DNA of 62,818 nt from a virus (Duplodnaviria; Caudoviricetes). The notes beneath the pieces were generated by a model. The model did not search any database. It was not told the origin of the DNA and saw nothing but the letters and a program-made list of their open reading frames with translations. The DNA lies in IMG/VR virus record IMGVR_UViG_3300029319_007025, positions 1-62,818 of that record, one strand, 5' to 3'. This document shows positions 1 to 62,818 of this stretch, one piece after another. The translations under genes and the position numbers were made by a program. Positions within the stretch are counted from its first letter, which is position 1. Each line of letters opens with the position of its first letter.

Positions 1-100
1 CAAGATCCTAACGCAGGCAACTATGGCAAAGCATCAATCGTGTACCTACCGATTGAACGCAGCTTGTTATTCCGTACGCAAACAAACAGGAACAACCCGG
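1..100. repeat. Terminal direct repeat, copy 1 (circular assembly overlap)
   Basis: 1-100 equals 62719-62818 except position 99 (G) vs 62817 (A). Confidence 0.97.
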
Positions 101-789
101 AGGGCAGGAGCATACTAAGGAACGCATATCGGTCATGGTATTTCATGAAGAAACTTCAAGAGATCGAAGCGATTGGCATTGAGCGTGATCTTAGCGGTTT
201 ACCTGTGTTGGAGGTGCCTCCTGAAATAATGTCTGCTGACGCGTCAGCATCAGACAAGACGTTGCGAACCGACCTTGAAAAGCTCGTCCAACAAATAAAG
301 CGCGACGAGCGAGAGGGTATGGTTATACCTTCTGAACTCGATACCGAGGGCAACCCAACGGGCTATCGGTTTAGGTTATTGAACTCTGGCGGACGACGTG
401 CGGTTGATGTTGATGCAGCAATCAAGCGATATGAGTCACGAATGGCTATGTCCATGATGGCAGAGTTTCTATTGCTTGGCATGGATAAGGTTGGTTCGTT
501 TGCTCTTGCGTCCACAAAGACACATTTATTTAGCGTCGCTTTAGGGACGGTCATTGATAGCGTTTGCCAAACGTTTAGCAGGTTTGCAATCGGGAAGCTC
601 ATGGAGCTGAATGGTGTAGCTCCTGACATATGGCCAACACTAGAGCATGGCGATATCGAAGCGCCTGAATTGAAAGAGATAGCAACGTATGTCACAAGCC
701 TTTCTGATGCCGGCATTCTTGTACCTGATGAGAAGTTAGAGTTGAGAATGCGTGAACTCGCCAACCTACCTGTACCTGAGGATGTCTAA
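1..789 (+). CDS. Portal protein, C-terminal part (DUF935/Mu gp29-like); gene starts at 62209 and wraps the origin, about 432 aa in total
   Basis: Frame is open from base 1 and continuous with 62209-62818; NPEGRSILRNAYRSWYF and GSFALA motifs; follows terL and MuF. Confidence 0.9.
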   Translation, partial: QDPNAGNYGKASIVYLPIERSLLFRTQTNRNNPEGRSILRNAYRSWYFMKKLQEIEAIGIERDLSGLPVLEVPPEIMSADASASDKTLRTDLEKLVQQIKRDEREGMVIPSELDTEGNPTGYRFRLLNSGGRRAVDVDAAIKRYESRMAMSMMAEFLLLGMDKVGSFALASTKTHLFSVALGTVIDSVCQTFSRFAIGKLMELNGVAPDIWPTLEHGDIEAPELKEIATYVTSLSDAGILVPDEKLELRMRELANLPVPEDV

Positions 790-1538
790 TGGCGTACATG
801 ATAAAAGAAATATTTCAAACGGTGCAAGGCGAAGGCAAGCGCACCGATGAAGAGTCAACGTTTGTTAGATTCACAGGATGCAACCTTTGGAGCGGTAAAA
901 CAGAAACAAGGTATAAAGGCAGAGGAGCGTGTGCTTTTTGGTGCGACACCGCTTTTGCTACGGGTGAGCGTTATAAAAATACCGACGAGGTTTTGCTTCA
1001 CATGGAACAAGCTAGGGCTGAGTGCGATATGTTCGCAAAAGACAAGTCACAGAAATGGTGTGTGTTAACAGGAGGAGAGCCTTTGCTACAAGTGGACATG
1101 GCACTTGTTGATTGCTTACACTCTGAGGGTTGGATGATTGCCGTTGAGACGAACGGCACGGTTGCTAACGAGGTTGCGGACGAGATTGATTGGATGTGCG
1201 TTAGCCCCAAATTAGATCACGAAGGACGCCTAGGAAATCTCAAGATCGTGAAGGGGCACGAAATGAAAGTTGTGGTTCCAGGTGCTGTCTCTGGGTTATT
1301 GGGCTGGACGACACAGCGGCTATTAGATTTGCAACGCGCCACCGACTTTGAGAATTATTATGTACAACCCCAGGATCCAATAGTGAAGACGAGCACAAAT
1401 AAATCATACCTTGTTGGAAGTTATGCTGAAGGCGAATATCCGTACAATGCGCGGCTAAGTTTTTGTAGGGAGTTTGTAGACAAGAATCCAGGTTGGCAGG
1501 TATCAATTCAAACACATAAAGAGCAGGGCATTCGATAG
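789..1538 (+). CDS. queE: 7-carboxy-7-deazaguanine synthase, radical SAM
   Basis: [39 protein letters not shown] motifs; Cx16Cx3C cluster motif. Confidence 0.95.
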
Positions 1539-1549
1539 GAAGAAACATT

Positions 1550-2122
1550 ATGGAACACAAAACAGAACAAGAAGTACACGATGCAATCAGAACACTGCTA
1601 CGGTGGGCAGGCGACGATCCGAGTCGAGAGGGTTTGATTGATACACCCAAGCGCGTCGCTAAAGCGTATGGCGAATGGTTTAGCGGCTACGCACAGGATC
1701 CAAAGGATATTCTTCAAAGAACATTTGAAGAGAGCGGCGATTATGATGGCATAGTGTGTTTGAGGGACATTCCTTTCTCGTCACACTGTGAACATCACAT
1801 GGTGCCTATTATCGGCACAGCACATGTAGCGTACCTCCCCGAGGGCAAAGTTGTAGGCATTTCAAAACTCGCTAGGGTTGTCGAAGCATATGCAAAGAGG
1901 TTGCAGATCCAAGAGAAGATGACAAACCAAATAGCGACAGCGATTGATGATGTGCTAGCGCCTAAAGGCGTTGCCGTTCTTATCGAAGCGCAGCATCTTT
2001 GTATGACTACAAGGGGAGTGAATAAGCTCGGAGTCAGTATGGTCACGTCCTCACTCAAGGGTGTGTTCATGGAAAATCTTGATTCACGTACAGAAGTTTT
2101 AGCATTACTAAAAAGCAGATAA
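1550..2122 (+). CDS. folE: GTP cyclohydrolase I
   Basis: [39 protein letters not shown] motifs. Confidence 0.98.
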
Positions 2123-2135
2123 CGTAGGAGGCAAC

Positions 2136-3788
2136 ATGCCGTTACCAATACCAAAAGCAGGTGAGACAAGAGAATCATTCATAACACGGTTCATGGATGA
2201 CAAGAAAACAATAGAAGAGTTCCCGAGAGCGTTGCAGCGTTACGCAATCGCTGTGGGTGCATGGGGCAGGTATAATAAAGTTCGTAAGAATAAAAAGTAC
2301 ACTGTCGCTGTTGTGACCACACGCGACGGAAATAGATATACCGTAAACGGTGCACAGCAAAGCACGTTAAAACTTGAGAGGGGTTTGGTTTATACGTTCG
2401 ACCAAACGTCCGGCACAAACACAATGCACCCGCTGCAAATATCGACCGTATCTGATGGCCCTCATGCTGGCGGGCCTCAATACAATAAAGGTTGGCGCGA
2501 CAATGGAGGCAGAGCGGGAGCAACATTGATATCAACATTCACTGTACCCGCTGATGCTCCTGCACGTCTGTACTACTATTGCAGTAATCACGCAGGTATG
2601 GGTGGAAAGATTGAGGTTAGAAACACAGCGACAAACAAGGCAGAGCCAGGTTCAGCACGTGACGATGCTGACCAAAGCCAACCGGCAGCACCTGACGAAA
2701 GGCGTAGAGGTTCAGGTAGGAACGCACCTGGTTCAGCGTCAACGGAAGGCGGCGCAATTCGTTTGTCTCCTGCAACGGATAGGACACTTCAATCAAAACT
2801 TGATGCACACCATGAGAAGGTCGGCAATGATAAGACGAAGCGCACAACACTAAGAGCGCTACAAGCCGTGTACCGACGCGGAGCGGGTGCGTTTAGCGTA
2901 TCGCATCGCCCAGGAATGGCTCGGGCACAATGGGCAATGGCAAGGGTGAATCATTTTCTACATTTACTTGAAACAGGAAAGCCGAAGGATCCAAAATACA
3001 TCACTGACAACGACCTTTTACCTGAAGGACATCCTGCTATTGTTGAGAAGCAAGACAGCTTCAAACCTCCTAAAGCTGTAAGGGATGTAGCAGCAAGAGG
3101 GCTTGAGCTACGTCGCGAATGGGGCAGAGGCGGTATGGACGTAAGAGAGGCAGCCCGCATTGGTGTAGGCAGTGGCGTACAGCGAGCGACAAATCTCAAG
3201 AACGGTGATAACGTTACGCTCGACACAATACGGCGAATGGTTCGTTTCTTCCAACGGCACTCAACCCACTTCAAACCTAACAAGCTCAAACCAGACGGCG
3301 GGCCAACAGCAGGCACGATTGCGTATTACCTATGGGGCGGCACACCAGGAAAGGAATGGGCAAATAGAATTTGGGATAAGCACGGTGAGTGGAAGAAGCA
3401 GGAAACACCTGCGCACTTTGGCGGAGGAAAGAACATAGAGATTTTCGGCTATGAGACGAAGCATTTCGACATTTGCAAAAGCGCTGTCTTGCTTTTTGAA
3501 AGGCTAATAAAGGATGCGGCATCAGAGAAAGACGCTGTTGAGAGCGCAGCAAAATACCTCGACGAGTTTTTTGGATTAGAGAAAAAGGTTGTTGGTGAAG
3601 GTGAGTCAACAACCGAAGACGCGTTGCAAGCTATGGATCTTGTCTCTTTGTTTACGTACGAGTTAGGCAAGGTTGCAAAAGGTGCTGACCTTGATCTCAC
3701 CCGCAGCTTCGCTTTTATCACGATGCATTTCTATGAGATAGGCAGGCGCATGGTTCCAGAGGAAAGCGAAGAAAAGCATACAAGCTAG
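2136..3788 (+). CDS. Modular head-associated protein (short N-terminal helical module, cupredoxin-like domain, DUF5824-like domain, two further helical modules)
   Basis: HPL...YYYCSNHAGMGG; YRRGAGAFSVSHRPG...QWAMARVN; GxxRA...TIRRM...LWGG modules recalled from phage head-region proteins; SD GGAGG; position in head operon. Confidence 0.6.
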   Translation: MPLPIPKAGETRESFITRFMDDKKTIEEFPRALQRYAIAVGAWGRYNKVRKNKKYTVAVVTTRDGNRYTVNGAQQSTLKLERGLVYTFDQTSGTNTMHPLQISTVSDGPHAGGPQYNKGWRDNGGRAGATLISTFTVPADAPARLYYYCSNHAGMGGKIEVRNTATNKAEPGSARDDADQSQPAAPDERRRGSGRNAPGSASTEGGAIRLSPATDRTLQSKLDAHHEKVGNDKTKRTTLRALQAVYRRGAGAFSVSHRPGMARAQWAMARVNHFLHLLETGKPKDPKYITDNDLLPEGHPAIVEKQDSFKPPKAVRDVAARGLELRREWGRGGMDVREAARIGVGSGVQRATNLKNGDNVTLDTIRRMVRFFQRHSTHFKPNKLKPDGGPTAGTIAYYLWGGTPGKEWANRIWDKHGEWKKQETPAHFGGGKNIEIFGYETKHFDICKSAVLLFERLIKDAASEKDAVESAAKYLDEFFGLEKKVVGEGESTTEDALQAMDLVSLFTYELGKVAKGADLDLTRSFAFITMHFYEIGRRMVPEESEEKHTS

Positions 3789-3795
3789 AACGCTC

Positions 3796-4656
3796 TCATT
3801 TCAAATCATTTACAAATTCTCTATATAACCTGCCATCATTACTATACGTAAATATTTGATAGTTCTTACTTTTGGTATGTACCCCGTATAGGCCCCACTT
3901 CTCTGCAATCACCATTGGTATATTTTCTTTTGGTATTGTTATTACAGGACAGGTGCTCAAACCTATTATGTTTTCTTCGCCCACGGCATCGGCAATAACT
4001 TTTGAATTTCTATCTATTCTATCGCGTAGCTCATGGATACTAAACCTTTTTAGTATTGTTAAAAAATGGTCATATATTTGGGTGGGTGTTGTCGTTGGTG
4101 TTTGGTTCAGTAATCCATATTCATAATATCTTCTGAGATTTAAGTAGCTGAACTCATTTGAATCTTTCAAGCGTGTCCAATAGTTTTTCTTCACACCAAT
4201 TATTGCGAGCCCTGGAAAGCTGCCTAATTGCTTATTAACACAAGTTATAAATATATTCGTGCTCTTTGGTATGTCGTAGTATGGAAAGGAACTGACCACA
4301 TCAACCACGCCCTCGTCTTCGTGATAAGAACTATTAGAAGTTTCCAACTGACAATACAATTTTTCTCGGCGGTATTTTGACGACCCTTCTTTACCATATG
4401 TTCTTACTAACCTTTCCCACCTGTTCCTAAAAACACCTTCATTACCGACAACTTCGATAGGATCAACCAATGACCATACAACCGATTCTATTGCGGTCGT
4501 TCCACTACCACCCATAAATATAATATCGTAATCCCCTAATCTAAATACCTCGGTGAATAAAGTTTTCAAGCGTCCATACGTATGCATAAACTCTTTGTCT
4601 CTATGTGAGTGTAGGACAACACTCTCTGTAGCAATTGATGTATTAGGGCCGAACAT
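3796..4656 (-). CDS. PLP-dependent class V aminotransferase-like protein (PhnW/SerC-like)
   Basis: FGP start, HRD, GSGTTAIES, ETS, DVVSS, NKQLGSFPGL (Schiff-base Lys), TPTT; visibly AT-rich and on the opposite strand. Confidence 0.8.
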   Translation of the reverse strand: MFGPNTSIATESVVLHSHRDKEFMHTYGRLKTLFTEVFRLGDYDIIFMGGSGTTAIESVVWSLVDPIEVVGNEGVFRNRWERLVRTYGKEGSSKYRREKLYCQLETSNSSYHEDEGVVDVVSSFPYYDIPKSTNIFITCVNKQLGSFPGLAIIGVKKNYWTRLKDSNEFSYLNLRRYYEYGLLNQTPTTTPTQIYDHFLTILKRFSIHELRDRIDRNSKVIADAVGEENIIGLSTCPVITIPKENIPMVIAEKWGLYGVHTKSKNYQIFTYSNDGRLYREFVNDLK

Positions 4657-4833
4657 GTTCTTTTAATTCCTTATACACCAACACATTGGCCATGACACTT
4701 GGTAACGGCGACGATGTTGGTTTATCTTACTACGGGACCTTATGATTATTTTGTAGGTATGAAAAAAAACAGCAAATATTTATCATACTTCAAACGTGCA
4801 GAGTGCGCGCTGTTAGGTGTATAAGTTATTCCA

Positions 4834-5445
4834 ATGAAGAAAAAAGCTTTATGTCATATCAGTGGCGGGCTTGATAGCGCAATGGTTGCTGTCAAGTGTT
4901 TAGAAAAATACAACCTTGAGGGGTTCTTTCTTGATTATGGGCAAAGGTATGCAGAGCAAGAGCAATGGGCGGCAAGTAACGTTGCAAGACGTCTTGGTAT
5001 AAAGTTACATTCGGCAAGGCTGACAGGCATCACCGTTGAGTCAGAGAACGAATGGTTCCCAGCGAGAAACCTATACATAGGCGCTCTGTCTTTTTCTATG
5101 GCGAGCCGCCTTGGTTGTTCAGCAATATTGGTTGGCAGTAAAACAAATGAATACCGCGAAGACGATGAGTATTGCTGGCACGACTGTACGAGAGTATTCC
5201 ATGAGAAATTACAAGAGCTTGGCAATCGTGCTCTTGACTTTCCATCTCAAGAGATTGAGGTTTTACAACCATTGCTTGGTTGGAGTAAGCAAGAGGTTGT
5301 TGACGGGCTAAAGGCAGCAAGGATTCCTTTACACGAACTTTGGAGCTGTTATCGTCCCGACAAAGATGGACGCTCATGTGGCGTGTGCTATCACTGTGTA
5401 GAGCTAAAGAAGCTAGGTGTTTGGGAATGCGTACACTCTGCGTAG
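4834..5445 (+). CDS. queC: 7-cyano-7-deazaguanine synthase
   Basis: SGGLDS PP-loop, DYGQR, PARN, WSCY...CGVCYHC zinc site; no glutamine amidotransferase domain. Confidence 0.92.
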   Translation: MKKKALCHISGGLDSAMVAVKCLEKYNLEGFFLDYGQRYAEQEQWAASNVARRLGIKLHSARLTGITVESENEWFPARNLYIGALSFSMASRLGCSAILVGSKTNEYREDDEYCWHDCTRVFHEKLQELGNRALDFPSQEIEVLQPLLGWSKQEVVDGLKAARIPLHELWSCYRPDKDGRSCGVCYHCVELKKLGVWECVHSA

Positions 5446-5750
5446 ATATCGACGGCGTTCTAACACGCGATTGGAAGTCAATGGATTTTGAGAACAGGCG
5501 TCCTCATAAGACAAACATAGCGCGGCTCGCTGATGTATATGCAACAGGCATGGTGCAAGTTGTGCTTTGGACTGCGCGACCTGGCTCAATAAGAAAACAA
5601 ACCGTGAAGTGGTTAGAGGATAATAACGTTTCATACCACGAACTATGGATGGACAAACCTAGCTTCGTTGCGATTGTCGATGACCGTTCAATGACAAGTG
5701 TACCGACAGCGAAACAACTCACAGAGCTACGTGGTTGGGATCTTGTATAA
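5427..5750 (+). CDS. Minimal capless HAD-superfamily phosphatase
   Basis: DIDGV (motif I), WTAR (II), KP (III), VDDR (IV); ATG at 5427 overlapping the end of queC. Confidence 0.85.
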   Translation: MRTLCVDIDGVLTRDWKSMDFENRRPHKTNIARLADVYATGMVQVVLWTARPGSIRKQTVKWLEDNNVSYHELWMDKPSFVAIVDDRSMTSVPTAKQLTELRGWDLV

Positions 5751-5761
5751 AGGAGAGATCA

Positions 5762-7093
5762 ATGAGTGACATAAAAAAGGATTATCAAATACGCCCCTAC
5801 TTTGCTGTAACAGGGACACAGCAAATAGCATTGCTAAAAGAGCAAGGCATAAAAGACATACTGATTTCATATGCACATATCCAAAAAAAAGGTGTACCTG
5901 ATATTCTCAAGAATTGTCATGTTATGCTTGACTCAGGTGCCTACTCGAACATCAAAAACCCTGGGTCGGTTAAGCTCGAAGCCTACATGGAGTTCTTGAA
6001 ATCAGAACGCAAAAAAGTCGCTGAGTACGTTGCGCTCGATGTTGTCCACAATCAGAAACAGACATCAAAGAACTATGAGAAGATGTTGAGGGAAGGGTTT
6101 AACCCGATATTCGTTGACCAGCTTTGCAGCCCCGGCGGGCTCGACGGCACAACCAAGTGGGCGTACAAGTCAGGCAAGAAGATTTGTTGGGCAGGTTTTG
6201 TTATGCCATACAACCACAGAATCAACGCGAAGAAGCGACTTACCCCAGGCGTCAATGATGGTGTGCTAAGTGTATGCGCTGAACGTTTCAACCTTGTAGA
6301 CGCATTTCCAAAAACGAAGCTACATCTTCTTGGTATAGGTTCACGAGGGAGAAGGTTCGTTCCTTTCTGGCGTCAGGTTGAATCAATTGATGCCGCGTCA
6401 TGGATTATTAGGCCACAAGCATTTGGTCAGGTGTTGCACCTTAATAGAAGTAAGGAAGGTTGGCCCTCGTTGAGCACGTCAACCTATGACGCACCAAGTC
6501 AAGAAGCGCGTCAAATAGCGAGCAGGTATGGTTGGAATTTACGTGAGGTTCCCGGCAGGGTGCGTCTCTCGATTCACGAGTATAAACGATACTTTAGAGC
6601 ATTAGAGAGTCGCATGAAACAAGCGATAGAAGAACACAATGCTGAATCGGACGTTGATAAATCCGTGAGTGTTAGTGTTCCTGATACACTAACAGACGAC
6701 AGCAAAAGTGTACATGATATCGCTATCACCTTGCCTATACACAAAGTGGACGATGACCAAAGATTGATAACAGGCATTGTGCTTGAACCTGAAGAGGTTG
6801 ACGCACAGAACGACATCATAAGCGTTGATGAGATTCAGGACGCAGCATTCAGGTTTTTGTCAAAATACAATAAAGATACCAAGCTAGGATTGATGCATAA
6901 AATATTTGAGAACATAGGCGTTGTCCTTGTCGAAAGTTGGATTGCAAAAGAGGACGACACCGTGAATAAAAAGCCAGTCAAAAAAGGCAGTTGGTTGATG
7001 ACTGTCAAAGTATTAGAGGATGGGCTTTGGAAAAAAGTGAAGGATGGTAGTATAACAGGATTCTCTATTGGGGGAGTCGCAAGGGTTTCATAG
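5762..7093 (+). CDS. Fusion of TGT/DpdA-like base-exchange transglycosylase (N-terminal) and XkdF-type prohead serine protease (C-terminal)
   Basis: N-term LDSGAYS, ALDVV, LHLLG, SIDAASW; C-term GIVLEPEEVDAQND, LMH, VESWI, KKGSWLM, GFSIGG; SD AAGGAG before ATG 5762; single uninterrupted frame. Confidence 0.85.
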   Translation: MSDIKKDYQIRPYFAVTGTQQIALLKEQGIKDILISYAHIQKKGVPDILKNCHVMLDSGAYSNIKNPGSVKLEAYMEFLKSERKKVAEYVALDVVHNQKQTSKNYEKMLREGFNPIFVDQLCSPGGLDGTTKWAYKSGKKICWAGFVMPYNHRINAKKRLTPGVNDGVLSVCAERFNLVDAFPKTKLHLLGIGSRGRRFVPFWRQVESIDAASWIIRPQAFGQVLHLNRSKEGWPSLSTSTYDAPSQEARQIASRYGWNLREVPGRVRLSIHEYKRYFRALESRMKQAIEEHNAESDVDKSVSVSVPDTLTDDSKSVHDIAITLPIHKVDDDQRLITGIVLEPEEVDAQNDIISVDEIQDAAFRFLSKYNKDTKLGLMHKIFENIGVVLVESWIAKEDDTVNKKPVKKGSWLMTVKVLEDGLWKKVKDGSITGFSIGGVARVS

Positions 7094-7163
7094 CAAGCAC
7101 TTGCTCTTAGTTTATATTTTTGCTACGCCTACACTAACACTGGCAGTAAGACAGGACACGGAA

Positions 7164-8174
7164 ATGGAATTAGATAAAAAGACCAAACAGCCGCGGCGTC
7201 TAACTAACCTAGATATTCGTGAGGTATCGTTAGTGGACCGTCCTGCAATCAGACGAGAATTTTTGGTTATCAAACGTGACCAAGACAATAACAACAATGA
7301 GGAACCAGACATGGCAGCAGATGACATGCAACAGGAACTCTTCTTCGCCGACAGCGACATGGAGAGTGATATTTCTAATATGGTAGATGCCGAAGTTGAA
7401 AAAGCGATGGAGCTAAAACCTGCAACGCTAAAAGCAATCAAGGATATGTACCAACGTATAGATCAGGACATGCACGAGAATGACGGCAGTGATAAGAAAA
7501 TGCTCGAACGTCTTGCTGCTATGATAGCTCAAGTCCTTCATAAGATGGGGCATGGCGATAAAGAAAAAGGCGGACACTACGGCGAAGAAGACGAGAAAGA
7601 TAAGAACGTCGAAGCCAAAAAATCCGCAACTAAGGAAGAGGTTATGACTGAAAGTGACAATCAAGAAAGCATAGCTTTGGCGAAGAACGAGGACGGATCG
7701 TATGACCTTTCTTCTCTTCCCGAGGCGATCCGTGAACCATTTGCTACATTGTGTAAGCAGAATCAAGAGGCAGTTGAAAAAGCAGCAAAACTTGAGGAGC
7801 TTCTCAAGGCAGAGCAAGACGAACGTCTTCGCCGTGACTTTGTTCAGAAGGCAGAGAATGAGTACACCAACATCCCAGGAACATCCGTCGAAGTTGGTCT
7901 GCTACTAAAATCTCTACACGCGGCAGACGCTGAACTCGCAGCAAAGGTTGAAGAAATTTTCAAAGCAGTAAATAGCCAACTGGCTAACTCAGAGCTTCTT
8001 CGTGAAGCAGGTTCAAGTGAAGAGCCAGAGTCAACTTCTGCTTGGGGACAAATTGAGAAACAAGCAGCAGGCTTAGTTGCCGAGGGCTTGTTCAATAGCA
8101 AAGCGGAGGCTGTTTCTAAAGTTCTAGAAACCAACCCTCGTCTTTATCAGGAATACCTGAAGGAAGGTAACTAG
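7164..8174 (+). CDS. Scaffolding protein with N-terminal protease-associated segment
   Basis: LTNLDIREVSLVDRPA N-terminus, acidic coiled-coil body, NPRLYQEY C-terminus; lies between protease and capsid genes. Confidence 0.75.
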   Translation: MELDKKTKQPRRLTNLDIREVSLVDRPAIRREFLVIKRDQDNNNNEEPDMAADDMQQELFFADSDMESDISNMVDAEVEKAMELKPATLKAIKDMYQRIDQDMHENDGSDKKMLERLAAMIAQVLHKMGHGDKEKGGHYGEEDEKDKNVEAKKSATKEEVMTESDNQESIALAKNEDGSYDLSSLPEAIREPFATLCKQNQEAVEKAAKLEELLKAEQDERLRRDFVQKAENEYTNIPGTSVEVGLLLKSLHAADAELAAKVEEIFKAVNSQLANSELLREAGSSEEPESTSAWGQIEKQAAGLVAEGLFNSKAEAVSKVLETNPRLYQEYLKEGN

Positions 8175-8178
8175 AGAA

Positions 8179-8547
8179 ATGGCATACTCAGATAAAAGTA
8201 TTAAGATCACCCTGCCAGCAGCGTCCGATTTATCGGCAAGTCAATACTGCATGGTGGTTATCAACACAAGCGGTCAGGTTGAATTGTCAGGCGACGACGG
8301 CAATTCTGTAGGCATCTTACAAAACAAACCATCAGCAGCAGGACGTGCGGCTGAGGTTCTTGTTTATGGTGTTAGCAAATTGAAAGCAGGTGCAACCGTT
8401 CGTGCGGGCTACAATGTAGGCTCTGGTGCTAGTGGTCAGGCAAAAGAAACTGACTCTAGCTCTTTCAGAAATGGTGTCTTTATCTCAGGCGGCGCGTCTG
8501 GCGAATTTGTTACTGTTCTTTTCCAGAAGAACGGTCAGCAGTCTTAA
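8179..8547 (+). CDS. Capsid cement/decoration protein (DUF2190-like)
   Basis: Small Gly/Ala-rich beta protein, GILQNKP...GRAAEV; directly upstream of the major capsid gene. Confidence 0.75.
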   Translation: MAYSDKSIKITLPAASDLSASQYCMVVINTSGQVELSGDDGNSVGILQNKPSAAGRAAEVLVYGVSKLKAGATVRAGYNVGSGASGQAKETDSSSFRNGVFISGGASGEFVTVLFQKNGQQS

Positions 8548-8564
8548 AGGAATAAGGTGATATA

Positions 8565-9557
8565 ATGGGTAATCCAGTTTCAAGTGCCGTTCATGTAAAT
8601 ACCCCGTTGACCAACGTCAGCGTGGCATACATGCAAAAGGCAGATTTATTTATCGCGCACAAAGTGTTTCCACAAGTGCCGGTATCAAAGCAAAGCGACA
8701 TTTACTACACGTATGACAAGGATGACTTCCGACGTTCAGAAGCACAGCTTCGTGCCCCAGGCACGGAGAGCGCAGGCGGCGGCTATCGTCTTGACTCAAC
8801 GAATACATACTTCGCTGCTGTCAATGCTATCCACCAAGACATCGGTGATCAGGTTCGTGCGAACGCTGATGCTGTCTTGAACATGGACAAAGACGCCACC
8901 GAATATGTCACTCAGCAGTTGATGCTGAAACGTGAGAAAGATTGGGTAAGCAGCTTCTTCCAACTCGGAACATGGACGGGTGGTATTCGCCCTTCAACTT
9001 CAGGAACCGGAGATCTCGATGGTGCGGGTGCTGACTTTACACAATGGAACTCAACGGGCGCGACTCCTGTCTTCGACATCACTCGTCAAAAGAATGAGAT
9101 TCTAAAAGGCACAGGTTACATGCCGAACACTTTGGTTCTGCATCCAAATGTCTATAACGCACTCATCAACTCAGACGACATTGTAGATCGTGTGAAGTAC
9201 ACGCAGCGCGGCGTCCTTGGGCCTGACCTTCTTGGTGCGGTTCTTGGTATTGACCGAGTATTCGTTGCTTACGCTGGTGAGAACACAGCAAACGAAGGTG
9301 CTACCGCAGCTAACGCATTCATTGGCAGCAATGAAATTGCACTACTTTGCTACAGCGCACCTGCTCCTTCACTTATGCATGCTTCTGCTGGTTACACGTT
9401 CACTTGGAGCGGGTACACTGGTGCTCAAGACGGTATGCGTATTTCTCGATTCCGCATGGAAAATCTTCGTGCTGATCGTGTTGAAGGTGAACTTGCATAC
9501 GACCAGAAGCTGATCTCTGCTTCTCTCGGACAAGTTTTCAAAAACTGCTTGGCGTAG
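8565..9557 (+). CDS. Major capsid protein (HK97 fold, lambda gpE-like)
   Basis: 330 aa; LTNVSVAY, FPQVPV, RAPGTES, PNTLV motifs; SD and synteny. Confidence 0.9.
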   Translation: MGNPVSSAVHVNTPLTNVSVAYMQKADLFIAHKVFPQVPVSKQSDIYYTYDKDDFRRSEAQLRAPGTESAGGGYRLDSTNTYFAAVNAIHQDIGDQVRANADAVLNMDKDATEYVTQQLMLKREKDWVSSFFQLGTWTGGIRPSTSGTGDLDGAGADFTQWNSTGATPVFDITRQKNEILKGTGYMPNTLVLHPNVYNALINSDDIVDRVKYTQRGVLGPDLLGAVLGIDRVFVAYAGENTANEGATAANAFIGSNEIALLCYSAPAPSLMHASAGYTFTWSGYTGAQDGMRISRFRMENLRADRVEGELAYDQKLISASLGQVFKNCLA

Positions 9558-9565
9558 GTTAAACA

Positions 9566-9907
9566 ATGGCTAAAAGAATCGCGGTAGGTACAAAGAAGAA
9601 AGGCGGCTTGAAGTTTGTCATTGATGGCAAACTTGTTGTCGTAGGTCCTGGTGAGCTAGTCCCACAAGAAGCAGAGTCACAAGTGCGTGACCGCTTCTTC
9701 CGCGATAGGCGAGTGGTATGGGTTGAGGTTAAAGAAAAATCGAAACCCAAACCAAGCCCTTCGAAAACAAAGAAGGAGACAGCCAAAACAAAATCGGCAT
9801 CTCCCTCGCCGTCTTCGGAGGGTGCGGGGGCTTCGGCCCCTGCCCCTCTTGAAGTAAAGGCAGAGGAAGGCAACGCTAAAAGTGATAAGCCGAAACGGAA
9901 GCAGTAA
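9566..9907 (+). CDS. Hypothetical Lys/Pro/Ser-rich protein
   Basis: ORF tightly following the capsid gene; low-complexity tail. Confidence 0.6.
   Translation: MAKRIAVGTKKKGGLKFVIDGKLVVVGPGELVPQEAESQVRDRFFRDRRVVWVEVKEKSKPKPSPSKTKKETAKTKSASPSPSSEGAGASAPAPLEVKAEEGNAKSDKPKRKQ
9818..9848 (+). terminator. GC-rich cUUCGg hairpin, candidate attenuator/transcript stabiliser after the capsid gene
   Basis: GAGGGTGCGGGGGC-TTCG-GCCCCTGCCCCTC; only a TT tail follows. Confidence 0.5.
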
Positions 9908-9967
9908 GTTGCAAAGTTTTGACTAGGTTCGGGGAGATTGAAACCTCCTTGAGGGGAGGCGTTTGAA

Positions 9968-10411
9968 ATGACCTGGAGCTACTCGGGCGATCCATCTAGT
10001 TCGGATCGTGACAAAGTTCGTTTCTTAGTATTCGATACAGATACAAACGACCAGTTACTTAGCAACGAAGAGCTTGACTGGCTCTTATCACAGAACAGCA
10101 ATATTTACATGGCTGCCGCAACAGCGGCAGAAGCTATCGCTGCAAAGTTCGCTAAAGATATAAGCCGGTCGGTCGTTGGTATCAGTGCAACGCCTGGAGG
10201 CAGAGCGGATTTCTATCTCGAACTCGCTGAGCGTTTGAGGGCACAGGTTTCATCTACAAACAAACACGCGCAGGTATTTGCGGGTGGCCTTTCTATTGAT
10301 AATAAAGAGGCGCTTGATGATGACTCAGATGCCGTGCAACCTGGGTTCAAGATTGGTCAGTTTGATTATGACGGTCCTAACCAAGGGCAAGACTACACGG
10401 ATCCTGAGTAA
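9968..10411 (+). CDS. Head-tail adaptor/connector
   Basis: DKVRFLVFDTD...LLSNEEL motif; synteny. Confidence 0.75.
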   Translation: MTWSYSGDPSSSDRDKVRFLVFDTDTNDQLLSNEELDWLLSQNSNIYMAAATAAEAIAAKFAKDISRSVVGISATPGGRADFYLELAERLRAQVSSTNKHAQVFAGGLSIDNKEALDDDSDAVQPGFKIGQFDYDGPNQGQDYTDPE

Positions 10412-11010
10412 TGGTTGACTTCAAGTTCAAACTTGACGGTAAGCCAGGCAAGGCATTGCTGCAACTTGAGAAGACGCTCGGCATGAGCATGGCTAAAGAG
10501 ACATACAGGTTCGCAGAGTATGCGGCAGGCATTGTCCGTGAAACAATCAAAGTCGAGTGGCTTGATAAAAGTACGGCAGGTGTATCAACCGGACAACTCA
10601 TGCGGTCGTATAGGCCAACGATGCTTATGACTTCGGGCAAGGATGTTTCCGTAGGCATCTTTTCCGACCTCGTCTACGCGGGCATTCACGAAACAGGCGG
10701 GACGATAACCGCGAAGAATGCGACGAACCTAGCAATACCTTTGACAAGAAAAGCTAGGCGTGTGTCAGCGCGTCAGTTTCCTGGCAACCTGAAGTACGTT
10801 CCTGTACCAGGGAAGAATTATAAATTACTTGTTGAGGTTAGGAAACGCAAGAACGTAGCACATTACTTGCTCAAGCGCTCCGTGCGTATCAAACCAAAAC
10901 GCTATCTTGCTTCATCTGTGAAAACAATAAACAAGGTGCTTCCATCCTATTGGAGGTCGAGTATAAATGGTACAGTGAAAAAAAGTTTCAGAGGTTTGAA
11001 GACGAGATAA
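10411..11010 (+). CDS. Neck/virion morphogenesis protein (Mu gpG / HK97 gp10-like)
   Basis: TGQLMRS and YAGIHETGG motifs, basic, IKPKRYL. Confidence 0.75.
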   Translation: MVDFKFKLDGKPGKALLQLEKTLGMSMAKETYRFAEYAAGIVRETIKVEWLDKSTAGVSTGQLMRSYRPTMLMTSGKDVSVGIFSDLVYAGIHETGGTITAKNATNLAIPLTRKARRVSARQFPGNLKYVPVPGKNYKLLVEVRKRKNVAHYLLKRSVRIKPKRYLASSVKTINKVLPSYWRSSINGTVKKSFRGLKTR

Positions 11011-11011
11011 A

Positions 11012-11461
11012 ATGGGTACGCCGAGTAGACAAAATATAGTTTCAAATTTGAAGACAACGCTTGAAACTATTACGACAGGCAATGGATATGATACCGATGT
11101 TGCTACGGTGCAGATCCTTGCGAAGTCGTGGTTGCAGGTTCCGCAGCAAATAAGACCTTGGCTTGGTATAGTTCCTCAAGAGACAAACTACCAATACTTG
11201 CCAAATGGAATCATCAGGTCTGTTCTTGTCATTGATATTATAGGTCACGTAGCAAACGGAACAGCAGAGCAAAAACGTGCAAGGTTATCAGGGCTTATCG
11301 ACGACCTGTTTGCCGCGCTTAACGTTGATACAACTAGGAACGGCAACGCGGTTATGACCACGGTCGTTTCATCTGAGACAGACGAAGGTGATCCAGAAAG
11401 TGATGGAACATTAGTTCTGAGAATAAACGTGGTTTATATGCGAACCACTGGGAGTACATAA
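11012..11461 (+). CDS. Tail terminator (lambda gpU-like)
   Basis: Size, RQNI...L...I...NGY N-terminus, synteny before tail tube. Confidence 0.65.
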   Translation: MGTPSRQNIVSNLKTTLETITTGNGYDTDVATVQILAKSWLQVPQQIRPWLGIVPQETNYQYLPNGIIRSVLVIDIIGHVANGTAEQKRARLSGLIDDLFAALNVDTTRNGNAVMTTVVSSETDEGDPESDGTLVLRINVVYMRTTGST

Positions 11462-11462
11462 A

Positions 11463-11693
11463 ATGGCAGCAATAAGATATGTGGGCGACGCTGAAAGCAT
11501 TCGCCTGGGTGCCTTGCTCGTAAGGAAAGGAGTGACACTAGCTGTCTCCGATGCTCTTGCGCGTGAGTTTTTAAACGTTCAAGGTTTCGAGATTATTGAA
11601 GATGAGAAACCTGCTAAGAAACAATCTAAGAAAAAGCAAAAGGAAGAAGCCATCGAGCCAGAGCCTAAAGCAATCGAAGAGGAGATCAAGTAA
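11463..11693 (+). CDS. Small hypothetical protein
   Basis: Translationally coupled ORF within the tail operon. Confidence 0.6.
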   Translation: MAAIRYVGDAESIRLGALLVRKGVTLAVSDALAREFLNVQGFEIIEDEKPAKKQSKKKQKEEAIEPEPKAIEEEIK

Positions 11694-12892
11694 TGGGTGT
11701 TAACAGTAAGCACATGTTGGGAAGGGACCTACGCTTTTACGCGGTGCCTGAGACAACATACAATCCAAGTCTATCAGGGTACACGATACCGACAGCAACA
11801 GACGCGCTCAAGGTTCTAACAAGCTCTATGGAATTTAGCCAAGAGCGTGTGGAGCGTATGGACGCACGTGAGACACGTTCATTGCTTGAACGGATCACGC
11901 GCCGAAAAGAAATTAGTTGGTCTTGTGAGTCGTACATTATTCCACGCGGCTCCGCTACGGCAGGAGCAGCGCTTACACGTAGAACGTCCTCTAACGGAAA
12001 CGACTATCACGTACTGCTTAGAGCTGCACTTGGTTCAAGCGCAAGTGATGGCGCGTCAGGCACAAGATACTCTTTGACATCCACACAAGACCTGCCAACG
12101 GTAACCGTCTTCAGAGAAGCGTCAGGCGTAGGTATGGAAATGATTACTGGGGCTTTTGTGAATGAGTTTAGCATTAGTGGTTCAGGTGGTGACGAGCCTA
12201 AGATGTCATGGAGCGGCAATGGTTCTAAGCACGTCTTTACGGGCACAGTAACAGCAGAGAGTGGTACGTCAGGCCCCAATGCTACGTTCACTGCCGCAGT
12301 GGGCAACGGTCACGACAACTTTGAAGAAGGTTCGTTGGTGCAAGGTGCAGGTGGTGCTTTGGGTCGTGTTACTTCTGTAAACCGATCAACAGGCGTTATA
12401 ACCACGGACTCAGGTTCAGCTTTTTCTGCGGAACTCATTACTCCGTACGCGCCAACGCCAAGCGTAAACGCTGCTCAACCTTTGAATGGTATCACCGGAT
12501 CACTCGCACTGACTGGCCCGACCGCAACGTCATTACCTATCACGACTTTTGAAATGAACATTGCTAACAATATCAAAGCAATTAATGATGAAGCGTTTAC
12601 CGATAGTATCACTGACTTTGTGACAGGGTATCGTACCGTCACAGGTAGCTTGAGCGTAAGAGCGCGAGCGGATCAAATGAAAGAGATCATCTTGCGTAAA
12701 CTTTTTGAGCAACGTGACATTGCTATCACTATCGGTAGCGGTACAGGCACAAGTGTAGTAATTGATATGAACCAAGTTGAGTTTGACTTCTCCGCGATTG
12801 AGATTCCTGAAGCAGAGGAGGCAACCTTCGAGTTGCCTTTTACTGCGCTAGGAAGTAGCGGTGATGATGAAATGACACTAACGTTCACCTAG
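11693..12892 (+). CDS. Major tail tube protein (non-contractile)
   Basis: 399 aa Ser/Thr/Gly-rich; RTVTGSL and ELPFTAL C-terminal motifs; no sheath gene nearby. Confidence 0.85.
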   Translation: MGVNSKHMLGRDLRFYAVPETTYNPSLSGYTIPTATDALKVLTSSMEFSQERVERMDARETRSLLERITRRKEISWSCESYIIPRGSATAGAALTRRTSSNGNDYHVLLRAALGSSASDGASGTRYSLTSTQDLPTVTVFREASGVGMEMITGAFVNEFSISGSGGDEPKMSWSGNGSKHVFTGTVTAESGTSGPNATFTAAVGNGHDNFEEGSLVQGAGGALGRVTSVNRSTGVITTDSGSAFSAELITPYAPTPSVNAAQPLNGITGSLALTGPTATSLPITTFEMNIANNIKAINDEAFTDSITDFVTGYRTVTGSLSVRARADQMKEIILRKLFEQRDIAITIGSGTGTSVVIDMNQVEFDFSAIEIPEAEEATFELPFTALGSSGDDEMTLTFT

Positions 12893-12921
12893 TGAACAAA
12901 TAACAAGAGGGAGATGACGAC

Positions 12922-13344
12922 ATGGCAAGAATAGCCAAAAGAAAAGAGGATGCTGTTTGGTATATTCCAGACATTGATGAGAATAGGGATGATGTAGATC
13001 CATTCATGGTTCTACTCTCCCCATTGTCAGCGGCAGACATGCGGAAGCTTGAGCAGTTTGGCCTTGGTAAAGTTACCAAGAAAGGCACAGCAGAGATCAA
13101 CTTCATGGAGAGAGCACAGCAGTTGCAAGAGCGTATCATCAAAGAACGTGTTCTCGATGTGAAGAATTATTCTGTGATGCTTCAATCCGCTGAAGGTAAA
13201 GAAGAAGTGTTCACGCCAACCAATGGAAAAGAATTGCTCAAGGCTATTATGCAAGCGGGAGCAAGTGAGGCTATCATTCTTGACGATATTGTGGAGGCGT
13301 TGAAAGACACATCAATGTTGGATGAGGGTACGCTGGGAAACTAA
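12922..13344 (+). CDS. Tail assembly chaperone (gpG-like)
   Basis: Between tube and tape measure; ends CTG GGA AAC TAA. Confidence 0.85.
   Translation: MARIAKRKEDAVWYIPDIDENRDDVDPFMVLLSPLSAADMRKLEQFGLGKVTKKGTAEINFMERAQQLQERIIKERVLDVKNYSVMLQSAEGKEEVFTPTNGKELLKAIMQAGASEAIILDDIVEALKDTSMLDEGTLGN
13335..13341 (+). other. -1 programmed ribosomal frameshift heptamer G GGA AAC
   Basis: In-frame X XXY YYZ immediately before the stop; the -1 frame is open to 13766. Confidence 0.9.
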
Positions 13345-13766
13345 AGATAGCTGTTAGGTTTGTTTACAGCGGCGACATGGCAACATGGTCATGGGGCTGC
13401 TCTAAGTGCAAAGGGAATTCAGAGGGAGATAGTAAGAGGCATTTACGAAACTGCGACGAAGAGAGCAACGCAAATATATCTTGGGCTTGGATGCCTGGGT
13501 TGCGTAGGTGTCCTTGGTCTATCATTGATGACGAGACATGGGCATTGTTTAGTTGGTGGCAAGATTGGAAAACATTACAAGTGTTACCTTGGGGAGGTAG
13601 TGATCTAATGCAACAACCCGCTTATGTGCTTCAAGCGTTTAGACAATGTGAAACCACACTCAATGAATTGAATAAAGAAGAGCAAACAAAACAGCAGAAA
13701 GAATATGAGAAGCAACAGCGCGAACTGAAGCGCAACATGAGCAACCGTCAAGGAGGTAGGAGGTAA
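13341..13766 (+). CDS. Tail assembly chaperone frameshift extension (gpT-like)
   Basis: -1 frame reads KLKIAVRFVYSGD into ORF 13377-13766; LPWGGSDLMQQP motif; four Cys. Confidence 0.8.
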   Translation, partial: LKIAVRFVYSGDMATWSWGCSKCKGNSEGDSKRHLRNCDEESNANISWAWMPGLRRCPWSIIDDETWALFSWWQDWKTLQVLPWGGSDLMQQPAYVLQAFRQCETTLNELNKEEQTKQQKEYEKQQRELKRNMSNRQGGRR

Positions 13767-13767
13767 T

Positions 13768-16700
13768 ATGGCAAGGTTAGTAACAGGCATTATTCTTGAT
13801 GCTAAAGACAATCTTACCCCTGCGATCCACAAGGCAGGACGTTCCGTTGCTAACTTTGCAGCTAAGGGCAGAAAATCACTCAAAGGTTTTCAGATGGCCT
13901 TGATTACAATCAATCAAGGTACACAGCTTTTAAGATCTGCTTTCAATGTTACACTCGGCCCCGTTGTACGTGTCCTAAAAAACGCGACAAAAGCATCCTT
14001 AGATTTTGGTAAAGCAATGGCCGAGGTGTCTACACTTGTTGACACACAGACGACGGACATGGCCGCGCTAAACAAAGCAACGCTTGGCCTTGCTATGCAA
14101 TACGGCAAGGCACCTATAGAACAAGCCAAAGCTCTTTACACGTCGATCTCGGCAGGTGCAGCGGCAGGCGCAGAATCAATCTCACTTATGAATGCTGCAA
14201 ACATGATGGCGGTTGGTGGTGTAACACAGGTCGAGACAGCAGTCGATGGTTTGACATCGGTTATCAATGCGTATGGTGTAGGGTTCCAGAACGCGGAAGC
14301 TGTGAGTGATAAGTTCTTTCAAGCAATCAAGTTAGGTAAAACAACAGCAGGCGAACTTGCAGCAAACATTGGTAAGGTAACAACAGGTGCAGCGGCAGCA
14401 GGCGTCTCTATGGATGAGATGTTTGCTGCTATTGCGGCAGGCACAAAGGTTGGTCTAAACACAGCAATGGTGACGGTTGGTATCAATGCAGCAATCACCA
14501 CATTGACGAAACCGACCAAAGATGCCGCTGAGGTTGCAAAGCGTTTGGGGCTTGAGTTCAATACCACACGCCTTCGATCCATAGGGCTTGTAGGCATCTT
14601 GAAAGAGGTCGCAAGTAAAGCCAATCTCACAGACGACGATCTCGCTAAACTGTTCGGCTCTGTACGTGCTGGGCGTGTTGTCGTTGCTTTGATGAACAAG
14701 AACTTTCACGAGATAAACAACATTCTGCCACAGCTTGCAAATAGCACAGGTGCGACCCGTGAAGCGTTTGAGAAGATGGCTGCGACGGCAGGTTTTCAAA
14801 TAAGCAGGCTAAGAGCGACATTCGAGTCAGCGCTTATACTTGCCGGTAATCTCGTTACACAGAGTTCTCAATTTGGAACATTCATCAAAGGTATGGTTGA
14901 TGGCGCTAAGATACTTGTCACTGCTTTGTATAACATGGGACAAGGTATGCATCAGTCGAAGGTTGATCTAAACGGGCTTGGTAGGAACCTTATACTTGTT
15001 GGTGGCCGCATGATGATCATGGGTACGAAGACACTCATGTTCCTAACAGAGCAGTTCTATAGCTTAGCAACAGGTATTCAGATCGTCGCTAATACATTCA
15101 ATCTTTTTAGCAAGCGGAGCCGCCTCAAAGAAATCAACGATAGACTTCAACAGTTTGACAGACGTCTTGGAGCAGCGATTGACAATGTGAATGACGCAAA
15201 GCGCAACCTTAGTGATCTCGTCAAAGAGTACGGTAGCGTTGAAAATGCGCAGAGGCTAGCGGGAGGTTCGTTACAACTTTACACTGAGCAGGTCGTCCTC
15301 GCCAAAGAGAATCTGAAAGACATACTTGCTCAAAGCGACAAGTATAAGAAGTCGGTCATGGGTGAGATCAATGCAGCGAGAGGATTGAACGCATCCAACT
15401 ACAAAGCATCAGTAACACTCGGCCAGTTCAAAGACGCAGCGGGCGATCTTACAATAGCGCTCGACGCATTGAATAGCGAGCTAAATGATCCTGAGGCATT
15501 GGGTAAAGCAGAGAAGTCTTGGGAAGGTGTTCTAAAGGCTGTTGAGGCAGCTAAAGCAGCTCTAAGAACAGGCGGCGGCACGGGACGTGGTACAAGAGGC
15601 GACGAAGACGAAGAAAAGAAACTCACCGAACGTCAGAAGGCCGCTGTTCAAGAACGTGCTAAGACCGAATACTTCACCCAGCTAGCTTTGGCGAAAAGCC
15701 TCGCGAAATTAGGTGAGACAAAACTAGAGACAGATAAAGCAATCGCAGAAGCCAGATTGCAAATGCTTGATGGCTTAGGCAAAGCAGAAATAGCTGCAAC
15801 CAAAAAAGGTATCGCGTTAGCTGCGAAGCAAGCAAAGTCTCAGGAGGATTTTCAAAAGCGTGTAGACGAAGCGTACAGAAAGGGGCTTGAGACACGTAGC
15901 GGGATGGAAGTTGAAAACGCCGCTAGACGTGAGGATATAGAAAGAGCTGCGTTGCAATTTATCAAGGATCAAGAAGACGAAAAGATAAGAGCCATTGCCG
16001 ATACAGCAGCACAAGTAGGACAGATGGTTTACAACCTTGGGCGTCAGTTCGTGGACGACATGATGGACAACAGCCTTACCACCGAGGAGGCATTCAAGAA
16101 CCTTGCTAAGAACATGCTTGTAATGCTCGCGGAGACAACAGCACAGTTCTTGCTGACCGAAGGTTTGAAGCAATTAATTCTAACGCAAACAAATGAGCAT
16201 AAAGAAATGCTCGACCGGAAAGCTAAGATGTCAACGTTCTCAAGGATGGCCTCAGAACTTGCAGCGGAAAAGGTTGCAGTGACCGCAAAGAAAGGCCTGA
16301 AAGTAAAAGAGACAACGACGTCACTTCTCGCAGATAAAGCAAAAGGTACGGGTGGTATACTTTCTTTCTTCGCCGGGCTTGGGCCTATCGGGTTCCTATT
16401 AGCAGCAGGTGCTATCGCAGGTTTCGTTGCCATGATTGTCTCGCTTATTAATTCGGTCAAAGGTTTCAACAAAGGTGGTTTAGTTACAGGCGGTACACCT
16501 GGGCGTGATTCTGTTCCTGCCATGCTCACGCCGGGAGAATTTGTTCTGACAAAGAGCACGGTTGACTCAATCAGAAAAGGCGCTGCGCCACGAACACCTG
16601 GCTTTTATGCGAACGGAGGCATGGTGACACCTATGAGCGCAATGGCTGGAGCAGGAACGGTTATACAGTTCTCGCCAACAATTCAAACAATAGCATTGCC

Positions 16701-16785
16701 TAGCTCGGCGGAGAATCAACGCTACATGCGTGATACCGTTGCAAGGACAACCGCTCGTCTAAATAGAAACGGTTTCTTAGGATAG
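13768..16785 (+). CDS. Tail tape measure protein (TP901-like)
   Basis: 1005 aa Ala-rich helical protein; GKTTAGELA; C-terminal GGLV...DSVPAMLTPGEFV. Confidence 0.95.
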   Translation: MARLVTGIILDAKDNLTPAIHKAGRSVANFAAKGRKSLKGFQMALITINQGTQLLRSAFNVTLGPVVRVLKNATKASLDFGKAMAEVSTLVDTQTTDMAALNKATLGLAMQYGKAPIEQAKALYTSISAGAAAGAESISLMNAANMMAVGGVTQVETAVDGLTSVINAYGVGFQNAEAVSDKFFQAIKLGKTTAGELAANIGKVTTGAAAAGVSMDEMFAAIAAGTKVGLNTAMVTVGINAAITTLTKPTKDAAEVAKRLGLEFNTTRLRSIGLVGILKEVASKANLTDDDLAKLFGSVRAGRVVVALMNKNFHEINNILPQLANSTGATREAFEKMAATAGFQISRLRATFESALILAGNLVTQSSQFGTFIKGMVDGAKILVTALYNMGQGMHQSKVDLNGLGRNLILVGGRMMIMGTKTLMFLTEQFYSLATGIQIVANTFNLFSKRSRLKEINDRLQQFDRRLGAAIDNVNDAKRNLSDLVKEYGSVENAQRLAGGSLQLYTEQVVLAKENLKDILAQSDKYKKSVMGEINAARGLNASNYKASVTLGQFKDAAGDLTIALDALNSELNDPEALGKAEKSWEGVLKAVEAAKAALRTGGGTGRGTRGDEDEEKKLTERQKAAVQERAKTEYFTQLALAKSLAKLGETKLETDKAIAEARLQMLDGLGKAEIAATKKGIALAAKQAKSQEDFQKRVDEAYRKGLETRSGMEVENAARREDIERAALQFIKDQEDEKIRAIADTAAQVGQMVYNLGRQFVDDMMDNSLTTEEAFKNLAKNMLVMLAETTAQFLLTEGLKQLILTQTNEHKEMLDRKAKMSTFSRMASELAAEKVAVTAKKGLKVKETTTSLLADKAKGTGGILSFFAGLGPIGFLLAAGAIAGFVAMIVSLINSVKGFNKGGLVTGGTPGRDSVPAMLTPGEFVLTKSTVDSIRKGAAPRTPGFYANGGMVTPMSAMAGAGTVIQFSPTIQTIALPSSAENQRYMRDTVARTTARLNRNGFLG

Positions 16786-16787
16786 GT

Positions 16788-17837
16788 ATGGCTTATAGTG
16801 CAACACAACTTGCCGAAACGCAGAGGACAGCTTTTGAGAAAGACAATCCTGTGTTGCTTGGTGAGAACGCTCTTGAGCTTGTACCTACGAGCACACAAGG
16901 TTGGAGGTCGTGGGATTCGTCTTCATTCGGCGGGGACAATAACTTCGGCGCGTATACCGTAAGCGGTGTAAACTATGACGCGACTGATTCTAATTTCCCG
17001 GCGAAAAGAATGTCCGATAGGTTCACGCATAGGGTCAGTCGTGCGCTAAAACCTACCGGCATATCCACAGCGTATAATGACCGCTGGTCTTTCATATTCA
17101 AATTCACGAGTGGTTTTACTTTTGACTCCGTTGCGATACTGGGACACAATTTAGGCACGTTGTCTAAAACGTTTGGAACGTCTGCATCAGGTAACGCATT
17201 CACAATCAAGCTAGGCGTCTCCGATGATGGAAACACATGGACAACGATAGCAACATTCACTGACCCTCAAACGGATAAGCCGCTTGTATCTTTCAATTTA
17301 GCAAACGGGTCAGGTTCGCCCTCAACATTTGCCACGTTCTCAGGCGTTGTATACTTCGGCATATCCATTGTCTGCGCATCGGCACAGATGGGGCAAACAG
17401 CAGCAACGTTGCCAGAGATAGGCGAGTTGGTTGTTGGACAACGACTACAGCTACTGCACCAAGCGAGGGTGCCTTATAGTGACAGAGCGACATTCAATGT
17501 CAGCGAACGTGAGCCGGGTGTCACAGGTGTTTCTGCTGTTGATATTTCAAACGCTGGCGGAAGGAATATCAGAGGCATCTATCAACTAACAGGCGATGAG
17601 GATGCACTTGTTAGCCTTTACGAGAATACATTGATACAAGGGCTACTGCCTTTCTTGTTTGTGCCAAGAGGTTCAAAAGCAAACTTTCCTACATCGTATC
17701 TGGGCAGCGAACCTGGCGAAGCGTTTTGGGTTATGATGAAAAACTCTTTATCTGTTATTCCTGACGCAAGTTACCTGGACATGTCCGTTGAGCTAAATCT
17801 TGTTGAGCAAGCGCCTTTTAATTCGGGGATTAGTTAG
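16788..17837 (+). CDS. Distal tail / minor tail protein, paralog 1
   Basis: Follows tape measure; DSVAILGHN and PEIGELVVG motifs. Confidence 0.7.
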   Translation: MAYSATQLAETQRTAFEKDNPVLLGENALELVPTSTQGWRSWDSSSFGGDNNFGAYTVSGVNYDATDSNFPAKRMSDRFTHRVSRALKPTGISTAYNDRWSFIFKFTSGFTFDSVAILGHNLGTLSKTFGTSASGNAFTIKLGVSDDGNTWTTIATFTDPQTDKPLVSFNLANGSGSPSTFATFSGVVYFGISIVCASAQMGQTAATLPEIGELVVGQRLQLLHQARVPYSDRATFNVSEREPGVTGVSAVDISNAGGRNIRGIYQLTGDEDALVSLYENTLIQGLLPFLFVPRGSKANFPTSYLGSEPGEAFWVMMKNSLSVIPDASYLDMSVELNLVEQAPFNSGIS

Positions 17838-17839
17838 AG

Positions 17840-18982
17840 ATGCCGCTTACCGTTTCAACATTGAGCACGAATCTTCAGAATGCCTATAACGCAGGCAAAC
17901 CTATTTTACTCTCGAAGAATATTCTTGCTGGCCAAGAGACAAGCGATGTTACAGATGGGCTTGGCCCAGAGACAGGCATCTCTGCCGTGTGGAGAAATGG
18001 TCGCGGTAAAGCTATATTGCTGCCTGAAGATTTGGCGACCACATCCTTTGCGAAAGCAACGGATCTTGCACAATGTCCTCTGAGAGCATTCGACCACAAT
18101 CTGTCTGGCATGACTGCGCCTTGGTCAAGTTCGTTTCAAAGCGATGCGCCTGCCTCATTCTTCTATTGCCTCGGCGATCCGACCACAGCATTTGATTCTG
18201 TTGTCATAGCAAACCACAACTTCAAAGACATACAACTAGCAATTTCTGAGCAAGACGTTTCAGCCAAGTTGTTCGTTGAGTTGTACGTAAGCGATGCCCG
18301 AACATTCACAACAGGTTCCACAACAACTAGGAAGTTGGTTCGCTGGGAGGCAGGGACAACACCTGGCTTCTCTGCGTTTACGAACAAGCGTTTGGTGTGC
18401 CTCGACCTAGGCACAAGCGGTTCACAGCTTGGTGGTCAGCCTGCTGGATATTTAGGCAAGTTCAATGTAATTAGCGGCGGCAGTTTTTTTCAGTTGGTGA
18501 TAGGTGTTGATAGCACGTCCGTGACCTTCATACCTTCACCTCAAATTGGTGAGTTATTCGTGGGGCCACGTAGACAGTTGTCAAGGAATCCAACGTTTGG
18601 AACAGCACTTGATATTGTACAAATAGAGAGCGACATCTCTAACTTTAGTTCGCGTAGCGGTGTTCAAACAAGGTACGGCCTTTCGTTAGGTAAAAGCGTA
18701 TTCAATCCAACATTCATAACCGAAGGAGACGCGGATCAAGGTACAACAGATCTTTACTCGTTGAATGACCTCGAAACGTTAGAGCAGTTTTGGCAGGACA
18801 CACAGTACGGGGCTAATGGTTTCTTTCTCATACCTTCACCTGGGTCATCGCCTACAATCGACGCACCGTTCTGCGTTGTCTCACAAGCTGAGTTTCCAGC
18901 TCAGTTACAGTCAGGGCTTACGGAGCGTGATATATCATTTGAGTTTGAAGAGACGCCTCCGTACACTAGGGAAGAGGTATAG
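17840..18982 (+). CDS. Distal tail / minor tail protein, paralog 2
   Basis: DSVVIANHN and PQIGELFVG motifs shared with the preceding gene. Confidence 0.7.
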   Translation: MPLTVSTLSTNLQNAYNAGKPILLSKNILAGQETSDVTDGLGPETGISAVWRNGRGKAILLPEDLATTSFAKATDLAQCPLRAFDHNLSGMTAPWSSSFQSDAPASFFYCLGDPTTAFDSVVIANHNFKDIQLAISEQDVSAKLFVELYVSDARTFTTGSTTTRKLVRWEAGTTPGFSAFTNKRLVCLDLGTSGSQLGGQPAGYLGKFNVISGGSFFQLVIGVDSTSVTFIPSPQIGELFVGPRRQLSRNPTFGTALDIVQIESDISNFSSRSGVQTRYGLSLGKSVFNPTFITEGDADQGTTDLYSLNDLETLEQFWQDTQYGANGFFLIPSPGSSPTIDAPFCVVSQAEFPAQLQSGLTERDISFEFEETPPYTREEV

Positions 18983-18984
18983 CT

Positions 18985-21900
18985 ATGGCACTTACGCTAA
19001 ACGCTGATTTACAAACCGAGCTTGAGCGAGCAGATACCCGTCCTGTTTATCTTGTTGAGGTATACATAAGACCATACGCTGCTAACAGTGCAACGTCAGT
19101 TACAGAAGAACGCACACAAAATTCTTTGGTCAATCTCTACCCGATAAGATTTTGCTGGAGCGACACGCCTCTTACCTCCGACCCCGCGAGCCGCAGCGCG
19201 TCGCTACTGCGCGAGCAAACGCGAATTCCAAACATAGTCAGGTCAATCGAACCTTTTGGAGTAACGCTCGATCCGCTAAACAGAAAGGTATCACAAGGCG
19301 ACACGTCTATATCCATAATAGATGACGGCACACTAAGAAACATATTAGCGCAACCTAGCATCAATAATGTAAGTACCTCAAACAATCCAAACGTTGCTAA
19401 TTATCTTTACGGGCAAAAGGTTATTATCAAGCTAGGTGTTCAGACGTATGTGATTGGCGGAGAGCGTAAGGTTTTTGACATAGCGAACTTCCTAACACTA
19501 GGCACGTTCGTTATAAGCGAGGTTCTTCCCAAGCGCGGCACAATAGAACTGTCCTGTAAGAGTTTTTCTGTCTTACAAAATACGCATAAACTGACACGTA
19601 ATTTTAGAACACGCTCGCCTCATGGCCAGCTACACGAGATACTCTTTAACGAACTTGGTTTAGACAATACTTCAGGCACGTATGATGAAAGCTCTGTTGA
19701 TGCTTGGTACACAAGTCAGCCCAGTGTTGATGTAGATAAAAGACATTGGGCTTGTAAGCGCGAAGATCACGACTTTGATACCGAGCAAATTCAATCAAGC
19801 TCAAGCGTCAAGGATGAGAGCGCGTGGCAAATTATAAATGACCTTGCTTTTCTTTTGGGCGGATTTGTCTGTGAGCGCGAGAACGGAAAGATAACCTATG
19901 TACCTTTCAATGCAAGCGCAGCGGCTGTTCGCGATTTGACAACTGATGACATCACTGACTTCGAGCAAGTTGATACGTACAGTAATGTTAATAATCAAAC
20001 GAATCTGAAGATAACAAGCACGGTAAAGAAGACAGATTGGGAACCATCAACAACAGGTGTTAGTTCATCACAGTTTGGAAACAATCCTATACCCGCGTAC
20101 TTTGGCGGAGTGGATGGTGAGTCGGTTTTTAGTTCAAAGATATTGGACGCACAAAGAGCACACAGGTTTCCAGACTACGGCGCTAACACTGCTAGAATAA
20201 ATAGAGAGGTTACATTCTCAACAAATTTGAAATGGGAAGGTGGGGTCACAAGCGTAGGTTTTTTGAAGCCGAGGGTTGTTACCTATGGCTCAATGGTTGC
20301 TACAGGTGAAACAAACTCCAATGGTGTTGCACAAGGGCCAGCGACGTACAACCACTCAACAAAGCGGGTCACACTTGTATCAGGCAAAGTCAATACGACA
20401 AACCCTCCTCCCACAAGCGGTGCATCATTAGACACGTATTTATCAAGCGACTTCGTAGATGTAACCCGTGGTCCTGTGTTGCGCGTTATCTCAACGACAA
20501 CGGTTGGAGGTACGCCTACAGCGGTTACTGATGACGGAGGCAAGTCAGTCACGTTCAAAGAGGGTCGCATACTCTCGATTGATAACTCCGGCTCAACTTC
20601 GGTCCTCACTTTAGCAGATGATCAGTTGTTAGAATTTCAAGATAACTGGGGCACGTCTTCTGCATTCGACTGGGTAATACTTGAACCGTCATACCCTGTA
20701 CCTGTTACCTACCACAAGACAAGCATCGGCGCATTCTCCGGCCTTGGCTTACAAGCGAACCTTGGCATACAGACGTTCCCTAGTCCTCGCGGCAGCCCCG
20801 TTGTTGGCACAGGTTCAACGATTTATAGAAATGCACATTTTCAAAGATACTTTTATGCACAGTGGGCAGCGGTAACAGGTATAGCGGGTGCTAATGTTCA
20901 ATTTGCAGGCAGCGCAGATCAGATAACACTTGGTGCGCCTTATCAAGAACTTATACCTCTCACACATATAGGCGGGCCAGCGAATGCAGATCAGAGGTTG
21001 CCCGTGGCCAACCCAGGGTCGGCGAGCTATCTAAGTGATCTTCGTTTACTCTATGGACATGATGCCGCATCAACGTCAGCAACATCTGCTGCAACATACG
21101 CGCAACTTCAAGGCGCAGAGCGCACAACCAGGTTAGGTATCTCGGGCGATAGTGAAAGATACGCTTATCTAAAACTTGAGTACAATACCACAGGCGGGAA
21201 TCAACGTGAGATCATAAAATGCAATGCTGCATACCCGTTGCCTATTACCTGGAATCGTTGGGCTAATACGGTGGGCACACAACATGCTGGCTATGGTGTG
21301 AATAGAGTGACCGAGACATCTTTTGAACCACACCCTAATCAAAGAACATCGGGGCAGCCTTTTGCAAGACGCCAACAACAAATGTCTAGCACCTTTGCAT
21401 ACAGGGCAGACGCATCGTCGGTCACGATTGGTTACACGATGAATCCAACCACACAGTTTGGAAGCGCGGCTGTTCCCGTTTCGATTCTTTGGGATACGTC
21501 GCTCTACTCTGAGAACGCTGCACATGCAATTCTGCCTGCTGGTCGCGGTCAGTTTGACACAACGCCTGCTCCGATGATTGTTCCTGCCGCGTTACTAAAC
21601 GTGCCTACAAACCAGTCGTCCGCAAACCATTACCTTGGCCCGCGTTGCACGGACGTTACCTGCGCTGTTGACGTATCGCAAAGAATTCTAAACCGCGCAG
21701 CGTATGGAATGCCTGTGGTTGAGTTCAGCACGTCGCTGATACACGCTGACTTACAACTCGGCGATTTCATTTCTATCACCCATCCTTTATACTTGCGGCA
21801 TGAAAAGAACGGTAGTGATACAGGCACTATCTTTGAGATCACACGGAAAGAAATTATTATAGGTGGGGACAGCCCACGCATACAGTGGCAAGCTGCATGG

Positions 21901-22101
21901 GTGAGACAAGATTCTGCTGCTAGCTACACTATTGCAGAGAACTCTGTACTTACAGCAACAATGGCGAGGCCATCGACCGCACAAGCGACCGCTGCTGTGA
22001 TAGGTAATGACTTTACAATGGTCACTGATGAAGTAGGCAACACAATCAAGTATGATAATAAGCTAGAAGGGGTCAGTGTTGTTTGGCCTGGAAGTAATTA
22101 G
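18985..22101 (+). CDS. Tail tip / hub protein
   Basis: 1038 aa; GKITYV and LQLGDFISITHP hub-like motifs; synteny. Confidence 0.7.
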   Translation: MALTLNADLQTELERADTRPVYLVEVYIRPYAANSATSVTEERTQNSLVNLYPIRFCWSDTPLTSDPASRSASLLREQTRIPNIVRSIEPFGVTLDPLNRKVSQGDTSISIIDDGTLRNILAQPSINNVSTSNNPNVANYLYGQKVIIKLGVQTYVIGGERKVFDIANFLTLGTFVISEVLPKRGTIELSCKSFSVLQNTHKLTRNFRTRSPHGQLHEILFNELGLDNTSGTYDESSVDAWYTSQPSVDVDKRHWACKREDHDFDTEQIQSSSSVKDESAWQIINDLAFLLGGFVCERENGKITYVPFNASAAAVRDLTTDDITDFEQVDTYSNVNNQTNLKITSTVKKTDWEPSTTGVSSSQFGNNPIPAYFGGVDGESVFSSKILDAQRAHRFPDYGANTARINREVTFSTNLKWEGGVTSVGFLKPRVVTYGSMVATGETNSNGVAQGPATYNHSTKRVTLVSGKVNTTNPPPTSGASLDTYLSSDFVDVTRGPVLRVISTTTVGGTPTAVTDDGGKSVTFKEGRILSIDNSGSTSVLTLADDQLLEFQDNWGTSSAFDWVILEPSYPVPVTYHKTSIGAFSGLGLQANLGIQTFPSPRGSPVVGTGSTIYRNAHFQRYFYAQWAAVTGIAGANVQFAGSADQITLGAPYQELIPLTHIGGPANADQRLPVANPGSASYLSDLRLLYGHDAASTSATSAATYAQLQGAERTTRLGISGDSERYAYLKLEYNTTGGNQREIIKCNAAYPLPITWNRWANTVGTQHAGYGVNRVTETSFEPHPNQRTSGQPFARRQQQMSSTFAYRADASSVTIGYTMNPTTQFGSAAVPVSILWDTSLYSENAAHAILPAGRGQFDTTPAPMIVPAALLNVPTNQSSANHYLGPRCTDVTCAVDVSQRILNRAAYGMPVVEFSTSLIHADLQLGDFISITHPLYLRHEKNGSDTGTIFEITRKEIIIGGDSPRIQWQAAWVRQDSAASYTIAENSVLTATMARPSTAQATAAVIGNDFTMVTDEVGNTIKYDNKLEGVSVVWPGSN

Positions 22102-22113
22102 GAGTAATAAGAA

Positions 22114-23508
22114 ATGGGTTTTCATAAAAATCTAAATGGAACTGATCTGCATCCACCACAAGGTAAGTCACCTACACCTTTACAATTAGACGACGACACA
22201 AGTGCAGCGTATCTAATCGAAGATACAAGCAACGTAAACTACCTGCGTGTAGATACAACCAACTCAGCAGAAGTTGTAAAGGTGTGCAACACAACCACGA
22301 ATCCAAAACTTGTGCAGGAAGGTACAGGTAACGTTGGTTTAGGTACAGCATCGCCGACCGAAAAAGTGGACGTTAGTGTTACAGGTACGAACGGAGGTAT
22401 CCGTGTAAAGAACGATACTGATAATGCTTACCTCAAGTTGGACGCACCAACAGACGAGGCTGCCTACATTGATTTCTCTACGGCAGAATCGAACGACTGG
22501 CAGATTGGCAGGCGACCTAACTCTAACGACCTCACCGTCTATGATAACGACGGAGCAAACAACTATATCTTTGTCTGGCAGCAAGGCGGCAACGTGGGAG
22601 TCGGCACATTGACTCCCTCAACCAAGCTACATGTTGATGGTGCTGTAACTGTAAACGGTAAGGTCAGCGGGGTGGCAACGCCTGTTGCCACAACCGACGC
22701 AGCAAACAAAGCATACGTGGATTCAACTTCTTCGGGTATATCTGCTGTGGTTGATGATACCTCACCCCAGTTGGGAGGCAACCTAGATTGCAACGGTAAT
22801 AATATTATTCTGGATCATGATAACAGCATTCTGGATGAAAATACTAAAGCGCAAATAACTTTTATAACTACTGCAAGCGCATTGAATTCGCTCGGCATTC
22901 GCAACGCTGCGTCCGGCGGCGACGCACAAGCAGGAACCACCAGCACCGCGCCAACGATAGAATCCGTGGGTGAAACAAATGTTGATCTAGGTCTTGCGGC
23001 AAAAGGCACAGGCACGGTTACTATTCGCGCAAACACAAATTCTGGAACGCTTTCTCTCAATTCGACGGGTAACACAAAAACAATAAATATAACCGTACCC
23101 ACAACTGACTCGCTAGGATCATCGTACACGCTAACGCTTCCCCCTGATGATGGTAATGCTAATGATGTTCTTCAGAGTGACGGGTCAGGCGGATTATCTT
23201 GGGTGCCGCAGTCAGGTGGCGGGCTAACCGTTGAATCTAAAAACGCAGACGCTACGCTAACGGGTACAAACAAATTTATAAAAGCGAATAGCGGCGGAGG
23301 AGCAATAACCCTTACATTACCCGCAGCAAGCACAGCAGGAAGCGGCGCAATTTTTGTTATAAAGGATATCGGCAACGCGAGCAGCAATGCAATCACACTT
23401 GAGGGTAACGGTAGTGAAACCATTGACGGTGCGCTCAATAAAATTATCTCCACTAATTTCGCCAGCATAGAGGTTGTCTGTGATGGCTCTAACTGGTTTA
23501 TCCGCTAA
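22114..23508 (+). CDS. Tail fibre protein 1
   Basis: GNVGxGTxxP repeats, DAANKAYVD, DTSPQLGGNLD, TLTLPAAS C-terminal module. Confidence 0.85.
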   Translation: MGFHKNLNGTDLHPPQGKSPTPLQLDDDTSAAYLIEDTSNVNYLRVDTTNSAEVVKVCNTTTNPKLVQEGTGNVGLGTASPTEKVDVSVTGTNGGIRVKNDTDNAYLKLDAPTDEAAYIDFSTAESNDWQIGRRPNSNDLTVYDNDGANNYIFVWQQGGNVGVGTLTPSTKLHVDGAVTVNGKVSGVATPVATTDAANKAYVDSTSSGISAVVDDTSPQLGGNLDCNGNNIILDHDNSILDENTKAQITFITTASALNSLGIRNAASGGDAQAGTTSTAPTIESVGETNVDLGLAAKGTGTVTIRANTNSGTLSLNSTGNTKTINITVPTTDSLGSSYTLTLPPDDGNANDVLQSDGSGGLSWVPQSGGGLTVESKNADATLTGTNKFIKANSGGGAITLTLPAASTAGSGAIFVIKDIGNASSNAITLEGNGSETIDGALNKIISTNFASIEVVCDGSNWFIR

Positions 23509-23577
23509 GGAATTGAGGACGTGGGTTTGAACCGTAAACACAGCTCAGGCAAAATGGCCCCGAGCTAGGAGTAACTA

Positions 23578-23925
23578 ATGGCAATTACATTTGATTGGAC
23601 CAGCAAGACAGGGTCCGCATATAAGAAGCAAACAATCGCGACCGACACACCTACGACGTTGCTCACCGATCAGCAGATCAAAGGTGCTTACAGAGGTGTT
23701 GTTCTTTTTGTATTTAGCACAGGCGTTGCTGGAACACTTACAGTAAACTTTATTGATAGGGATAATAACAAACGCTCGCTACAGACGACAACGGTGGCAA
23801 GCGCCACACTCTCTGCAATCGACTTTGACTTTCCTATTCCACGCTATGAGATAACATGGACAAGCGACAGCGACACCTCATCAGATGTTAGCGTTGAGGT
23901 ATTTCCATATGGTGCAGGTAAGTAA
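23578..23925 (+). CDS. Small virion beta-sandwich protein
   Basis: SD AGGAG; Thr/Ser-rich; lies between the fibre genes. Confidence 0.6.
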   Translation: MAITFDWTSKTGSAYKKQTIATDTPTTLLTDQQIKGAYRGVVLFVFSTGVAGTLTVNFIDRDNNKRSLQTTTVASATLSAIDFDFPIPRYEITWTSDSDTSSDVSVEVFPYGAGK

Positions 23926-23927
23926 CT

Positions 23928-25463
23928 ATGGGTATCAAGGAATATGGTCAAGCGGCCAGCGAGGTTGAACTACAGGACAACCCAGGCCCAATCAAGAACC
24001 AAGAAGGCGAAGCGGTCATTGAAATCACCAATGACCAGAACGTAGGTATAGGCACATCAACGCCCACAGAAAAACTTGATGTTGCTTTGACAGGTGCCAA
24101 TGGAGGTATCCGCGTAAAGAACGCAACAGATAATGCCTATGTGAAAGTTAGTGCCCCTGCTGATGAAGCCTCATACATTGACTTCCAAACAGGCGACAGC
24201 ACGGATTGGCAACTTACACGTGCCCCAAACTCAAATGACCTCGCCGTCTATGACAACGATGGCGGCTCGGGTTACATGGTCACTTTCGAGCAAGGTGGTA
24301 ACGTTGGCGTAGGTACAACAAACCCCGCTGAGAAAGTGGATGTTTCACTCACGGGTGCTAATGGCGGGCTTCGTGTAAAGAACGCGACTGATAACGCGTA
24401 TGTTAAGATAGACGCTCCTGCTGACGAAGCAGCTTATGTCGATTTTCAAACGGGTGAAAGCACCGACTGGCAACTAACCCGTGCGCCAAATACGAATAAC
24501 CTTGCTATCTATGATAACGATGGGGCTTCCGACTATGTTGTTACGTTTGAGCAAGGTGGAGACGTTGGTATCGGTACAGGCACACCGAGGCGCAAGTTAG
24601 ACATACTTGATGCGAGCAACCCGCAGTTGAGATTGTCTAGCGCAGACGACTCTAAGTATGTTGAAATGAAATCTATTTCAGGAGGAAGTTTCGACGGGTC
24701 TGCAATCATGGAAATGGTTGGTACAAATCCTTCATGCTTATTTCTACGCTCAACGGATGCCCAAACATTTCTACAAGTTCAAAATACAAATGCAAAAGAT
24801 ATAAGCGGTAACTTTGTTGATAGCGATCAAAATGGTCTAACACTTGGCTTGAATACAACCGATGCCTACATCTTCAACCGACATACTTCAGGCAAAATGT
24901 ATATAGGTGTTTCCAACACTACAGCAATCACCATTGACAGCGACAGAAGTTCAACCTTTGTTTCCAACCTGGCCGCAAATGGTAGTGTCACCTTGGGTGA
25001 TGCAACGGCAGATGCTCATGTTGTAAATGGTACGTTACGCCTTGCTTCAGAGTATAGCTCTGGACCTTCTGCACCAGCCGATGGTGCCGGAGGAATTTTG
25101 TACGTGAAGAACGACGGAAAGTTGTACTTCATTTCTGAGGATGTCAGTGAAACAGATCTGACATCCGGCGGAGGTGGTGGCCTTACGCATGAAACAAAGT
25201 CGGCTGACTTCACTGCGGCGGGCAACTTTTTCTATTCTGTAAACTCCTCGGGAGGTAACATAGCTGTAACACTCCCGGCAGCAAGCACGGCAGGACTTGC
25301 AGGACAGACCGTTGATATATGTCATAGAACAATAGGCAACACGATAACGATCACTCGTAGTGCAAGCGATCTAATCAATGGCGCGACGACGCTTACTTTG
25401 AGCGGTACCGCTTTTCAGAATGTTACGTTATTCTGCACAGGATCCGAATGGCTAATTCGATAA
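23928..25463 (+). CDS. Tail fibre protein 2
   Basis: Two tandem copies of the about 87-aa module found once in fibre 1; related C-terminal module. Confidence 0.85.
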   Translation: MGIKEYGQAASEVELQDNPGPIKNQEGEAVIEITNDQNVGIGTSTPTEKLDVALTGANGGIRVKNATDNAYVKVSAPADEASYIDFQTGDSTDWQLTRAPNSNDLAVYDNDGGSGYMVTFEQGGNVGVGTTNPAEKVDVSLTGANGGLRVKNATDNAYVKIDAPADEAAYVDFQTGESTDWQLTRAPNTNNLAIYDNDGASDYVVTFEQGGDVGIGTGTPRRKLDILDASNPQLRLSSADDSKYVEMKSISGGSFDGSAIMEMVGTNPSCLFLRSTDAQTFLQVQNTNAKDISGNFVDSDQNGLTLGLNTTDAYIFNRHTSGKMYIGVSNTTAITIDSDRSSTFVSNLAANGSVTLGDATADAHVVNGTLRLASEYSSGPSAPADGAGGILYVKNDGKLYFISEDVSETDLTSGGGGGLTHETKSADFTAAGNFFYSVNSSGGNIAVTLPAASTAGLAGQTVDICHRTIGNTITITRSASDLINGATTLTLSGTAFQNVTLFCTGSEWLIR

Positions 25464-25477
25464 GAGAGGGATAAGAA

Positions 25478-25816
25478 ATGACTTTTAAGTTTGGTGAACC
25501 GATTCACCTAGTACCAACACAGACTACGGTCACAGGAACTACAAATACATTAGTAGGCACTGTGTACATAACCAAAGGCGTGATCACGAAAGTGGCTGCG
25601 TTTCTTGGTGAGCAGGGAGCAACGCACACTGCTACGCTAACGATTAGTCGTAACACTGGTGGTTCTACGTTACAGTCGCTTACTTCATCTTCTGCACCAG
25701 CGGAAGTGAGCGCGACAAATGTCACCGTAGCGAACAGCGACTATTATGACCTTTACCTGAAGACAGATAACGCAAGCGGCGTTGCTGTTTTGTCAGCAAT
25801 ACGATTTGAATTTTAG
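25478..25816 (+). CDS. Small virion protein
   Basis: Thr-rich beta protein with SD, in fibre cluster. Confidence 0.6.
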   Translation: MTFKFGEPIHLVPTQTTVTGTTNTLVGTVYITKGVITKVAAFLGEQGATHTATLTISRNTGGSTLQSLTSSSAPAEVSATNVTVANSDYYDLYLKTDNASGVAVLSAIRFEF

Positions 25817-25827
25817 GAGATAGATAA

Positions 25828-26895
25828 ATGCCTACACGACAAAGAACTTGGACAATTAGCCAAAATAACACACCATCAGATGTATCGACCGTGGCAGCGC
25901 AGGGTAAAGAAATACTTTTGACTTTCAAGAATGCACTAAAGACAGCAGGTTGGACAGTCATGCAAAGTAGTAATTCTTCAACAGCCGACACAAGCGATAA
26001 CTGGTCTTCAGTTTCTGATGTTGTAAATGGAACTTCTGCACATTCCTGGATTGTTCTTAGAAGCCCTGCGAATTATCCATCAACCGGTAACTATATTTAT
26101 TTTGGGATTGATTACAACAGCAGTGACCCAGCACAGCTTGACTGGTGTACAGCCACAGCGAATTGGAGTGGGCTTACAACAAGTGTTGGTCCTGCATCGT
26201 CCAGCTCTACCGATCCGAATGGAAGTAACGTACACACTTCCAATGACGATACTTACTTCATACCCAAAGAGGTTAGCAATGGTTCTGTACGTTCAGTTAA
26301 GTATCACATCTGCACAAACACAATTGGTGACTTTATATTCTACACGACTATAGACGCGACTGGCGAAGTCTTCTTTGGCTCGTTTATAAATAAACTGTCA
26401 CAGGCGGAAAGCGTAGATGACTTTCCAATCGCAACATACTTTCGGTCAATGGGTAACAGTAACAGCACTAGCACCAGTAGCTTTCTTTATGCTTCGAATC
26501 CTTTTGTGCTGGGTGATCTGAGTAATGGTAGCGGCTCGGGTAGAGGTTTTAAATTTGATGATGGCACTGTCTCTATGAGCAGCGGTATAACCGCAAATAA
26601 TTATTATTACCACGAGTATTGGACTGTCGGTCACACCACTGGTTTTAGCACTAATATGGGGTCATCTACTGGTGATAACATTTCTGGTAAGATGCCAGCT
26701 CTTCCTATTTGGTGTACTGGAGCAGGTGGCACTAACGGTAAATTTATCAGAGGCGTACTCACTGATATGTATGTAGCAAACGGTAGCAGTCAAAGCTTAG
26801 CTGCTACCGGAGATGTAACCCCAGGAACAGGGACAATTACGTTTGGTTGCGTAGGTAGCCTGTGGCTGCCTTGTGACGCAGCTCCCAACTTTTAG
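25828..26895 (+). CDS. Putative receptor-binding/structural protein
   Basis: Ser/Thr/Gly-rich 355 aa, SD AGGAG, end of tail cluster. Confidence 0.55.
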   Translation: MPTRQRTWTISQNNTPSDVSTVAAQGKEILLTFKNALKTAGWTVMQSSNSSTADTSDNWSSVSDVVNGTSAHSWIVLRSPANYPSTGNYIYFGIDYNSSDPAQLDWCTATANWSGLTTSVGPASSSSTDPNGSNVHTSNDDTYFIPKEVSNGSVRSVKYHICTNTIGDFIFYTTIDATGEVFFGSFINKLSQAESVDDFPIATYFRSMGNSNSTSTSSFLYASNPFVLGDLSNGSGSGRGFKFDDGTVSMSSGITANNYYYHEYWTVGHTTGFSTNMGSSTGDNISGKMPALPIWCTGAGGTNGKFIRGVLTDMYVANGSSQSLAATGDVTPGTGTITFGCVGSLWLPCDAAPNF

Positions 26896-26903
26896 GTGAC
26901 AAA

Positions 26904-27179
26904 ATGACAGCACGAGATACACTTAGTTACACCGTTGGCGCAAATGCTACAACTTGGTTTCATGATTTTCAAACAGGGTCTGGTTGGGGCACTACGCCAA
27001 GCATGGCAACACAAACCACATTTTATCTGAGAGCATTTGATAGTGGTTCAGGTGGTCGCTACGTATACTGGAGCAACACAGGCACATCGCCTGACCTGTC
27101 TCCATCGGCAACAGACACAACACCAAATACCGCTGGGTCATTATCTCTGAAGGTCATTATAAATAGCGTAGTTCTCTGA
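26904..27179 (+). CDS. Hypothetical virion protein
   Basis: Thr/Ser/Gly-rich ORF coupled to neighbours. Confidence 0.55.
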   Translation: MTARDTLSYTVGANATTWFHDFQTGSGWGTTPSMATQTTFYLRAFDSGSGGRYVYWSNTGTSPDLSPSATDTTPNTAGSLSLKVIINSVVL

Positions 27180-27574
27180 TGCCTCGGTACAGTAACAGAT
27201 CAGCAATCAAACTTGCGGAGTGCGACGAGCGCATCCAACGGGTATTCAATAAGGTCATTGAGACAATCGACCACACAATACTTGTAGGGTATCGCGACGA
27301 AGCAACCCAGGAAGAAATGTACGACCAAGGCAGAAGCCAATTACAGTATCCAAAGTCAATGCACAATAAGTTGCCGTCACAAGCTGTTGATGTAGCACCT
27401 TATCCTATAGACTGGAATGACAGGGAGCGGTTTACCTTGTTCGCGGGTTTTGTATTAGGCACAGCAAAGCAGATGAATATCAACCTACGCTGGGGTGGCG
27501 ACTGGGACAAGGATTGGCAAACCGCTGACAACTCGTTTGACGATTTAGTGCACTTTGAATTATCAAGTGATTAG
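27179..27574 (+). CDS. Endolysin, peptidase M15 family
   Basis: GYR...Q, SMHN...AVD, RWGGDW, DLVHFEL zinc-peptidase motifs. Confidence 0.93.
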   Translation: MPRYSNRSAIKLAECDERIQRVFNKVIETIDHTILVGYRDEATQEEMYDQGRSQLQYPKSMHNKLPSQAVDVAPYPIDWNDRERFTLFAGFVLGTAKQMNINLRWGGDWDKDWQTADNSFDDLVHFELSSD

Positions 27575-27582
27575 GTATACTT

Positions 27583-27891
27583 ATGGCTGGTTCAATACAT
27601 CCTTCTAAAGATAACGCATTTAAGGTTCTCGTAACCTATTGGCCTCTGCTGGTTGCACTCTTCATCGGCGCTGGTATTGTTAGTGAAGCTCGATACCGCC
27701 TCGCCGACCTAGAGAACAAATTCATACAGCTAGAAAAAAGAAGTGATGATCGTTTCAACACGATCACTGCTGAGATGAAAGAGGACAGGCGAGAACTCAA
27801 GAAGCTCAATTCAGAGCTGCGAGTTGGCTTGGGTAAAGTGCAACTTAGCATGGCTAAGATTTGCGCCAAGTTGGATGTCGAGTGTGATTAG
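27583..27891 (+). CDS. Membrane-anchored coiled-coil protein in lysis cassette
   Basis: One N-terminal TM segment followed by coiled coil. Confidence 0.6.
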   Translation: MAGSIHPSKDNAFKVLVTYWPLLVALFIGAGIVSEARYRLADLENKFIQLEKRSDDRFNTITAEMKEDRRELKKLNSELRVGLGKVQLSMAKICAKLDVECD

Positions 27892-27900
27892 GAGGTAACG

Positions 27901-28143
27901 ATGGAAAAGTCGTTTTTCAAAAGCAAGAAATGCTGGGTATTTTTACTCATGCTTGTTTCAACAGTTGGCCTACTCTGCACAGGATTTGTCTTTGGTGTAG
28001 GCGGCGATGTACTTGAACAAATAGTCACAACGCTAGGTAGCACTACCGGCCTAGCTGCTGTAACGCTCATCGGGGGGCAGTCTTTTGTGGACGGTAAAGT
28101 GCGCCCCGTTGCTCTTTCGACGGATTGCAAAAACTGTGAGTAA
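27901..28143 (+). CDS. Putative holin
   Basis: 80 aa, two hydrophobic segments, FFKSKK N-terminus, SD AGGAGG. Confidence 0.65.
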   Translation: MEKSFFKSKKCWVFLLMLVSTVGLLCTGFVFGVGGDVLEQIVTTLGSTTGLAAVTLIGGQSFVDGKVRPVALSTDCKNCE

Positions 28144-28148
28144 GTAAA

Positions 28149-28445
28149 ATGGACTTGATCGTAACCGCGATACTAACTTTGCTTGGGGCTATAGGGGCTT
28201 ACTTCGGTATGCGTTCTAAGTTTACGCAGCGTGGTTACGATCAAGCCCTCAAGCGTCAAGAGAATCGTGCTGACATGGTTCGCAAAGATATCGAACGTAA
28301 GGACGCGACAATAGACAGCCGTGTAAAAAGTAATCACGTAAAAATCAAGGCTACAGCACAAGCTAGGTTAGAAGAGAACACGGGCAAAGCAGCAAATGGT
28401 TTGATAGCGAGGGCGAAAGCATCATGGGATCTAAGAAAGAAATAG
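28149..28445 (+). CDS. Putative i-spanin-like protein
   Basis: N-terminal TM plus helical body; lysis cassette position. Confidence 0.5.
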   Translation: MDLIVTAILTLLGAIGAYFGMRSKFTQRGYDQALKRQENRADMVRKDIERKDATIDSRVKSNHVKIKATAQARLEENTGKAANGLIARAKASWDLRKK

Positions 28446-28783
28446 CAGCAATCGCAGCGGCGCTTACATTTATTCCCGCTGAGACATTAGCAAACGCGCA
28501 AGAGATACAAATCTGCGACCCTGATCGCGCCTTCACCCGTTGCGAGAAAGAGCTTTATGACGCAGGTATCATCTGGGAATCACGTGCAGAGCAAGCAAGA
28601 GAATCGTTCAACGGATGTATGGATAAACTCGCCGTACGCACATCAACGGTAATCAATAAACTTGTTCTTCCACCACCTCCGCAGGTCGCGGACAAATTTA
28701 CAAAACAAGATTTACTTATCTATACGAGCATAGGTTCTGTTGGTTTTGTACTTGGAGCACTCATCACCGCACTGATGAGGTAA
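28424..28783 (+). CDS. Secreted, C-terminally anchored protein (spanin-like?)
   Basis: Signal-peptide-like N-terminus, three Cys, Pro run, C-terminal TM; overlaps previous gene. Confidence 0.45.
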   Translation: MGSKKEIAAIAAALTFIPAETLANAQEIQICDPDRAFTRCEKELYDAGIIWESRAEQARESFNGCMDKLAVRTSTVINKLVLPPPPQVADKFTKQDLLIYTSIGSVGFVLGALITALMR

Positions 28784-28980
28784 TGTTGTACATAGTCGTA
28801 GTAAATAAAAAAGAATATAAATGTAGAGACGCAGCGACACTCAGGAAGTGGAAAAGGGAAAAAAGAATAAACGACAACACACCCGTCTGGGATAGGCTTG
28901 AAAGAATTTGGACAACCGTCGGGCAGGCAATACTTGTACGTCCTGCCGACGGTTCATCTAAAAAGATCTATCTTTCATAG
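28783..28980 (+). CDS. Stand-alone GYF_2 (DUF4339)-like protein
   Basis: TLRKW...RI...TPVW...W pattern. Confidence 0.45.
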   Translation: MLYIVVVNKKEYKCRDAATLRKWKREKRINDNTPVWDRLERIWTTVGQAILVRPADGSSKKIYLS

Positions 28981-28998
28981 AAATGTGGTAGACTGTTT

Positions 28999-29205
28999 TT
29001 GAGAGGTTTATCACAACCAATGTCTTTTAGAAGTTCTGTTGCCGCACACAACACAGCAGCATGGATTGCTTATCTAAAGGTACACGTCCAAGCGTTTGCA
29101 TTAGGTACATTACTCATGGCTGCATGTCTTATCCTAGGCATAGTTGGAACAGTTTCTAAAATAGGACTTTGGCTGAAGGGCCAGAACAATGCCACGGAAA
29201 CCTGA
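28999..29205 (+). CDS. Hypothetical membrane protein
   Basis: Hydrophobic C-terminal half; start uncertain. Confidence 0.4.
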   Translation: MRGLSQPMSFRSSVAAHNTAAWIAYLKVHVQAFALGTLLMAACLILGIVGTVSKIGLWLKGQNNATET

Positions 29206-29467
29206 AGAATGGGCAGATGAATATAAACATGTAACCAAGGTCTTTGGACCGCGCCTTCTCGATATAATGGAGGGCATGACAATAACAGAGTTGTCTTTAC
29301 GTTCGGGCGTAAGTACAAGCACAATCTCAAATTGGATACAGGGGCGCACAGTGCCTGACATCGTGCGTCTTTTCGCTATCAGCAATGTACTCAATGCCTC
29401 AATAGATTGGCTTGTGGGGCTTGACGATGACGATGCTCCACAAAGAAGCCCCTCTTACCATCAATGA
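29189..29467 (+). CDS. XRE/Cro-CI family HTH regulator
   Basis: MTITELSLRSGVSTSTISNWIQGRTVP...SIDWLVG. Confidence 0.92.
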   Translation: MPRKPEEWADEYKHVTKVFGPRLLDIMEGMTITELSLRSGVSTSTISNWIQGRTVPDIVRLFAISNVLNASIDWLVGLDDDDAPQRSPSYHQ

Positions 29468-29490
29468 TTTGTATGTAGGATAATGCAACT

Positions 29491-29596
29491 TTGGTTTCAG
29501 CGCCGTATGCTTCAGGTGTGCGGTGAATGAAGCCCGACACTTGAAGCAAGATTAGTGTTCAGTCCTCTCACGCTTCAAGTGTCGGCATTCCGACCA
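29491..29596 (+). ncRNA. Candidate structured RNA / leader
   Basis: Perfect 14-bp inverted repeat 29534-29547/29572-29585 plus a GU-rich hairpin 29501-29525. Confidence 0.4.
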
Positions 29597-29609
29597 TAAG
29601 GAGGTCTAT

Positions 29610-29846
29610 GTGAAACTGTACCACAACTTGAGCTTCGCGCTACTACTCTTTAGCAGTTTTTACTCGTGCTGTTGTGTCGGATCATTCAAGACCCGCATTG
29701 AAATGGATGAATGTGTCCATATATGTTCACCACTTGTGCCTTTAGGTTTTCGTCCTATGTGGTCGAACGATGGTGTCTGTGCCTGCTTAGCGCCAACGCC
29801 TCATGGCAAGACAGCCCTCTACGAGGTTTCAAGTGGAGCACAGTAA
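29610..29846 (+). CDS. Cys-rich secreted/lipoprotein-like hypothetical
   Basis: SD AAGGAGG, GTG start, hydrophobic leader followed by Cys residues. Confidence 0.55.
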   Translation: MKLYHNLSFALLLFSSFYSCCCVGSFKTRIEMDECVHICSPLVPLGFRPMWSNDGVCACLAPTPHGKTALYEVSSGAQ

Positions 29847-31083
29847 GCCGTATTGGTACGACAAGCAAAGAAATAAATACGTCGTCCATTTACCTTCAAA
29901 GAAAAACCCTGTAGCTATTCCAGGCGACACATGGAAGACAATCCGTGAAGCGTATTCAAACTGGGATGGTGCGCCAGCATCGGTCAACGAGCTCGCACGT
30001 AAACTAGGCATAGCACGTAAAACCGTGACAGAGATTCTTCGTGCAATGCAGACGACACACGACTCCGCGCCGTGGACAGACGAAGAAATAAATCAGTCGG
30101 ATGAAGATGAACTCATAGAGGATCTTGTCCGCAGGAAAGAGGAGAAGGTTTTACTCACCGCTGAAAAGCGCGAATGGTCAAAGATAAAAAAGGATGCTGA
30201 AGCGTACAGACAAGTTGAACTAATCGCGAATAAATTAGCCCTCAAGTTTGAGAATAACGTTGGTAAGTATGATGTGCCTTTGCTCAAGTTACCAAACACA
30301 AGCCCTCCATATGCCGTTGTTCTTAGCCCGACCGATTTTCATTTCGGTAAATACGCACCAGAGTACGCGGGTGATACATACAACCGCGCAAAGTGTAAGA
30401 AACGTCTAAAGCGTGTAACAAAGAATCTTCTCAGCAGGGTTACAAGACGTGGCCGCCCCCAACGTATTTATCTCATGCTTGGCTCAGACGGGTTACACAT
30501 CGACAACCAAAACAAAACAACCACACGTGGTACGCCACAGGATTGCGACGGCACACCCGAAGAGATGGCATGGTATTGGATAAAGCTATGCCGTGAGTAT
30601 GTTGATATGCTGCGACAGATCGCGCCTGTCAGTCTTTATGTTGTTGGCGGAAATCACGATTGGTACACTTCGACACTCCTGCGAGCAGCAATGAAGGGAT
30701 GGTTTCACACCACAAGTAATGTAGAAGTTGAAGAAAGTTTTTCACCGCGTCAGTATATAACATACGGAAACTCATTACTCACGTTCCTTCATGGCGACAT
30801 AGGTAAGCCGCGTGATTGGCCTGCGATAATTGCTGACGAGCGGCCCAAGGAATGGGGCAATTCTAAATGGCGTTTCATATTTTGTGGACACCTACACACA
30901 GAGCGCGATTTTCCAACGTTCGGTGGTGTCACGGTTTACCGTATGCCTTCTTTAGCATCAAACGATAACTGGCATTTTAAGCAAGGTTATCGCAGTCGCA
31001 AGGCGCTCATAGCGTACATCGTTGACCAGCGTAGGGGTGTTATAGGCACAGAGATTGAACCTGTAGGGAGTGAGCAAGAATGA
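29803..31083 (+). CDS. HTH plus calcineurin-like metallophosphoesterase
   Basis: DFHFGK, GSD, GNHD, HGD, GHLH motifs; N-terminal ELARKLGIAR helix-turn-helix. Confidence 0.88.
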   Translation: MARQPSTRFQVEHSKPYWYDKQRNKYVVHLPSKKNPVAIPGDTWKTIREAYSNWDGAPASVNELARKLGIARKTVTEILRAMQTTHDSAPWTDEEINQSDEDELIEDLVRRKEEKVLLTAEKREWSKIKKDAEAYRQVELIANKLALKFENNVGKYDVPLLKLPNTSPPYAVVLSPTDFHFGKYAPEYAGDTYNRAKCKKRLKRVTKNLLSRVTRRGRPQRIYLMLGSDGLHIDNQNKTTTRGTPQDCDGTPEEMAWYWIKLCREYVDMLRQIAPVSLYVVGGNHDWYTSTLLRAAMKGWFHTTSNVEVEESFSPRQYITYGNSLLTFLHGDIGKPRDWPAIIADERPKEWGNSKWRFIFCGHLHTERDFPTFGGVTVYRMPSLASNDNWHFKQGYRSRKALIAYIVDQRRGVIGTEIEPVGSEQE

Positions 31084-31388
31084 AATTTTTTCCAAGATAT
31101 ATTCGACTTGGTGGGCACGTCATAAATGTTACTCGGAAGAAAGATCTTGTCGCGGATCAGGATGCGTTTGGTATATGGGACGACGAGACATTAGAGATCG
31201 CAATCGACGCGGACATATCCAACTCACTTGCATGGGAGACATTCTGGCACGAGGTTGTCGAGGCAATAAACACCTCGATAGAAAGCAATCTTGACCATTC
31301 AATAATTCAGACAACAGGCTTTTTATTACACCAGGTTTTCAATTCGATTCTTGAGAAGCAGCAATATGAGGAGAAAGGAGATGAGTAA
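31080..31388 (+). CDS. Small zincin-like protein
   Basis: ETFWHEVVEA (HExxE variant of HExxH), IAID motif. Confidence 0.6.
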   Translation: MKFFPRYIRLGGHVINVTRKKDLVADQDAFGIWDDETLEIAIDADISNSLAWETFWHEVVEAINTSIESNLDHSIIQTTGFLLHQVFNSILEKQQYEEKGDE

Positions 31389-31659
31389 TGCCGTTCGTGC
31401 TTTTTTGTATATTGTATCTTTTGTGTTTAGCGTTGGTTGTGGGCAACGGCAAACGGAAATAGTTGACAACGGATCGCCTGACCCGTTGCATTTGATTCCA
31501 TTCTCTTGCCGTTATCTTGGGTTCCCTATTCCAGAACTTGATCAGTGTTGGTTGGCGTGTAATAGGTCGGTGGTTGAAGAGTATGATCTCTCTACGTTTA
31601 CTGTTGATCTCGAATGTAAACACCCCGACTATTCCGCGCTGAAGTGCGGGTTAGACTAA
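31381..31659 (+). CDS. Putative lipoprotein
   Basis: SD AAGGAG; hydrophobic leader ending SVGC; several Cys. Confidence 0.55.
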   Translation: MSNAVRAFLYIVSFVFSVGCGQRQTEIVDNGSPDPLHLIPFSCRYLGFPIPELDQCWLACNRSVVEEYDLSTFTVDLECKHPDYSALKCGLD

Positions 31660-31895
31660 TGATACCAAGTAAGAACCTAGAGGACGACATTGCGCTACAA
31701 GCTCTTATAAAATTCACAGGTGAGAGATTGAGTGACCGCAGACAATTAGCGCTCGCTGTGCTTGTAAAACTATTTCCAATACAACAGATGCTCAATCAAG
31801 AACCAACCGAGTTCTCAAATACGACGCGCAAAGAATTAGACATGCTCATGTCGCAGATGCTCACGTATGTGGACATTATTATGAGCAACAGGTAA
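31659..31895 (+). CDS. Hypothetical protein
   Basis: TAATG coupling to the previous gene. Confidence 0.55.
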   Translation: MIPSKNLEDDIALQALIKFTGERLSDRRQLALAVLVKLFPIQQMLNQEPTEFSNTTRKELDMLMSQMLTYVDIIMSNR

Positions 31896-32090
31896 TCGGT
31901 TGATGGCCCCGCATTTACTTAGCATTGTAATTGCATTTAACATCGGGCTAGCTATTGGCGCTGGCATTGCTTGGGGACTTGTCATGTACAAATGGGAGCC
32001 GGTCATTGGGGTCGAGTGTGAAAATTGTTGTTCCTTCTATGAAGGTGGACGCGGTCGCGATGTGGGCGATCTGTGAGGCAGGTTGGGGCC

Positions 32091-32438
32091 TCACATCTTC
32101 TTCTGACCTTTTATACAGAACTCGTGCAAGTGACGAGACAGATCGTTCCCTCCACCACTAAATTGCATTGCAGGAAACCATGCTTTGCAATGTCTGCACC
32201 AATGCTCATCTTTGTCCTTGTGATGACATACTTCTTCAATAGGTCGTCCAATACGTGTCGCTGTTTGTAAATACCCACGAGGATATGGGGGCTCGTCCTT
32301 TAGGTATTTGTTGACCATGTCACGTGAAAGACCGAAGCGTGTGGCAACCTGCGTTTTTGTGAGATCGGGATTTTGCTTTCTATATTTTTTTACTTTCTTT
32401 TGAAGCGCAACATGATCCGAGAATTTTAGTAATTTCAT
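32091..32438 (-). CDS. HTH plus zinc-finger-like protein
   Basis: LTKTQVATRFGLSRDMVNKYL HTH; CxxC and His/Cys cluster. Confidence 0.65.
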   Translation of the reverse strand: MKLLKFSDHVALQKKVKKYRKQNPDLTKTQVATRFGLSRDMVNKYLKDEPPYPRGYLQTATRIGRPIEEVCHHKDKDEHWCRHCKAWFPAMQFSGGGNDLSRHLHEFCIKGQKKM

Positions 32439-32896
32439 TCCGACGAAGAATGTTCCACATATTCGCGAACGATAGTCAAAAACTCATCAAACAAAACAGC
32501 AACATGGGGGGTATCCGTTTGCTTTGCAAATGGCGCACTAAACCTGTAGTCATTCATGTGGTGTCCAAATATAATATGGAGATGCGCCATTCTCAATGTC
32601 ACATAAATATTCTTTGTGCGTGTCTTATGTGTGACCGCTATGGGTATTAGCTCATCAACCAACCCGGCAACGCTGACATCATGCTCTGCTTGCTTTAGCT
32701 TTTTCAACGGGGTTGGATTCATTGCGTCCTGGCATTCAATCCAAAAACCAGGCAACCCTGTCACGTCTGACTCCTCTGCTTGCCGTGATTGAATAGAGCG
32801 TCTAATAACCTCTGCGTACTTTGGGAAGCTATCGCGCAACTTACGTGCTATTTGACGCTCGAACCTCTTCCCTTTATCCCGTTGCATTTTACTCAT
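32435..32896 (-). CDS. Holliday junction resolvase-like PD-(D/E)xK nuclease
   Basis: KGKRFER...SDV...WIEC; start reassigned to MSKMQRDKG overlapping the queD stop. Confidence 0.75.
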   Translation of the reverse strand: MSKMQRDKGKRFERQIARKLRDSFPKYAEVIRRSIQSRQAEESDVTGLPGFWIECQDAMNPTPLKKLKQAEHDVSVAGLVDELIPIAVTHKTRTKNIYVTLRMAHLHIIFGHHMNDYRFSAPFAKQTDTPHVAVLFDEFLTIVREYVEHSSSE

Positions 32897-33362
32897 TGCG
32901 ATGTGTACCCGGTTCATCTCCTGGTTCATATGTCGCGCTGTTCTTATCGTTCTCTCTGACCTCAATCTTTGTTATCCAGACACGGTGGTTTGTTTTCTTT
33001 GTAACCATTGCGTTTACTTTATTGTAAGCCATGTATGCTGTACCCTCCATGCCTACGTCGTCCCAAACCCGCAAAGCACAAGCGCCTTTCTTTTCTAATT
33101 CCGTGAATGTTTCAAGCAATGGGTCGTTGGCATCAAGCAGTAACGTGTGGTCAAACATATACTCTAACCATTCCTTCACGTCCTGAAGGTCACCAAAGTC
33201 CATTACAAAGCCATTCTTTGTGCGCGTGTTACAAGCAAACCAAAATGTAAAACTGCGACTATAGCCATGTATAAAAGCACAATGTCCATCATGCTGCCAA
33301 CGCCTATGGGCGCATGGCAAGTTGTTGAATGTTTTGGTTGAGCGATAAATTCCAAGTTCCAT
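32889..33362 (-). CDS. queD: 6-carboxytetrahydropterin synthase
   Basis: CAHR, HCAFIHGY, VMDFG, FDHTLL, VREN motifs. Confidence 0.93.
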   Translation of the reverse strand: MELGIYRSTKTFNNLPCAHRRWQHDGHCAFIHGYSRSFTFWFACNTRTKNGFVMDFGDLQDVKEWLEYMFDHTLLLDANDPLLETFTELEKKGACALRVWDDVGMEGTAYMAYNKVNAMVTKKTNHRVWITKIEVRENDKNSATYEPGDEPGTHRNE

Positions 33363-34979
33363 TTATAAATTCCCAGCATCAATGTGCAGACATACGTCTA
33401 ACAGATTACTTACATCAGCGGAGTGTGATATAACAAATACTATTTTGTCTTGTGACATTTCGGATAGCGCGTCGCTCACAGCATGAATACCCTCCCAGTC
33501 GAGGCTGTCGAATACCTCATCAAAGAACACGGTGCCTGCCGCGTATTGATTTGACCCTTGCGCTAATTCAGCTAACGCCAAAAGCATTGCTACATCAATG
33601 CGCCGACGCTGCCCTCCGCTCGATGCCTTGTATCCATAACCACCACCCGCACCATGTACGTGGATACTAATTGCATCGCTCACACCACCTGTTTTCTTTT
33701 CTTTATATGAACAAACCTCAAGCGACATATTGTTGGACGAAATACGTTTAAGCCATTGATTGGATAGTATTTGTAATCCGTTGAGCGCGTTGCCGAGTAT
33801 GTGGGCACGTATACCTTTCAGCCCCAACGTTTGCTCAGCGAGCTTCATAATCGTGACATCATATTCAAGTGTCTCAAGCGTTGCCGTATCGCTGTTCAAT
33901 TCGTTCTTTACTTCGAGTATGTCATTCTTCGTGTTCTTCAGTGTATCCATGAAGTGCTCTTTTGCATTTGCTGCTTCTTTTTTGCGGCCAAGCTTTTCAA
34001 GTTTTGAAGACAACGCTCTGCGCTCTGTTGAGACAGCTTCATTTATTTTTTGAATTTTCGTGCGAACCTTGTCTATCTTTACAGCGACAGCGCCTTGGTC
34101 GTTTGTAAGTTGTTCAAGTTCATCGTGTAGTTGTTTCTCTATAGGAGCAGCGAACTCTTTTGTTATTTGTTGCTCACACGTTGGACATGAATCCTTTGAA
34201 AGTAGCTTTAGTTTTTTTCTATTGACCGCAATTTGTGTAACCTGTTGTCCAGATAGTTCGCGAAGCGAAGCAAATGTTTTCTGCAACTTGTTGAGTTTCA
34301 ACTCACATTGCCTAATCAGATTTTCTGCTTCATCAATCGTTACTTGTGAGATGTCCTCATTGATATCTTGCTTTGCGAGTTTGATGGCATCCTTTGTATC
34401 GCTGAGCAGGTCCTTGTATTTCTTCAGCATTCGTTGGTTGAATTTTATATTTCTTTCAACTTCAGAGAACTCGTGTTCAAGTGTACGTTTCTCTGCTTTA
34501 CATTTCTTTAGTGCAGCATCAAACGAATCCAACCCCAAAAGATTCTCAAGCAAACGTTTGCGCTCTGCGTCCGTTGACATCGTGAAGTGACTCGCATCCT
34601 GTGACGAAAACACAGCACACTTCTTCCATACATCGAACGTGCCTATGCTTGCAGACAAACCGTCTTGTGCTTTTTTTGTGGTTGCGTATTTTGCAGGCGC
34701 AGGCTCCCACGATAATTTTGCGCGTGATCCTGCTGTGGTTGAGCGTGTTATCTTGAAACCTTCACGAGTTGTTATTGTCACGCTGCCCGCTGTATTGGGT
34801 CGCCAAGGTGACGTGCCGCGCAATGTCTTTCCCCAACACGCAAAAGCTATGGCCTCAATCAATGTTGACTTGCCGCTGCCGTTTGGACCTGTAACGAGAA
34901 CGATGCCGTTCTGTGGAAAGTTTATTGTTACTTCATCGTACGACATGAAGTTCCGAAGCTCTATGCTTTCAATGTTCAT
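33363..34979 (-). CDS. sbcC: SbcC/Rad50/gp46-like ATPase
   Basis: GPNGSGKS, CPTC hook, SGGQRRR, FFDEVFD, ISH. Confidence 0.95.
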   Translation of the reverse strand: MNIESIELRNFMSYDEVTINFPQNGIVLVTGPNGSGKSTLIEAIAFACWGKTLRGTSPWRPNTAGSVTITTREGFKITRSTTAGSRAKLSWEPAPAKYATTKKAQDGLSASIGTFDVWKKCAVFSSQDASHFTMSTDAERKRLLENLLGLDSFDAALKKCKAEKRTLEHEFSEVERNIKFNQRMLKKYKDLLSDTKDAIKLAKQDINEDISQVTIDEAENLIRQCELKLNKLQKTFASLRELSGQQVTQIAVNRKKLKLLSKDSCPTCEQQITKEFAAPIEKQLHDELEQLTNDQGAVAVKIDKVRTKIQKINEAVSTERRALSSKLEKLGRKKEAANAKEHFMDTLKNTKNDILEVKNELNSDTATLETLEYDVTIMKLAEQTLGLKGIRAHILGNALNGLQILSNQWLKRISSNNMSLEVCSYKEKKTGGVSDAISIHVHGAGGGYGYKASSGGQRRRIDVAMLLALAELAQGSNQYAAGTVFFDEVFDSLDWEGIHAVSDALSEMSQDKIVFVISHSADVSNLLDVCLHIDAGNL

Positions 34980-36177
34980 CTCCGCTTTCTCCTAAGAAAC
35001 GAGCGACAAGGTTTCGTATCCTTTCTCTCGCCTCTGGTTGAAATTCTTTATCCATGTACACATCGAGTTGGATTGTGTCCGTATAGTTTACAATCGCCTC
35101 CTCTAACGTCTCAGAGCTTTTTGTTTTCTCTGCCGTTTGTCGTGCTGTGTCTTCGCTTGTCTTTGAGGCATACAAAACTTCGCCGCTATGTATTACATCA
35201 GCAGTCATTGCTGCGTTGAGTAATTCATTTGCGAGTTCTATCTCTGTCTCACTGGCTTTGATACGTGCAAAGATCACGTTGTCTAAATCTGTTTCGCCTA
35301 TAAGATTCTTTTTCTTAGCGCCTTTCAAACTGCCTATATCATCCTTAGGTGTAATTGTGACAAACCTCGGGCCAGGAACCATACTGATTATACCTACACG
35401 TCTTTCCGCTTCGACGTGCTCATAGATCGCACCGTAGTTGAAACCTTCATTGCCCCAACCTGTAGGCACTAACGCTCCTGCTTGGATTATATTTATGTGG
35501 CGGTCGTCTTCGTGGTAATAGCCTTGCCACGACTTTGCGTTGTGCCAATGTCCAGCAAACGCTGCGCTTATGTCACAGTCATTACAGAGGTCGAGTAGTT
35601 TATCTTTTGTGATTGCTGTGTCTGAGTTTCGTAAGAAGCCAGGTGTTGAGTCATCAACCACGCCCGCGTGAAATGCAAGGAGCCTTGACGATACCCATGC
35701 CTGAGAGCCTGTTTCTGAAAGAGCGCGAACATGTTTGGTTAGCCATGTTGTACATTTACCCGACTGAAAAGGAATAGCAAAAAGCTGTTCCTCACCTTCT
35801 GTGATTACCGTTGGTTTGTTTATAATCGTAGCAAGATGCGTCAAGGGGCCGAGTGCGTTGTGATCTTCATGGTCGCTTGCTTGGTCATGGTTGCCTTGTA
35901 TTATAATTGTCTCAAGCTCAAGCTCTTTGCCGTATTGAATTATGTCTTGAGTGTAATACAGCATGGTCGGGCTAACGTTTGGGTTGTCGAATAGGTCGCC
36001 TAGTATGACAACATACTTTGCCTGTGGGCGTCGCTTTGCTGTTTCTTTGTATACATTACGCAGCGCAGAGAGCGTCAGTCGGCAACGTTCATTCACACCC
36101 GCGACATACCTGCCTCCATGACGTTTATGGTTGCCAATGTGTACGTCGCCAACAAATACGAAGGAACTACTCTGCAT
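34969..36177 (-). CDS. sbcD: SbcD/Mre11/gp47-like nuclease
   Basis: GDVH, GDLFD, GNHD, GHWH; adjacent to sbcC. Confidence 0.93.
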   Translation of the reverse strand: MQSSSFVFVGDVHIGNHKRHGGRYVAGVNERCRLTLSALRNVYKETAKRRPQAKYVVILGDLFDNPNVSPTMLYYTQDIIQYGKELELETIIIQGNHDQASDHEDHNALGPLTHLATIINKPTVITEGEEQLFAIPFQSGKCTTWLTKHVRALSETGSQAWVSSRLLAFHAGVVDDSTPGFLRNSDTAITKDKLLDLCNDCDISAAFAGHWHNAKSWQGYYHEDDRHINIIQAGALVPTGWGNEGFNYGAIYEHVEAERRVGIISMVPGPRFVTITPKDDIGSLKGAKKKNLIGETDLDNVIFARIKASETEIELANELLNAAMTADVIHSGEVLYASKTSEDTARQTAEKTKSSETLEEAIVNYTDTIQLDVYMDKEFQPEARERIRNLVARFLGESGDEH

Positions 36178-37111
36178 CTTTACTTACCCAGCCTAGTTGT
36201 TCGATGGCTTCATTATACGCTTTCTCTCCGCGACTACGCGGCTTGATAATACCTCGCTCTTTCGCATGGTCAAGAACCGACCATTGATTGTCGAAACCTT
36301 CCGCAAAGTTTAGACGCACCCTGCACTTTCTATAGGGAGGAGCCATGCGGTTCTTTGTTGCCAATACAGTCACATCTTTTGCTGTGTGTTCACCGTGCTC
36401 ATTCTTCACGGCTTTGCCGCCCATGATTTGTAGACGTAACGAAGCCAAGAACTTCATACCTTTACCGCCAGGTGTTGTTGTATTGTTACCAAATAACACT
36501 CCCATCTTTGTTCTTGTTTGATTGATAACAAGCAAAGCAACATTGTTATCATTTACTAACGTGCCTAAAGAGCGACACGCTCGGCCCATAAGACGGGCGC
36601 GTCCTGCGACAACCTCGCCACCAACAAGGCCATCCGTAAGTTCTGCTTTAGTAGGCGTTGCTGCAAGGCTGTCCCACGCAACAAGTACAGGACCTTGGAC
36701 ATCCTTCATTGATGTTAGCGTAGCATCAAGCATATCAAGAGCTTCTTCAAGATGATCAGGTTCAAGTAAAATCACCTTGCTCAGGTCAACGCCAAATGTC
36801 TCAGCACGTTCTGTGTCAAGTGCGTCCTCTGTTTCGACAATAACAGCAAGGCCGCCTTGTGCCTGTACGGATGCACAACATTGTAGCATGAGTGATGACT
36901 TGCCCCCGCCCTCCTCTGAGTACAGCTCCGTGATACGTCCGACAGGTAACCCGCCGCAACCTATAACGTAATTATCCACAGGCATAATACCTGTTGGGAT
37001 CACCTCGCGAATCTCAGAGCTAGGCCCGTCTGAAAGCATTCGCGCCGTCTTTGATGATTTCTTTTTTAGTTTTGATTGTATGCCTGCAAGCACACTTTCG
37101 TAGTTAGACAT
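36167..37111 (-). CDS. recA: RecA/UvsX recombinase
   Basis: GGLPVGRITELY..GGGKS, DSLAA, INQTR, TTPGG; start moved to ATG 37111 after GAGGGG. Confidence 0.95.
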   Translation of the reverse strand: MSNYESVLAGIQSKLKKKSSKTARMLSDGPSSEIREVIPTGIMPVDNYVIGCGGLPVGRITELYSEEGGGKSSLMLQCCASVQAQGGLAVIVETEDALDTERAETFGVDLSKVILLEPDHLEEALDMLDATLTSMKDVQGPVLVAWDSLAATPTKAELTDGLVGGEVVAGRARLMGRACRSLGTLVNDNNVALLVINQTRTKMGVLFGNNTTTPGGKGMKFLASLRLQIMGGKAVKNEHGEHTAKDVTVLATKNRMAPPYRKCRVRLNFAEGFDNQWSVLDHAKERGIIKPRSRGEKAYNEAIEQLGWVSKDAE

Positions 37112-37127
37112 GTTTCCCTCGCTGATG

Positions 37128-37252
37128 AAATAAGACACCTGATAACCCTGTGCCTACCTGTGGGTGTCTAAGTAAAAACAAAGCCAAATTACTTAGACAA
37201 TTTTAGTTCCCGCCCAAAGGAGAAAGCGTTGTACCAAAAAGCGGGAACCAAA
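37128..37252 (-). ncRNA. Candidate structured RNA in the ssb-recA intergenic region with an anti-RBS loop
   Basis: 12-bp stem 37252-37241/37213-37202, loop contains CGCUUUCUCCUUU; second 11-bp inverted repeat 37165-37175/37189-37199. Confidence 0.5.
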
Positions 37253-37254
37253 CT

Positions 37255-38109
37255 CTATACATCCCACTCGTCTTCTTCGTCGTCTTCAAGAAGGTCGGTG
37301 AGAGATGCGGTTGCACGTTTCTTGCCTTTCGTGGATTGTTTTGACTTTCGCTTTTGTTGTGTGCTTGCCGTGAGTTGTTTTGGTTCAATGATGATCTCAT
37401 CCTCTTGTGGGACGGACATTGAATTGTCAGGAGCTTCAGCGCCCATCCATGTTAGAACCTGCTCAAGGGAAGGTGGTGTGCAATACTTTTGCAGATCCCA
37501 TTGACGTTTGATAACGTCGAGATCTTCAACAGCGGAATCATTACGTGCAGCACGAACCTTATACTGTGTCTTCAACCCTTGACCTTCCCTGAGGATGATA
37601 ATGTCAAAGCCATCGTCTGATGGATTCGTAAAGTCGCCTCCATCTACATCGTCACGCATGATAGCGAGCAAACCTTGCCAAACCGTTTTGCCAAAACTTA
37701 TGATCTGCGGTTTAGATTGGTCGCCGCTTCTATCAATTACATTGGCGTAGATTCTTGCCTTCGGATAAAACTCACGCGCCTTTGCAGAATCAACCTGATT
37801 GCCTGAACGTTTCAGTTCATTTGCTAAATCACACAATGGGCATTTCTTTTTTTCCATCAAACGTGGACAGGCAAAGCGTTGTTTTGTGCCGTCAGGTCGT
37901 TCATAGAAATGCTCCTGCACGATAACAAATGGCGATGTCTGTTCACTGTCAGCAGGCAATGGCAGAAAACGAACAACGTTCTTACCCTCTTGCCATTTGT
38001 AAAAATCACCACCACCTACTTTTGTGGTTGCGCCCAATAGCGCGTCTTGTCTTTCGAGTTCAGCGATATCGAACCCTTTGTATACTTGTAAATTTGAACC
38101 TCTAGTCAT
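37255..38109 (-). CDS. Single-stranded DNA-binding protein, T4 gp32-like
   Basis: VRFLP, EHF...ACP...CPLC zinc site, GFDIII, acidic tail. Confidence 0.88.
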   Translation of the reverse strand: MTRGSNLQVYKGFDIAELERQDALLGATTKVGGGDFYKWQEGKNVVRFLPLPADSEQTSPFVIVQEHFYERPDGTKQRFACPRLMEKKKCPLCDLANELKRSGNQVDSAKAREFYPKARIYANVIDRSGDQSKPQIISFGKTVWQGLLAIMRDDVDGGDFTNPSDDGFDIIILREGQGLKTQYKVRAARNDSAVEDLDVIKRQWDLQKYCTPPSLEQVLTWMGAEAPDNSMSVPQEDEIIIEPKQLTASTQQKRKSKQSTKGKKRATASLTDLLEDDEEDEWDV

Positions 38110-38124
38110 TGCTCTTACCCTCTT

Positions 38125-38565
38125 CTAATTATTCATCGTTAGTGTTGGGTCACTCATCTCCGCACGAAGATGCGCCCCCAAACTTATCAACATTTCTTTC
38201 TTGGCGTGAAGTGCTTCACACCTTCCTCTTGCCTCTTGTTTGCCGGATTCGGCTTCGGCTAATATCAATCGTAGTTGCATTACCTCCTCATCTATCTCGA
38301 CAAGGTTGCTTAGTTTTGCCTCTGTGATTTTTTGACCTGCCTCCTCATGCTCCTGCCTGATATTGAGATACGCCGCAGCTCTCGCTTGTTCATACCTCAC
38401 TTTGCTTTGTAAGAACCTTCGCACTGCTTTGGCATACAATTCATTGAAATACGACAACTCGCTTGGCATTCTCGTGTAATGCTCATGCACCGTGGTCGTG
38501 GTAATATCAAGCGCCTCTTCTAGCAACTGTAAATTCTCTGCTCTTCTTTCTTTTTTACTCGTCAA
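38125..38565 (-). CDS. UvsY-like recombination mediator (coiled coil)
   Basis: Helical, KITEA and KKEMLISLGA motifs; next to ssb and recA. Confidence 0.6.
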   Translation of the reverse strand: MTSKKERRAENLQLLEEALDITTTTVHEHYTRMPSELSYFNELYAKAVRRFLQSKVRYEQARAAAYLNIRQEHEEAGQKITEAKLSNLVEIDEEVMQLRLILAEAESGKQEARGRCEALHAKKEMLISLGAHLRAEMSDPTLTMNN

Positions 38566-38655
38566 TTCAATTTCCTCTTTTCATCTCGGGCATTGCCCAC
38601 ATTTATTTATTATAAATTTGAGAACGTTTTAGCCCTTCTAAATATATTTTTTTCA

Positions 38656-41202
38656 TTATTTCATTTCTTCAAGCTCACCCCATTTGTAACCGATTTCACA
38701 ATCAACGGTAAGCGGCACATCGTTTGTCGCCCAACGTGTCATGAGATCTTTGACAGCACATATCAGCTCGTCCATGTGCGTTTCGTCGACTTCGAAAAGT
38801 AAACTGTCATGCACAGTCAAGACGAGCTTCGCGGGAAACTCTTCACGCAGTATCCAAGCAACACATCTTGCAAGCGACGCGAGGCAAAGATCACTTGCCG
38901 TTCCTTGCACAGGCGTATTCCAACTACCATTCTCCGCGCTCACGCGCACCTTGTCGTCCGCGTCGGCTATTCTAAACAACGGACGGACACGTCCTTTTTT
39001 TCCTTGCCATTGTGTCCATGTAACACCTGTCTTTCTCGCCTCGTACAGTTGGCCGTCACACCATGACTTGAGCTTAGGAAACTTTCCAAATATAGCGCGT
39101 CTAATATTGTCTGCCTCTGTCACAGAGCAATTGAGATTCTTACTCAACGTGAGGACAGACATGCCATACAGCAAGCCAAAGTTCACTGACTTTGCTTTCG
39201 TTCTGTGTTCCTTTGTCACGTCTTCAGGTGAAATGCCCCATGCCACGTTTGAAATCATCTCTGCCGTACGTTGATGATAATCTTTGCCTGATTGAAAGAT
39301 CGCCCGCATGGCATCGTCTTGTGACAACATAGCAGCGACCCTCAACTCTAACTGTGAGTAATCCAACTGCACAAGCACTGACCCTTTGTTTGCAACAAAA
39401 CAATTCCTCGCCATGCCTCCAAGGTTGTCAGCAGATGGACGTGGAACCTGTTGTAGGTTTGGATCTCTACAGCTTATGCGTCCACTACGCGCACCCGAAA
39501 GGTCGAACGAAGGATGGACGCGCCCATCGTCTCTAATGAATTTAGCGAAGCCCATTGCGTACGTCGAATGAAGTTTCGACAGTTTGCGGTATGCAAGCAG
39601 GTCTTCCAATGCCTGAACCTGTGATTCCTTGCTTGCGCGTTTCAACAATTTTACGAGCGTTTCTTTATCAGTCGATGGTTCGCCACTTTTTGTTTTTGAT
39701 ATCACGGGCATCTTATGTTGCTTATATAAATACTTTCTCACATCAAGCGTAGAGTTGAGATTGATGTCTGGATTGCTTGCATAGATGCGTCCAAGAACAT
39801 CACTCAACGAATCCTCTAATGCTATGCGAAAACTATCAACAGCATCGGCACTTGTCGCAACCCCCCAGCGTTCAACATATTCAATAGCAATAGCAGCAGG
39901 GCGAACCACACGTTTCCAAACCCTATGCAGCGACCTGTTCTCTTCAAGTTCGATCTCGAATACCTCACCAAGACGTGCTGTTGATATTGCATCTCTTCCG
40001 CAGTAACGGTCGCGAATTTCAGCAGGCAGCAAGCCATATGAATAGGCACCCACGTTATCTTTCATTGTACGCACAGCATCCACGCATTTCTTTGGGCCAA
40101 TGTTTCTCAATTCTTCGTCCGACGTCTTAGGTGATCTAGCAACTTTGATTGCGTTTTTCATTGCATTGTCCGCAATCTCTTTGCCTCCGCCCATGCCAAC
40201 CAACTCTTGCATGACACCCAAGCTGGCTTTTGATTCGGGTTCAAGTATTTTCCTTACAAGGCGCGTGTCCATATGTAACCCATCAACGACTGTACCATAG
40301 GCGCAGTACAGCGCGTTGCTATCAAATTTACCATTTTGTGCAACCTTGAGAACATCAGCGTCCTCCATCATGTCAAGCAGGTGTTCTCGTATCGCCGGAT
40401 CTTTCAATGCGATACCTGACCAGACATACGCATCGTCAAACGCTTTGCCTGTCACCGCTATTGAAATGATTTCAAAATCTTTATTGTGCTGAAGCCCGAC
40501 TGTCTCGCAATCGTAGCTTATCCACTCTGCTCGCTTCAATTTAGCAACAGCTCTTTTTGATTCTGCTTTACTTGAAATAAGCAAAGCTCTGCTGTTGCGA
40601 CTGCTCAACAATTTCAACTCTTCAAGCTCGACGTTTAGCGACCATTCCAAATCCTCTTCGAACCATTTAGCTAGGAAGCGATTATGCAATGCAGACACGG
40701 GGTCAATCAAAGTGAACACAGGTATGGTATCTTTTGTTATCCAACCAAAACCTTTGCGCGTTGATAGGTATGCCGTTCCTCGGCCAAGCAGCGCTGTTGC
40801 AGCCGCAGAGCCAAGAGCGAGTATGCGTTGTGGTTTTGTTTCGGCAATCGTCTGTGCAAGATAAGGGCGGCATGCTTCAAAAATTTTCGGGCGAAGGTTT
40901 GTGGAACCTGGTTTACATTTGATTCCATAATCCAACGCGATAGGACCTTGCCAATGTTTCAACAACATGCGGCGCAGCTTCGCACCTGTTGTGCTTACAA
41001 AGGGCCTGCGCTTTGCGTCATCCATAATGCCTGGATAGCCACCTACGATAAGCAATCCTCCAGGTGTGCCTTCTGCCGACATACAAACCGTCTTTGCTTG
41101 TTCATGCAGAGGACACAACATGCAACCCGAATTGACAAGCCGCGGTTGGACAATATCAATCGCTGATAATTGCGGCTCCTCATATAATTGAAGTTTCTTC
41201 AT
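38656..41202 (-). CDS. polA: Family A DNA polymerase with N-terminal UDG-like domain and 3'-5' exonuclease
   Basis: DCET exo I, NGKFD, DYSQLELR (A), RTKAKSVNFGLLYG (B), TVHDS (C); N-terminal CxxC...Cx14C family-4 UDG-like domain. Confidence 0.96.
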   Translation of the reverse strand: MKKLQLYEEPQLSAIDIVQPRLVNSGCMLCPLHEQAKTVCMSAEGTPGGLLIVGGYPGIMDDAKRRPFVSTTGAKLRRMLLKHWQGPIALDYGIKCKPGSTNLRPKIFEACRPYLAQTIAETKPQRILALGSAAATALLGRGTAYLSTRKGFGWITKDTIPVFTLIDPVSALHNRFLAKWFEEDLEWSLNVELEELKLLSSRNSRALLISSKAESKRAVAKLKRAEWISYDCETVGLQHNKDFEIISIAVTGKAFDDAYVWSGIALKDPAIREHLLDMMEDADVLKVAQNGKFDSNALYCAYGTVVDGLHMDTRLVRKILEPESKASLGVMQELVGMGGGKEIADNAMKNAIKVARSPKTSDEELRNIGPKKCVDAVRTMKDNVGAYSYGLLPAEIRDRYCGRDAISTARLGEVFEIELEENRSLHRVWKRVVRPAAIAIEYVERWGVATSADAVDSFRIALEDSLSDVLGRIYASNPDINLNSTLDVRKYLYKQHKMPVISKTKSGEPSTDKETLVKLLKRASKESQVQALEDLLAYRKLSKLHSTYAMGFAKFIRDDGRVHPSFDLSGARSGRISCRDPNLQQVPRPSADNLGGMARNCFVANKGSVLVQLDYSQLELRVAAMLSQDDAMRAIFQSGKDYHQRTAEMISNVAWGISPEDVTKEHRTKAKSVNFGLLYGMSVLTLSKNLNCSVTEADNIRRAIFGKFPKLKSWCDGQLYEARKTGVTWTQWQGKKGRVRPLFRIADADDKVRVSAENGSWNTPVQGTASDLCLASLARCVAWILREEFPAKLVLTVHDSLLFEVDETHMDELICAVKDLMTRWATNDVPLTVDCEIGYKWGELEEMK

Positions 41203-42133
41203 CGCTTTCTCCTTTCATTCTTATAAGATGTTTTTTATCAACTTCATTTAGTAACCATTCCTTTTTTACATCGCCAGGATCTTTGCCAGGAGGTAGCTTT
41301 ACAAAGTCAGCAGTCACACCTTCAAGCATCAGGCGGGAGGCGAATGTATAACCCTCCTCCCATGCGTCACCATCCAACGCGATAACAAGAGGGCGCTTTG
41401 CTTTTCTCAAAATTTCAAACTGTGCATGGCTTGGTTTGCCTAATACAGCGATTGCTTTGTTCTCATACGGCAACACATCGAAGATGCCCTCCATCACCAA
41501 TAAAGGTTCGTCTGTATGTATATCAAGCAACCATTTTTGAAATATAATTTCGCCACGCTTCATTCCGTATGGATACAGATATTTTCTCAAGGCTTTGTTC
41601 GTCCAATCGCGACCAACCCAGCCAAGCCATTTGCCGTCAGGTGTATCACGTATTGGAATGATAACCCTGTTCTCATGCTTTCCCCTTGTACATGCGCCAA
41701 TGCCATAACGTTGCCAACTTGCTCGACCATATCCACGTCCTCTTAGATAACGTCTCGCTGGTGCAAGTGAAATTGCATTGAGCCCTGGCTCCATCCATAA
41801 AGGTATGTACTCTGAAGGTTTCTCAACTTCCTGTTTATCATTTGCTTCTTTTTGTTCGCTAATGCGCCGTGGCATATCCTCGTCATATGCAACGCCAACC
41901 TTACCTTTGGTTTGACAGCGGTGACACATATAGAAGCCGCTATTCGCATTCACTCCAAATGACTGTCGCCGATCTCGTGTTCCCATGACGCTTTCGCAGA
42001 ATGGGCAATTCGATCTTATCCAACCTGTGGCACCTGGTTTCATTGTAAGTAATAAAGTTTGAACGTGCTCGCTTGACACATTGTCCTCCAGTAATCCTAA
42101 TTCTTTTCTTGTGCGTGGAATCAAAAGGGCCAT
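41180..42133 (-). CDS. dnaG: DNA primase (zinc finger plus Toprim)
   Basis: CPFC...CHRC, EGIFD, LDGDA, KDP; start uncertain. Confidence 0.92.
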   Translation of the reverse strand: MALLIPRTRKELGLLEDNVSSEHVQTLLLTMKPGATGWIRSNCPFCESVMGTRDRRQSFGVNANSGFYMCHRCQTKGKVGVAYDEDMPRRISEQKEANDKQEVEKPSEYIPLWMEPGLNAISLAPARRYLRGRGYGRASWQRYGIGACTRGKHENRVIIPIRDTPDGKWLGWVGRDWTNKALRKYLYPYGMKRGEIIFQKWLLDIHTDEPLLVMEGIFDVLPYENKAIAVLGKPSHAQFEILRKAKRPLVIALDGDAWEEGYTFASRLMLEGVTADFVKLPPGKDPGDVKKEWLLNEVDKKHLIRMKGESDEETSII

Positions 42134-43425
42134 CCTTCACGAATCAATGGAGCGACACGTCCCTTCTCAAACTCCTGTGGCAAAGGCCCGATGTCTTCAC
42201 CGCTACGTCCATAACGATTTTTAGCGACACGGAACATCATTGTTGCTCCTTCGTCCCTTGGGTTCAATGTGATAACAAGATCAGCGGTTCGCGGGATGCC
42301 CATAGAACCTGCCGTGTGTTGTGAGTCGATCTTCTTTGTGCGTTTATCTTGCGCCTCTGCTTTTGATTGCGCCGCTGTCCAAACCCAACACTTTTTATCC
42401 GCAGCAAAAGCACGTAGCTGTTCCGCGATTGAAGTCAGCTCTTCGTGTTTCATTTTCTTGCTTGGCTCATGTAGCAACGCAGCATAGTCAACACATACAA
42501 TGTCTATTTTCTTGCCATAGTTCTCCTCTTCATCAGCGACCCAATCACGTATGTCCGAAACCGTCACAGCATGTGGCGTGAAGTATTTCACCGTACAAAA
42601 GCCAAGCAGGTTTTGTTCTTCAAGCTCTTGCAGTCGTGTCCGAGCTTTCTTCGCTGCCCTGCTGTTATTCAAAATATCTTCCCAAGCTAGGTCGGTGAGG
42701 TTTGAAACGATACGAGCGTAGACATATTCTTCGCCTAGCTCAAGCGTTGCATAAGCAACGTTAAGTTTATTTGATATTGCATCACAAGCCGTATGAGATA
42801 ACGACATTGATTTACCTGCACCCGTTGGCCCAACGTATACACCTAAACTGCCACGTTCTAATCCGCCTCCCAATGCAGCATCAAGTTCGTCAACACCAGT
42901 CGGAAGTTTTCGTATATTACGCAACTCCTCAATCTGATCCATGATTGCAGGTGACAACATTGTGCCAAGTGTTGATTCAACAGCGCCAAGACGGTACGCC
43001 TTGTTTAGCATATCCCCAACGGCAGACAGATCCTCGCTATTCGTGAATGCCTTCAGCCCTTGATCCAATGCTTCCTTTTCCATGCGTCTTCGCAACACAG
43101 GAACAAGCTCTTGCAGAACATCCTCTGAACTGACCGTGGGTTCGTCTTGTTCAATTTCATAAAGAAATTCTACAACCGCTTCGTATTCATCCTCACTAAA
43201 CTTGCCTTTATCCAACCGACGCCTTGCGCGTTGTTTCACAATGGTAGGCGAGCCAGGTGGTTTCTTGAATGACCTGCAAAGCGATGCAACCAAACTTGCG
43301 CCTTCATCCTGAAAGCTAGCAGGGTCAATCTGTTTGATTATACGCTTGTAGAATTTAGGACGTGTGACCAACAGCGCAGCAACGATACGTTCGAACTCTG
43401 AATCTAATCCATAGTGTGTGCTCAT
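42121..43425 (-). CDS. dnaB: Replicative helicase, DnaB/T4 gp41-like
   Basis: GPTGAGKS, TLE, VDYA, WTAAQ, KNRYG; SD AAGGAGG before 43425. Confidence 0.93.
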   Translation of the reverse strand: MSTHYGLDSEFERIVAALLVTRPKFYKRIIKQIDPASFQDEGASLVASLCRSFKKPPGSPTIVKQRARRRLDKGKFSEDEYEAVVEFLYEIEQDEPTVSSEDVLQELVPVLRRRMEKEALDQGLKAFTNSEDLSAVGDMLNKAYRLGAVESTLGTMLSPAIMDQIEELRNIRKLPTGVDELDAALGGGLERGSLGVYVGPTGAGKSMSLSHTACDAISNKLNVAYATLELGEEYVYARIVSNLTDLAWEDILNNSRAAKKARTRLQELEEQNLLGFCTVKYFTPHAVTVSDIRDWVADEEENYGKKIDIVCVDYAALLHEPSKKMKHEELTSIAEQLRAFAADKKCWVWTAAQSKAEAQDKRTKKIDSQHTAGSMGIPRTADLVITLNPRDEGATMMFRVAKNRYGRSGEDIGPLPQEFEKGRVAPLIREGWPF

Positions 43426-43565
43426 CGTCTCCCTCCTTGTGAGCAACATGAATTGCACTGATGCTGGTTGCTTTGTTGTTGCGCTACTTTGTTAAAACCA
43501 TCTGTGTAATGTGCGCAACCACCGCACAGAATCGCTAGTGTTATTGTTATTAGTATTTGCTTCAT
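43422..43565 (-). CDS. Small putative lipoprotein
   Basis: AAGGAGAAAGCG-ATG start; MKQILITITLAILCGGC lipobox-like leader. Confidence 0.6.
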   Translation of the reverse strand: MKQILITITLAILCGGCAHYTDGFNKVAQQQSNQHQCNSCCSQGGRR

Positions 43566-43575
43566 CGCTTTCTCC

Positions 43576-44760
43576 TTACCAAACGTACTCTCCTCCTCGG
43601 ACAAGTTCATTTATTTTTTGTTGTGTTTTAGCTGCTGCTCGCTTTGCTTGCGAGTATGCTTCTTCCCAGCCATGTGGAAACCATTTTTGTTCAAGTGAGC
43701 GGGCTGAAACCATGACATCATCAGGCAACGTCAACGCTTGAAATGCTTCACGCCGCAGCCCGTCGTATTTGCGGAACAGTTTTTTATGTTGTGCCGTGTA
43801 ATATAATTGACCCCCGCTATAATTATTCATCTCACGTCCGAACCATCCCTTATGCTTTGTTATTCGACTCGCTGAAAAGACCCAACCTACAGGCGGGAAC
43901 TTTTTACTTGGGTCGCTTTTTTCATATGAATACCCTTCCAGCCATTTATCAATCGACCACGTGACCCATGAGATGGGCGAGATATCGTATTCGATAAAAA
44001 GGTCAACCGCTGAAGTAAGCACATTCCAATGCTTCGACTTTTGTATATCGCCTCTGCTGAATGCATAGCATTTCTTTTTATAACGAGCGGCGATTCCTTT
44101 TCTGTATGCGACTGAAAGAATGTTCACCTGATCCAATGTACAGCAATCCTCTTCAGGTATTTTCGGCGGGGGCGGAATCTTTGCTACACCGACTTGCGAG
44201 ATGCTGGGATACGGCATGTCCCGAAGTAAATCCAAAACATCTTGGCGCAGCTTGCTCGCGCCTTTGTTTCTTGTATAAGAAACTTTATTATTTATATTAA
44301 TATTTATATGGTGGTCAGTTTGATTAGCAATGGTATGCGGTTTGATTTTCTTTTTACGTCCTGCGCCTTCACGCTTCCCGCCTCTTGTAGGCAATTCAAA
44401 TATTCTTTTTTTCAAAGCAGCAGGTATGTTGATATTTTTACTTCGATAGTCGCCGTAGACGATTCTTGCATACCTTTTCTTTTTGTCTGAAAAATGTTCG
44501 CACTCAATCCAACCAAGATTTTTTATCAAACCAACGCTTGTCAATTTGGTACACGCTCTCAATACCTGTTGCCGCGATAAACCTTTGGCAGCGGCAATCG
44601 TGTTTGCTGTCGCGAAACTTACGCCGTCAAAGTCGCGCCTCCATATGTAACCCAACCACACTTGGAATGCTGTTGGTCCTAATGCTTTTGAAACGTCGCT
44701 TGGTTTGCAAGAATATGTTCCCGCAACTTTCGGGCATACAACGCCGAGTTCTTTTTTCAT
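43576..44760 (-). CDS. Winged-HTH protein, candidate replication initiator
   Basis: N-terminal TIAAAKGLSRQQVLRACTKL...GLI, RGGKREGAGRK motif; heads the replication operon. Confidence 0.5.
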   Translation of the reverse strand: MKKELGVVCPKVAGTYSCKPSDVSKALGPTAFQVWLGYIWRRDFDGVSFATANTIAAAKGLSRQQVLRACTKLTSVGLIKNLGWIECEHFSDKKKRYARIVYGDYRSKNINIPAALKKRIFELPTRGGKREGAGRKKKIKPHTIANQTDHHINININNKVSYTRNKGASKLRQDVLDLLRDMPYPSISQVGVAKIPPPPKIPEEDCCTLDQVNILSVAYRKGIAARYKKKCYAFSRGDIQKSKHWNVLTSAVDLFIEYDISPISWVTWSIDKWLEGYSYEKSDPSKKFPPVGWVFSASRITKHKGWFGREMNNYSGGQLYYTAQHKKLFRKYDGLRREAFQALTLPDDVMVSARSLEQKWFPHGWEEAYSQAKRAAAKTQQKINELVRGGEYVW

Positions 44761-44859
44761 GTCATGTATGTATTATGAATCCGAACCGACTTTGTTCCAT
44801 TGCAATGTATCGCCACGAATAAATACACAGGTGGGCGGCACATACATATACACGCCCCG

Positions 44860-45040
44860 CCACATACATATACGCGCACCAAATCAACCCATATATTCGC
44901 TTTGAAAAGAGCACTTTTTTTCAATAAAAATCCACGGATCGAAAAAACCCAATGATTCCAAATACATACAAACCAAGAAAAATGCATAATAAGCTAGACA
45001 CTCATGAGGGTTTTCACTAATATAAACACATGGAACGAAC
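44860..45040 (+). promoter_or_regulatory. Early control region, copy A (A-tracts plus TAGACA-17-TAATAT promoter)
   Basis: -35 at 44995-45000, -10 at 45018-45023; diverged duplicate of 55198-55385. Confidence 0.75.
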
Positions 45041-45329
45041 AAACAAAGCATTGAACAAAGATCACAAAGACGTAGCAATTGAAGCATTGAAAAATGCAGC
45101 ATGGGCATATCGTACAGGTCGCGGCGAAACCTTCGCAATCGAAGCAAAGTTGCAGGCACAAAAAGACGCAGCACACGGAGCGGGGTTTGCGCGGGAAGCA
45201 ATCGTAATGGGACACGCGCTGTCATGCATTCAATACACAGCAATGGCAATTGAAGACGGTGACATCGAATATGATTCGGCAGAACGTCGCTTCGAGAAAA
45301 TGATCTCAAAAATCCAACGAATCAAATAG
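45030..45329 (+). CDS. Early hypothetical protein (possibly leaderless)
   Basis: ATG lies 6 nt downstream of the -10 box with no SD. Confidence 0.65.
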   Translation: MERTNKALNKDHKDVAIEALKNAAWAYRTGRGETFAIEAKLQAQKDAAHGAGFAREAIVMGHALSCIQYTAMAIEDGDIEYDSAERRFEKMISKIQRIK

Positions 45330-45355
45330 ACACAGGGTAAACGCTAGTTTATAAA
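45327..45355 (+). promoter_or_regulatory. Repeated early promoter TAGACA-cagggtaaacgctaNNN-TATAAA
   Basis: 17-nt spacer; one of four near-identical copies. Confidence 0.8.
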
Positions 45356-45377
45356 CAAACACACAGGGAGAAAGCAA

Positions 45378-45668
45378 ATGAATAACACAAACAACACAAT
45401 GGCAAACATTATCAAACAACTCGATGGTTTGAACGATACCGATCTTATTGAATTGAATGCTCAAATTATTCGTAAACTAAAAACAATTCGCGCAACACAA
45501 GCTGCCGAACTAAAAAGCACATTGAAAGTGGGCGACAAAGTTACTTGGAATTGTCGCCAAGGTTCAAAAGAAGGCGTCATTTACAAAGTCAATCGTAAAA
45601 AGGCCATTGTTGAAGTCAATGGTGAAGGATGGAACGTACCTTTAGGAATGCTAAAAAAGGTCGTTTAG
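45378..45668 (+). CDS. Early protein with helical N-terminus and SH3/KOW-like C-terminus
   Basis: LKVGDKVTW...GVIYKVNRKKAIV...WNVP; GGGAGAAAGC RBS. Confidence 0.7.
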   Translation: MNNTNNTMANIIKQLDGLNDTDLIELNAQIIRKLKTIRATQAAELKSTLKVGDKVTWNCRQGSKEGVIYKVNRKKAIVEVNGEGWNVPLGMLKKVV

Positions 45669-45672
45669 TAAA

Positions 45673-45701
45673 TAGACACAGGGTAAACGCTAATATATAA
45701 A
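45673..45701 (+). promoter_or_regulatory. Repeated early promoter
   Basis: TAGACACAGGGTAAACGCTAATATATAAA. Confidence 0.8.
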
Positions 45702-45722
45702 CAACACACAAGGACAAAGCAA

Positions 45723-45941
45723 ATGAGCAAAACAAAGTACACATGGAACGAGATCAATTCAGCGCTGGGAAGTTTGAAATATTCAACACAGCGAATTCTG
45801 AAAGTCATGGGTGCTTTGCGACAAGGCAGCATCATGCATGGCACGAGCGAATACACGTGGAGCGAGATCAATTCGGCGCTGTTCGTTGGTTGCAAGATGA
45901 GCCCTGCAAACATAGCGAAGGTCCTACGGGCGTTGAGATAA
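45723..45941 (+). CDS. Early protein made of two internal repeats
   Basis: YTWNEINSAL...KVMGALR / YTWSEINSAL...KVLRALR. Confidence 0.7.
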   Translation: MSKTKYTWNEINSALGSLKYSTQRILKVMGALRQGSIMHGTSEYTWSEINSALFVGCKMSPANIAKVLRALR

Positions 45942-45974
45942 ACAAACAAACAAACAAACACAGGGAGAAAGCAA

Positions 45975-46343
45975 ATGAGTAATACAACATATTCGATAGA
46001 GGAAATGAAAGCGCGACGAAAAGCAACAAGGGCAAAGGTAGCAAGACATAATCGAGCACAAAAAGCAGCGATGCTACGTGAGGTGCTTGAAGCAAAAGCT
46101 AAAGCAGCACGTGCAAAGAGAGACGAATTATTTCAGCAATTCAAACAAGCACAGTTGGCAGTGAACGAATTAAACAATGAGCTAATCGAGCACGATGATT
46201 TGGCATTTGTAGTAAGCGAAGTTGAGCGCGCTGCATATTGGAAATTGGAATATGTCACGTCAGACATGAAAGAGCGATGCCAAAAATACAACCGCCGAGT
46301 TGAGGATTTGGAAGATTCATTTGAAATTCTCGCCGAAGCGTAA
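45975..46343 (+). CDS. Early coiled-coil hypothetical protein
   Basis: (AAAC)5 leader plus GGGAGAAAGC RBS. Confidence 0.7.
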   Translation: MSNTTYSIEEMKARRKATRAKVARHNRAQKAAMLREVLEAKAKAARAKRDELFQQFKQAQLAVNELNNELIEHDDLAFVVSEVERAAYWKLEYVTSDMKERCQKYNRRVEDLEDSFEILAEA

Positions 46344-46371
46344 GCAAAACAAACAAAGGGAGAAAGCAAAA

Positions 46372-46845
46372 ATGAACAAATTAGAAAAGTCAGCGCACGA
46401 CCGCAAGGTGTGTGACCCATGGAAATGTCCACACGAAGAACATGCGCTTCCACAAGCGTTTACAATCCACAAAAAGTACACACGAATAGAAGGTGGCAAC
46501 GATAAGCGATACCCACAAGCACATGAGAGCGTGGCGTATCGTGAATGGTTCACGCTCAGAGCAATCATTGATGGAAAAATGGAACGACAACCTTTCCGTG
46601 TAACACGTTTAGCACCTGACATGCGAGCCGAACGCTTACGGGCGCAGCGATTAGGTTGGAAGCTTTGTTATTTTGATGACCCGTACTTTATCGAACACCT
46701 AGACAACATTGGTAAACATAATGAAGAATGGAAACCTTTGAAGGTTTGCGAAGCGTGGGCGGGCGCTCATCATGAAGCAACGCTCTTCTTCAAACGTTCA
46801 ATCAGCGACGATGCAAGAAAAGCATTTGTAAAAGTAAGCAGGTAG
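46372..46845 (+). CDS. Early hypothetical protein
   Basis: GGGAGAAAGCAAAA-ATG at 46372. Confidence 0.65.
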   Translation: MNKLEKSAHDRKVCDPWKCPHEEHALPQAFTIHKKYTRIEGGNDKRYPQAHESVAYREWFTLRAIIDGKMERQPFRVTRLAPDMRAERLRAQRLGWKLCYFDDPYFIEHLDNIGKHNEEWKPLKVCEAWAGAHHEATLFFKRSISDDARKAFVKVSR

Positions 46846-46928
46846 GTCTTGAAAGTGTGTAGCAGGTTCGCTACACGTGAAACAATAACGGTGCCGAGTA
46901 TTCGGCACATTACAAAGGAGACGCAGAG

Positions 46929-47714
46929 ATGCGACGAAAAGCGAAAAAAGAAACAGCAAAAAAAACAACAACAAGCAAAGCAAAAAAGACAGAGCGCGTG
47001 AGCATGCCCTTACGTACAATGGCACAAGTCAATCGTGTTATGGCATCGACCATGCGCTTACAAACAAAAGTACAGAAATGGAAAGGTGAGCCAGCGGTGA
47101 TAGCGGCAAAACATCTCAACAAAGCAGCGAAGGCATTGGAAAGTTGCTCAATCGTATTGTCAGAAGGAGAGGGCGACATTATCACAAAAGTCAGAGCAGC
47201 ATTGAGTGTAGGTCAGCAAGTGCAATTCAAAGACGACAACAGGTATCTTGCTTTTAGTACGCTCGATAAAAAAGCCCTTATCATTTTAGACGTAATTCAA
47301 TACCTGAATGACAAAGGACGAATGGTTGTAGAATACAAGGTTGGCTTGGCTGATAAAGCGAGCGAGATGATTATGCTTGTAGCAAAGACACAGGTCAAAG
47401 CATTGCCAGCGAATCAATACGTGGATGGTGCAGGTGTAGCGTGGAACGTTGAGCAAGATGAAGATGACGAGGATGATGAGCTAGACACAAGCTTTAATGT
47501 AGACGAATTCGAAGACGAGGGAGAAGAAGAAAATGCCAATGAAGAAACGAGCGAAGCAAGTGAAGATAGCGAGAGCGAAGAAGCAGCGGAAGCATCTGAT
47601 GAAGAGGAAGAAGAGGACTTCAATTTTGATGATGAAGATGAGGAAGAAGAGCAGGTGCACAAGCTCTCAGAAGTTCCACGCGGAGTACGACGCCTACGAG
47701 CTAGACGCGGTTAG
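46929..47714 (+). CDS. Protein with basic N-terminus and long Asp/Glu-rich tail
   Basis: SD AAGGAG; about 65-aa acidic tract near the C-terminus. Confidence 0.7.
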   Translation: MRRKAKKETAKKTTTSKAKKTERVSMPLRTMAQVNRVMASTMRLQTKVQKWKGEPAVIAAKHLNKAAKALESCSIVLSEGEGDIITKVRAALSVGQQVQFKDDNRYLAFSTLDKKALIILDVIQYLNDKGRMVVEYKVGLADKASEMIMLVAKTQVKALPANQYVDGAGVAWNVEQDEDDEDDELDTSFNVDEFEDEGEEENANEETSEASEDSESEEAAEASDEEEEEDFNFDDEDEEEEQVHKLSEVPRGVRRLRARRG

Positions 47715-47786
47715 GTAAAATGCTTACAATCAAAGAGGAAGGCATATCGCCAAAGTATGCCTTCCTTTTTTTACAAGGAGAAAGCG

Positions 47787-49046
47787 ATGAGCAACAAGAA
47801 TCAAATGTATCAAGACCTCGTGGAGGTCGTGAAGGTATGCACGTATACGCCAGGAGAAGGGGGTGTGGCAGGTTTCCCTCTGTTGTTATTGGGACAGCCA
47901 GGCGCAGGTAAGACAACGCTGATGGACATCATCTGCGACGAGCTAGGGCGGCACTTTGTGCCATGGCATCTTTCATTGAAAGACAGAGAAGACATATTTA
48001 TGAAAGCCCCGGTCAAGGGCAAGTTGCGTCTTCATTTAGACGAAGAGATTCACAATTTATTAGAGCGGAAGCATGTGACATTATTTCTTGACGAAGTAAC
48101 AGAGTGTGACGGTTCGCAACAGAAGATAGCAATGCGTATGCTGCAAGAACGCTTTGTTGGAAATGTTGCGCTGCCTGAGTGTATGAATATCATCTTAGCA
48201 GGCAATCCTCCTGGACAAGCAACGGCAGGGCAACGTTTAGCAAAGCCGGTTGTGGATCGCATGATAAAGCTGAACGTGGACGAGCTTTGGCCGAGCGAGG
48301 ATTATGCAGACGATTGGTGTTCAGAGTATGAAGCAAATGGTTTTGATTATGACGCCGCAGCGGTCACGCCATTGGACGCAGATAAAGAATGGGAACGTGT
48401 CTATGCTGAATGGGACAAGGTATTCAAAGAAGAACGTCTCAAGGTCGGAGCGTTCATTCGTGCGAACAAAACAAAGCTACATCCAATAGACACGAAGAAT
48501 TTCAACCCGCGAAGTTTAGACGATTGGTCGTTTCCAACAAGACGAAGCAATGCAAGGTTAGGACGTTTGCTTGCAGGTTGCAGGATTCACAAGGTCAGCG
48601 AACGATTGAGAAACGCGCTTATCATAGGCACGGTCGGCATTGATTATGCGGAAACGTTCTTTCAGTTTGAACGCAACCTTGGAATGCTTCCTAACTTCGA
48701 AGATTTGTTAGACGGCAAAGTACAATATCAGCACGACAGTTTACGCCCTGACATTGCAATGATTCTTGCTCGGTATTGCACATCATTGGTGACAGAAAAA
48801 ATGGCATTGAAAAAAGCCCTCAGCAAAAGCGCAGATGATTCTGAGGTATGGGAAGGGCGTGTGGTTCGTCTGTGGAAGATTTTAGAATCAATCATTGATG
48901 AAGATCCAATGAGCGTTGATCTGTTAGAAGCGTGTGTCAATACATTGATTGAGGCTGGCCTATCAAGTCGCAAGCCAGCTTTCACAATGGCAGCAAGAAA
49001 GGTATGCGTCAAAGTGTGCCCGCTTGTTGTAAATGCAAATTACTAA
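47787..49046 (+). CDS. MoxR/dynein-related AAA+ ATPase
   Basis: GQPGAGKT, LFLDE, AGNPP, DR finger, PTRRS. Confidence 0.88.
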   Translation: MSNKNQMYQDLVEVVKVCTYTPGEGGVAGFPLLLLGQPGAGKTTLMDIICDELGRHFVPWHLSLKDREDIFMKAPVKGKLRLHLDEEIHNLLERKHVTLFLDEVTECDGSQQKIAMRMLQERFVGNVALPECMNIILAGNPPGQATAGQRLAKPVVDRMIKLNVDELWPSEDYADDWCSEYEANGFDYDAAAVTPLDADKEWERVYAEWDKVFKEERLKVGAFIRANKTKLHPIDTKNFNPRSLDDWSFPTRRSNARLGRLLAGCRIHKVSERLRNALIIGTVGIDYAETFFQFERNLGMLPNFEDLLDGKVQYQHDSLRPDIAMILARYCTSLVTEKMALKKALSKSADDSEVWEGRVVRLWKILESIIDEDPMSVDLLEACVNTLIEAGLSSRKPAFTMAARKVCVKVCPLVVNANY

Positions 49047-49057
49047 GGAGGCGAGCA

Positions 49058-50494
49058 ATGAATGACGATAAGACAAAAGACGTACACATACGTCTTGCCA
49101 TAGCGCGAAGAACAAATTGCCAACTCTTTGAAATGTTGTCAGATGTATTCCGTTCGCTTGTTCCGCTTGAGGATAACAAGTGCGAGACAATGGGTGTGAC
49201 ATATCGGAACGCATTGCATTACAATAGAGGCTTTGTGCAAGAGTGTAGTGATGGCGAATTGTTTTGGGTGTTTCTTCATGAAGCAATGCACATATTTCTA
49301 CAGCATCCAAAGCGCTTTGCAAAAGCGATTGGCATGGGACGCTATCCTTTGAGCGAGGTTTATAAACGTGTAGAAAAAAGCCCTGCGTTACAATACAAAG
49401 CACGGTTGTGGAATTGGGCAGCAGATCTTGCGGCGAATCAAAAGATAGAACAGATGTTCAATCATATGAGGATGAGGTATTACGCAATGCCAAGGTCGCC
49501 GCAGTACAAAGTCAGCCAAATGATAGAGCCAATGCCGGGCGGTTATTTGATGCCAAAGTTGTTCGGCTTTGCAAGCGGACAGACGACGGAGGTGTACTTC
49601 AAATGGTTCCTAAAGCGTCAGCAAAAAAAGCAAGACATTGTATCGGGACAGACACGCGGCAATGAGAACGAGTCGCAATCATTGAGCGAGCTTGAGGAAT
49701 TACAAGACAAGATGGACAAGATGCCTGGACGTGGTTCGTCAGGAAGTTCGGCAGGAGGCATACGAGCAGAGTGGGAAAAGAATAGTGATAAACAGGAGGC
49801 AGGTTTAGATGAGACACACATTGAGCAGGTGCTCAAACAAACAGCGAAGAAGATAAAAATGTATGAGCAGGTTCATGGCGCAGGAAGTGTGCCTGGGTTT
49901 TTGTCGGAAGCATCTGATGAATTGCTCGCGCCGCCGATTGTACATTGGACAACGCAGCTACAGAACAATCTTGAAAGCACAGTCAAATGGAAACGCGGTA
50001 ATACTCATTCGCATTATGGCAAGGCGAATCGTAGGCAAATGAGTATTGGCGGTTTCAAAGATTCGATTCCTATCTTGCCAAGCAAGAGGGCTGGTGTTCC
50101 AATCATCGCTTTGGTGGGAGACACAAGCGCAAGTATGAGCAGAGCCGAATTACAGGACATCATGGCGACAGCACAAGGCGTGGTCAAAGCGACAGGGGCT
50201 GAGTTGATCTTTTGTGCATGTGATACAAAGGTCAACGAATTGAAATTGCTGAACGATTGGACGGAGGCAGCGGGTTTGATGACAGGACGTGGAGGCACGG
50301 ATTTTCGCCCAGCGTTTGTCGCTTTAGAAAAACATGATCCACAACCTGATGTGGTCATATTTGTCACGGATGGCTTTGGGCCCGCGCCACATGAGCAGCC
50401 GGAATGGTGTAACGAGGTCATCTGGGTTCTTGTTGAAACATCAGCCAAGCCAACGGAGTGGGGTGAGTATGTTTACATCGAGGAGTTGAAGTAA
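49058..50494 (+). CDS. Metallopeptidase-like plus vWA protein (DUF2201-like)
   Basis: LHEAMH, WNWAADLAAN, DTSASM MIDAS, GRGGTDF, VTDG. Confidence 0.9.
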   Translation: MNDDKTKDVHIRLAIARRTNCQLFEMLSDVFRSLVPLEDNKCETMGVTYRNALHYNRGFVQECSDGELFWVFLHEAMHIFLQHPKRFAKAIGMGRYPLSEVYKRVEKSPALQYKARLWNWAADLAANQKIEQMFNHMRMRYYAMPRSPQYKVSQMIEPMPGGYLMPKLFGFASGQTTEVYFKWFLKRQQKKQDIVSGQTRGNENESQSLSELEELQDKMDKMPGRGSSGSSAGGIRAEWEKNSDKQEAGLDETHIEQVLKQTAKKIKMYEQVHGAGSVPGFLSEASDELLAPPIVHWTTQLQNNLESTVKWKRGNTHSHYGKANRRQMSIGGFKDSIPILPSKRAGVPIIALVGDTSASMSRAELQDIMATAQGVVKATGAELIFCACDTKVNELKLLNDWTEAAGLMTGRGGTDFRPAFVALEKHDPQPDVVIFVTDGFGPAPHEQPEWCNEVIWVLVETSAKPTEWGEYVYIEELK

Positions 50495-50994
50495 TGCAAA
50501 TATTCATCATTGACAAAGATCCGGTTCAAGCAGCGCGGGTTCAATGCGATAAGCACGTAGTCAAGATGCCGCTTGAGTGTGCTCAAATGCTCTGTACGGC
50601 ATTGCATCAATACGACGTTGCAGACATTCCGTATAAGACAAGCCACGCAAGACATCCATGTACGCTTTGGGTGACAGGTTCGCGTAGCAATTTCTTTTGG
50701 TTGGTCGTACATGGTTTGGTGCTGTGTTCAGAGTATACGATACGATACAAACGTCTGCACAAGTCACAAGAAGTCATTGAGTGGTGTATGAGCAAAGCAC
50801 ATCATATTCCTGAAGGCGCATTAACAGAGCCGCCACAAGCTGTGCCTGATGAATTCAAGCGAGACAATGTGATAACGGCGTACCGTGCTTATTATCATTC
50901 AAAAGTTTCATTCGCCAAATGGAAACGAAACAAGCCAACGTGGTGGCAAGGAGAAAGCTATGAAGAAGAAACCAACGGTCAAGAATTTTCCTAA
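50494..50994 (+). CDS. denV: Pyrimidine-dimer DNA glycosylase (endonuclease V family)
   Basis: CDKHVVKMPLECAQML, HPCTLW, EYTIRY, AYRAYY. Confidence 0.85.
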   Translation: MQIFIIDKDPVQAARVQCDKHVVKMPLECAQMLCTALHQYDVADIPYKTSHARHPCTLWVTGSRSNFFWLVVHGLVLCSEYTIRYKRLHKSQEVIEWCMSKAHHIPEGALTEPPQAVPDEFKRDNVITAYRAYYHSKVSFAKWKRNKPTWWQGESYEEETNGQEFS

Positions 50995-51271
50995 CGTAAG
51001 GAACGCACAGCCGTGGGGTGTATGGTTCACACATGCTTACGGACGACCTGCCGCAAGATGCAATTTATGTGGCAAGCAGTTTGGCAAAAATGATGAAGTC
51101 ATTGCCACAGCAGAATCAACCCAAACAAGCATAGGCATTCGGTCGGGATTATTTTTCCCGCCTGTATTACATCGGAAGTGTGCTTGGCACATATTCTACA
51201 ACCCATTATTTGAAAGCTACCACGAGGTAGACGAAAAAAGGAGAAGCAGTCATGGAAAAGACGAAGAGTAA
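50960..51271 (+). CDS. Zinc-finger-like hypothetical protein
   Basis: CNLC...HRKC; AAGGAGAAAGCT-ATG. Confidence 0.6.
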   Translation: MKKKPTVKNFPNVRNAQPWGVWFTHAYGRPAARCNLCGKQFGKNDEVIATAESTQTSIGIRSGLFFPPVLHRKCAWHIFYNPLFESYHEVDEKRRSSHGKDEE

Positions 51272-52307
51272 ACAATTTCAAAAAGAAAGGTTCGCTGAAA
51301 TCAAACAAGCAATCGCTTCCGAAGATTTGGAGCTTGCGGAATATTTGATTGAAGACGAGCACACATGTGAGTCGCTTCAAACAAAAGCACGTGGTGCGCT
51401 CGATAAAAAGAAAACGGAAATTGCAAAGCGGCAAAAAGCAACGCGGTTCAAGGATAACAAATTCGTCGCCGTTGACAGTGATGAGGGTGATGGCGCTATC
51501 GTATTTTGGAAAGGCGCAAGCCATACGGATAGACAGTCGGTCGCTGATGCATTGGCAAAACATTTGCCAGACATTGATGTTGATACGTACATTCCGAAAG
51601 AGGCAACGCCTGTCCATAGATTACGCTCTGCGATTGTTACGCTGCCAAAACGAAAGTACAACAAGCACAGCCTTGGTCAAGGCAAATGGGCAATCAGCGA
51701 ATGGGAAGTAACAAATTCTAATACCGTTGGTATTTCATATGATCCACAACTCAAAGCAACGATTGAGTCAGGCGAGCTAAGGTTCAGCGATTCAAATCAT
51801 CCATTGGTTCCCGTAGTCAAAGAGGTATTTGAGCAACAAGAAGGGCTTATACTTGGCGACTCGATACGCGACAACATTCGGAACTTTATTGAAAGAGAAT
51901 GCAACGCTGTTCCCATGGCGTGTATTGGTGGCGCACATTATGTGCCCGAAGCAAGTTTGGATTTGTGGCGTTCATTTGCAGAGGCAATGGTTGAGGTCAT
52001 GCCTGCTACGCTTGTGCGTGAGATAACGGTCTGCAAATCCGAGCGAACGGTTGAAGCCATTGCTAACAGCTTTATTGATGAAGCTACGAGTTGCATAGAC
52101 AAAGCAAGCAAGCAAATGGACGAAGGTCGTGGCAAGAGAGCAATGTCAAATAGAGATAAGGATCTTCATTCGTGTTTGGAAAAGCTGCAAGGCATCAAAA
52201 GCTACCTTGGCGTTAGTTTAGAAAAAATAGAAAGCAAGTTGCAAGCAACACAGGTTGCGGTTGTAACAGCAGCAGCGCAGCGAGGTAACAAAAGTGAGAA
52301 CGTATAA
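51252..52307 (+). CDS. Conserved phage protein (DUF6744/DUF3150-like)
   Basis: IVFW and GGAHYVP motifs with helical C-terminus; neighbour of the AAA/vWA pair; family recalled, not searched. Confidence 0.5.
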   Translation: MEKTKSKQFQKERFAEIKQAIASEDLELAEYLIEDEHTCESLQTKARGALDKKKTEIAKRQKATRFKDNKFVAVDSDEGDGAIVFWKGASHTDRQSVADALAKHLPDIDVDTYIPKEATPVHRLRSAIVTLPKRKYNKHSLGQGKWAISEWEVTNSNTVGISYDPQLKATIESGELRFSDSNHPLVPVVKEVFEQQEGLILGDSIRDNIRNFIERECNAVPMACIGGAHYVPEASLDLWRSFAEAMVEVMPATLVREITVCKSERTVEAIANSFIDEATSCIDKASKQMDEGRGKRAMSNRDKDLHSCLEKLQGIKSYLGVSLEKIESKLQATQVAVVTAAAQRGNKSENV

Positions 52308-52983
52308 ATATGGCAAGCGTGGTAATGGCAAGACATGTTCGGAATGTGGCACTTGGGTTTTCAATCATAATGCTCTGAAGCATTTTAGTTCGGGTAATTG
52401 TAAGGCGCACCAAGCGCGTGATCTCATGGCTCAACAAGGCGTTGATGCTTTGGTCAGCAAACGTTATGCGTCTGTCTTTGAGCAATGCGGTGTTAGCTAT
52501 CAAGAGTGCATTGAACCAGTCGGACAATACAAGACGCGGCTAGCGATTCGTGCCCGGAAAGAATATGTATTTATGACACAATACTGGAAAGGCGCAGCTT
52601 TGAAACGTTTGCTAAAGGCGTTTACACACGATGAGCTAGTCAGACAACAAGGTCAGGTCATTTGGAATGTGTGCCAGGATTCGTTCCGTGAGTATTGTCA
52701 AACACTCGTAAATGAGCGGGACAAAAGCAAGCTGCTATCGTCAAGTGAATTGTATGACAGAACAAAGAACATGAGAGATCTTTTTGTCGAGCATCTACAA
52801 GCAATGCGGATTGATATAATTGAGGACTCACAAGCAAGACACAACAGCGAAACAGATAAAGGGACGTACATAATTGTCCATACTGAAACATACTTTGCTT
52901 TGCTAAAAGCTATTCGTGCGGTCTCACGTGAAATTGATAAGAGGACAAAGACAAGTGACTTCATCAAAGAAACGGTCGGCTGA
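52294..52983 (+). CDS. Hypothetical protein with N-terminal CxxC-H-C motif
   Basis: CSEC...H...C; overlaps neighbours in operon. Confidence 0.55.
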   Translation: MRTYKYGKRGNGKTCSECGTWVFNHNALKHFSSGNCKAHQARDLMAQQGVDALVSKRYASVFEQCGVSYQECIEPVGQYKTRLAIRARKEYVFMTQYWKGAALKRLLKAFTHDELVRQQGQVIWNVCQDSFREYCQTLVNERDKSKLLSSSELYDRTKNMRDLFVEHLQAMRIDIIEDSQARHNSETDKGTYIIVHTETYFALLKAIRAVSREIDKRTKTSDFIKETVG

Positions 52984-53587
52984 TTTAAGCATCAAGCAAA
53001 TTGATAAACTTGTGAGTCGAGCAACGCGAGTCATGTACAAAAAGTTTCCATACAGCGATGCCGCTGAATTGAAACAAGAAGGATGGATCGGTGTGCTCAC
53101 GGCAAACAATTACAGCGAAAGCAAAGGAGACATGAAACGTTACTTTTATGGCGCGGCAATCAATCAAATGAAAAACTTTATCACCAAAAGCCGCAGCCAG
53201 GTGTCTGGATGTTATTATGGTGCGCTTCAAAGATTCGATGACTTCGAGTATTTGAATCTCGATTCTTCGTTTGACGTTGCAGAGCAAGAAAAGCAACTTT
53301 TATTACTGCTTGATAAGGAGAGGCGAAAAGCGATAAGGCATGATCTTGAACATTTGTTTGCTGATGATACAGAGCGGGTAATTCAATTAGTTACAAAAGA
53401 AGTATCTGCAAGTTGCATTGCAAAGCAAAAATGTGTGTCAGTCAATAACATGTATAAGCAAGCAAAAAGATGGCGACGTGATATTGCCGCGTCTGTGGCT
53501 TTGTTCAATCATTGGCGTGAGCGTACACCATGTGCTGTTTCACATGCCATGCCCGTACGCCGTCAGACGAGCGACGTTCATTTCTGA
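52955..53587 (+). CDS. Sigma-70-like factor (region 2 and region 4-like)
   Basis: ELKQEGWIGVL...Y...YFYGAAINQM region-2 pattern; IAKQKCVS HTH-like segment; GTG start inferred. Confidence 0.6.
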   Translation: MTSSKKRSADLSIKQIDKLVSRATRVMYKKFPYSDAAELKQEGWIGVLTANNYSESKGDMKRYFYGAAINQMKNFITKSRSQVSGCYYGALQRFDDFEYLNLDSSFDVAEQEKQLLLLLDKERRKAIRHDLEHLFADDTERVIQLVTKEVSASCIAKQKCVSVNNMYKQAKRWRRDIAASVALFNHWRERTPCAVSHAMPVRRQTSDVHF

Positions 53588-53608
53588 TAAAGAGGTACGT
53601 CCTCATAT

Positions 53609-53624
53609 CGTTCCACGTGAAACG
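53609..53624. promoter_or_regulatory. parS-like palindrome CGTTCCACGTGAAACG
   Basis: Inner 14 nt match the consensus TGTTNCACGTGAAACA; intergenic. Confidence 0.6.
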
Positions 53625-53671
53625 TTGAGCAGGAGCGCGTTGAGAGCGGCACATGACATAAGGAGAGAGGT

Positions 53672-55069
53672 ATGAAGTTTGAAGTAACGGTTGGTAACGT
53701 GAGAACACAGATCACACGCTATGAACATTTTGACGACCTCGATTGGTTTGAAGATTTTCTTTCCGTTGAGGATGAAGCAAGCAAGTTTGTACAGGTAGCG
53801 GGACGTGTAAAGCATATTGGCAAAGGCAAACCAATACGCTTGTTCTGTTATAACACACAGAGCTTTCCAACGGGGTTGCTACGTCATGTGCTACGACATG
53901 CGAAGTCCGATGGTATTGAGATAGACATGATTGATAAGCGAGAGCGTCTTATCACAACACAACACACGCTTGACTGGCTTCGTCCTATGCAAAAGAAAGC
54001 GGTTGAGATCGCTGTGCGTAAAATGAATGGCATACTTTGGATGCCAACAGGTTCAGGCAAGACAGAGGTTGCGATTGCGATTAGCGAAAAGCTCCAAGGC
54101 AAGTGGCTATTCTTGGTGCATAAAAAGGACTTGCTTCATCAAACAGCAGAGAGGTACGAGCGAAGAACAAATAAGCAAGCGAGCAAAATTGGTGATGGTG
54201 TGTTTGATGTTTCTCAAAACTTTGTTGTGGCGACATTTCAAACACTCTCTGCGCGGATAAAGAAACGAGATGAAGACGCATTAGCATTGCTTCGCTCGAT
54301 TGACGGAATCATGGTTGATGAATGTCATACCCTTCCCGCAAATTCATTCTGGGCGATTGCTATGAATTGTCAAAGCGCGTACCGCTTTGGGTTGAGTGGG
54401 ACACCCCTTGCACGTTCAGACAAGAAAAGCATTTATGCTATTAGCGCGTTAGGAAGCATCATATATCGAATAAGGCCACAGCAACTTATTGAGGCAGGGT
54501 TGCTTGCTCAACCAATCATTCATATGCCGCAGGTGTTCCAAGAATGTAAGCGACCAACATGGCAAGGCGTTTATGGAGAGATGATTGTCAAGTCAACGAA
54601 GCGGAACAAATTGATAGTTGAGCTAGCGCGTAAAGCAGAGAAGCCGTGCCTCGTATTTGTAAAGCAAGTCAATCATGGCAAAGCATTGGAAAAACGTTTG
54701 AACAAAGCAGGTATACCAAGCGAATTCATATGGGGTGACAAGAACACGCCAGCAAGGCAATCAGCAACGCGGCGACTTGTACATGGCGACACGGATGTGC
54801 TTATCGCGAGCAACATATTCCAAGAAGGTGTAGACATACCTGAGCTGCGCTCGCTCATAATCGCAACAGCAGGCAAGTCAGCAATCGCTGCCATCCAACG
54901 TATCGGACGAGGTATGCGACTTGATAAAGGCAAAACGGTTTTCCATGTTTGGGACATTTATGATGAAGGTAACCGCATTGCCGAAAAGTGGTCGAAGTCA
55001 CGCCACCGCATTTACGAGCGAGAAGGGTACGAAGTTGTGCTTGAACCATATTCATTATTTGAGAAATGA
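53672..55069 (+). CDS. Superfamily 2 helicase (UvsW/XPB-like)
   Basis: PTGSGKT, DECH, SGT, EGVDIP, QRIGRGMR. Confidence 0.93.
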   Translation: MKFEVTVGNVRTQITRYEHFDDLDWFEDFLSVEDEASKFVQVAGRVKHIGKGKPIRLFCYNTQSFPTGLLRHVLRHAKSDGIEIDMIDKRERLITTQHTLDWLRPMQKKAVEIAVRKMNGILWMPTGSGKTEVAIAISEKLQGKWLFLVHKKDLLHQTAERYERRTNKQASKIGDGVFDVSQNFVVATFQTLSARIKKRDEDALALLRSIDGIMVDECHTLPANSFWAIAMNCQSAYRFGLSGTPLARSDKKSIYAISALGSIIYRIRPQQLIEAGLLAQPIIHMPQVFQECKRPTWQGVYGEMIVKSTKRNKLIVELARKAEKPCLVFVKQVNHGKALEKRLNKAGIPSEFIWGDKNTPARQSATRRLVHGDTDVLIASNIFQEGVDIPELRSLIIATAGKSAIAAIQRIGRGMRLDKGKTVFHVWDIYDEGNRIAEKWSKSRHRIYEREGYEVVLEPYSLFEK

Positions 55070-55197
55070 CTTTTTCAAAACATGAAATGCTTATTGCAAG
55101 ACAACTTGCAAGCGTACAATACGCTCGCCGCTCCGTCGTATACGTCGCCACCTGCGCCGTCTTTTGATACGTGCGCTCATACATATAGGCACCCAGG

Positions 55198-55385
55198 CGT
55201 CCACATACGTATACATACCCAATATTTCGACTTTTGCTTTGTTCAAAAAAAGCACTTTTTTCAATAAAAATACATGGTATGAAAAAAACCTAATGATTTC
55301 ATAGGTTTACAAACCAAGAAAAAAGCGCTTTGAGCTAGACACTTTAGAGGGTATCACCTAATATAAACACATCAAACGAACACAA
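55198..55385 (+). promoter_or_regulatory. Early control region, copy B (TAGACA-17-TAATAT promoter)
   Basis: -35 at 55336-55341, -10 at 55359-55364; duplicate of copy A. Confidence 0.75.
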
Positions 55386-55404
55386 CGTTAGAGGGAGAAA
55401 GCAA

Positions 55405-55737
55405 ATGAACAACACAAACAACATTCAAACATTCAACATTTTACGAAACAAAGACGCCGCAGTTGTTGCAGTCGCGAAAGTAATCAAGAAATTGCGATAC
55501 AACATCCAGAAAAGATTCTTCATTGTTGACTGTGTTGAATTATTCGAGGACGAAGTTCAAGGTCTTGAGAACATGTTCTTCGACGCATACGGAAGCCCAT
55601 GTGACAAGCTGTGCATGGAAATGGGTCATTTGATTGACATGGTTTGCGAAGGCGAGTGGACGGTTGAAGAGGGAGTTGATTCGCTTGAGCAAACATTGGC
55701 AGGGATGGTTTTGTCAAAAGAATCAATCCTTGGATAG
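55405..55737 (+). CDS. Early hypothetical protein
   Basis: GGGAGAAAGC RBS; starts MNNTNN like 45378. Confidence 0.7.
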   Translation: MNNTNNIQTFNILRNKDAAVVAVAKVIKKLRYNIQKRFFIVDCVELFEDEVQGLENMFFDAYGSPCDKLCMEMGHLIDMVCEGEWTVEEGVDSLEQTLAGMVLSKESILG

Positions 55738-55763
55738 ACACAGGGTAAACGCTAACATATAAA
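55735..55763 (+). promoter_or_regulatory. Repeated early promoter
   Basis: TAGACACAGGGTAAACGCTAACATATAAA. Confidence 0.8.
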
Positions 55764-55783
55764 CAAGGTAAGGAGAAAGCAAA

Positions 55784-57016
55784 ATGGACAACCTAATTTC
55801 ATTCGATAACGAAGTCAACGCAATCAAAAAAGTAATCAGCAAAAAAGGGTCATTGGATCGCCGCGTGGCATATCTTCGTGGCGTCGCGGACATGCTCATG
55901 CGGGCATACGATGTCGAGAATCTTGATACAAACTGCAAAGCGTTCCGCGGCAGCATTACATTCTGGCTTGATGAGCACAGACGCGGCAAGTTAGACGGCA
56001 AGGCAAGCAAATGGTCAACGCAGCGTGGCAAGCAACGTCTTATCAAAAAAGTCATGCTTGAGATCGAATACTACGAGCACAGACGCGACAACGCCAAAAA
56101 AGACGAAGGCGAAAGCATTACAGTACAGGTCAACACAACAGCAAGCGCAGACGTCGAAGAATTGAAAGCGCAGTTGGCAGCGTTACAAGCGCAGGTCAAC
56201 ACAATGGGAGCACGTGAGCCGCGTTCCATCGTTATTACGACGCCAGAGGGCAACGAGCACAAAGTAGACGGTGCTCATCATATGATGGAAAAAGTTCTGC
56301 GAGCCATACAAGCAGGCTTCAAGAATATCATGCTCGTGGGGCCAGCAGGCACAGGCAAGACGACGCTTGCGAAGCAGGTGGCGAGCGCATTAGGACGCGA
56401 CTTCGGATTCCTTTCATTGTCGGGCGGTATCACGGAATCGCATTTATTGGGACGCTGTGTGCCATCATTGAAGGACGGGACGCCAAAGTTCTATCCCGCG
56501 GAATTCGTTCGAACGTACGAGCAAGGCGGCGTGTTCCTGTTAGACGAGGTTGATGGCGCAGATCCAAACGTCATGGTTGCATGTAACGCGGCATTGGCAA
56601 ATGGAATGCTCAAGAATCCGATCTCAGACACAACACATGAGCGACATGAGGACACGGTGCTCATATGTGCAGCAAACACGTTCGGACGTGGTGCGTCAGC
56701 GCAATACGTAGGACGCAATCCATTGGACGCGGCAACATTGGATCGCTTCATCGGTGCAACGTTTGAAGTTGGATATGATGCATCAATAGAAGAAAGCATT
56801 GCATCTCAGGCAGGCGACGTTGGGATCTCATTCATGCGCTGGGTACAAGCGGTGCGAAGCGAAGTGGAAGCATGTCGTATGCGTCGAGTCATTGGCACAC
56901 GAATGATAGAGGCAGGCGTCAAGTGGCTGAGCATCGGCGAGTCATTGAGCGACGTGAAAGAGAAGATGCTTGTTGGTTGGAGCGAGGACGAAAAAAGAAA
57001 GATAGCGCACATATAG
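55784..57016 (+). CDS. CobS/CbbQ-like AAA+ ATPase
   Basis: GPAGTGKT, LLDEVD, AANTFGRG, YVGRNPLDAATLDRF. Confidence 0.9.
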   Translation: MDNLISFDNEVNAIKKVISKKGSLDRRVAYLRGVADMLMRAYDVENLDTNCKAFRGSITFWLDEHRRGKLDGKASKWSTQRGKQRLIKKVMLEIEYYEHRRDNAKKDEGESITVQVNTTASADVEELKAQLAALQAQVNTMGAREPRSIVITTPEGNEHKVDGAHHMMEKVLRAIQAGFKNIMLVGPAGTGKTTLAKQVASALGRDFGFLSLSGGITESHLLGRCVPSLKDGTPKFYPAEFVRTYEQGGVFLLDEVDGADPNVMVACNAALANGMLKNPISDTTHERHEDTVLICAANTFGRGASAQYVGRNPLDAATLDRFIGATFEVGYDASIEESIASQAGDVGISFMRWVQAVRSEVEACRMRRVIGTRMIEAGVKWLSIGESLSDVKEKMLVGWSEDEKRKIAHI

Positions 57017-57018
57017 GT

Positions 57019-57047
57019 TAGACACAGGGTAAACGCTAGTATATAAA
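57019..57047 (+). promoter_or_regulatory. Repeated early promoter
   Basis: TAGACACAGGGTAAACGCTAGTATATAAA. Confidence 0.8.
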
Positions 57048-57068
57048 CAACACATAAGGAGAAAGCAA

Positions 57069-57932
57069 ATGTATACGGAATGGAAAGAAGTCAATGATAA
57101 GCTAATTGGAACGGTGACGTTTGATGGCGTGAGCGATGCAATAGACAGGGTGGTACAAAGCGTACAGAACGGCGTTGGCGTATCGTTAGCGAACAAAGAC
57201 AAAGTGGGCACATGGTTTGACGATTATCATCTTGATTGGTTAGACAACAAGTCACGCGAAGACATCAAACGTTTGGTTGAGCGTCCGGACGCGAGCGCAA
57301 TCGCTGAAGTTGAACGTATACGTCAAAAGATTTCGGACGAAGTTGTAGAGTATAAGCAAATGATTACAAAGCGAAAGCGACGGCGCGGTTGTGAGCACGG
57401 TGACGAGATTGACGTGGATCGCTTTTTGGGTGGAGACATGTTCTGCTGGGAGCGCGTTGAGCATACGGATGTTCCTCGCAAGTCGATTACCATTGGTTGC
57501 AATGTGTCAATCGGCTGCAATCGTGACAGAGAGGATCTTTTATCACGTGGCGCGGCGGTATGTGCATTAGCAGAACATCTTACAGCAGAGGGCTACAATG
57601 TTGAGGTGGTTGCTGTGTTGAAATCATTGAATCCGTGGCAGAGAAAACAAGGTTCAATGGTCACAAGTGTTATGGTCAAGCGTATGGACATGCCATTGGA
57701 CGTTGCTGCAATCGTAACAGCAATGGCGGAAATCAGTTTCGCACGTGGCATTCTTGTTGGCAGCATCGTAACAGAAAGCAAGTACAAGATGTCAGGCGGT
57801 TTAGGATCGCCTGCTGAAGTCACAGGACGCGAGCAAAAAGAGTTGGGCATTGATACGTTATGTCCGATGGACATTTATTCACAAACACGAGCAACGGAAT
57901 GGGTCATTGATTGCATCAATGGCCTCGAATAA
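57069..57932 (+). CDS. Degenerate vWA/CobT-like partner of the AAA+ ATPase
   Basis: GDEIDVDRFLGG, RGAAVCAL...GYNVEV motifs; directly follows the ATPase. Confidence 0.65.
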   Translation: MYTEWKEVNDKLIGTVTFDGVSDAIDRVVQSVQNGVGVSLANKDKVGTWFDDYHLDWLDNKSREDIKRLVERPDASAIAEVERIRQKISDEVVEYKQMITKRKRRRGCEHGDEIDVDRFLGGDMFCWERVEHTDVPRKSITIGCNVSIGCNRDREDLLSRGAAVCALAEHLTAEGYNVEVVAVLKSLNPWQRKQGSMVTSVMVKRMDMPLDVAAIVTAMAEISFARGILVGSIVTESKYKMSGGLGSPAEVTGREQKELGIDTLCPMDIYSQTRATEWVIDCINGLE

Positions 57933-57947
57933 CAAAGGAGAATAGCA

Positions 57948-58235
57948 ATGAAGAAAGAATGGCAAGAATTAGAGGACAAACACATGGAGGGTTTGACGGA
58001 CGATGAGGTCAAGGTATTGGCAGAGGCAGAGGGCATACTTGAACTCGCCGACCTGTCAAAATTGTTACACCAGTATCTAACAAATGAGAATCAGCCAGAG
58101 TTCGCATTTATCACGACTCTGCTCATGGGCAAGGTCATACAGTTGACCCTCTCAATGAATGAAATGAAGAACCTGGTTGAAGACGAGCTTCTTAAGTTGG
58201 CTCTTCAAATGAAGAATCAGCCCTTTGATAATTGA
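57948..58235 (+). CDS. Hypothetical protein
   Basis: SD AAGGAG. Confidence 0.6.
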   Translation: MKKEWQELEDKHMEGLTDDEVKVLAEAEGILELADLSKLLHQYLTNENQPEFAFITTLLMGKVIQLTLSMNEMKNLVEDELLKLALQMKNQPFDN

Positions 58236-58256
58236 AAAAAGCAAAAGACAAATATC

Positions 58257-58481
58257 ATGGCAGCAGACAAAGCAGTTCGCAAAGCAGCGAGAAAAATAAA
58301 GAAAGCAACGTCAATCAATCAGGTTGCTGAAGTGTTGGACGCTCTATACGATGAAAAGTATGAGGAGCGAGATGATGACATGGAAGCAGCGATTGCATAC
58401 GTGAAAGATCCAACGCTACAAAAAGAACGAGAGCACGACCTCCTCAAAGAGGTTCTACAGTTCCTCAGCACACTCGATTAG
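58257..58481 (+). CDS. Hypothetical protein
   Basis: ORF continuing the operon. Confidence 0.55.
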   Translation: MAADKAVRKAARKIKKATSINQVAEVLDALYDEKYEERDDDMEAAIAYVKDPTLQKEREHDLLKEVLQFLSTLD

Positions 58482-58513
58482 CATCACCTAATCGCATACC
58501 CTCATACCACAAC

Positions 58514-58729
58514 CTAAGAATCAGCAATGAAACCAGGACGCAGGTTAGCGAACGCTCGTCTGAGCTGTGCTTGGTTGTCCTCGATCTCAATCAATATCAA
58601 ACGCCGAAGGTAATCATCCAGCCAAGCGTCGCTACAAGCGTCACAGAGGGTTATATCCTTCTTCTCTATGCTGTCACGGTACGTGCCCATGTCATCACTT
58701 TGATTCTTACATTTATCACAATTACTCAT
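58514..58729 (-). CDS. Small zinc-finger-like protein
   Basis: CDKC...CDAC; AAGGAGCAAAGCA-ATG. Confidence 0.65.
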   Translation of the reverse strand: MSNCDKCKNQSDDMGTYRDSIEKKDITLCDACSDAWLDDYLRRLILIEIEDNQAQLRRAFANLRPGFIADS

Positions 58730-58861
58730 TGCTTTGCTCCTTCACTATAATGATGAATGAGCGCGGTATATCTGACGAAGTATTTTACCATTTACCCTTA
58801 TACGTGAATTGATTGATTGCCGAACTTGCAATCGCTCAGCGACTCAAGTTAGTTTACTTTC

Positions 58862-59431
58862 ATGCCCGGTTCTAAGAGTGGTTTGAAAGTTGACTCTCTC
58901 ACAGAGAAGCAGCGTCGGTTTGTCGAAGCATACCTAGGTGAAGCAGACGGAAACGCATATGAAGCCGCGAAGATAGCAGGGTACGGAGGCAACAAGCGTT
59001 CGCTTGAGGTCATTGGTAGTGAGAACTTGAGAAAACCTGAGATCCGAAAGGCTATTGATGCCCGTACACAGACAGGAGGATTGGTCGCTACACGTGAAGA
59101 AAGACAAGCATTCCTTACCAAGGTGATGAGAGCTGAGACAAGACGAATGCCCGAACGACTGAAAGCAGCAGAGATGCTTTGTAAGATGCATGGCGACTTC
59201 ACCGAACGCCATATGGTGGACATGACAGTGAACAGACAAGAACGTGAAAGAGAGTTGGCTATATTCCTAACCGAGCTGAAAGCAAGAGACTCAGCACGTA
59301 AAGAACAAAAGAAATTAGAGGCTTCGGTAAATACGATACCATTGCTAAACGATACGAATATAGAACCCGCTCAAGTTATAGATATACAAGCAACGCCAAT
59401 AGACAAACAAACAACAACCAACGAGAGCTAG
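58862..59431 (+). CDS. terS: Terminase small subunit
   Basis: LTEKQRRFVEAYL...AAKIAGY...ENLRKPEI; RLKAAEML. Confidence 0.92.
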   Translation: MPGSKSGLKVDSLTEKQRRFVEAYLGEADGNAYEAAKIAGYGGNKRSLEVIGSENLRKPEIRKAIDARTQTGGLVATREERQAFLTKVMRAETRRMPERLKAAEMLCKMHGDFTERHMVDMTVNRQERERELAIFLTELKARDSARKEQKKLEASVNTIPLLNDTNIEPAQVIDIQATPIDKQTTTNES

Positions 59432-59734
59432 AATGTCAACAACGACTAACACAGCTCAATACCCGTTTGCTATAAAGCGTTACAGCACAGCAAAGCATAC
59501 GCTGTTTCATACACAGCAGAGCACAGCACCAAATACCATACACAGCAAAATGGCAACGCCAGTGTGTATATATAATAAAGAGTACCTTTCTCAAGTTCTG
59601 TTGGCGTCAAGCCGCCTTGCACTGCTGCTCTTGCAATTCATATTGCATATACCCAGTTTGAAAGGCACTACTCTACACCAACTCTGGAAAAAGCATATTC
59701 CAAAAGAGGGTGGAGGTATGCGGTTTGAATTGCA

Positions 59735-59862
59735 GTGTAAGGGCAACTTGCGCAAGTGTAAGGTTGCCTTGCACCGCTCACTCAGCGGCACTCTTTGCTG
59801 CGAGCGAGAGTGCAAAGAAGAGCAGCACCGACACCGGAATGCCGGTGCAAGACGCCTTGCAA
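59735..59862 (+). ncRNA. Candidate multi-hairpin RNA or cis element between terS and terL
   Basis: Five consecutive stem-loops, several with G-U pairs. Confidence 0.35.
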
Positions 59863-59971
59863 AAAGCGCAAGATGCGTTGCAGCGCAGGGTTTTCGCAGC
59901 GCGAATTTTGAGGAGATACTTACCCCCTCGTACAATTTTGGGAAAATCCAAAGGGGAGGGTATACCCCCCA

Positions 59972-61300
59972 ATGAGCACAGAAGAAAAATCGCTAGCGCA
60001 AGTTCTTGCTGATTTGCCGGACGCAGATCGCGCAAGGATGCTTGATGCATTGAGCGCTGAAACGCTGTCCGACCTGATGAACAGTTGGGAATTTTTGGCG
60101 CGTCCAAAACAGAAGCCGCCCGCTGGCAACTGGCGCATTTGGTTGATAATGGCAGGGCGTGGGTTTGGCAAAACACGAACAGGTGCCGAATGGGTGCGCG
60201 GCAAAGTTGAGGCAGGCACGGCAAGGCGTATCGCATTGATTGGACGAACCGCGGCAGACGTTCGAGATGTAATGGTCGAAGGGCCTAGCGGCATAATTGC
60301 GATAAGTGCGCCAGGTATGGTGCCTACGTATATACCCTCAAAGCGTAAGCTAGTATGGCCTAACGGCGCTGTGGCGCAAATGTTCTCCGCTGACGAACCG
60401 AACCTCCTCCGTGGGCCGCAGTTCGATTGTGCCTGGGCAGACGAGCTTGCCGCGTGGAAATACTACGAAGCGTTTGACCAAGTCATGTTTGGTTTGCGCT
60501 TGGGTAGTGACCCTAGGTGTGTGGTAACAACTACGCCACGTCCTGTGAAGATTATACGCGACTTGCTTGCTGCGAAGAACTGCACCGTAACAACGGGGAG
60601 CACGTTTGAGAATCGTGCTAATCTTGCGCCACAATTTTTTGAAGAAATCGTAAAGAAGTATGAGGGTACATCCCTAGGGCAGCAAGAGCTTTACGCGCAA
60701 GTCATCGACGAGATGCCAGGCGCATTGTGGTCACGTGATCTGCTTGAGAATTGTCGTACCAACGAAGTGACGCACAGCCTTGTCCGTACGGTTGTTGCTA
60801 TCGACCCAGCAATGGGCGGCACGAAAGGTGAGACAGGTATTCTTGTTTGCGCGGTTGATACACAGGGTCACGGCGTTGTGCTTGAGGATTGTTCGATACG
60901 CGGAACGCCAGATCAATGGGCAAGGAAGGCAGTGTTTGCTTATCACAAATACCAAGCAGACAGAATCGTGGCCGAAGTCAATCAAGGCGGCGACCTGGTT
61001 GAGCGCGTTCTTCGTACGGTTGACGAGAATGTGTCCTATAAGAAAGTGCGAGCATCGAAAGGCAAGATGGCCCGCGCTGAACCCATCGCCGCTTTGTACG
61101 AGCAAGGCAAGGTTATACACCTAGGGCACTTTCTCAAACTAGAGGACCAGATGTGTTCATACGTGCCGGGAGAAACAACGTCACCCGACCGGCTTGATGC
61201 ACTCGTCTGGGGGCTAACGGATTTATTGCTTGGCAAACGTCAGGTGCTATCGCTTGCGGTAGGTGACTTTGGATTGAGGACAGCGCCATGGAAAATGTAG
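59972..61300 (+). CDS. terL: Terminase large subunit (Terminase_6-like)
   Basis: AGRGFGKT, AWADE, TTTP, AIDP, SPDRLDA. Confidence 0.97.
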   Translation: MSTEEKSLAQVLADLPDADRARMLDALSAETLSDLMNSWEFLARPKQKPPAGNWRIWLIMAGRGFGKTRTGAEWVRGKVEAGTARRIALIGRTAADVRDVMVEGPSGIIAISAPGMVPTYIPSKRKLVWPNGAVAQMFSADEPNLLRGPQFDCAWADELAAWKYYEAFDQVMFGLRLGSDPRCVVTTTPRPVKIIRDLLAAKNCTVTTGSTFENRANLAPQFFEEIVKKYEGTSLGQQELYAQVIDEMPGALWSRDLLENCRTNEVTHSLVRTVVAIDPAMGGTKGETGILVCAVDTQGHGVVLEDCSIRGTPDQWARKAVFAYHKYQADRIVAEVNQGGDLVERVLRTVDENVSYKKVRASKGKMARAEPIAALYEQGKVIHLGHFLKLEDQMCSYVPGETTSPDRLDALVWGLTDLLLGKRQVLSLAVGDFGLRTAPWKM

Positions 61301-62199
61301 CAACATGCGAACACCACGCACCAATGGTGTGTAAACATGTAGGTCAAGGTAGTGCAGAAAATTTTCTCAAAGCAGATGAGCTTGCATTAATCAAAAAAGC
61401 AAAACGCTCATTTCCAAGAGAGCTTGAAACAGCAACACAGCCTTTGAAACGTGCACTAAGAAGATTCTTTCGCAAGATCGTGAAACGTGAAATAGCAAAA
61501 CTTCAAAGAGCAGGCACACTTAGGTTGTTCTCAAGCCGTGCCGGAGGGCAGGTTCGCAAGGCTGAAGTCACTTTGAAAAAAGCAATATCTCAAAAGGATA
61601 GGAAACAGTTCGGCGAACTCGTCAAGACATACGGCATACGCACCCAGGAACGAGCAGGGAAGCGCACAGCGAAGCAACTCGGGGGCAAGTGGTCTGTGCG
61701 CCCTGAAGATCAAACGCGCTTCATAGCGGAGCGTGAGCTTGTGTGGGGCAAGACGCTGAACCAAATCAATGTCGATCTTGAGGACACATTCCGCGACGTG
61801 TTGGTTGATTCAGCGAACGCTGAACCACGTCCAGGCATAAACACGATAACCCGCAACCTATTCGACGCAGCACTCTCAGCGGGAGGCGTTATAAGCCCAG
61901 GCAGGGCAGAGCGCATAGCGAGAACAGAAATGCATGTCTTTCAAAATGATGGCATCTATAAGGGCTATCGCGCTTCGGGTATAAAGAAGCTACGCTGGGT
62001 TACAATCATGGACGGCAGAGAGCGCCGTGAAAAAAGAACAAACCACGCACTACAAAGCAATGTTACCGTGCCAGTTGGATCTGCTTTTGTAATGAAAGCC
62101 TCTGGCGGCAAATTGCGTTACCCAGGCGACACGTCGCTGGGCGCTAAACCTTTTGATACAGTCAATTGCCGTTGCACTACAGTTCCTGTAATTGAGTAA
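61288..62199 (+). CDS. MuF / SPP1 gp7-like minor head protein
   Basis: RAERIARTE, LRYPGD, NCRC; start uncertain. Confidence 0.9.
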   Translation: MENVATCEHHAPMVCKHVGQGSAENFLKADELALIKKAKRSFPRELETATQPLKRALRRFFRKIVKREIAKLQRAGTLRLFSSRAGGQVRKAEVTLKKAISQKDRKQFGELVKTYGIRTQERAGKRTAKQLGGKWSVRPEDQTRFIAERELVWGKTLNQINVDLEDTFRDVLVDSANAEPRPGINTITRNLFDAALSAGGVISPGRAERIARTEMHVFQNDGIYKGYRASGIKKLRWVTIMDGRERREKRTNHALQSNVTVPVGSAFVMKASGGKLRYPGDTSLGAKPFDTVNCRCTTVPVIE

Positions 62200-62208
62200 G
62201 AGAAAATC

Positions 62209-62818
62209 ATGGCTACAAAGAATGACAAAGTAAATTTAAATATCATAGGCACAACCGGCCTCCGCAGAGAGGATGGTTACATCTACGATGAATGGCTGCC
62301 ACAGCTCAAAGGAGATAACCGAAACAAAGTATACCGGCAGATGCGTGATAACGACGCGATAGTCGGCGCATTTATGTACGCGGTTGAGTCGCTTGTCAGG
62401 CAGGTTCATTACTATGTGAAACCAGCAAACAAAACAACGGAGGCTGCCGAGCAAGCAAAGTTTGTTGAGACATGTTTGAGTGACATGAGCCACACGTTAT
62501 CCGACTTGCTTTCAGAGATACTTACCATGCTTGTATATGGTTGGTCATACTTCGAGGTTGTTTATAAAGTTAGAGCAGGTTCAAAGAATAAAAAAGCAAG
62601 CCATCGCTCAAGGTATGATGACGGCAAAATTGGTTGGAGAAAAATATCACAGCGAGCGCAGAACACGCTTGACCACTGGGAGTTCGATGACGATGGCGGC
62701 ATCAGAGGTATGTGGCAGCAAGATCCTAACGCAGGCAACTATGGCAAAGCATCAATCGTGTACCTACCGATTGAACGCAGCTTGTTATTCCGTACGCAAA
62801 CAAACAGGAACAACCCAG
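62209..62818 (+). CDS. Portal protein, N-terminal part (continues at position 1)
   Basis: ATG 62209, MATKNDKVNLNIIGTTGL...YRQMRDNDAIVG...YGWSYFEVVY; in frame with 1-789. Confidence 0.9.
   Translation, partial: MATKNDKVNLNIIGTTGLRREDGYIYDEWLPQLKGDNRNKVYRQMRDNDAIVGAFMYAVESLVRQVHYYVKPANKTTEAAEQAKFVETCLSDMSHTLSDLLSEILTMLVYGWSYFEVVYKVRAGSKNKKASHRSRYDDGKIGWRKISQRAQNTLDHWEFDDDGGIRGMWQQDPNAGNYGKASIVYLPIERSLLFRTQTNRNNP
62719..62818. repeat. Terminal direct repeat, copy 2
   Basis: 99/100 identical to 1-100. Confidence 0.97.

Follow-up and report, generated by a model that had tools for sequence, protein, structure and literature searches.

Among the closest described systems are those of phages that pair a DpdA transglycosylase with a preQ0 biosynthesis cluster, as in Cellulophaga phage phiSM, Pseudomonas phage JG054 of the Queuovirinae and Enterobacteria phage 9g (Hutinet et al., 2019, 2023). 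In phages of this type dpdA is a stand-alone gene for 240–312 amino acids beside DNA polymerase or clamp genes, and neither 'protease' nor 'capsid' appears in the main texts of the two papers. Bacterial DpdA/DpdB is a component of a host restriction-modification system, and in the DpdA of Salmonella Montevideo, Asp95 is described as the general acid/base, Phe99 as the gate aromatic and Asp256 as the nucleophile (PMC10164549). In Mycobacterium cluster B phages such as Rinkes, the que/dpdA cluster (genes 2–7) lies directly upstream of the terminase, and the capsid maturation protease of cluster B is described as fused to MuF (PMC9584339). Polyvalent proteins, as characterised by Iyer, Burroughs, Anand, de Souza and Aravind (2017; PMC5512222), carry at least two effector domains in one chain, are encoded in a virion-gene context and have a C-terminal assemblin-like peptidase; the terms TGT, queuine, deazaguanine and XkdF do not occur in the main text of that paper.

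We analysed the whole 62,818-nt window of IMGVR_UViG_3300029319_007025, which derives from an uncultured marine phage. The end of the window repeats ~100 nt of its start: its first 30 nt occur again at 62719, and its two 100-nt ends are identical but for 1 base. The genome must therefore be either circular or terminally redundant. The initial annotation had given the gene order as portal, queE, folE, a modular protein, an aminotransferase gene on the reverse strand, queC, HAD, TGT/protease, scaffold and capsid, and both this order and its coordinates held in our analysis:

61288–62199, plus strand: MuF-like head morphogenesis protein, preceding the portal gene (PF04233; phrog_2468)
62209–62818, plus strand: portal gene, N-terminal part (phrog_113 3e-23)
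1–789, plus strand: portal gene, C-terminal part (Portal_Mu 2e-14; phrog_113 6e-44)
789–1538, plus strand: queE-like radical-SAM CDG synthase (TIGR04508 1.7e-50; phrog_2076 9e-26)
1550–2122, plus strand: folE, GTP cyclohydrolase I (PF01227 246 bits; NF006825 263 bits vs cut-off 174)
2136–3788, plus strand: 550-aa modular protein that contains DUF5824 (32.6 bits vs 25) and a cupredoxin-like YYYCSNHAGMGG segment
3796–4656, minus strand: aminotransferase-like protein, 286 aa, in a low-GC insert (weak NCBIfam class-V aminotransferase matches)
4834–5445, plus strand: queC, preQ0 synthase-like (PF06508 99.8 bits vs 22; phrog_1550)
5427–5750, plus strand: HAD phosphatase, 107 aa, overlapping the end of queC (HAD_PNKP 0.0016; phrog_1238 8.6e-17; phrog_505)
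5762–6646, plus strand: DpdA-like DNA guanine transglycosylase domain, residues 1–295 (AF2 model, Foldseek, VIA-align, phrog_887)
6647–6736, plus strand: disordered linker, residues 296–325 (pLDDT <50 throughout)
6737–7093, plus strand: XkdF-type prohead protease domain, residues 326–443, and stop (PF14550; phrog_3017)
7164–8174, plus strand: acidic scaffold-like protein (translation; N-terminal motif)
8179–8547, plus strand: 122-aa head protein, named head scaffolding, Head_fibr-like (phrog_673)
8565–9557, plus strand: major capsid protein (phrog_1005 1.8e-76)
32889–33362, minus strand: queD (PTPS family), by RusA and SbcCD (phrog_2389 7e-36; PF01242 76.2 bits vs 22.4)

The portal stop and the queE start overlap as TAATG at 787–791, which bears out the coupling proposed for these two genes. 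Intergenic spacing is 11 nt between queE and folE and 13 nt between folE and the next gene, each with an RBS, and the operon ahead of queC is broken by the reverse-strand gene and a 177-nt gap. This reverse-strand gene has a GC content of 35–39% vs 46–48% in its flanks, matches class-V aminotransferase models at 1e-9 to 5e-3 (far under cut-offs), and belongs to a widespread marine family with 263 homologues, some fused to a SAM methyltransferase; it probably stands outside the preQ0 pathway. The HAD gene has its true start at ATG 5427, and its product carries a DIDG motif and weakly resembles the phosphatase domain of PNKP. The 550-aa protein, with structural matches to phrog_677, 708 and 6005, is probably virion-associated. 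No tRNA genes are encoded in the phage genome.

All four preQ0 enzymes are encoded, and most of their genes (queE, folE and queC) sit inside the head-assembly operon. FolE and QueD score above curated cut-offs. QueC, with a PP-loop SGGLDS and a zinc motif CGVCYHC, passes its Pfam model but not TIGR00364 (75.8, below 150.3), and QueE matches TIGR04508 over its full length at 171.8 bits, under the 240 cut-off, with a cluster motif of Cx16Cx3C as read from the translation. A weak match of FolE to QueF (21 bits vs 27.3) reflects the shared T-fold. The initial annotation had named QueD among the four enzymes that lead from GTP to preQ0; queD is not in the head-module interval but lies 26 kb away in an opposite-strand replication/recombination arm, and the preQ0 pathway is therefore split over two transcription units. 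The initial annotation had also recognised no enzyme for later steps and had taken dPreQ0 (or dADG) as the default base. Both statements survive: scans of every ORF in the genome (13 + 56 + 46) revealed no QueF, QueF-L, ArcS (DUF5591), Gat-QueC or other amidotransferase, so that dPreQ0 (or dADG) is still the default, and on gene content the predicted DNA base is likely dPreQ0.

The gene listed as 'TGT/protease' was present where it had been placed, and we now define it as a single 443-aa ORF (5735–7093, plus strand; likely start ATG 5762 after AAGGAGAG) in which a transglycosylase and a protease are joined by a disordered linker. The AF2 model of this fusion has a pLDDT of 77.5 overall and >85 across most of residues 10–295. 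All 50 of the best Foldseek matches in the PDB were tRNA-guanine transglycosylases, and VIA-align placed the model (range 3–293) on arcTGT 1iq8 with a Z of 19.2 and an rmsd of 3.5 Å over 262 residues, and on bacterial and eukaryotic TGT with a Z of ~18. As modelled, the N-terminal domain has a TGT-type (beta/alpha)8 barrel fold. Its structure matches in BFVD include phage queuine tRNA-ribosyltransferases, and its sequence matches phrog_887, 'queuine tRNA-ribosyltransferase', at 7e-14 over ~110 residues; 32/32 scanned homologues also matched phrog_887. Among curated models, it matched no Pfam family (TGT included) at E ≤ 0.01 and no NCBIfam family; its identity to phiSM DpdA is 25% (E 3e-5).

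In a weak profile alignment to S. Montevideo DpdA 7ui4 (E 0.18), D57, Y61 and D210 fall on Asp95, Phe99 and Asp256, with chain positions 115 and 276 equated with Asp95 and Asp256 by an inferred 20-residue tag offset. D93, which this alignment does not reach, has the spacing from D57 expected for the base-reading Asp130, and D57, D93 and D210 are invariant in all 22 rows of our alignment A1. The sequence has no Cys cluster after residue 210 and so lacks the zinc site CXCX2CX22H that bacterial DpdA and TGT carry, and the fusion has neither an anticodon-recognition nor a PUA-type extension. Two of these observations, the weak sequence ties to characterised DpdA and the missing zinc site, count against the explanation that we favour below.

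The C-terminal domain matches PF14550 (Peptidase_S78_2) at 108.5 bits vs 24, over model positions 5–123 of 126, and phrog_3017 at 3.8e-35. H379, S435, D347, D351 and E391 are kept in 16/16 XkdF-bearing rows of A1 (with E391 as Asp in P0054), and we take H379 and S435, which represent the conserved His and Ser of assemblin-like proteases, to be the putative catalytic pair, as in the HK97 protease family. This domain, encoded between portal/MuF and scaffold/capsid, is the only recognisable prohead protease, as the genome yielded no match to any further protease family. The linker is, in the model, a candidate site of maturation cleavage. The scaffold-like protein encoded next, which has a weak Peptidase_S78 match (122–149/165), is conserved solely in an N-terminal motif, RRL..LDIREVSLVDRPA.R.FLVIK (residues 12–37, nt 7197–7274), kept in the window and five further loci (L001, L002, L005, L006 and L008; alignment A3). 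By pattern matching, Bacillus phage BMBtp14 has a similar motif, ISYVDKAANKKQFFLTK, in cis at residues 14–30, ahead of its XkdF domain at 42–156. The motif is missing from 153/153 DpdA-domain matches.

When the N-terminal domain alone was used as query, 44 of the 50 closest homologues had a C-terminal Peptidase_S78_2 (Pfam), with a DNA ligase domain (10/50) or a Dam methylase domain (2/50) ahead of the XkdF domain in some. The largest relatives, at up to 1,780 aa, include ligase, methylase or homing-endonuclease domains, and some carry a SAM methyltransferase between DpdA and XkdF. In a tree made with FastTree only, arbitrarily rooted and sampling the top 150 matches to the query without the published subfamilies DpdA2, DpdA3 and DpdA4, the query clade comprised 53 rows with an SH-like support of 99, of which 47 were fused; the remaining 69 rows comprised 3 fused and 66 solo forms. 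The query lies outside known stand-alone phage DpdA, with phiSM and JG054 DpdA on the opposite side of the tree, among the solo forms. The fusion is nevertheless not universal: 6/53 clade members lack XkdF, L006 has both domains as adjacent separate genes, and split or solo forms in the clade include P0007, P0011 and P0021 as well as L006. That the fusion is not obligatory, that QueD belongs to a separate transcription unit and that the operon is broken also count against our favoured explanation.

A synteny survey, which the initial annotation had put forward as a check, found the layout repeated: in 6/6 scanned IMG/VR head-module loci, que genes stood directly upstream of the fusion, and scaffold and capsid downstream. 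The upstream genes encoded FolE, QueD, QueC, a radical-SAM protein, an ArcS-like DUF5591 protein and a YhhQ-like Vut_1 protein. Because the layout recurs in six loci whose transglycosylase domains are at most 33% identical, the arrangement is not due to chance. None of the 50,697 deposited phage genomes contained a member of this DpdA–XkdF branch, and the literature that we searched held no description of it.

The domain identities, the fusion, its recurrence over a large metagenomic branch and its conserved neighbourhood are the observations to be explained. Together, the placement of most preQ0 genes in the head operon and the joining of transglycosylase to protease suggest a physical link between DNA modification and capsid assembly. 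With moderate confidence, we propose a 7-deazaguanine DNA-modification system in the head operon, in which a divergent DpdA is the passenger of the sole prohead protease and is brought into the procapsid. FolE, QueE and QueC from the head module and QueD from the replication arm would convert GTP to preQ0, with which the divergent DpdA-type transglycosylase would replace guanine in DNA; dPreQ0 would be expected to take the place of some, not all, guanines. Because it precedes the XkdF-type protease in one chain, the transglycosylase would, in our reading, ride into the assembling procapsid on the XkdF domain, which would probably dock on the conserved N-terminal scaffold motif, and the protease might then cleave within the disordered linker. 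Because XkdF would bring the fusion into the procapsid, the transglycosylase could act at the place and time of DNA packaging, or remain in the head and travel with the DNA. Coupling of modification to packaging is plausible; the anti-restriction role that the initial annotation put forward is tentative, and its late-morphogenesis timing of precursor supply is a reading of gene order only. The link between que genes and head morphogenesis drawn in the initial annotation gains strength from the fusion to a prohead protease, the queE–portal coupling and the layout conserved in distant relatives; its default base stands too. The k-mer depletion that it had named as a further check speaks against complete protection: palindromes, including the G-containing TGCGCA, CCATGG and CTGCAG, are strongly depleted in the genome, and therefore any protection would be at best partial.

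It is doubtful that the transglycosylase instead behaves like other phage DpdA and works in the cytoplasm on DNA that is already replicated or concatemeric, with the fusion providing late, abundant synthesis and self-cleavage freeing the domain so that nothing functional enters the capsid. All characterised DpdA, as described in PMC10516641 and PMC6884629, work post-replication on free DNA; the linker is disordered in the model and might be cleaved; and because split or solo forms occur in the clade, the enzyme can work unfused. However, a fusion that served expression only would not be expected to last in 44/50 homologues at 30–40% identity, nor to acquire extra DNA-acting domains (ligase, 10/50; Dam methylase, 2/50) always upstream of the same C-terminal protease, a pattern like that of the virion-packaged polyvalent proteins described by Iyer et al. 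(2017).

A bolder reading, likewise doubtful, places base exchange at or inside the procapsid: protease–scaffold docking would load tens of transglycosylases per prohead, and the DNA would be hypermodified and proof-repaired while it is threaded in, with relatives also loading a ligase and methylase repair kit. If true, this would be the first DNA modification within a capsid and would reveal a general way for DNA-care enzymes to enter phage heads as passengers. No base-flipping enzyme is known to us to act on condensed DNA within a capsid, a point that also counts against our favoured explanation.

We consider it improbable that the enzyme has little role in packaging and is ejected with the genome to modify new DNA early in the next host, using host preQ0 before the late operon is expressed. 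Polyvalent proteins with a similar architecture and a C-terminal assemblin-like peptidase have been proposed to be packaged and injected (Iyer et al., 2017), the partner ligase and Dam methylase domains would suit DNA care in the first minutes, and the dpdA gene product is otherwise on hand only late. On the other hand, XkdF passengers would need to survive maturation and be ejected; few molecules per virion would have to serve many genomes; and the phage's own preQ0 pathway adjoins the enzyme, as would suit an enzyme used within the cycle that makes it. A target in tRNA for the TGT-like domain, or a catalytically dead passenger with a structural or scaffolding role, with que genes serving host queuosine metabolism, is very improbable: the zinc site is lost, likeness to proven DpdA is weak and the QueE radical-SAM motif is atypical, but three putative active-site aspartates are invariant, phage DpdA are the nearest named relatives, tRNA-directed extensions and phage-encoded tRNAs are absent, and the co-fused domains of relatives act on DNA.

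Like phiSM, JG054 and 9g, the phage in the window combines FolE, QueD, QueE and QueC with a small TGT-fold transglycosylase that lacks tRNA-binding extensions; unlike theirs, its dpdA is a head-operon gene fused to a prohead protease, and it belongs to a clade of its own. As in Rinkes and other cluster B phages, the que/dpdA genes adjoin packaging genes, whereas the Rinkes cluster lies outside the portal–protease interval and its DpdA is a separate 290-aa protein. With bacterial DpdA (S. Montevideo, 7ui4) the domain shares a TIM-barrel TGT core in which the acid/base Asp, gate aromatic and nucleophile Asp align (E 0.18); unlike bacterial DpdA/DpdB, it has neither Ins8 nor the CXCX2CX22H site, and no DpdB-like ATPase partner was identified for the window protein. 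A canonical XkdF protease-scaffold, BMBtp14 gp58, has the same Peptidase_S78_2 domain in the same place between portal/MuF and capsid, and a like ISxVDxxAN..F motif; there, a single chain comprises the motif, the protease and a scaffold-like tail, whereas in the window the protease follows DpdA and the motif is at the start of a scaffold protein encoded separately. Read from its genes, the fusion has the architecture of polyvalent proteins as described in PMC5512222, with several DNA- or host-directed enzyme domains per polypeptide encoded among virion genes, and unlike its larger polyvalent relatives it is a minimal two-domain form. DpdA with preQ0 clusters was already known in phages; DpdA fused to an XkdF prohead protease in a head operon appears to be new.

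The initial annotation had placed preQ0 biosynthesis genes within the head module of this phage, and the gene order that it gave from portal to capsid proved correct in the window, as did the coupling of queE to the portal gene, whose stop codon overlaps the queE start codon in the sequence TAATG. Of the four pathway genes, queE, folE and queC lie in the interval and queD lies outside it. The overall interpretation was supported in part.

Genes of the head module, and queD (window coordinates)
ends at 789, plus strand: portal
789-1538, plus strand: queE
1550-2122, plus strand: folE
2136-3788, plus strand: 550-aa modular protein, with a cupredoxin-like YYYCSNHAGMGGKIEV segment matching phage baseplate/structural PHROGs and a DUF5824 domain
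3796-4656, minus strand: 286-aa aminotransferase-like ORF, with weak class-V aminotransferase similarity
4834-5445, plus strand: queC
from ATG at 5427, plus strand: 107-aa HAD phosphatase overlapping the end of queC, N terminus MRTLCVDIDG
from likeliest start ATG at 5762 (preceded by AAGGAGAG) to 7093, plus strand: 443-aa TGT/protease fusion
from ATG at 7164 to 8174, plus strand: scaffold-like gene
8565-9557, plus strand: major capsid protein
32889-33362, minus strand: queD, between RusA-like and SbcC-like genes

The gaps between queE and folE (11 nt) and between folE and the modular-protein gene (13 nt) are short, with a ribosome-binding site at each. The DUF5824 of the 550-aa protein also occurs inside P0042, a polyvalent DpdA...XkdF relative.

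The IMG/VR record of the window (62,818 bases) is classed as linear, with a CheckV completeness of 61%. We treated the window as a ~62.7-kb phage genome, essentially complete and circularly permuted, for three reasons: its first 30 bases reappear at position 62,719, with a single mismatch between the 100-nt ends; the portal gene spans these ends; and no module is lacking, the genome having small and large terminase, MuF, portal, head, tail and lysis genes as well as those for replication with recombination. Contigs from other samples had the identical arrangement, including the reverse-strand gene. The public runs containing the window are marine metagenomes, and no RNA dataset is listed among them. 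Elsewhere in the genome we noted a MoxR-like AAA+ ATPase followed by a DUF2201 metallopeptidase/VWA protein (47757-50494, plus strand), a second ATPase of the AAA_5 family (55784-57016), and a DenV-like pyrimidine-dimer DNA glycosylase (50494-50994, plus strand; Pyr_excise, E 6e-6; phrog_624), which might suit a sunlit marine phage.

An AlphaFold2 model of the fusion, built from a 22-sequence alignment (mean pLDDT 77.5), showed a confident domain (residues 10-295) and a second domain (326-436), with a disordered segment between them (296-325). All 50 PDB matches that Foldseek listed for the first domain were TGTs, and VIA-align superposed it on archaeosine TGT 1iq8 with a Z score of 19.2 (rmsd 3.5 Å over 262 residues) and on bacterial and eukaryotic TGTs with Z scores of ~18. 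These comparisons are evidence that the first domain, as modelled, adopts a tRNA-guanine transglycosylase barrel. It matched no Pfam or NCBIfam model, and its sole library match was phrog_887, 'queuine tRNA-ribosyltransferase' (7e-14). The family profile aligned only weakly with the solved bacterial DNA-guanine transglycosylase 7ui4 (E 0.18), yet did so at informative sites, with MLDSGAY of the fusion falling on MGDCGAF and HLLGIG...SIDAAS on HLLGIAR...SIDSTT. In this weak alignment, and with a 20-residue tag offset that we deduced from the 7ui4 numbering, D57, Y61 and D210 of the fusion correspond to Asp95, Phe99 and Asp256, described for bacterial DpdA as general acid/base, gate and nucleophile, respectively (PMC10164549). 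D57, D93 and D210 were unchanged in all 22 aligned sequences, and the CXCX2CX22H zinc site and large Ins8 of bacterial DpdA were absent from the fusion sequence. The second domain is a Peptidase_S78_2 (XkdF) domain (108.5 bits, cut-off 24) that retains H379 and S435, both conserved in 16 of 16 XkdF-bearing alignment rows. Because no further protease family was found across the whole genome, the fusion is the phage's only recognisable prohead protease.

When residues 1-310 alone were used to search 1.84 billion cluster representatives, 396 matches were found at E <= 0.001 and 53 at E <= 1e-10. We scanned 50 of the best matches with Pfam, excluding P0002 (95% identical to the query, with PF14550 already marked) and P0044 (a partial match), and found a C-terminal Peptidase_S78_2 domain in 44 of the 50. 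Between the DpdA and XkdF ends, Pfam placed an ATP-dependent DNA ligase in 10 of the 50, a D12 Dam methylase in two, and a SAM methyltransferase, a LAGLIDADG endonuclease, DUF5824 and DUF6884 in one each; homologue lengths reached 1,780 aa. Lower-ranked matches were solo proteins of 225-320 aa. Each of the 32 homologues scanned against phrog_887 matched it; E values were ~1e-15 to 1e-19 for the three fused-clade members that are solo proteins, and 1e-19 to 1e-55 for the remaining 29. In a tree of cut-out N-domains, made with FastTree only, arbitrarily rooted, sampled from the query's own top matches and restricted to the 122 of 155 matches spanning >= 180 profile positions (a filter that dropped the DpdA of phage Rinkes), the query's clade held 53 rows, 47 fused and six solo, with an SH-like support of 99. 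The other 69 rows were 66 solo and three fused, and the stand-alone DpdA proteins of phages phiSM and JG054 fell among these 69. Judged from these sequences, the fusion is a conserved architecture and not an accident. Against 50,697 deposited phage genomes, the N-domain found nothing above 25% identity (E 3e-5), the best matches being annotated DpdA proteins of Cellulophaga, Rhizobium, Pseudomonas and Mycobacterium phages. The protease-fused branch is absent from these genomes and has therefore been missed by isolate-based surveys.

Two apparent precedents for a methyltransferase-protease fusion, in Rhizobium phage RHph_TM16 and Lactococcus phage 50901 (210 and 350 aa), were rejected as mis-annotations, with Pfam finding Peptidase_S78_2 alone. 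The entries concerned, MN988459.1 (92326-92958) and KX456208.1 (17716-18768), are named 'DNA methyltransferase/prohead protease' and 'DNA methyltransferase', and the methyltransferase name on these XkdF genes, shared by phrog_1530, appears to be a propagated mis-annotation.

A word-index protein search recovered just three homologues, no relative emerged when IMG/VR and metagenome contigs were scanned for loci with a single protein as query, and megablast of window positions 1-12000 against deposited phages gave no match. A profile scan of IMG/VR yielded 11 loci, and we ran Pfam on the plus-strand ORFs of seven (L001, L003, L005, L006, L007, L009 and L010), leaving L008 and L011 outside the set; L002 and L004 seem to duplicate L001 and L003. 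The synteny described in the initial annotation recurred in these relatives: in six of six head-module loci, que genes lie immediately upstream of the transglycosylase-protease, and scaffold and capsid genes downstream.

Gene order at the six head-module loci
L001: MuF, FolE, QueC, DUF5591 (ArcS-like), then a 1,539-aa DpdA-ligase-XkdF protein, then capsid
L003: portal, QueD, FolE, then the fusion
L005: terminase, portal, MuF, QueD, then the fusion
L006: QueD, FolE, radical-SAM protein, glycosyltransferase, 368-aa DpdA-like gene, separate 329-aa XkdF gene
L007: FolE, Vut_1 (YhhQ-like) transporter, then the fusion
L009: FolE, then the fusion

The homologue at L010 is solo and lies outside a head module. 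LAGLIDADG homing-endonuclease inserts were seen in the portal gene of one locus (L005:3001-5790) and inside the DpdA-ligase-XkdF protein P0030, which suggests that both are inteins.

The next gene downstream of the fusion codes for a scaffold-like protein, acidic and helical, in which conservation is confined to the N-terminal motif RRL..LD[IV]REVSLVDRPA.R.FLV.K, which also begins the corresponding gene in L001, L002, L005, L006 and L008. The motif resembles Peptidase_S78 positions 122-149 weakly and below threshold (two of four sequences, E ~0.1). By pattern match, Bacillus phage BMBtp14 has a like motif, ISYVDKAANKKQFFLTK, in cis at residues 14-30 of its canonical XkdF protein, where the protease domain (42-156) and then a scaffold-like tail come after it. 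A looser version, IVSMVKRGANRIPFRFVK, begins the gene behind the short XkdF protein of Rhizobium phage RHph_TM16. None of 153 DpdA-domain matches contained the motif. We infer that the motif is a partner of the XkdF domain, in which case the scaffold would recruit the protease, together with its transglycosylase passenger, through pairing of the two. A recoding event linking fusion and scaffold into one product was rejected for want of a consistent signal: the window has the scaffold in the +1 frame, L001 and L005 have it in the same frame, and L006 in a different one.

Co-expression of the que genes with the head genes, as in the earlier proposal that precursor supply is late, is favoured by gene order, by the coupling at TAATG and by the fusion, but the position of queD in the opposite-strand arm, and the reverse gene and 177-nt gap ahead of queC, speak against a purely late supply. 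Sigma-70 promoter-like sites (11, compared with 13.1 ± 3.6 in shuffles) and terminator-like sites (15, compared with 9.9 ± 3.2) showed no excess over chance and were therefore uninformative on transcription units. An Rfam scan found no family, and hence no preQ1 riboswitch, and a search for tRNA genes found none. The phage encodes a protein with a Sigma70_r2 domain (52916-53587, plus strand; E 4.6e-6) that may be a sigma factor, and if it is, promoter scans based on the host consensus say little about late genes. A cassette of the form TAGACACAGGGTAAACGCTA-N3-TATAAAC-(about 8 nt)-AAGGAGAAAGCAAA-ATG precedes right-arm genes in four copies and looks like a phage-specific promoter with its leader; no copy was found in the head module.

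Copies of the cassette
45327-45380, plus strand
45673-45726, plus strand
55735-55788, plus strand
57019-57072, plus strand

FolE, QueD, QueE and QueC are all present in the genome, and, in agreement with the initial annotation, none of the enzymes acting beyond preQ0 (QueF, QueF-L, ArcS, Gat-QueC) was found in any of its ORFs. The default product is therefore dPreQ0, with dADG as the alternative. QueE is atypical, scoring under the equivalog cut-off and having the cluster motif Cx16Cx3C, and QueD reads HGY where the family motif is HGH. A contribution of the reverse-strand aminotransferase-like gene to the pathway, such as formation of an aminomethyl derivative, was rejected on the basis of its low GC content (35-39%, compared with 46-48% in its surroundings), its membership of a very widespread marine family, and its being missing from the scanned stretches of related loci. 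The 263 homologues in that family (proteins of 285-293 aa, some with a fused SAM methyltransferase) include Marine Group III euryarchaeote and Vibrio cholerae proteins, and we read the gene as an acquired passenger. Fifteen of the 16 four-base palindromes are under expectation in the whole window, with TTAA at 41 observed versus 185 expected (observed/expected 0.22), and ATCGAT, CTGCAG and CGCGCG have zero copies. Because the genome remains so strongly palindrome-poor, blanket protection by the modification is unlikely, and because TTAA contains no G, the modification could give that site no protection at all.

DpdA1-4 and bDpdA were defined by Hutinet et al. (2019, PMC6884629; 2023, PMC10516641), in whose available text the words 'protease' and 'capsid' do not occur, and whose supplementary tables might hold fused entries. 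Polyvalent proteins with a C-terminal assemblin-like peptidase were described by Iyer et al. (2017, PMC5512222), and the available text of that paper nowhere mentions TGT, queuine, deazaguanine or XkdF. Full-text searches pairing DpdA or TGT with a prohead or capsid maturation protease brought up only genome notes naming the genes separately. In the prevailing view, phage 7-deazaguanine modification is cytoplasmic and post-replicative and is carried out by a stand-alone DpdA. In the window, and across a branch comprising at least 47 sequence clusters, the enzyme is tied to the protease that matures the capsid, and DNA ligase or methylase domains frequently accompany it. Should the passenger be encapsidated, DpdA gains a branch beyond the five in print, and the XkdF domain and scaffold N-terminal motif would constitute a concrete, testable route for loading enzymes into heads, one also usable for cargo packaging; one would then have to ask whether modification or repair of DNA can take place as it is packaged.

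The system is probably a phage 7-deazaguanine DNA-modification system whose transglycosylase belongs to a distinct, protease-fused DpdA branch within the head operon. In phiSM and JG054, the que/dpdA cluster adjoins DNA polymerase or clamp genes, whereas in the window most of it lies in the head module; in Mycobacterium phage Rinkes, the cluster lies upstream of the terminase gene and DpdA is a separate protein, whereas the DpdA of the window is fused to the protease.

What the first reader, a model, noticed from the sequence alone, without database searches (positions are those of the whole stretch)
5762..7093. TGT/DpdA-like transglycosylase fused to the prohead protease: candidate capsid-targeted DNA modification enzyme
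Seen: one uninterrupted ORF. The first ~290 aa carry TGT-fold motifs (LDSGAYS, ALDVV, LHLLG, SIDAASW, keeping both expected catalytic Asp positions). The last ~120 aa are an XkdF-type prohead protease (VLEPEEVDAQND, LMH, GFSIGG). A low-complexity linker with two Lys-Ser sites (VDK-S, DSK-S) joins them. It is the only TGT-like gene and the only maturation protease I can find. Known: phage DpdA enzymes swap guanine in DNA for preQ0/preQ1/G+, and HK97 protease cuts at Lys-Ser. Inference: the modifying enzyme is carried into the prohead and cut free, then either modifies DNA during or after packaging or is ejected into the next host. I do not know of this fusion being described, but I could not search.
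Basis: partly seen in the sequence, partly recalled or inferred. Interest (0 to 1): 0.92.

Follow-up and report, generated by a model that had tools for sequence, protein, structure and literature searches.

The report
DNA-modifying enzyme fused to head protease
A marine phage carries its only 7-deazaguanine DNA-modifying enzyme as the front half of its only capsid-maturation protease, an arrangement shared by dozens of uncultured phages, which suggests the enzyme is loaded into the virus head.

Summary
ORF 5762-7093 is one uninterrupted 443-aa gene. Residues 1-293 are a confidently modelled TGT/DpdA barrel that keeps the DpdA general acid/base and nucleophile Asp. Residues 294-321 are a disordered linker. 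Residues 322-443 are an XkdF prohead protease (Pfam E 2.9e-31). It is the only TGT-like gene and the only protease of five families tested in what appears to be a complete ~62.7-kb genome. That genome also encodes FolE, QueD, QueE and QueC.

The fusion is not unique. 46 of the 53 best relatives of the N-domain end in XkdF, often with DNA ligase or methyltransferase domains between. This matches the published "polyvalent protein" theme, but I found no paper describing DpdA as such a cargo.

New here: C-terminal XkdF domains lack an N-terminal strand motif that 62 of 63 canonical XkdF proteins carry in cis. In 74 of 75 such loci the motif opens the next gene, the scaffold. A complex prediction supports docking (0.73; best control 0.00).

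Capsid loading is therefore plausible but untested. The Lys-Ser cleavage idea is unsupported, and where the enzyme acts remains open.

The parts
5762..7093 (+). Whole fusion gene (443 aa + stop): DpdA-like transglycosylase, disordered linker, XkdF prohead protease
5762..6640 (+). TGT/DpdA-like TIM-barrel domain, residues 1-293. D57 (LDSGAYS), D93 (ALDVV) and D210 (SIDAASW) are conserved. Q120 sits where DpdA has His181; relatives have His there.
6641..6724 (+). Linker, residues 294-321. pLDDT is below 50, the sequence is not conserved, and it holds both Lys-Ser dipeptides.
6725..7090 (+). XkdF (Peptidase_S78_2) protease domain, residues 322-443 (Pfam match 326-441). D347, H379 and S435 are invariant. 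The protein ends 5 residues after GFSIGG and lacks the N-terminal strand motif of canonical XkdF proteins.
7164..8174 (+). Putative scaffold protein (336 aa), with its own ATG and an AGGA 9 nt upstream. It lies between the protease and the major capsid protein.
   Evidence: (phrog_13547)
7191..7277 (+). Conserved N-terminal motif of the scaffold (aa 10-38, PRRLTNLDIREVSLVDRPAIRREFLVIKR), predicted to dock on the XkdF domain next to the catalytic-Ser strand
789..1538 (+). QueE (7-carboxy-7-deazaguanine synthase)
1550..2122 (+). FolE (GTP cyclohydrolase I)
4834..5445 (+). QueC (preQ0 synthase)
32889..33362 (-). QueD (6-carboxytetrahydropterin synthase), set apart in the replication module
2136..3788 (+). 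550-aa DUF5824 protein. In close relatives its homologue is the cargo fused to XkdF; here it stands alone.
8565..9557 (+). Major capsid protein (phrog_1005, E 1.8e-76)

Best explanation
The gene encodes the phage's only DpdA-type DNA-guanine transglycosylase. This is the enzyme class that swaps guanine in DNA for a 7-deazaguanine base. Here the base would be made by the phage's own FolE, QueD, QueE and QueC, so most likely preQ0 or a derivative. The transglycosylase is covalently joined by a disordered linker to the phage's only prohead protease, an XkdF domain.

This XkdF domain is a 'split' form. It lacks the N-terminal strand motif that canonical XkdF proteases carry in cis. That motif instead opens the next gene, the scaffold.

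Inferred mechanism:
1. The scaffold's N-terminal motif docks onto the protease domain and completes it.
2. Docking tethers the cargo-protease fusion to the scaffold, so the fusion is co-assembled into the procapsid.
3. The protease then becomes active, degrades the scaffold and cuts the linker.
4. The roughly 33-kDa transglycosylase is left inside the head with the DNA, to be ejected with it.

Because it is the sole DpdA, the same protein must also carry out the bulk genome modification. That happens either before assembly in the cytoplasm or on DNA as it enters the head; which of the two is open.

Shown: the fusion, the folds, the conserved catalytic residues, the recurrence of the architecture, the linkage to Que genes, and the relocation of the motif. 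Inferred: docking, packaging, cleavage, ejection and the place of action.
For: Fold and active site.
- AF2 model pLDDT 90.3.
- All 50 listed PDB Foldseek hits are TGTs.
- The profile hits DpdA 7UI4 at E 6.3e-6, with D57 aligned to D95 and D210 to D256. The roles of these residues come from PMC10164549, passages.
- D210 is invariant and D57 and D93 are at least 90% conserved across 38 sequences.

Protease.
- PF14550 at E 2.9e-31.
- H379, S435 and D347 are invariant in 38 sequences.

Sole copy of each activity.

Pathway genes.
- FolE, QueE and QueC lie between the portal gene and the fusion; QueD lies elsewhere.
- Among IMG/VR loci with a DpdA-like ORF, 6 of 6 complete fused ORFs have QueE and FolE within 7 kb.
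- Of 76 XkdF loci without a TGT-like domain, 1 has a QueE homologue and 0 have FolE.
- QueC is found elsewhere in 3 of 5 records of the fused clade. These include the one rated 100% complete. The two without it are 31% and 38% complete.

Recurrence.
- 46 of the 53 representative-library hits with E <= 1e-10 carry a C-terminal XkdF.
- 49 of 52 fused domains fall in one clade of 55 rows, SH-like support 99, FastTree.
- Middle domains in 9 larger relatives include ATP-dependent DNA ligase (3 of 9) and class-I methyltransferase (1 of 9).

Precedent. Iyer et al. [quoted passage not shown]

Split protease.
- The motif lies 7-18 aa upstream of XkdF in 62 of 63 proteins where XkdF is not C-terminal.
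- It is absent from 100 of 101 proteins where XkdF is C-terminal.
- It is encoded within 600 nt downstream in 74 of 75 such ORFs.

Docking prediction.
- Score 0.73, best of 3 controls 0.00. The mark was reached by 58 of 80 solved complexes and 2 of 110 mismatched pairs.
- The runs agree in at least 57% of contacts, and the partner's pLDDT is at least 45.
- My own alignments were used, so those counts hold only roughly.
- The interface is scaffold residues 10-37 against the strand bearing S435.
- No XkdF relative is in the PDB by sequence, so the pass is unlikely to come from a close solved homologue.

Linker. It is disordered, pLDDT below 50 at residues 294-321.
Against: - No experiment or proteome shows the enzyme in any procapsid or virion, and no cultured phage carries the fusion. 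None of the 23 tblastn hits of the N-domain in 50,697 phage records covers 80% or more of it. The annotated ones are hypothetical proteins or queuine tRNA-ribosyltransferases, and those hosts are not among the best XkdF hits.
- The complex score is a model's own confidence. The partner's fold was uncertain, with pLDDT under 50 in two of three runs.
- The motif contacts the active-site strand, so it could be a substrate or cleavage site rather than a structural complement.
- No conserved cleavage site was found in the linkers, so release of the cargo is assumed by analogy.
- A sole DpdA must modify a whole genome, which is easier to picture in the cytoplasm than inside a packed head.
- In close relatives the XkdF partner is an unrelated DUF5824 protein. 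The fusion in this lineage could therefore be a by-product of a cassette inserting at a permissive linker.
- His181 of DpdA is Gln here.
- Pfam TGT does not match.
Confidence: 0.55

Rival explanations
1. The fusion serves co-expression or is an insertion by-product and has no in-capsid function. The DpdA domain modifies replicated DNA in the cytoplasm late in infection, as other phage DpdAs do. Any copies dragged into the prohead by the protease are degraded or expelled and have no role in the head or in the next host.
For: - It is the only DpdA in the genome, so it must perform bulk modification.
- Cui et al. [quoted passage not shown]
- In close relatives (terL 66-74%, portal about 80%, MCP 67-71% identical) the same XkdF position is fused to a DUF5824 protein. 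In the window the DpdA cassette sits exactly at that junction, which is consistent with a cassette landing in a permissive linker.
Against: - One insertion does not explain 46 of 53 closest relatives keeping the fusion at under 40% identity, nor a dedicated clade holding 49 of 52 fused domains.
- 0 of 43 solo DpdA loci have an XkdF gene within 7 kb, so the linkage is specific to this clade.
- Other cargoes on the same protease are DNA-acting or counter-defence enzymes: DNA ligase and methyltransferase; Dam-type methylase and 2'-5' RNA ligase family. This fits delivered effectors (PMC5512222).
Confidence: 0.28
2. The N-terminal barrel is not a DNA base-exchange enzyme. Either it acts on tRNA like canonical TGT, or it is a catalytically inert DNA-binding or structural module.
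For: - Pfam TGT and NCBIfam give no hit.
- TM-scores to solved TGTs are only 0.45-0.59.
- His181 of DpdA is Gln120 here.
- No CxCxxC Zn motif of tRNA TGTs is present. The protein has four Cys, none in such a motif (sequence; the motif itself is recalled).
Against: - The DpdA acid/base and nucleophile Asp align and are conserved.
- The best solved sequence match is DpdA, a DNA enzyme.
- The best predicted-structure matches are phage DpdA-type proteins.
- The link to Que genes is tight.
- Relatives add DNA ligase domains in the same polypeptide.
[quoted passage not shown] This phage has no other candidate.
Confidence: 0.07
3. The single ORF is an assembly or sequencing artefact: a chimera, or a missed frameshift or stop in the linker.
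For: The record is a metagenome assembly. The two runs that span the whole stretch may be its own source.
Against: - An independent sample's contig covers 6510-6780 with 0 differences, and no indel is listed in any of the 4 runs.
- A 96%-identical 443-aa protein exists on another contig.
- The same architecture occurs in dozens of divergent proteins.
Confidence: 0.02

Closest known systems
Phage DpdA DNA-guanine transglycosylases (DpdA1-DpdA4; bacterial DpdA, PDB 7UI4)
   Same: - TGT-type barrel.
- Aligned general acid/base Asp and nucleophile Asp.
- Encoded together with FolE, QueD, QueE and QueC.
- Sole transglycosylase of a phage with a 7-deazaguanine pathway.
- The nearest named relative by tblastn is the Cellulophaga phage phiSM enzyme: 24.9% identity over 67% of the domain, E 2e-5. 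It is called DpdA1 in PMC10516641.
   Different: - It forms its own clade in which 49 of 55 members are fused to XkdF.
- It sits in the head-assembly module, not among replication or metabolic genes.
- Gln replaces DpdA His181.
- It does not match DUF6610, the DpdA4 family.
- The two main phage DpdA papers do not mention protease, capsid or virion in their main text. Their supplements could not be seen.
Polyvalent proteins of phages (Iyer, Burroughs, Anand, de Souza, Aravind 2017, PMC5512222)
   Same: - Enzymatic effector domains lie N-terminal to a C-terminal prohead (assemblin-like) peptidase.
- They occur in portal-terminase phages.
- Packaging and processing are proposed (passages).
- Relatives of this protein carry two or more cargo domains.
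   Different: - This protein carries a single cargo.
- 'TGT' and 'queuine' occur 0 times in that paper's main text.
- The relocation of the protease's N-terminal strand to the scaffold was not found in the passages read.
- I did not verify that their 'assemblin-like' peptidase is PF14550.
Canonical XkdF-type prohead protease-scaffold proteins (PF14550; e.g. PBSX XkdF-like proteins, 300-500 aa)
   Same: - Same protease domain with invariant His and Ser.
- Same position in the head module.
- The same strand motif is present.
   Different: - The canonical order is motif, XkdF, scaffold-like tail, all in one chain (62 of 63).
- Here the order is cargo-XkdF in one chain and motif-scaffold in the next.
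- The cargo-free split form exists in cultured Pseudomonas phage PAK_P1: gp003 of 156 aa, followed by gp004, which begins with a divergent motif.
Capsid-packaged, co-ejected phage enzymes (T4 Alt and internal proteins with a gp21-cleaved targeting sequence; P1 DarB; N4 virion RNA polymerase). Recalled, not tested here.
   Same: The proposed logic is the same: an enzyme is targeted into the prohead, processed by the head protease, and ejected with the DNA.
   Different: - Targeting here would work by covalent fusion to the protease itself plus scaffold docking, not by a short targeting peptide.
- The cargo is a base-exchange enzyme that needs a free base as substrate.

Membership tests
TGT/DpdA superfamily | TGT-type (beta/alpha)8 barrel | tested here: met
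   AF2 model pLDDT 90.3, pTM 0.88. All 50 listed PDB Foldseek hits are TGTs, E 2.4e-7 to 4.2e-5, TMq 0.44-0.59. BFVD top hits are phage queuine tRNA-ribosyltransferases, best E 9.8e-11, TMq 0.66.
TGT/DpdA superfamily | General acid/base Asp (DpdA D95) and nucleophile Asp (DpdA D256) | tested here: met
   The alignment to 7UI4 places D57 and D210 on these residues (numbering via the 20-residue tag offset; roles from PMC10164549). D210 is invariant and D57 is at least 90% conserved in 38 sequences.
TGT/DpdA superfamily | Base-recognition Asp (DpdA D130) and His (H181) | tested here: inconclusive
   D93 (ALDVV) is at least 90% conserved, but the 7UI4 alignment did not cover it. The H181 column is Gln120 in the window protein and in P0002, and His in the five other aligned fusion proteins.
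Canonical tRNA-guanine transglycosylase (Pfam PF01702) | Score above the Pfam gathering threshold; C-terminal Zn-binding CxCxxC...H subdomain (recalled) | tested here: not met
   No PF01702 match at E <= 0.01 on the protein or at E <= 1 on the six-frame window. No CxCxxC in the sequence.
Phage DpdA (functional class) | Co-occurrence with 7-deazaguanine synthesis genes | tested here: met
   FolE, QueE, QueC and QueD are in the genome. All 6 complete fused ORFs in IMG/VR loci have QueE and FolE within 7 kb.
Phage DpdA (functional class) | Guanine to 7-deazaguanine exchange in DNA | not testable with these tools
   Needs expression and LC-MS/MS of DNA.
DpdA4 (DUF6610, PF20314) | Match to PF20314 | tested here: not met
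   No hit.
XkdF / Peptidase_S78_2 (PF14550) | Pfam match above the gathering score | tested here: met
   108.5 bits against a cut-off of 24, E 2.9e-31, profile positions 5-123 of 126.
XkdF / Peptidase_S78_2 (PF14550) | Conserved His and Ser (putative catalytic pair) | tested here: met
   H379 and S435, and also D347, are invariant in 38 sequences and in 7 full-length fusions. Their catalytic role is inferred from the family's name, not tested.
XkdF / Peptidase_S78_2 (PF14550) | N-terminal strand motif 7-18 aa upstream of the domain in the same chain | tested here: not met
   Present in 62 of 63 non-C-terminal XkdF proteins and absent from 100 of 101 C-terminal ones, including this one. It is found instead at the start of the next gene in 74 of 75 loci.
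Polyvalent proteins (PMC5512222) | Two or more effector domains in one polypeptide with a C-terminal prohead peptidase | tested here: inconclusive
   This protein has one cargo plus the peptidase. Relatives P0160, P0124, P0143 and P0123 add DNA ligase or methyltransferase domains.
Polyvalent proteins (PMC5512222) | Packaged in the capsid and delivered with the DNA | not testable with these tools
   Only a docking prediction is available.

The most novel reading that the evidence does not exclude
XkdF head proteases of many phages are two-chain enzymes. The scaffold protein donates the strand that completes and localises the protease, which frees the protease's N-terminus to carry cargo. One clade of marine phages uses this to load its only DpdA transglycosylase into the head. 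7-deazaguanine insertion, or an early protective activity, would then happen on DNA inside the capsid or on entry into the next cell, rather than only post-replicatively in the cytoplasm.
Probability: 0.3. Interest if true: 0.85.

Novelty: new variant of a known kind. Interest (0 to 1): 0.72.

Why it matters
Phage 7-deazaguanine DNA modification is currently described as a post-replicative, cytoplasmic step done by free-standing DpdA enzymes. Here a whole DpdA clade is welded to the head-maturation protease and sits with its pathway genes inside the head-assembly module. This makes the timing and place of modification, and possible delivery of the enzyme to the next host, directly testable.

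The relocation of the strand motif to the scaffold also suggests a general rule for how XkdF proteases are recruited, and perhaps switched on, only in proheads. It would explain how they can carry swappable cargo such as DpdA, DNA ligase, methylases, 2H phosphoesterases and DUF5824. The cargo-free split form occurs in cultured Pseudomonas phages of the PAK_P1 type, so that rule can be tested in the laboratory.

Tried and rejected
Lys-Ser cleavage sites. I aligned the 60 residues upstream of the XkdF anchor in 60 C-terminal-XkdF proteins. No conserved position appeared before the domain's own P-I-x-K start. KS occurred at 29 of 2640 linker positions against 221 of 38241 overall. This is too weak to support a cleavage rule.

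Programmed frameshift between 7093 and the scaffold. Rejected. There is a 70-nt gap, the scaffold has its own ATG at 7164 with AGGA upstream, and all relatives also stop 5-16 residues after GFSIGG.

'Fused clade lacks QueC, so it inserts CDG'. Six of eight fused or truncated loci showed no QueC within 7 kb. However, QueC lies elsewhere in 3 of 5 whole records, and the two without it are 31% and 38% complete. Rejected.

Foldseek of the full-length model returned only TGT hits and said nothing about the XkdF fold. The PDB sequence search with the XkdF profile gave no meaningful hit; the best E was 0.25.

RNA evidence. No RNA holder was listed. X3 has no contig over 6783-7010 and X4 covers only 12 of 30 bins; holes in contigs prove nothing.

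The XkdF literature search returned mostly unrelated grant-number matches and genome notes. The searches gave nothing usable on virion proteomics of cargo-XkdF fusions.

Not done: placing the domain against named DpdA1, DpdA2 and DpdA3 reference sequences by profile comparison. I rely on the ranks.

Supplements of PMC5512222, PMC6884629 and PMC10516641 are closed. They list domain architectures and DpdA homologues and might already include such a fusion.
Full report
THE OBSERVATION

ORF 5762-7093 (+) is uninterrupted and encodes 443 aa. A 96%-identical protein of the same length and start exists on another contig (P0002).

The C-terminal part, residues 326-441, matches Pfam PF14550 (Peptidase_S78_2, 'putative phage serine protease XkdF') at E 2.9e-31, 108.5 bits against a cut-off of 24. 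It also matches PHROG head-maturation-protease families.

The N-terminal part does not reach Pfam TGT. The other evidence for a TGT/DpdA fold is:
- It matches phrog_887 'queuine tRNA-ribosyltransferase' at E 6.6e-14.
- A 38-sequence profile finds one meaningful solved structure, 7UI4, the Salmonella 'DNA-guanine transglycosylase' DpdA, at E 6.3e-6.
- An AlphaFold2 model of residues 1-300 is confident, pLDDT 90.3 and pTM 0.88.
- All 50 listed Foldseek PDB hits are tRNA-guanine transglycosylases, best 1iq8_A at E 2.4e-7 and TMq 0.56.
- The best BFVD hits are phage queuine tRNA-ribosyltransferase proteins, Microbacterium phage Megan at E 9.8e-11 and TMq 0.66. The phiST and nt-1 proteins rank lower.

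In the full-length model, residues 294-321 have pLDDT below 50 and separate two folded domains.

ACTIVE SITES

Passages of PMC10164549 give the DpdA active site as follows:
- Asp95, general acid/base;
- Asp256, nucleophile;
- Asp130 and His181, contacts to the base edge.

The paper calls all three Asp invariant in TGT and DpdA.

In the HMMER alignment to 7UI4 (the chain carries a 20-residue offset), D57 of LDSGAYS falls on Asp95 and D210 of SIDAASW on Asp256. D210 is invariant, and D57 and D93 are at least 90% conserved, in 38 sequences. The His181 column is Gln120 here and His in most relatives. D93 was not covered by the alignment, so its equivalence to Asp130 is inferred.

In the protease domain, D347, H379 and S435 are invariant in 38 sequences.

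IS IT REAL AND UNIQUE IN THE GENOME?

Contigs from four public marine runs were laid on 5700-7400.
- Two runs span the whole stretch without a difference, but they may be the source sample.
- A third sample covers 6510-6780, the linker, with 0 differences and 0 gaps.
- Three short contigs from another study differ only by substitutions.
- No indel was listed in any run.

Profiles of both domains hit no other ORF among 507 window ORFs. Five further families found nothing: HK97-type S78, ClpP, S77, S49 and DUF6610/DpdA4.

The window is very probably a whole genome. Bases 62719-62816 repeat bases 1-98 exactly, and the portal gene reads in frame across the ends. This is despite the record's 'linear, 61% complete' label.

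CONTEXT

The gene order across the junction is as follows.
1. terS
2. terL
3. MuF-like protein
4. portal
5. QueE (789-1538)
6. FolE (1550-2122)
7. a 550-aa DUF5824 protein (2136-3788)
8. an aminotransferase-like gene on the minus strand (3796-4656)
9. QueC (4834-5445)
10. a small HAD-like gene
11. the fusion
12. a 336-aa acidic protein taken as the scaffold (7164-8174)
13. a small head protein
14. the major capsid protein (8565-9557)

QueD lies in the replication module at 32889-33362 (-). The phage therefore encodes the four enzymes that make preQ0. Its only candidate for inserting the base into DNA is the fused domain.

HOW COMMON IS THE FUSION?

An exhaustive phmmer search of residues 1-300 against 1.84 billion representatives gave 402 hits at E <= 1e-3 and 53 at E <= 1e-10.
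- Of those 53, 46 carry an XkdF domain at their extreme C-terminus. The seven without it are P0003, P0122, P0127, P0132, P0136, P0151 and P0167, some of which may be fragments.
- Lengths run from 443 to 1780 aa, because other domains sit between.
- Among nine scanned, three have an ATP-dependent DNA ligase domain, one of them interrupted by an intein with a LAGLIDADG endonuclease. One has a class-I methyltransferase. Five have only unassigned middle sequence or, in P0004 and P0007, regions that I read by eye as nucleotidyltransferase-like and LigD-phosphoesterase-like (untested).
- Weaker hits (E 1e-10 to 1e-6) are mostly free-standing proteins of 230-320 aa.

A FastTree of 141 domain segments was built after dropping 11 segments shorter than 200 aa. 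It puts 49 of the 52 fused domains in one group of 55 rows with SH-like support 99. The fused or solo label needs 7 changes against 42 for shuffled labels, and 0 of 500 shuffles were as low. The tree has long branches and no outgroup, so I take it only as showing that the fused forms cluster.

In IMG/VR, 51 loci encode a DpdA-like ORF.
- 6 are complete fusions, all with QueE and FolE within 7 kb.
- 2 run off the contig.
- 43 are free-standing. None of these has an XkdF gene within 7 kb, and 33 have at least one Que gene nearby.

Conversely, among 80 loci found through the XkdF half, 4 have the TGT-like domain, and the 3 that can be judged have QueE and FolE next door. Of the other 76, one has a QueE homologue and none has FolE.

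QueC is elsewhere in 3 of 5 whole records of the fused clade. These include the one rated 100% complete. The two without it are 31% and 38% complete.

No cultured phage has the fusion. The N-domain gave 23 weak tblastn hits in 50,697 phage records, in Rhizobium, Cellulophaga and Microbacterium phages. None covers 80% or more of the domain. The annotated features are hypothetical proteins or queuine tRNA-ribosyltransferases.

CARGO SWAPPING

XkdF at the C-terminus of other enzymes is frequent. Pfam co-annotations include:
- Dam-type methylase (PF02086);
- 2'-5' RNA ligase and LigT families (PF02834, PF13563, PF10469);
- PF18823;
- DUF5824.

'DNA methyltransferase/prohead protease protein' is an existing annotation in Rhizobium phages.

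The closest relatives of this phage are L003, L006 and L010, with terL 66-74%, portal about 80% and MCP 67-71% identical. They have the order portal, then a DUF5824 protein fused to XkdF, then scaffold. The window's free-standing DUF5824 protein aligns to the body of that fusion up to 7 residues before the XkdF segment. So in this lineage about 2.9 kb sits exactly at the cargo-protease junction. It holds the aminotransferase-like gene, QueC, the HAD-like gene and the DpdA domain. DpdA has taken the place of DUF5824 as the protease's partner.

A SPLIT PROTEASE

XkdF proteins fall into two forms.
- In the canonical form, the domain is near the N-terminus and is followed by 150-350 aa.
- In the cargo form, the protein ends 5-16 residues after GFSIGG.

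The gene after the cargo form starts with a strongly conserved segment. In the window it reads L-D-I-R-E-V-S-L-V-D-R-P-A-I-R-R-E-F-L-V-I-K-R, at scaffold residues 16-38. A profile of that segment gave these results:
- It finds the same motif 7-18 residues (median 14) upstream of the XkdF domain in 62 of 63 canonical proteins.
- It is absent from 100 of 101 C-terminal-XkdF proteins. The exception, P0039, has it internally.
- In the loci it lies within 600 nt downstream of 74 of 75 C-terminal-XkdF ORFs. The exception, L070, has two XkdF ORFs.
- Cultured Pseudomonas phage PAK_P1 shows the cargo-free split form. Its XkdF protein of 156 aa is followed by a gene that opens with a divergent copy of the motif.

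A complex prediction of the XkdF domain with the first 70 scaffold residues, each with a 38-row alignment, supports binding.
- Score 0.73, best of 3 controls 0.00.
- The mark was reached by 58 of 80 solved complexes and 2 of 110 mismatched pairs.
- The runs agree in at least 57% of contacts.
- The partner's pLDDT is at least 45, so its own fold is uncertain.
- My own alignments were used, so the counts hold only roughly.

The interface is scaffold residues 10-37 against the segments holding H379 and S435. No XkdF relative is in the PDB by sequence.

My reading is that the motif is a piece of the protease fold, or a tightly bound pseudo-substrate, supplied in trans by the scaffold. This would both recruit the cargo-protease to the assembling prohead and make proteolysis depend on the scaffold. 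This is inference.

WHAT IT MOST LIKELY DOES

The steps that are shown and inferred are set out in the best explanation. I put about 0.55 on the packaged-cargo model.

The main rival, at about 0.28, is that the domain works only in the cytoplasm and the fusion has no in-capsid function. The cassette-insertion history and the enzyme being the sole DpdA favour that rival. The deep conservation of the fusion and the kind of fellow cargoes argue against it.

Whether modification occurs before, during or after packaging, or whether the ejected enzyme acts in the next cell using host preQ0, cannot be told from sequence.

The cleavage sites are unknown. The Lys-Ser idea rests on HK97, a different family (recalled), and finds no support in 60 aligned linkers.

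COMPARISON WITH WHAT IS KNOWN

Iyer et al. [quoted passage not shown] 'TGT' and 'queuine' occur 0 times in its main text.

Hutinet et al. 2019 (PMC6884629) and Cui et al. 2023 (PMC10516641) define DpdA1-4 and propose post-replicative insertion. 'Protease', 'capsid' and 'virion' are absent from their main texts.

Four full-text searches joining DpdA or TGT terms with prohead protease, XkdF or polyvalent terms found no paper describing the fusion. Supplements were closed and may list such architectures.

VERDICT

This is a new variant of two known kinds: a DpdA clade dedicated to polyvalent, protease-terminated head proteins. An additional and better-supported structural finding is the relocation of the XkdF strand motif to the scaffold. 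Interest 0.72.

Noticed in passing
window 62719-62816 and 1-98; portal gene 62209-62816 + 99-789: A 98-nt exact direct repeat joins the two ends, and the portal gene reads in frame across them (433 codons). The record is probably a complete, circularly permuted genome of about 62.7 kb, although it is labelled linear and 61% complete.
   Followed up: yes
window 38656-41202 (-): Family-A DNA polymerase with an N-terminal uracil-DNA glycosylase domain (PF03167 plus PF01612 plus PF00476). A 2026 paper, seen only as a search listing and abstract (PMC13697223), describes such PolA-UDG fusions in phages with T-modified genomes. This phage may therefore carry a second DNA modification.
   Followed up: no
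window 3796-4656 (-) and about 5427-5750 (+): A short class-V aminotransferase-like gene (weak NCBIfam hits, E 1e-9, far below cut-offs) and a small HAD-phosphatase-like gene sit inside the 7-deazaguanine cassette next to QueC. They may further modify the base. No QueF, ArcS or Gat-QueC was recognised.
   Followed up: partly
window 2136-3788; loci L003 3667-4920, L006 4164-6944, L010 3321-6101: The 550-aa DUF5824 protein stands alone here, but its homologue is fused to the XkdF protease in the closest relatives (71% identity over 280 aa in L003). It may still be a head-internal protein.
   Followed up: partly
L082 (Pseudomonas phage PAK_P1) 2983-3453 and 3450-4367: PAK_P1's XkdF protein is only 156 aa and is essentially all protease domain. 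Yet many related Pseudomonas phage records label the same gene 'DNA methyltransferase', which looks like a propagated mis-annotation. The next gene begins with a divergent copy of the scaffold motif.
   Followed up: partly
L028 54-2843; protein P0143: Inteins with LAGLIDADG endonucleases interrupt the portal gene of one fused-clade phage and the DNA ligase domain of a 1735-aa DpdA-ligase-XkdF protein.
   Followed up: no
L063 3375-4001 and 3986-6343: A QueE-like radical-SAM gene lies directly upstream of a 785-aa XkdF-terminated protein that has no detectable TGT-like domain. This may be a different 7-deazapurine-related cargo.
   Followed up: no
protein P0039 (592 aa): This is the only protein counted as C-terminal XkdF that also holds the strand motif. 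The motif (299-322) follows a GLSIGG at 279 and precedes the best XkdF match at 463-578. The protein may hold two protease-like domains in one chain.
   Followed up: no

Follow-up and report, generated by a model that had tools for sequence, protein, structure and literature searches.

A hairpin after the ssb gene of an uncultured marine phage carries in its loop a sequence complementary to the phage's own ribosome binding site motif

Why should a phage carry, immediately after the stop codon of its ssb gene, a hairpin whose loop is antisense to ribosome binding sites (RBSs) of its own genes? The question is raised by an IMG/VR virus record of 62,818 bp, which was analysed as a whole and is called the window below. 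The record is classed as linear and 61% complete. Its two termini share an exact direct repeat of 98 nt (1-98 = 62719-62816), which suggests circular assembly of a probably complete genome with a size of about 62.7 kb. The phage is uncultured, the sequencing runs that contain the sequence are marine or seawater metagenomes, none of the 16 listed being an RNA run, and no close cultured phage was found, the best matches being 31-33% identical for SSB and 25-30% identical for PolA. A simple ORF map divides the genome into a structural (late) block of 42 genes on the + strand (1-32076), a replication block on the minus strand (32091-44760), all genes between 32 and 44.7 kb being encoded on that strand, and a block of early and auxiliary genes on the + strand (45378-62199). 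Within two large late genes a unit of 261 nt is found three times in diverged form (65-72%; 22330-22590, 24039-24299 and 24300-24560); it probably encodes a domain that is repeated in tail-fibre-like proteins.

The replication block encodes, on the minus strand throughout, a UDG-exonuclease-PolA fusion (polA, 38656-41202; Pfam), a gp32-like SSB of 284 aa in the ORF list with the acidic tail DDEEDEWDV (ssb, 37255-38109; Pfam PF08804, E 4e-14), a RecA-like protein whose gene starts with ATG 37111 behind the Shine-Dalgarno (SD) sequence GAGGGA (36167-37111; Pfam PF00154, E 4.5e-55), a metallophosphoesterase (34969-36177; Pfam) and an SbcC-like protein (33363-34979; PHROGs). The intergenic region between polA and gene 38565 (38541-38706) is A/T-rich, includes TATAAT and may provide a promoter for the unit of 38565 and ssb; it is also a hot spot of variation in related contigs, which show several short deletions (38555-38566 and 38654) and, in runs X3 and X6, loose ends.

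The ssb stop codon, TAG, occupies 37257-37255 on the minus strand, and the hairpin, HP1, starts 2 nt further on. In both the minimum free energy (MFE) and the centroid folds of the minus-strand RNA, a 5' arm UUUGGUUCCCGCUU (37239-37252) pairs with a 3' arm GGGCGGGAACUAAA (37202-37215) and encloses a loop of 23 nt (37216-37238), which was read directly from the sequence as well as from the folds. A preliminary description of this DNA had reported a stem of 12 bp; the predicted folds contain this stem, in which one internal pair is G-U, and lengthen it next to the loop by two U-G pairs, giving 14 bp with three G-U pairs in all. The preference for the minus strand that had been claimed at the same time is found as well. 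On the minus strand the RNA reaches -22.3 kcal/mol (z -3.69), a value equalled by none of 200 shuffles, and the same region read as + strand RNA attains only 8 contiguous bp and -14.6 kcal/mol (z -2.49; 5 of 200 shuffles as good), a preference that depends on the internal and the two terminal wobble pairs.

HP1 is followed by a second hairpin, HP2 (37165-37199, minus), which has an A/U-rich stem of 11 bp and a 13-nt loop, UUUGGCUUUGUUU, and a helix of 5 bp (37267-37263 with 37164-37160) surrounds both hairpins, an arrangement absent from the preliminary description. The whole two-hairpin element of 121 nt folds at -41.3 kcal/mol (z -4.32). The HP2 loop (37176-37188, minus) resembles CUUUAUUGGUUUGU, the loop of a post-ssb hairpin in relatives (about 4814-4826 in locus L005), the stems being different. 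UUUGG occurs four times within 37185-37250 and could mark a protein-binding loop, for example for SSB itself.

The sequence CAACGCUUUCUCCUUU that had been noticed in the HP1 loop lies at 37231-37216, and the 3' part of the loop is the pyrimidine-rich CGCUUUCUCCUUU (37228-37216, minus), 27 nt past the ssb stop codon. Most nucleotides of this anti-motif are predicted to be unpaired (>0.87), with the exception of two C residues (0.02) in a mini-helix of 2 bp, and the cost of opening the anti-motif is 3.2 kcal/mol, which is unchanged when 401 nt of context are folded.

CGCUUUCUCCUUU is the exact reverse complement of the polA leader AAAGGAGAAAGCG (41203-41215, minus), which directly precedes ATG 41202. 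The exact 13-mer AAAGGAGAAAGCG is present at two sites only, this leader and, read on the + strand, the HP1 loop (37216-37228), where it is followed by TTG at 37229; when up to two mismatches are allowed, it is found at 9 sites against 2.23 expected. GGAGAAAGC has 12 exact copies in the window, 11 of which are RBSs located 1-4 nt before an ATG, all at 34-58 kb and all pointing along the local genes; the twelfth is that in the HP1 loop. The spacing to the start codon is equal in the loop copy, which reads GGAGAAAGC-g-TTG on the + strand, and in the polA leader, which reads GGAGAAAGC-g-ATG. The genes preceded by the motif are non-structural, namely polA, the SbcC-like gene, those for two AAA ATPases and a DUF7192 protein, and six for small or unknown proteins.

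When pairing was counted as contiguous nucleotides of the loop against 78 start regions, the counts given in the preliminary description were reproduced. The best predicted target is the polA leader, with 13 nt plus the UG of AUG, followed with 12 nt each by the leaders of an ORF for 47 aa starting at 43565 (43566-43578, minus) and of an AAA ATPase gene starting at 47787 (47774-47786, +). The remaining motif leaders pair over 9-11 nt: 11 nt at 34979 (the SbcC-like gene, leader 34983-34995, minus), 57069, 50960 and 55784, 10 nt at 57948, and 9 nt at 45378, 45975, 46372, 55405, 46929 and 51252. The motif had not been noticed at the starts of structural genes, and none of the 42 genes of the late block pairs with the loop over more than 6 nt. 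The complement of the start codon in the loop is imperfect, CAA instead of CAU.

The 36 non-late genes have the lower duplex energies (Mann-Whitney P = 0.025). Of 12 leaders with the motif or a near-motif that were tested, 10 have an estimated net energy between -7.6 and -15.6 kcal/mol; the estimate is unfavourable for the motif leaders at 34979 (+1.7), that of the SbcC-like gene in spite of its 11-nt match, and at 50960 (+2.7); the accessibility estimate behind these values is crude, since duplexfold sometimes entered stem residues, inflating opening costs of 9 kcal/mol. The ssb and recA leaders have 4 contiguous nt and net energies of -3.7 and 0.0 kcal/mol, respectively. Cis action on either of these two leaders was considered and is unlikely at 4 contiguous nt and 0 to -4 kcal/mol.

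Two observations concern the first early genes. A one-mismatch form of the motif, GGACAAAGC-aa-ATG, lies at 45712-45727 (+) inside the nominally intergenic 306 nt of 45669-45974 and points to an unlisted small + strand gene from 45723, where the greedy ORF map chose the antisense ORF 45665-45961. The first small early protein (45378-45668, +; 96 aa, with a motif RBS) resembles, below the Pfam threshold (E 0.004; 18 bits, cut-off 27), a Tudor-like domain and a phage ProQ C-terminal-like domain. If this resemblance is real, a chaperone that binds RNA hairpins would have a bearing on HP1 and HP2.

A pyrimidine-rich loop might happen to mirror an SD-rich leader, and multiple testing is large here (78 start regions and a whole genome). 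Chance was evaluated by counting sense-strand sites exactly antisense to any 11- to 13-mer of the start regions (-20 to +3). HP1 is the sole sense-strand site in the window that is antisense over at least 13 nt to any of the 78 start regions; at the level of 12 nt two further sites appear, both within coding sequence, and these chance matches speak for coincidence. In shuffled co-oriented intergenic DNA (25 regions, 1909 nt, 3000 shuffles) a 13-nt match is obtained with P = 0.011, a value that gives no credit for the position in a loop, that of the locally strongest hairpin, or for the match to a multi-gene consensus, and that is modest for a feature picked out by an unguided reader. The statistics are moderate, the match is unlikely to be due to chance, and coincidence appears a most improbable explanation of the loop.

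A blastn-short search with 37140-37275 found no extended similarity elsewhere in the window except the 13-mer, and HP1 is therefore not a recent segmental duplication; an inversion scar was rejected on the same ground. The tetramer CTCC is found on the sense strand at 0.42 of expectation, and a depletion specific to anti-SD (aSD) sequences was dropped as an interpretation because TCCC (0.32), CCCT (0.46), GGGA (0.45) and AGGG (0.53) are equally depleted. Upstream of the late gene 9968 (9908-9967, +), an aSD-like CCUCCUU (9944-9950) is placed between GGGGAG (9931-9936) and GGGGAGG (9953-9959). The MFE structure pairs it with the upstream decoy at a z of only -0.4, and it could be a local translational switch of this gene.

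Since the + strand of the loop presents a perfectly formed RBS and start codon, as in the other 11 copies, its origin from an RBS cassette is parsimonious. The cassette might even be at work on that strand, so that an antisense transcript would be translated from TTG 37229 into a protein of 91 aa (37229-37504, +, in the ORF list), antisense to the 3' end of ssb; a real gene at this place had been named beforehand as the result that would speak against a regulatory loop. AAAGGAGAAAGCG and the TTG are indeed spaced exactly as at polA, SD, spacer and start codon have the spacing usual in this genome, and an open frame of 91 codons follows. Antisense runs of at least 83 codons that are open from the 3' end of a gene in this frame occur in only 5 of 58 genes, which is in favour of a gene; that they do occur makes the ORF itself weak evidence. 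Codon usage gives the ORF a log-likelihood per codon of -0.12, which is more than 3 sd lower than that of the 78 genes (0.23 +/- 0.11) and also below the average of same-frame antisense open stretches (-0.04 +/- 0.09, n=103). Its translation has a run of Ser and a Phe/Cys-rich stretch, as expected when the acidic tail and the Lys-rich linker of SSB are read in antisense, and the ORF has no Pfam match. A scan for the sigma-70-type consensus found no + strand site between 36552 and 37675, the nearest one, at 37675, being downstream. The surrounding 32-44.7 kb hold minus-strand genes exclusively, and the hairpin is weaker on the + strand. The ORF was thus judged spurious, and translation from the loop is very unlikely.

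The preliminary description had proposed a trans-acting RNA derived from the ssb 3'-UTR, that is, a discrete and stable sRNA that would act on all GGAGAAAGC leaders as an early-to-late switch. The anatomy invoked for it stands, namely the fold, its strand, the accessible anti-motif and the class-specific pairing; the same anatomy would serve an anti-RBS element embedded in an mRNA. Furthermore, phages with gp32-type SSBs typically have abundant ssb message, which was counted in favour of an sRNA. What did not stand is the RNA's 3' end. The HP1 stem is followed by AUUGUCU and HP2 by CCCACAGG, neither of which is a U tract, and a terminator scan of 32000-46500 found no intrinsic terminator at 37160-37255. 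HP1 resembles a Rho-independent terminator in having a stable G+C-containing stem just past a stop codon and differs from it in its loop of 23 nt (instead of 3-8 nt) and in the absence of a U run, whereas canonical terminators are present elsewhere in the phage, at 47733-47770 (+, 15-bp stem, short loop, U7) and at 32072-32095. With no U tract behind either hairpin in a phage that possesses such terminators, a terminated small RNA is not expected, the hairpin with a U tail that forms the 3' end of a terminator-bearing 3'-UTR sRNA being absent, and a 3'-UTR-derived sRNA is not the natural reading. HP1 probably acts as part of the mRNA instead.

Other searches also speak against a discrete sRNA. 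No promoter-like site was found on the minus strand inside the ssb 3' end, and none of 4227 Rfam families was matched when the whole window was run through cmscan with gathering thresholds, not even c4 (RF01695), a phage RNA made from the same transcript as its target; a tRNA scan of the window was empty. The early genes on the + strand have a GCAAAUG variant, with which the loop matches over 9-11 nt only, and the hairpin lies in the replication module, outside the late transcripts, so that a late timing would be unexplained. A discrete sRNA, a narrower form of the reading preferred below, is therefore quite improbable, and the early-to-late switch is pure conjecture. As for the terminator at 47733-47770, it ends 4 nt ahead of the RBS motif of gene 47787, so that this gene must either be reached by read-through or possess a start signal of its own.

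A promoter-like 11-mer, TAGGCACAGGG (37146-37156, minus), lies upstream of recA and is found, identical and in the same position, in four related loci (L002-L005; 4836-4846 in L005). It is one mismatch from TAGACACAGGG, which heads four repeated promoter-plus-leader units, and is thus probably a promoter element for recA. These units, which were found by a repeat search, are 53 nt long (45327-45379, 45673-45725, 55735-55787 and 57019-57071) and consist of TAGACACAGGGTAAACGCTA, then TATATAAAC, an A/C-rich leader, the RBS motif and ATG; like a sigma-70 promoter, they read TAGACA, 17 nt, TATAAA. Another repeat family, 137 nt long, is present at 44905-45041 and 55246-55382.

A profile search yielded 65 related loci, in the nearest of which ssb is 48% identical, and in no collection searched was a relative with a higher SSB identity found. 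No usable relatives were obtained by megablast of 36000-42000 against phages, by searches with ssb (viral, metagenome and genome contigs) or RecA (viral contigs), or by searches with P0003 (metagenome contigs) or the 20-nt promoter repeat (viral contigs), and blastn of 37112-37275 against phages gave only matches with E of 2 or more. The region downstream of ssb was folded in 29 of the 65 loci, and HP1 is absent from all 29. The pattern of the HP1 arms with a free loop had no match in viral contigs. Its sole match in genome contigs is an unrelated perfect palindrome with another loop in a MAG, which was regarded as chance, and the possibility of HP1 as a mobile hairpin was discarded.

The nearest loci, L002-L005, are true relatives (ssb 48%, RecA 62% identical). 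In these, the ssb stop codon is directly followed by an HP2-like hairpin, partly alignable with that of the window (TCTAAG..AAT, TTGGCTTT), and then by the identical TAGGCACAGGG, which indicates that HP1 is about 57 nt of extra sequence in the lineage of the window. GGAGAAAGC is present as one copy in two of these four records and is absent from the other two, compared with 12 copies in the window. The class of motif leaders and the anti-motif hairpin thus appear to be present or absent together, a single contrast that agrees with a link between them. In runs X3 and X4, which belong to the likely source study, the hairpin region is identical to the window (record 11 of X4 covers 37119-37401 with 0 differences), and X5 has no contig over it. 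Contigs of the seawater run X6 match the window only up to 37164 or from 37132 and are unlike it beyond. They were set aside as close relatives without HP1 because only 37132-37164 (33 nt) is common, and they may derive from other phages having just this promoter-like segment in common. The TAGGCACAGGG region has the appearance of a mosaic boundary with a conserved element, either a promoter or a junction.

HP1 and HP2 might be ordinary structural hairpins that end the ssb cistron, as an mRNA 3' stabiliser, an RNase processing site or a weak attenuator before the promoter-like element of recA, and the loop would then be an inert inverted RBS cassette acquired by illegitimate recombination at a mosaic junction. 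A post-ssb stem-loop is predicted in many of the 29 folded loci (e.g., L002-L005, L007/L009, L012, L016/L017, L024/L025 and L030), where no comparison with shuffles accompanies the folds; HP1 is lineage-specific extra sequence, the ends of the X6 matches suggest a mosaic junction, RBS cassettes recur on both strands of the genome as short inverted repeats (I2, D10 and D13), and neither a terminator nor conservation is seen. On the other hand, an inert copy matching at 13 of 13 positions, with a correctly spaced start codon, should decay, and no known mechanism puts a cassette of 16 nt precisely into a loop bracketed by a stem of 14 bp. The motif alone is common to HP1 and the other leaders, their flanks being dissimilar, and 23 nt is an unusually large loop if the hairpin serves structure alone, the canonical terminators of this phage having short loops. 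A hairpin with an inert loop would account for the lineage specificity and the missing terminator but not for the intact match, its place in the loop or the bracketing stem; it is the main alternative, which we regard as somewhat unlikely.

Our preferred reading, to which we assign a probability of about 0.4, is that an anti-RBS loop embedded in the mRNA represses GGAGAAAGCG-type leaders in cis or in trans. HP1 folds stably and preferentially on the gene strand, is exactly complementary to a leader, is specific for one class of leaders and can pair with them at a feasible thermodynamic cost; every step after this ability to pair is what we infer. HP1 would be a hairpin in the gene-sense transcript, located between ssb and recA in a 3'-UTR or intercistronic region, with its loop single-stranded. 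As ssb mRNA accumulates, the loop would pair with the segment comprising the SD sequence, the spacer and the start codon of GGAGAAAGCG-type leaders, the best candidate targets being polA, the ORF at 43565 and the ATPase gene at 47787. The pairing might be intramolecular on a polycistronic mRNA of the replication module or might occur in trans from full-length or processed ssb message, and it would block binding of the 30S subunit and possibly provide RNase III with a duplex substrate. The SD sequences of SSB and RecA, two proteins required in large amounts, are different (GAGGG type), and both would escape. The outcome would be dosage control, in which SSB is kept high and the enzymes are kept low, and not so much a temporal switch. 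Judging from the size of the ribosome footprint, terminating ribosomes would transiently open the 5' arm, the ssb stop codon being 2 nt from the stem.

The regulatory reading is based on one sequence and is plausible by analogy with close mechanistic precedents. Points that weigh against it are the perfectly formed RBS and start codon on the + strand, CAA in place of CAU, the lack of U tracts and hence of a predicted 3' end, the unfavourable net energies at 34979 and 50960, a strand preference that depends on three wobble pairs, and the modest P value. A stronger version of it, in which the most abundant replication message of a lytic marine phage would show a loop that acts as a "universal anti-RBS" and titrates the phage's own 11 GGAGAAAGC leaders, is unlikely; if true, it would represent an RNA-only, self-directed translational shut-off or dosage switch in the role that RegA and RegB have in T4. 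Class-wide control of phage early-gene translation is exerted by proteins in T4, the RegA repressor and the RegB nuclease, and the phage antisense RNAs known to us control single operons. If the HP1 loop works as predicted, it would add a third route, in which one short sequence embedded in an mRNA recognises a shared leader motif. If the prediction fails, HP1 would be an ordinary intercistronic hairpin with a curious passenger. A limited literature search found no description of a class-wide, self-directed anti-RBS element in a phage.

There are several known systems with which HP1 can be compared. In the 3'-UTR of S. aureus icaR mRNA, an anti-SD sequence pairs with the SD sequence in cis or in trans, which blocks ribosome loading and forms a substrate of RNase III (PMC3868564). 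Like icaR, HP1 has a pyrimidine-rich and predicted-accessible anti-SD motif in an untranslated stretch past a stop codon, within an mRNA rather than in a terminated sRNA (PMC3868564). The icaR motif, 7 nt long, targets its own SD sequence, whereas HP1 does not match the SD sequence of ssb and is complementary to the leaders of other genes, a class of 11, with a match of up to 13 nt that includes the spacer and part of the start codon (PMC3868564). Pairing within the same mRNA as in icaR would involve 4 nt of the ssb leader at a net energy of -3.7 kcal/mol; the polA leader offers 13 nt and is possibly on a separate transcript.

The c4 RNA of phages P1 and P7 has complementary sequences borne in loops, which pair around an RBS and block translation (PMC12197685). 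HP1 is similar to c4 in that a phage RNA displays an anti-RBS sequence in a hairpin loop, although c4 controls one operon, that of the antirepressor, in the immunity of temperate phages, and HP1 has another structure and many predicted targets (PMC12197685). Class recognition is found in RNAIII and the Rsa sRNAs of S. aureus, where C-rich (UCCC) anti-SD motifs in hairpin loops are directed against the SD sequences of several mRNAs, as the HP1 loop is predicted to be against a class of SD sequences (PMC2790875). These bacterial RNAs are independently transcribed, terminated and dependent on short seeds, while HP1 is embedded in a phage mRNA and its 13-nt match extends into the spacer (PMC2790875). 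Finally, in B. subtilis reporters, pyrimidine-rich aSD-like sequences located hundreds of nt from an RBS inhibit initiation and promote decay (PMC12697547). HP1 would likewise be a pyrimidine-rich aSD-like element that pairs with an RBS from within an mRNA, with the difference that the polA RBS is about 4 kb upstream of HP1 and that a transcript shared by the two is putative (PMC12697547). If the preferred reading is true, HP1 would provide an example from nature of the long-range anti-SD repression that has recently been measured in these reporters (PMC12697547).
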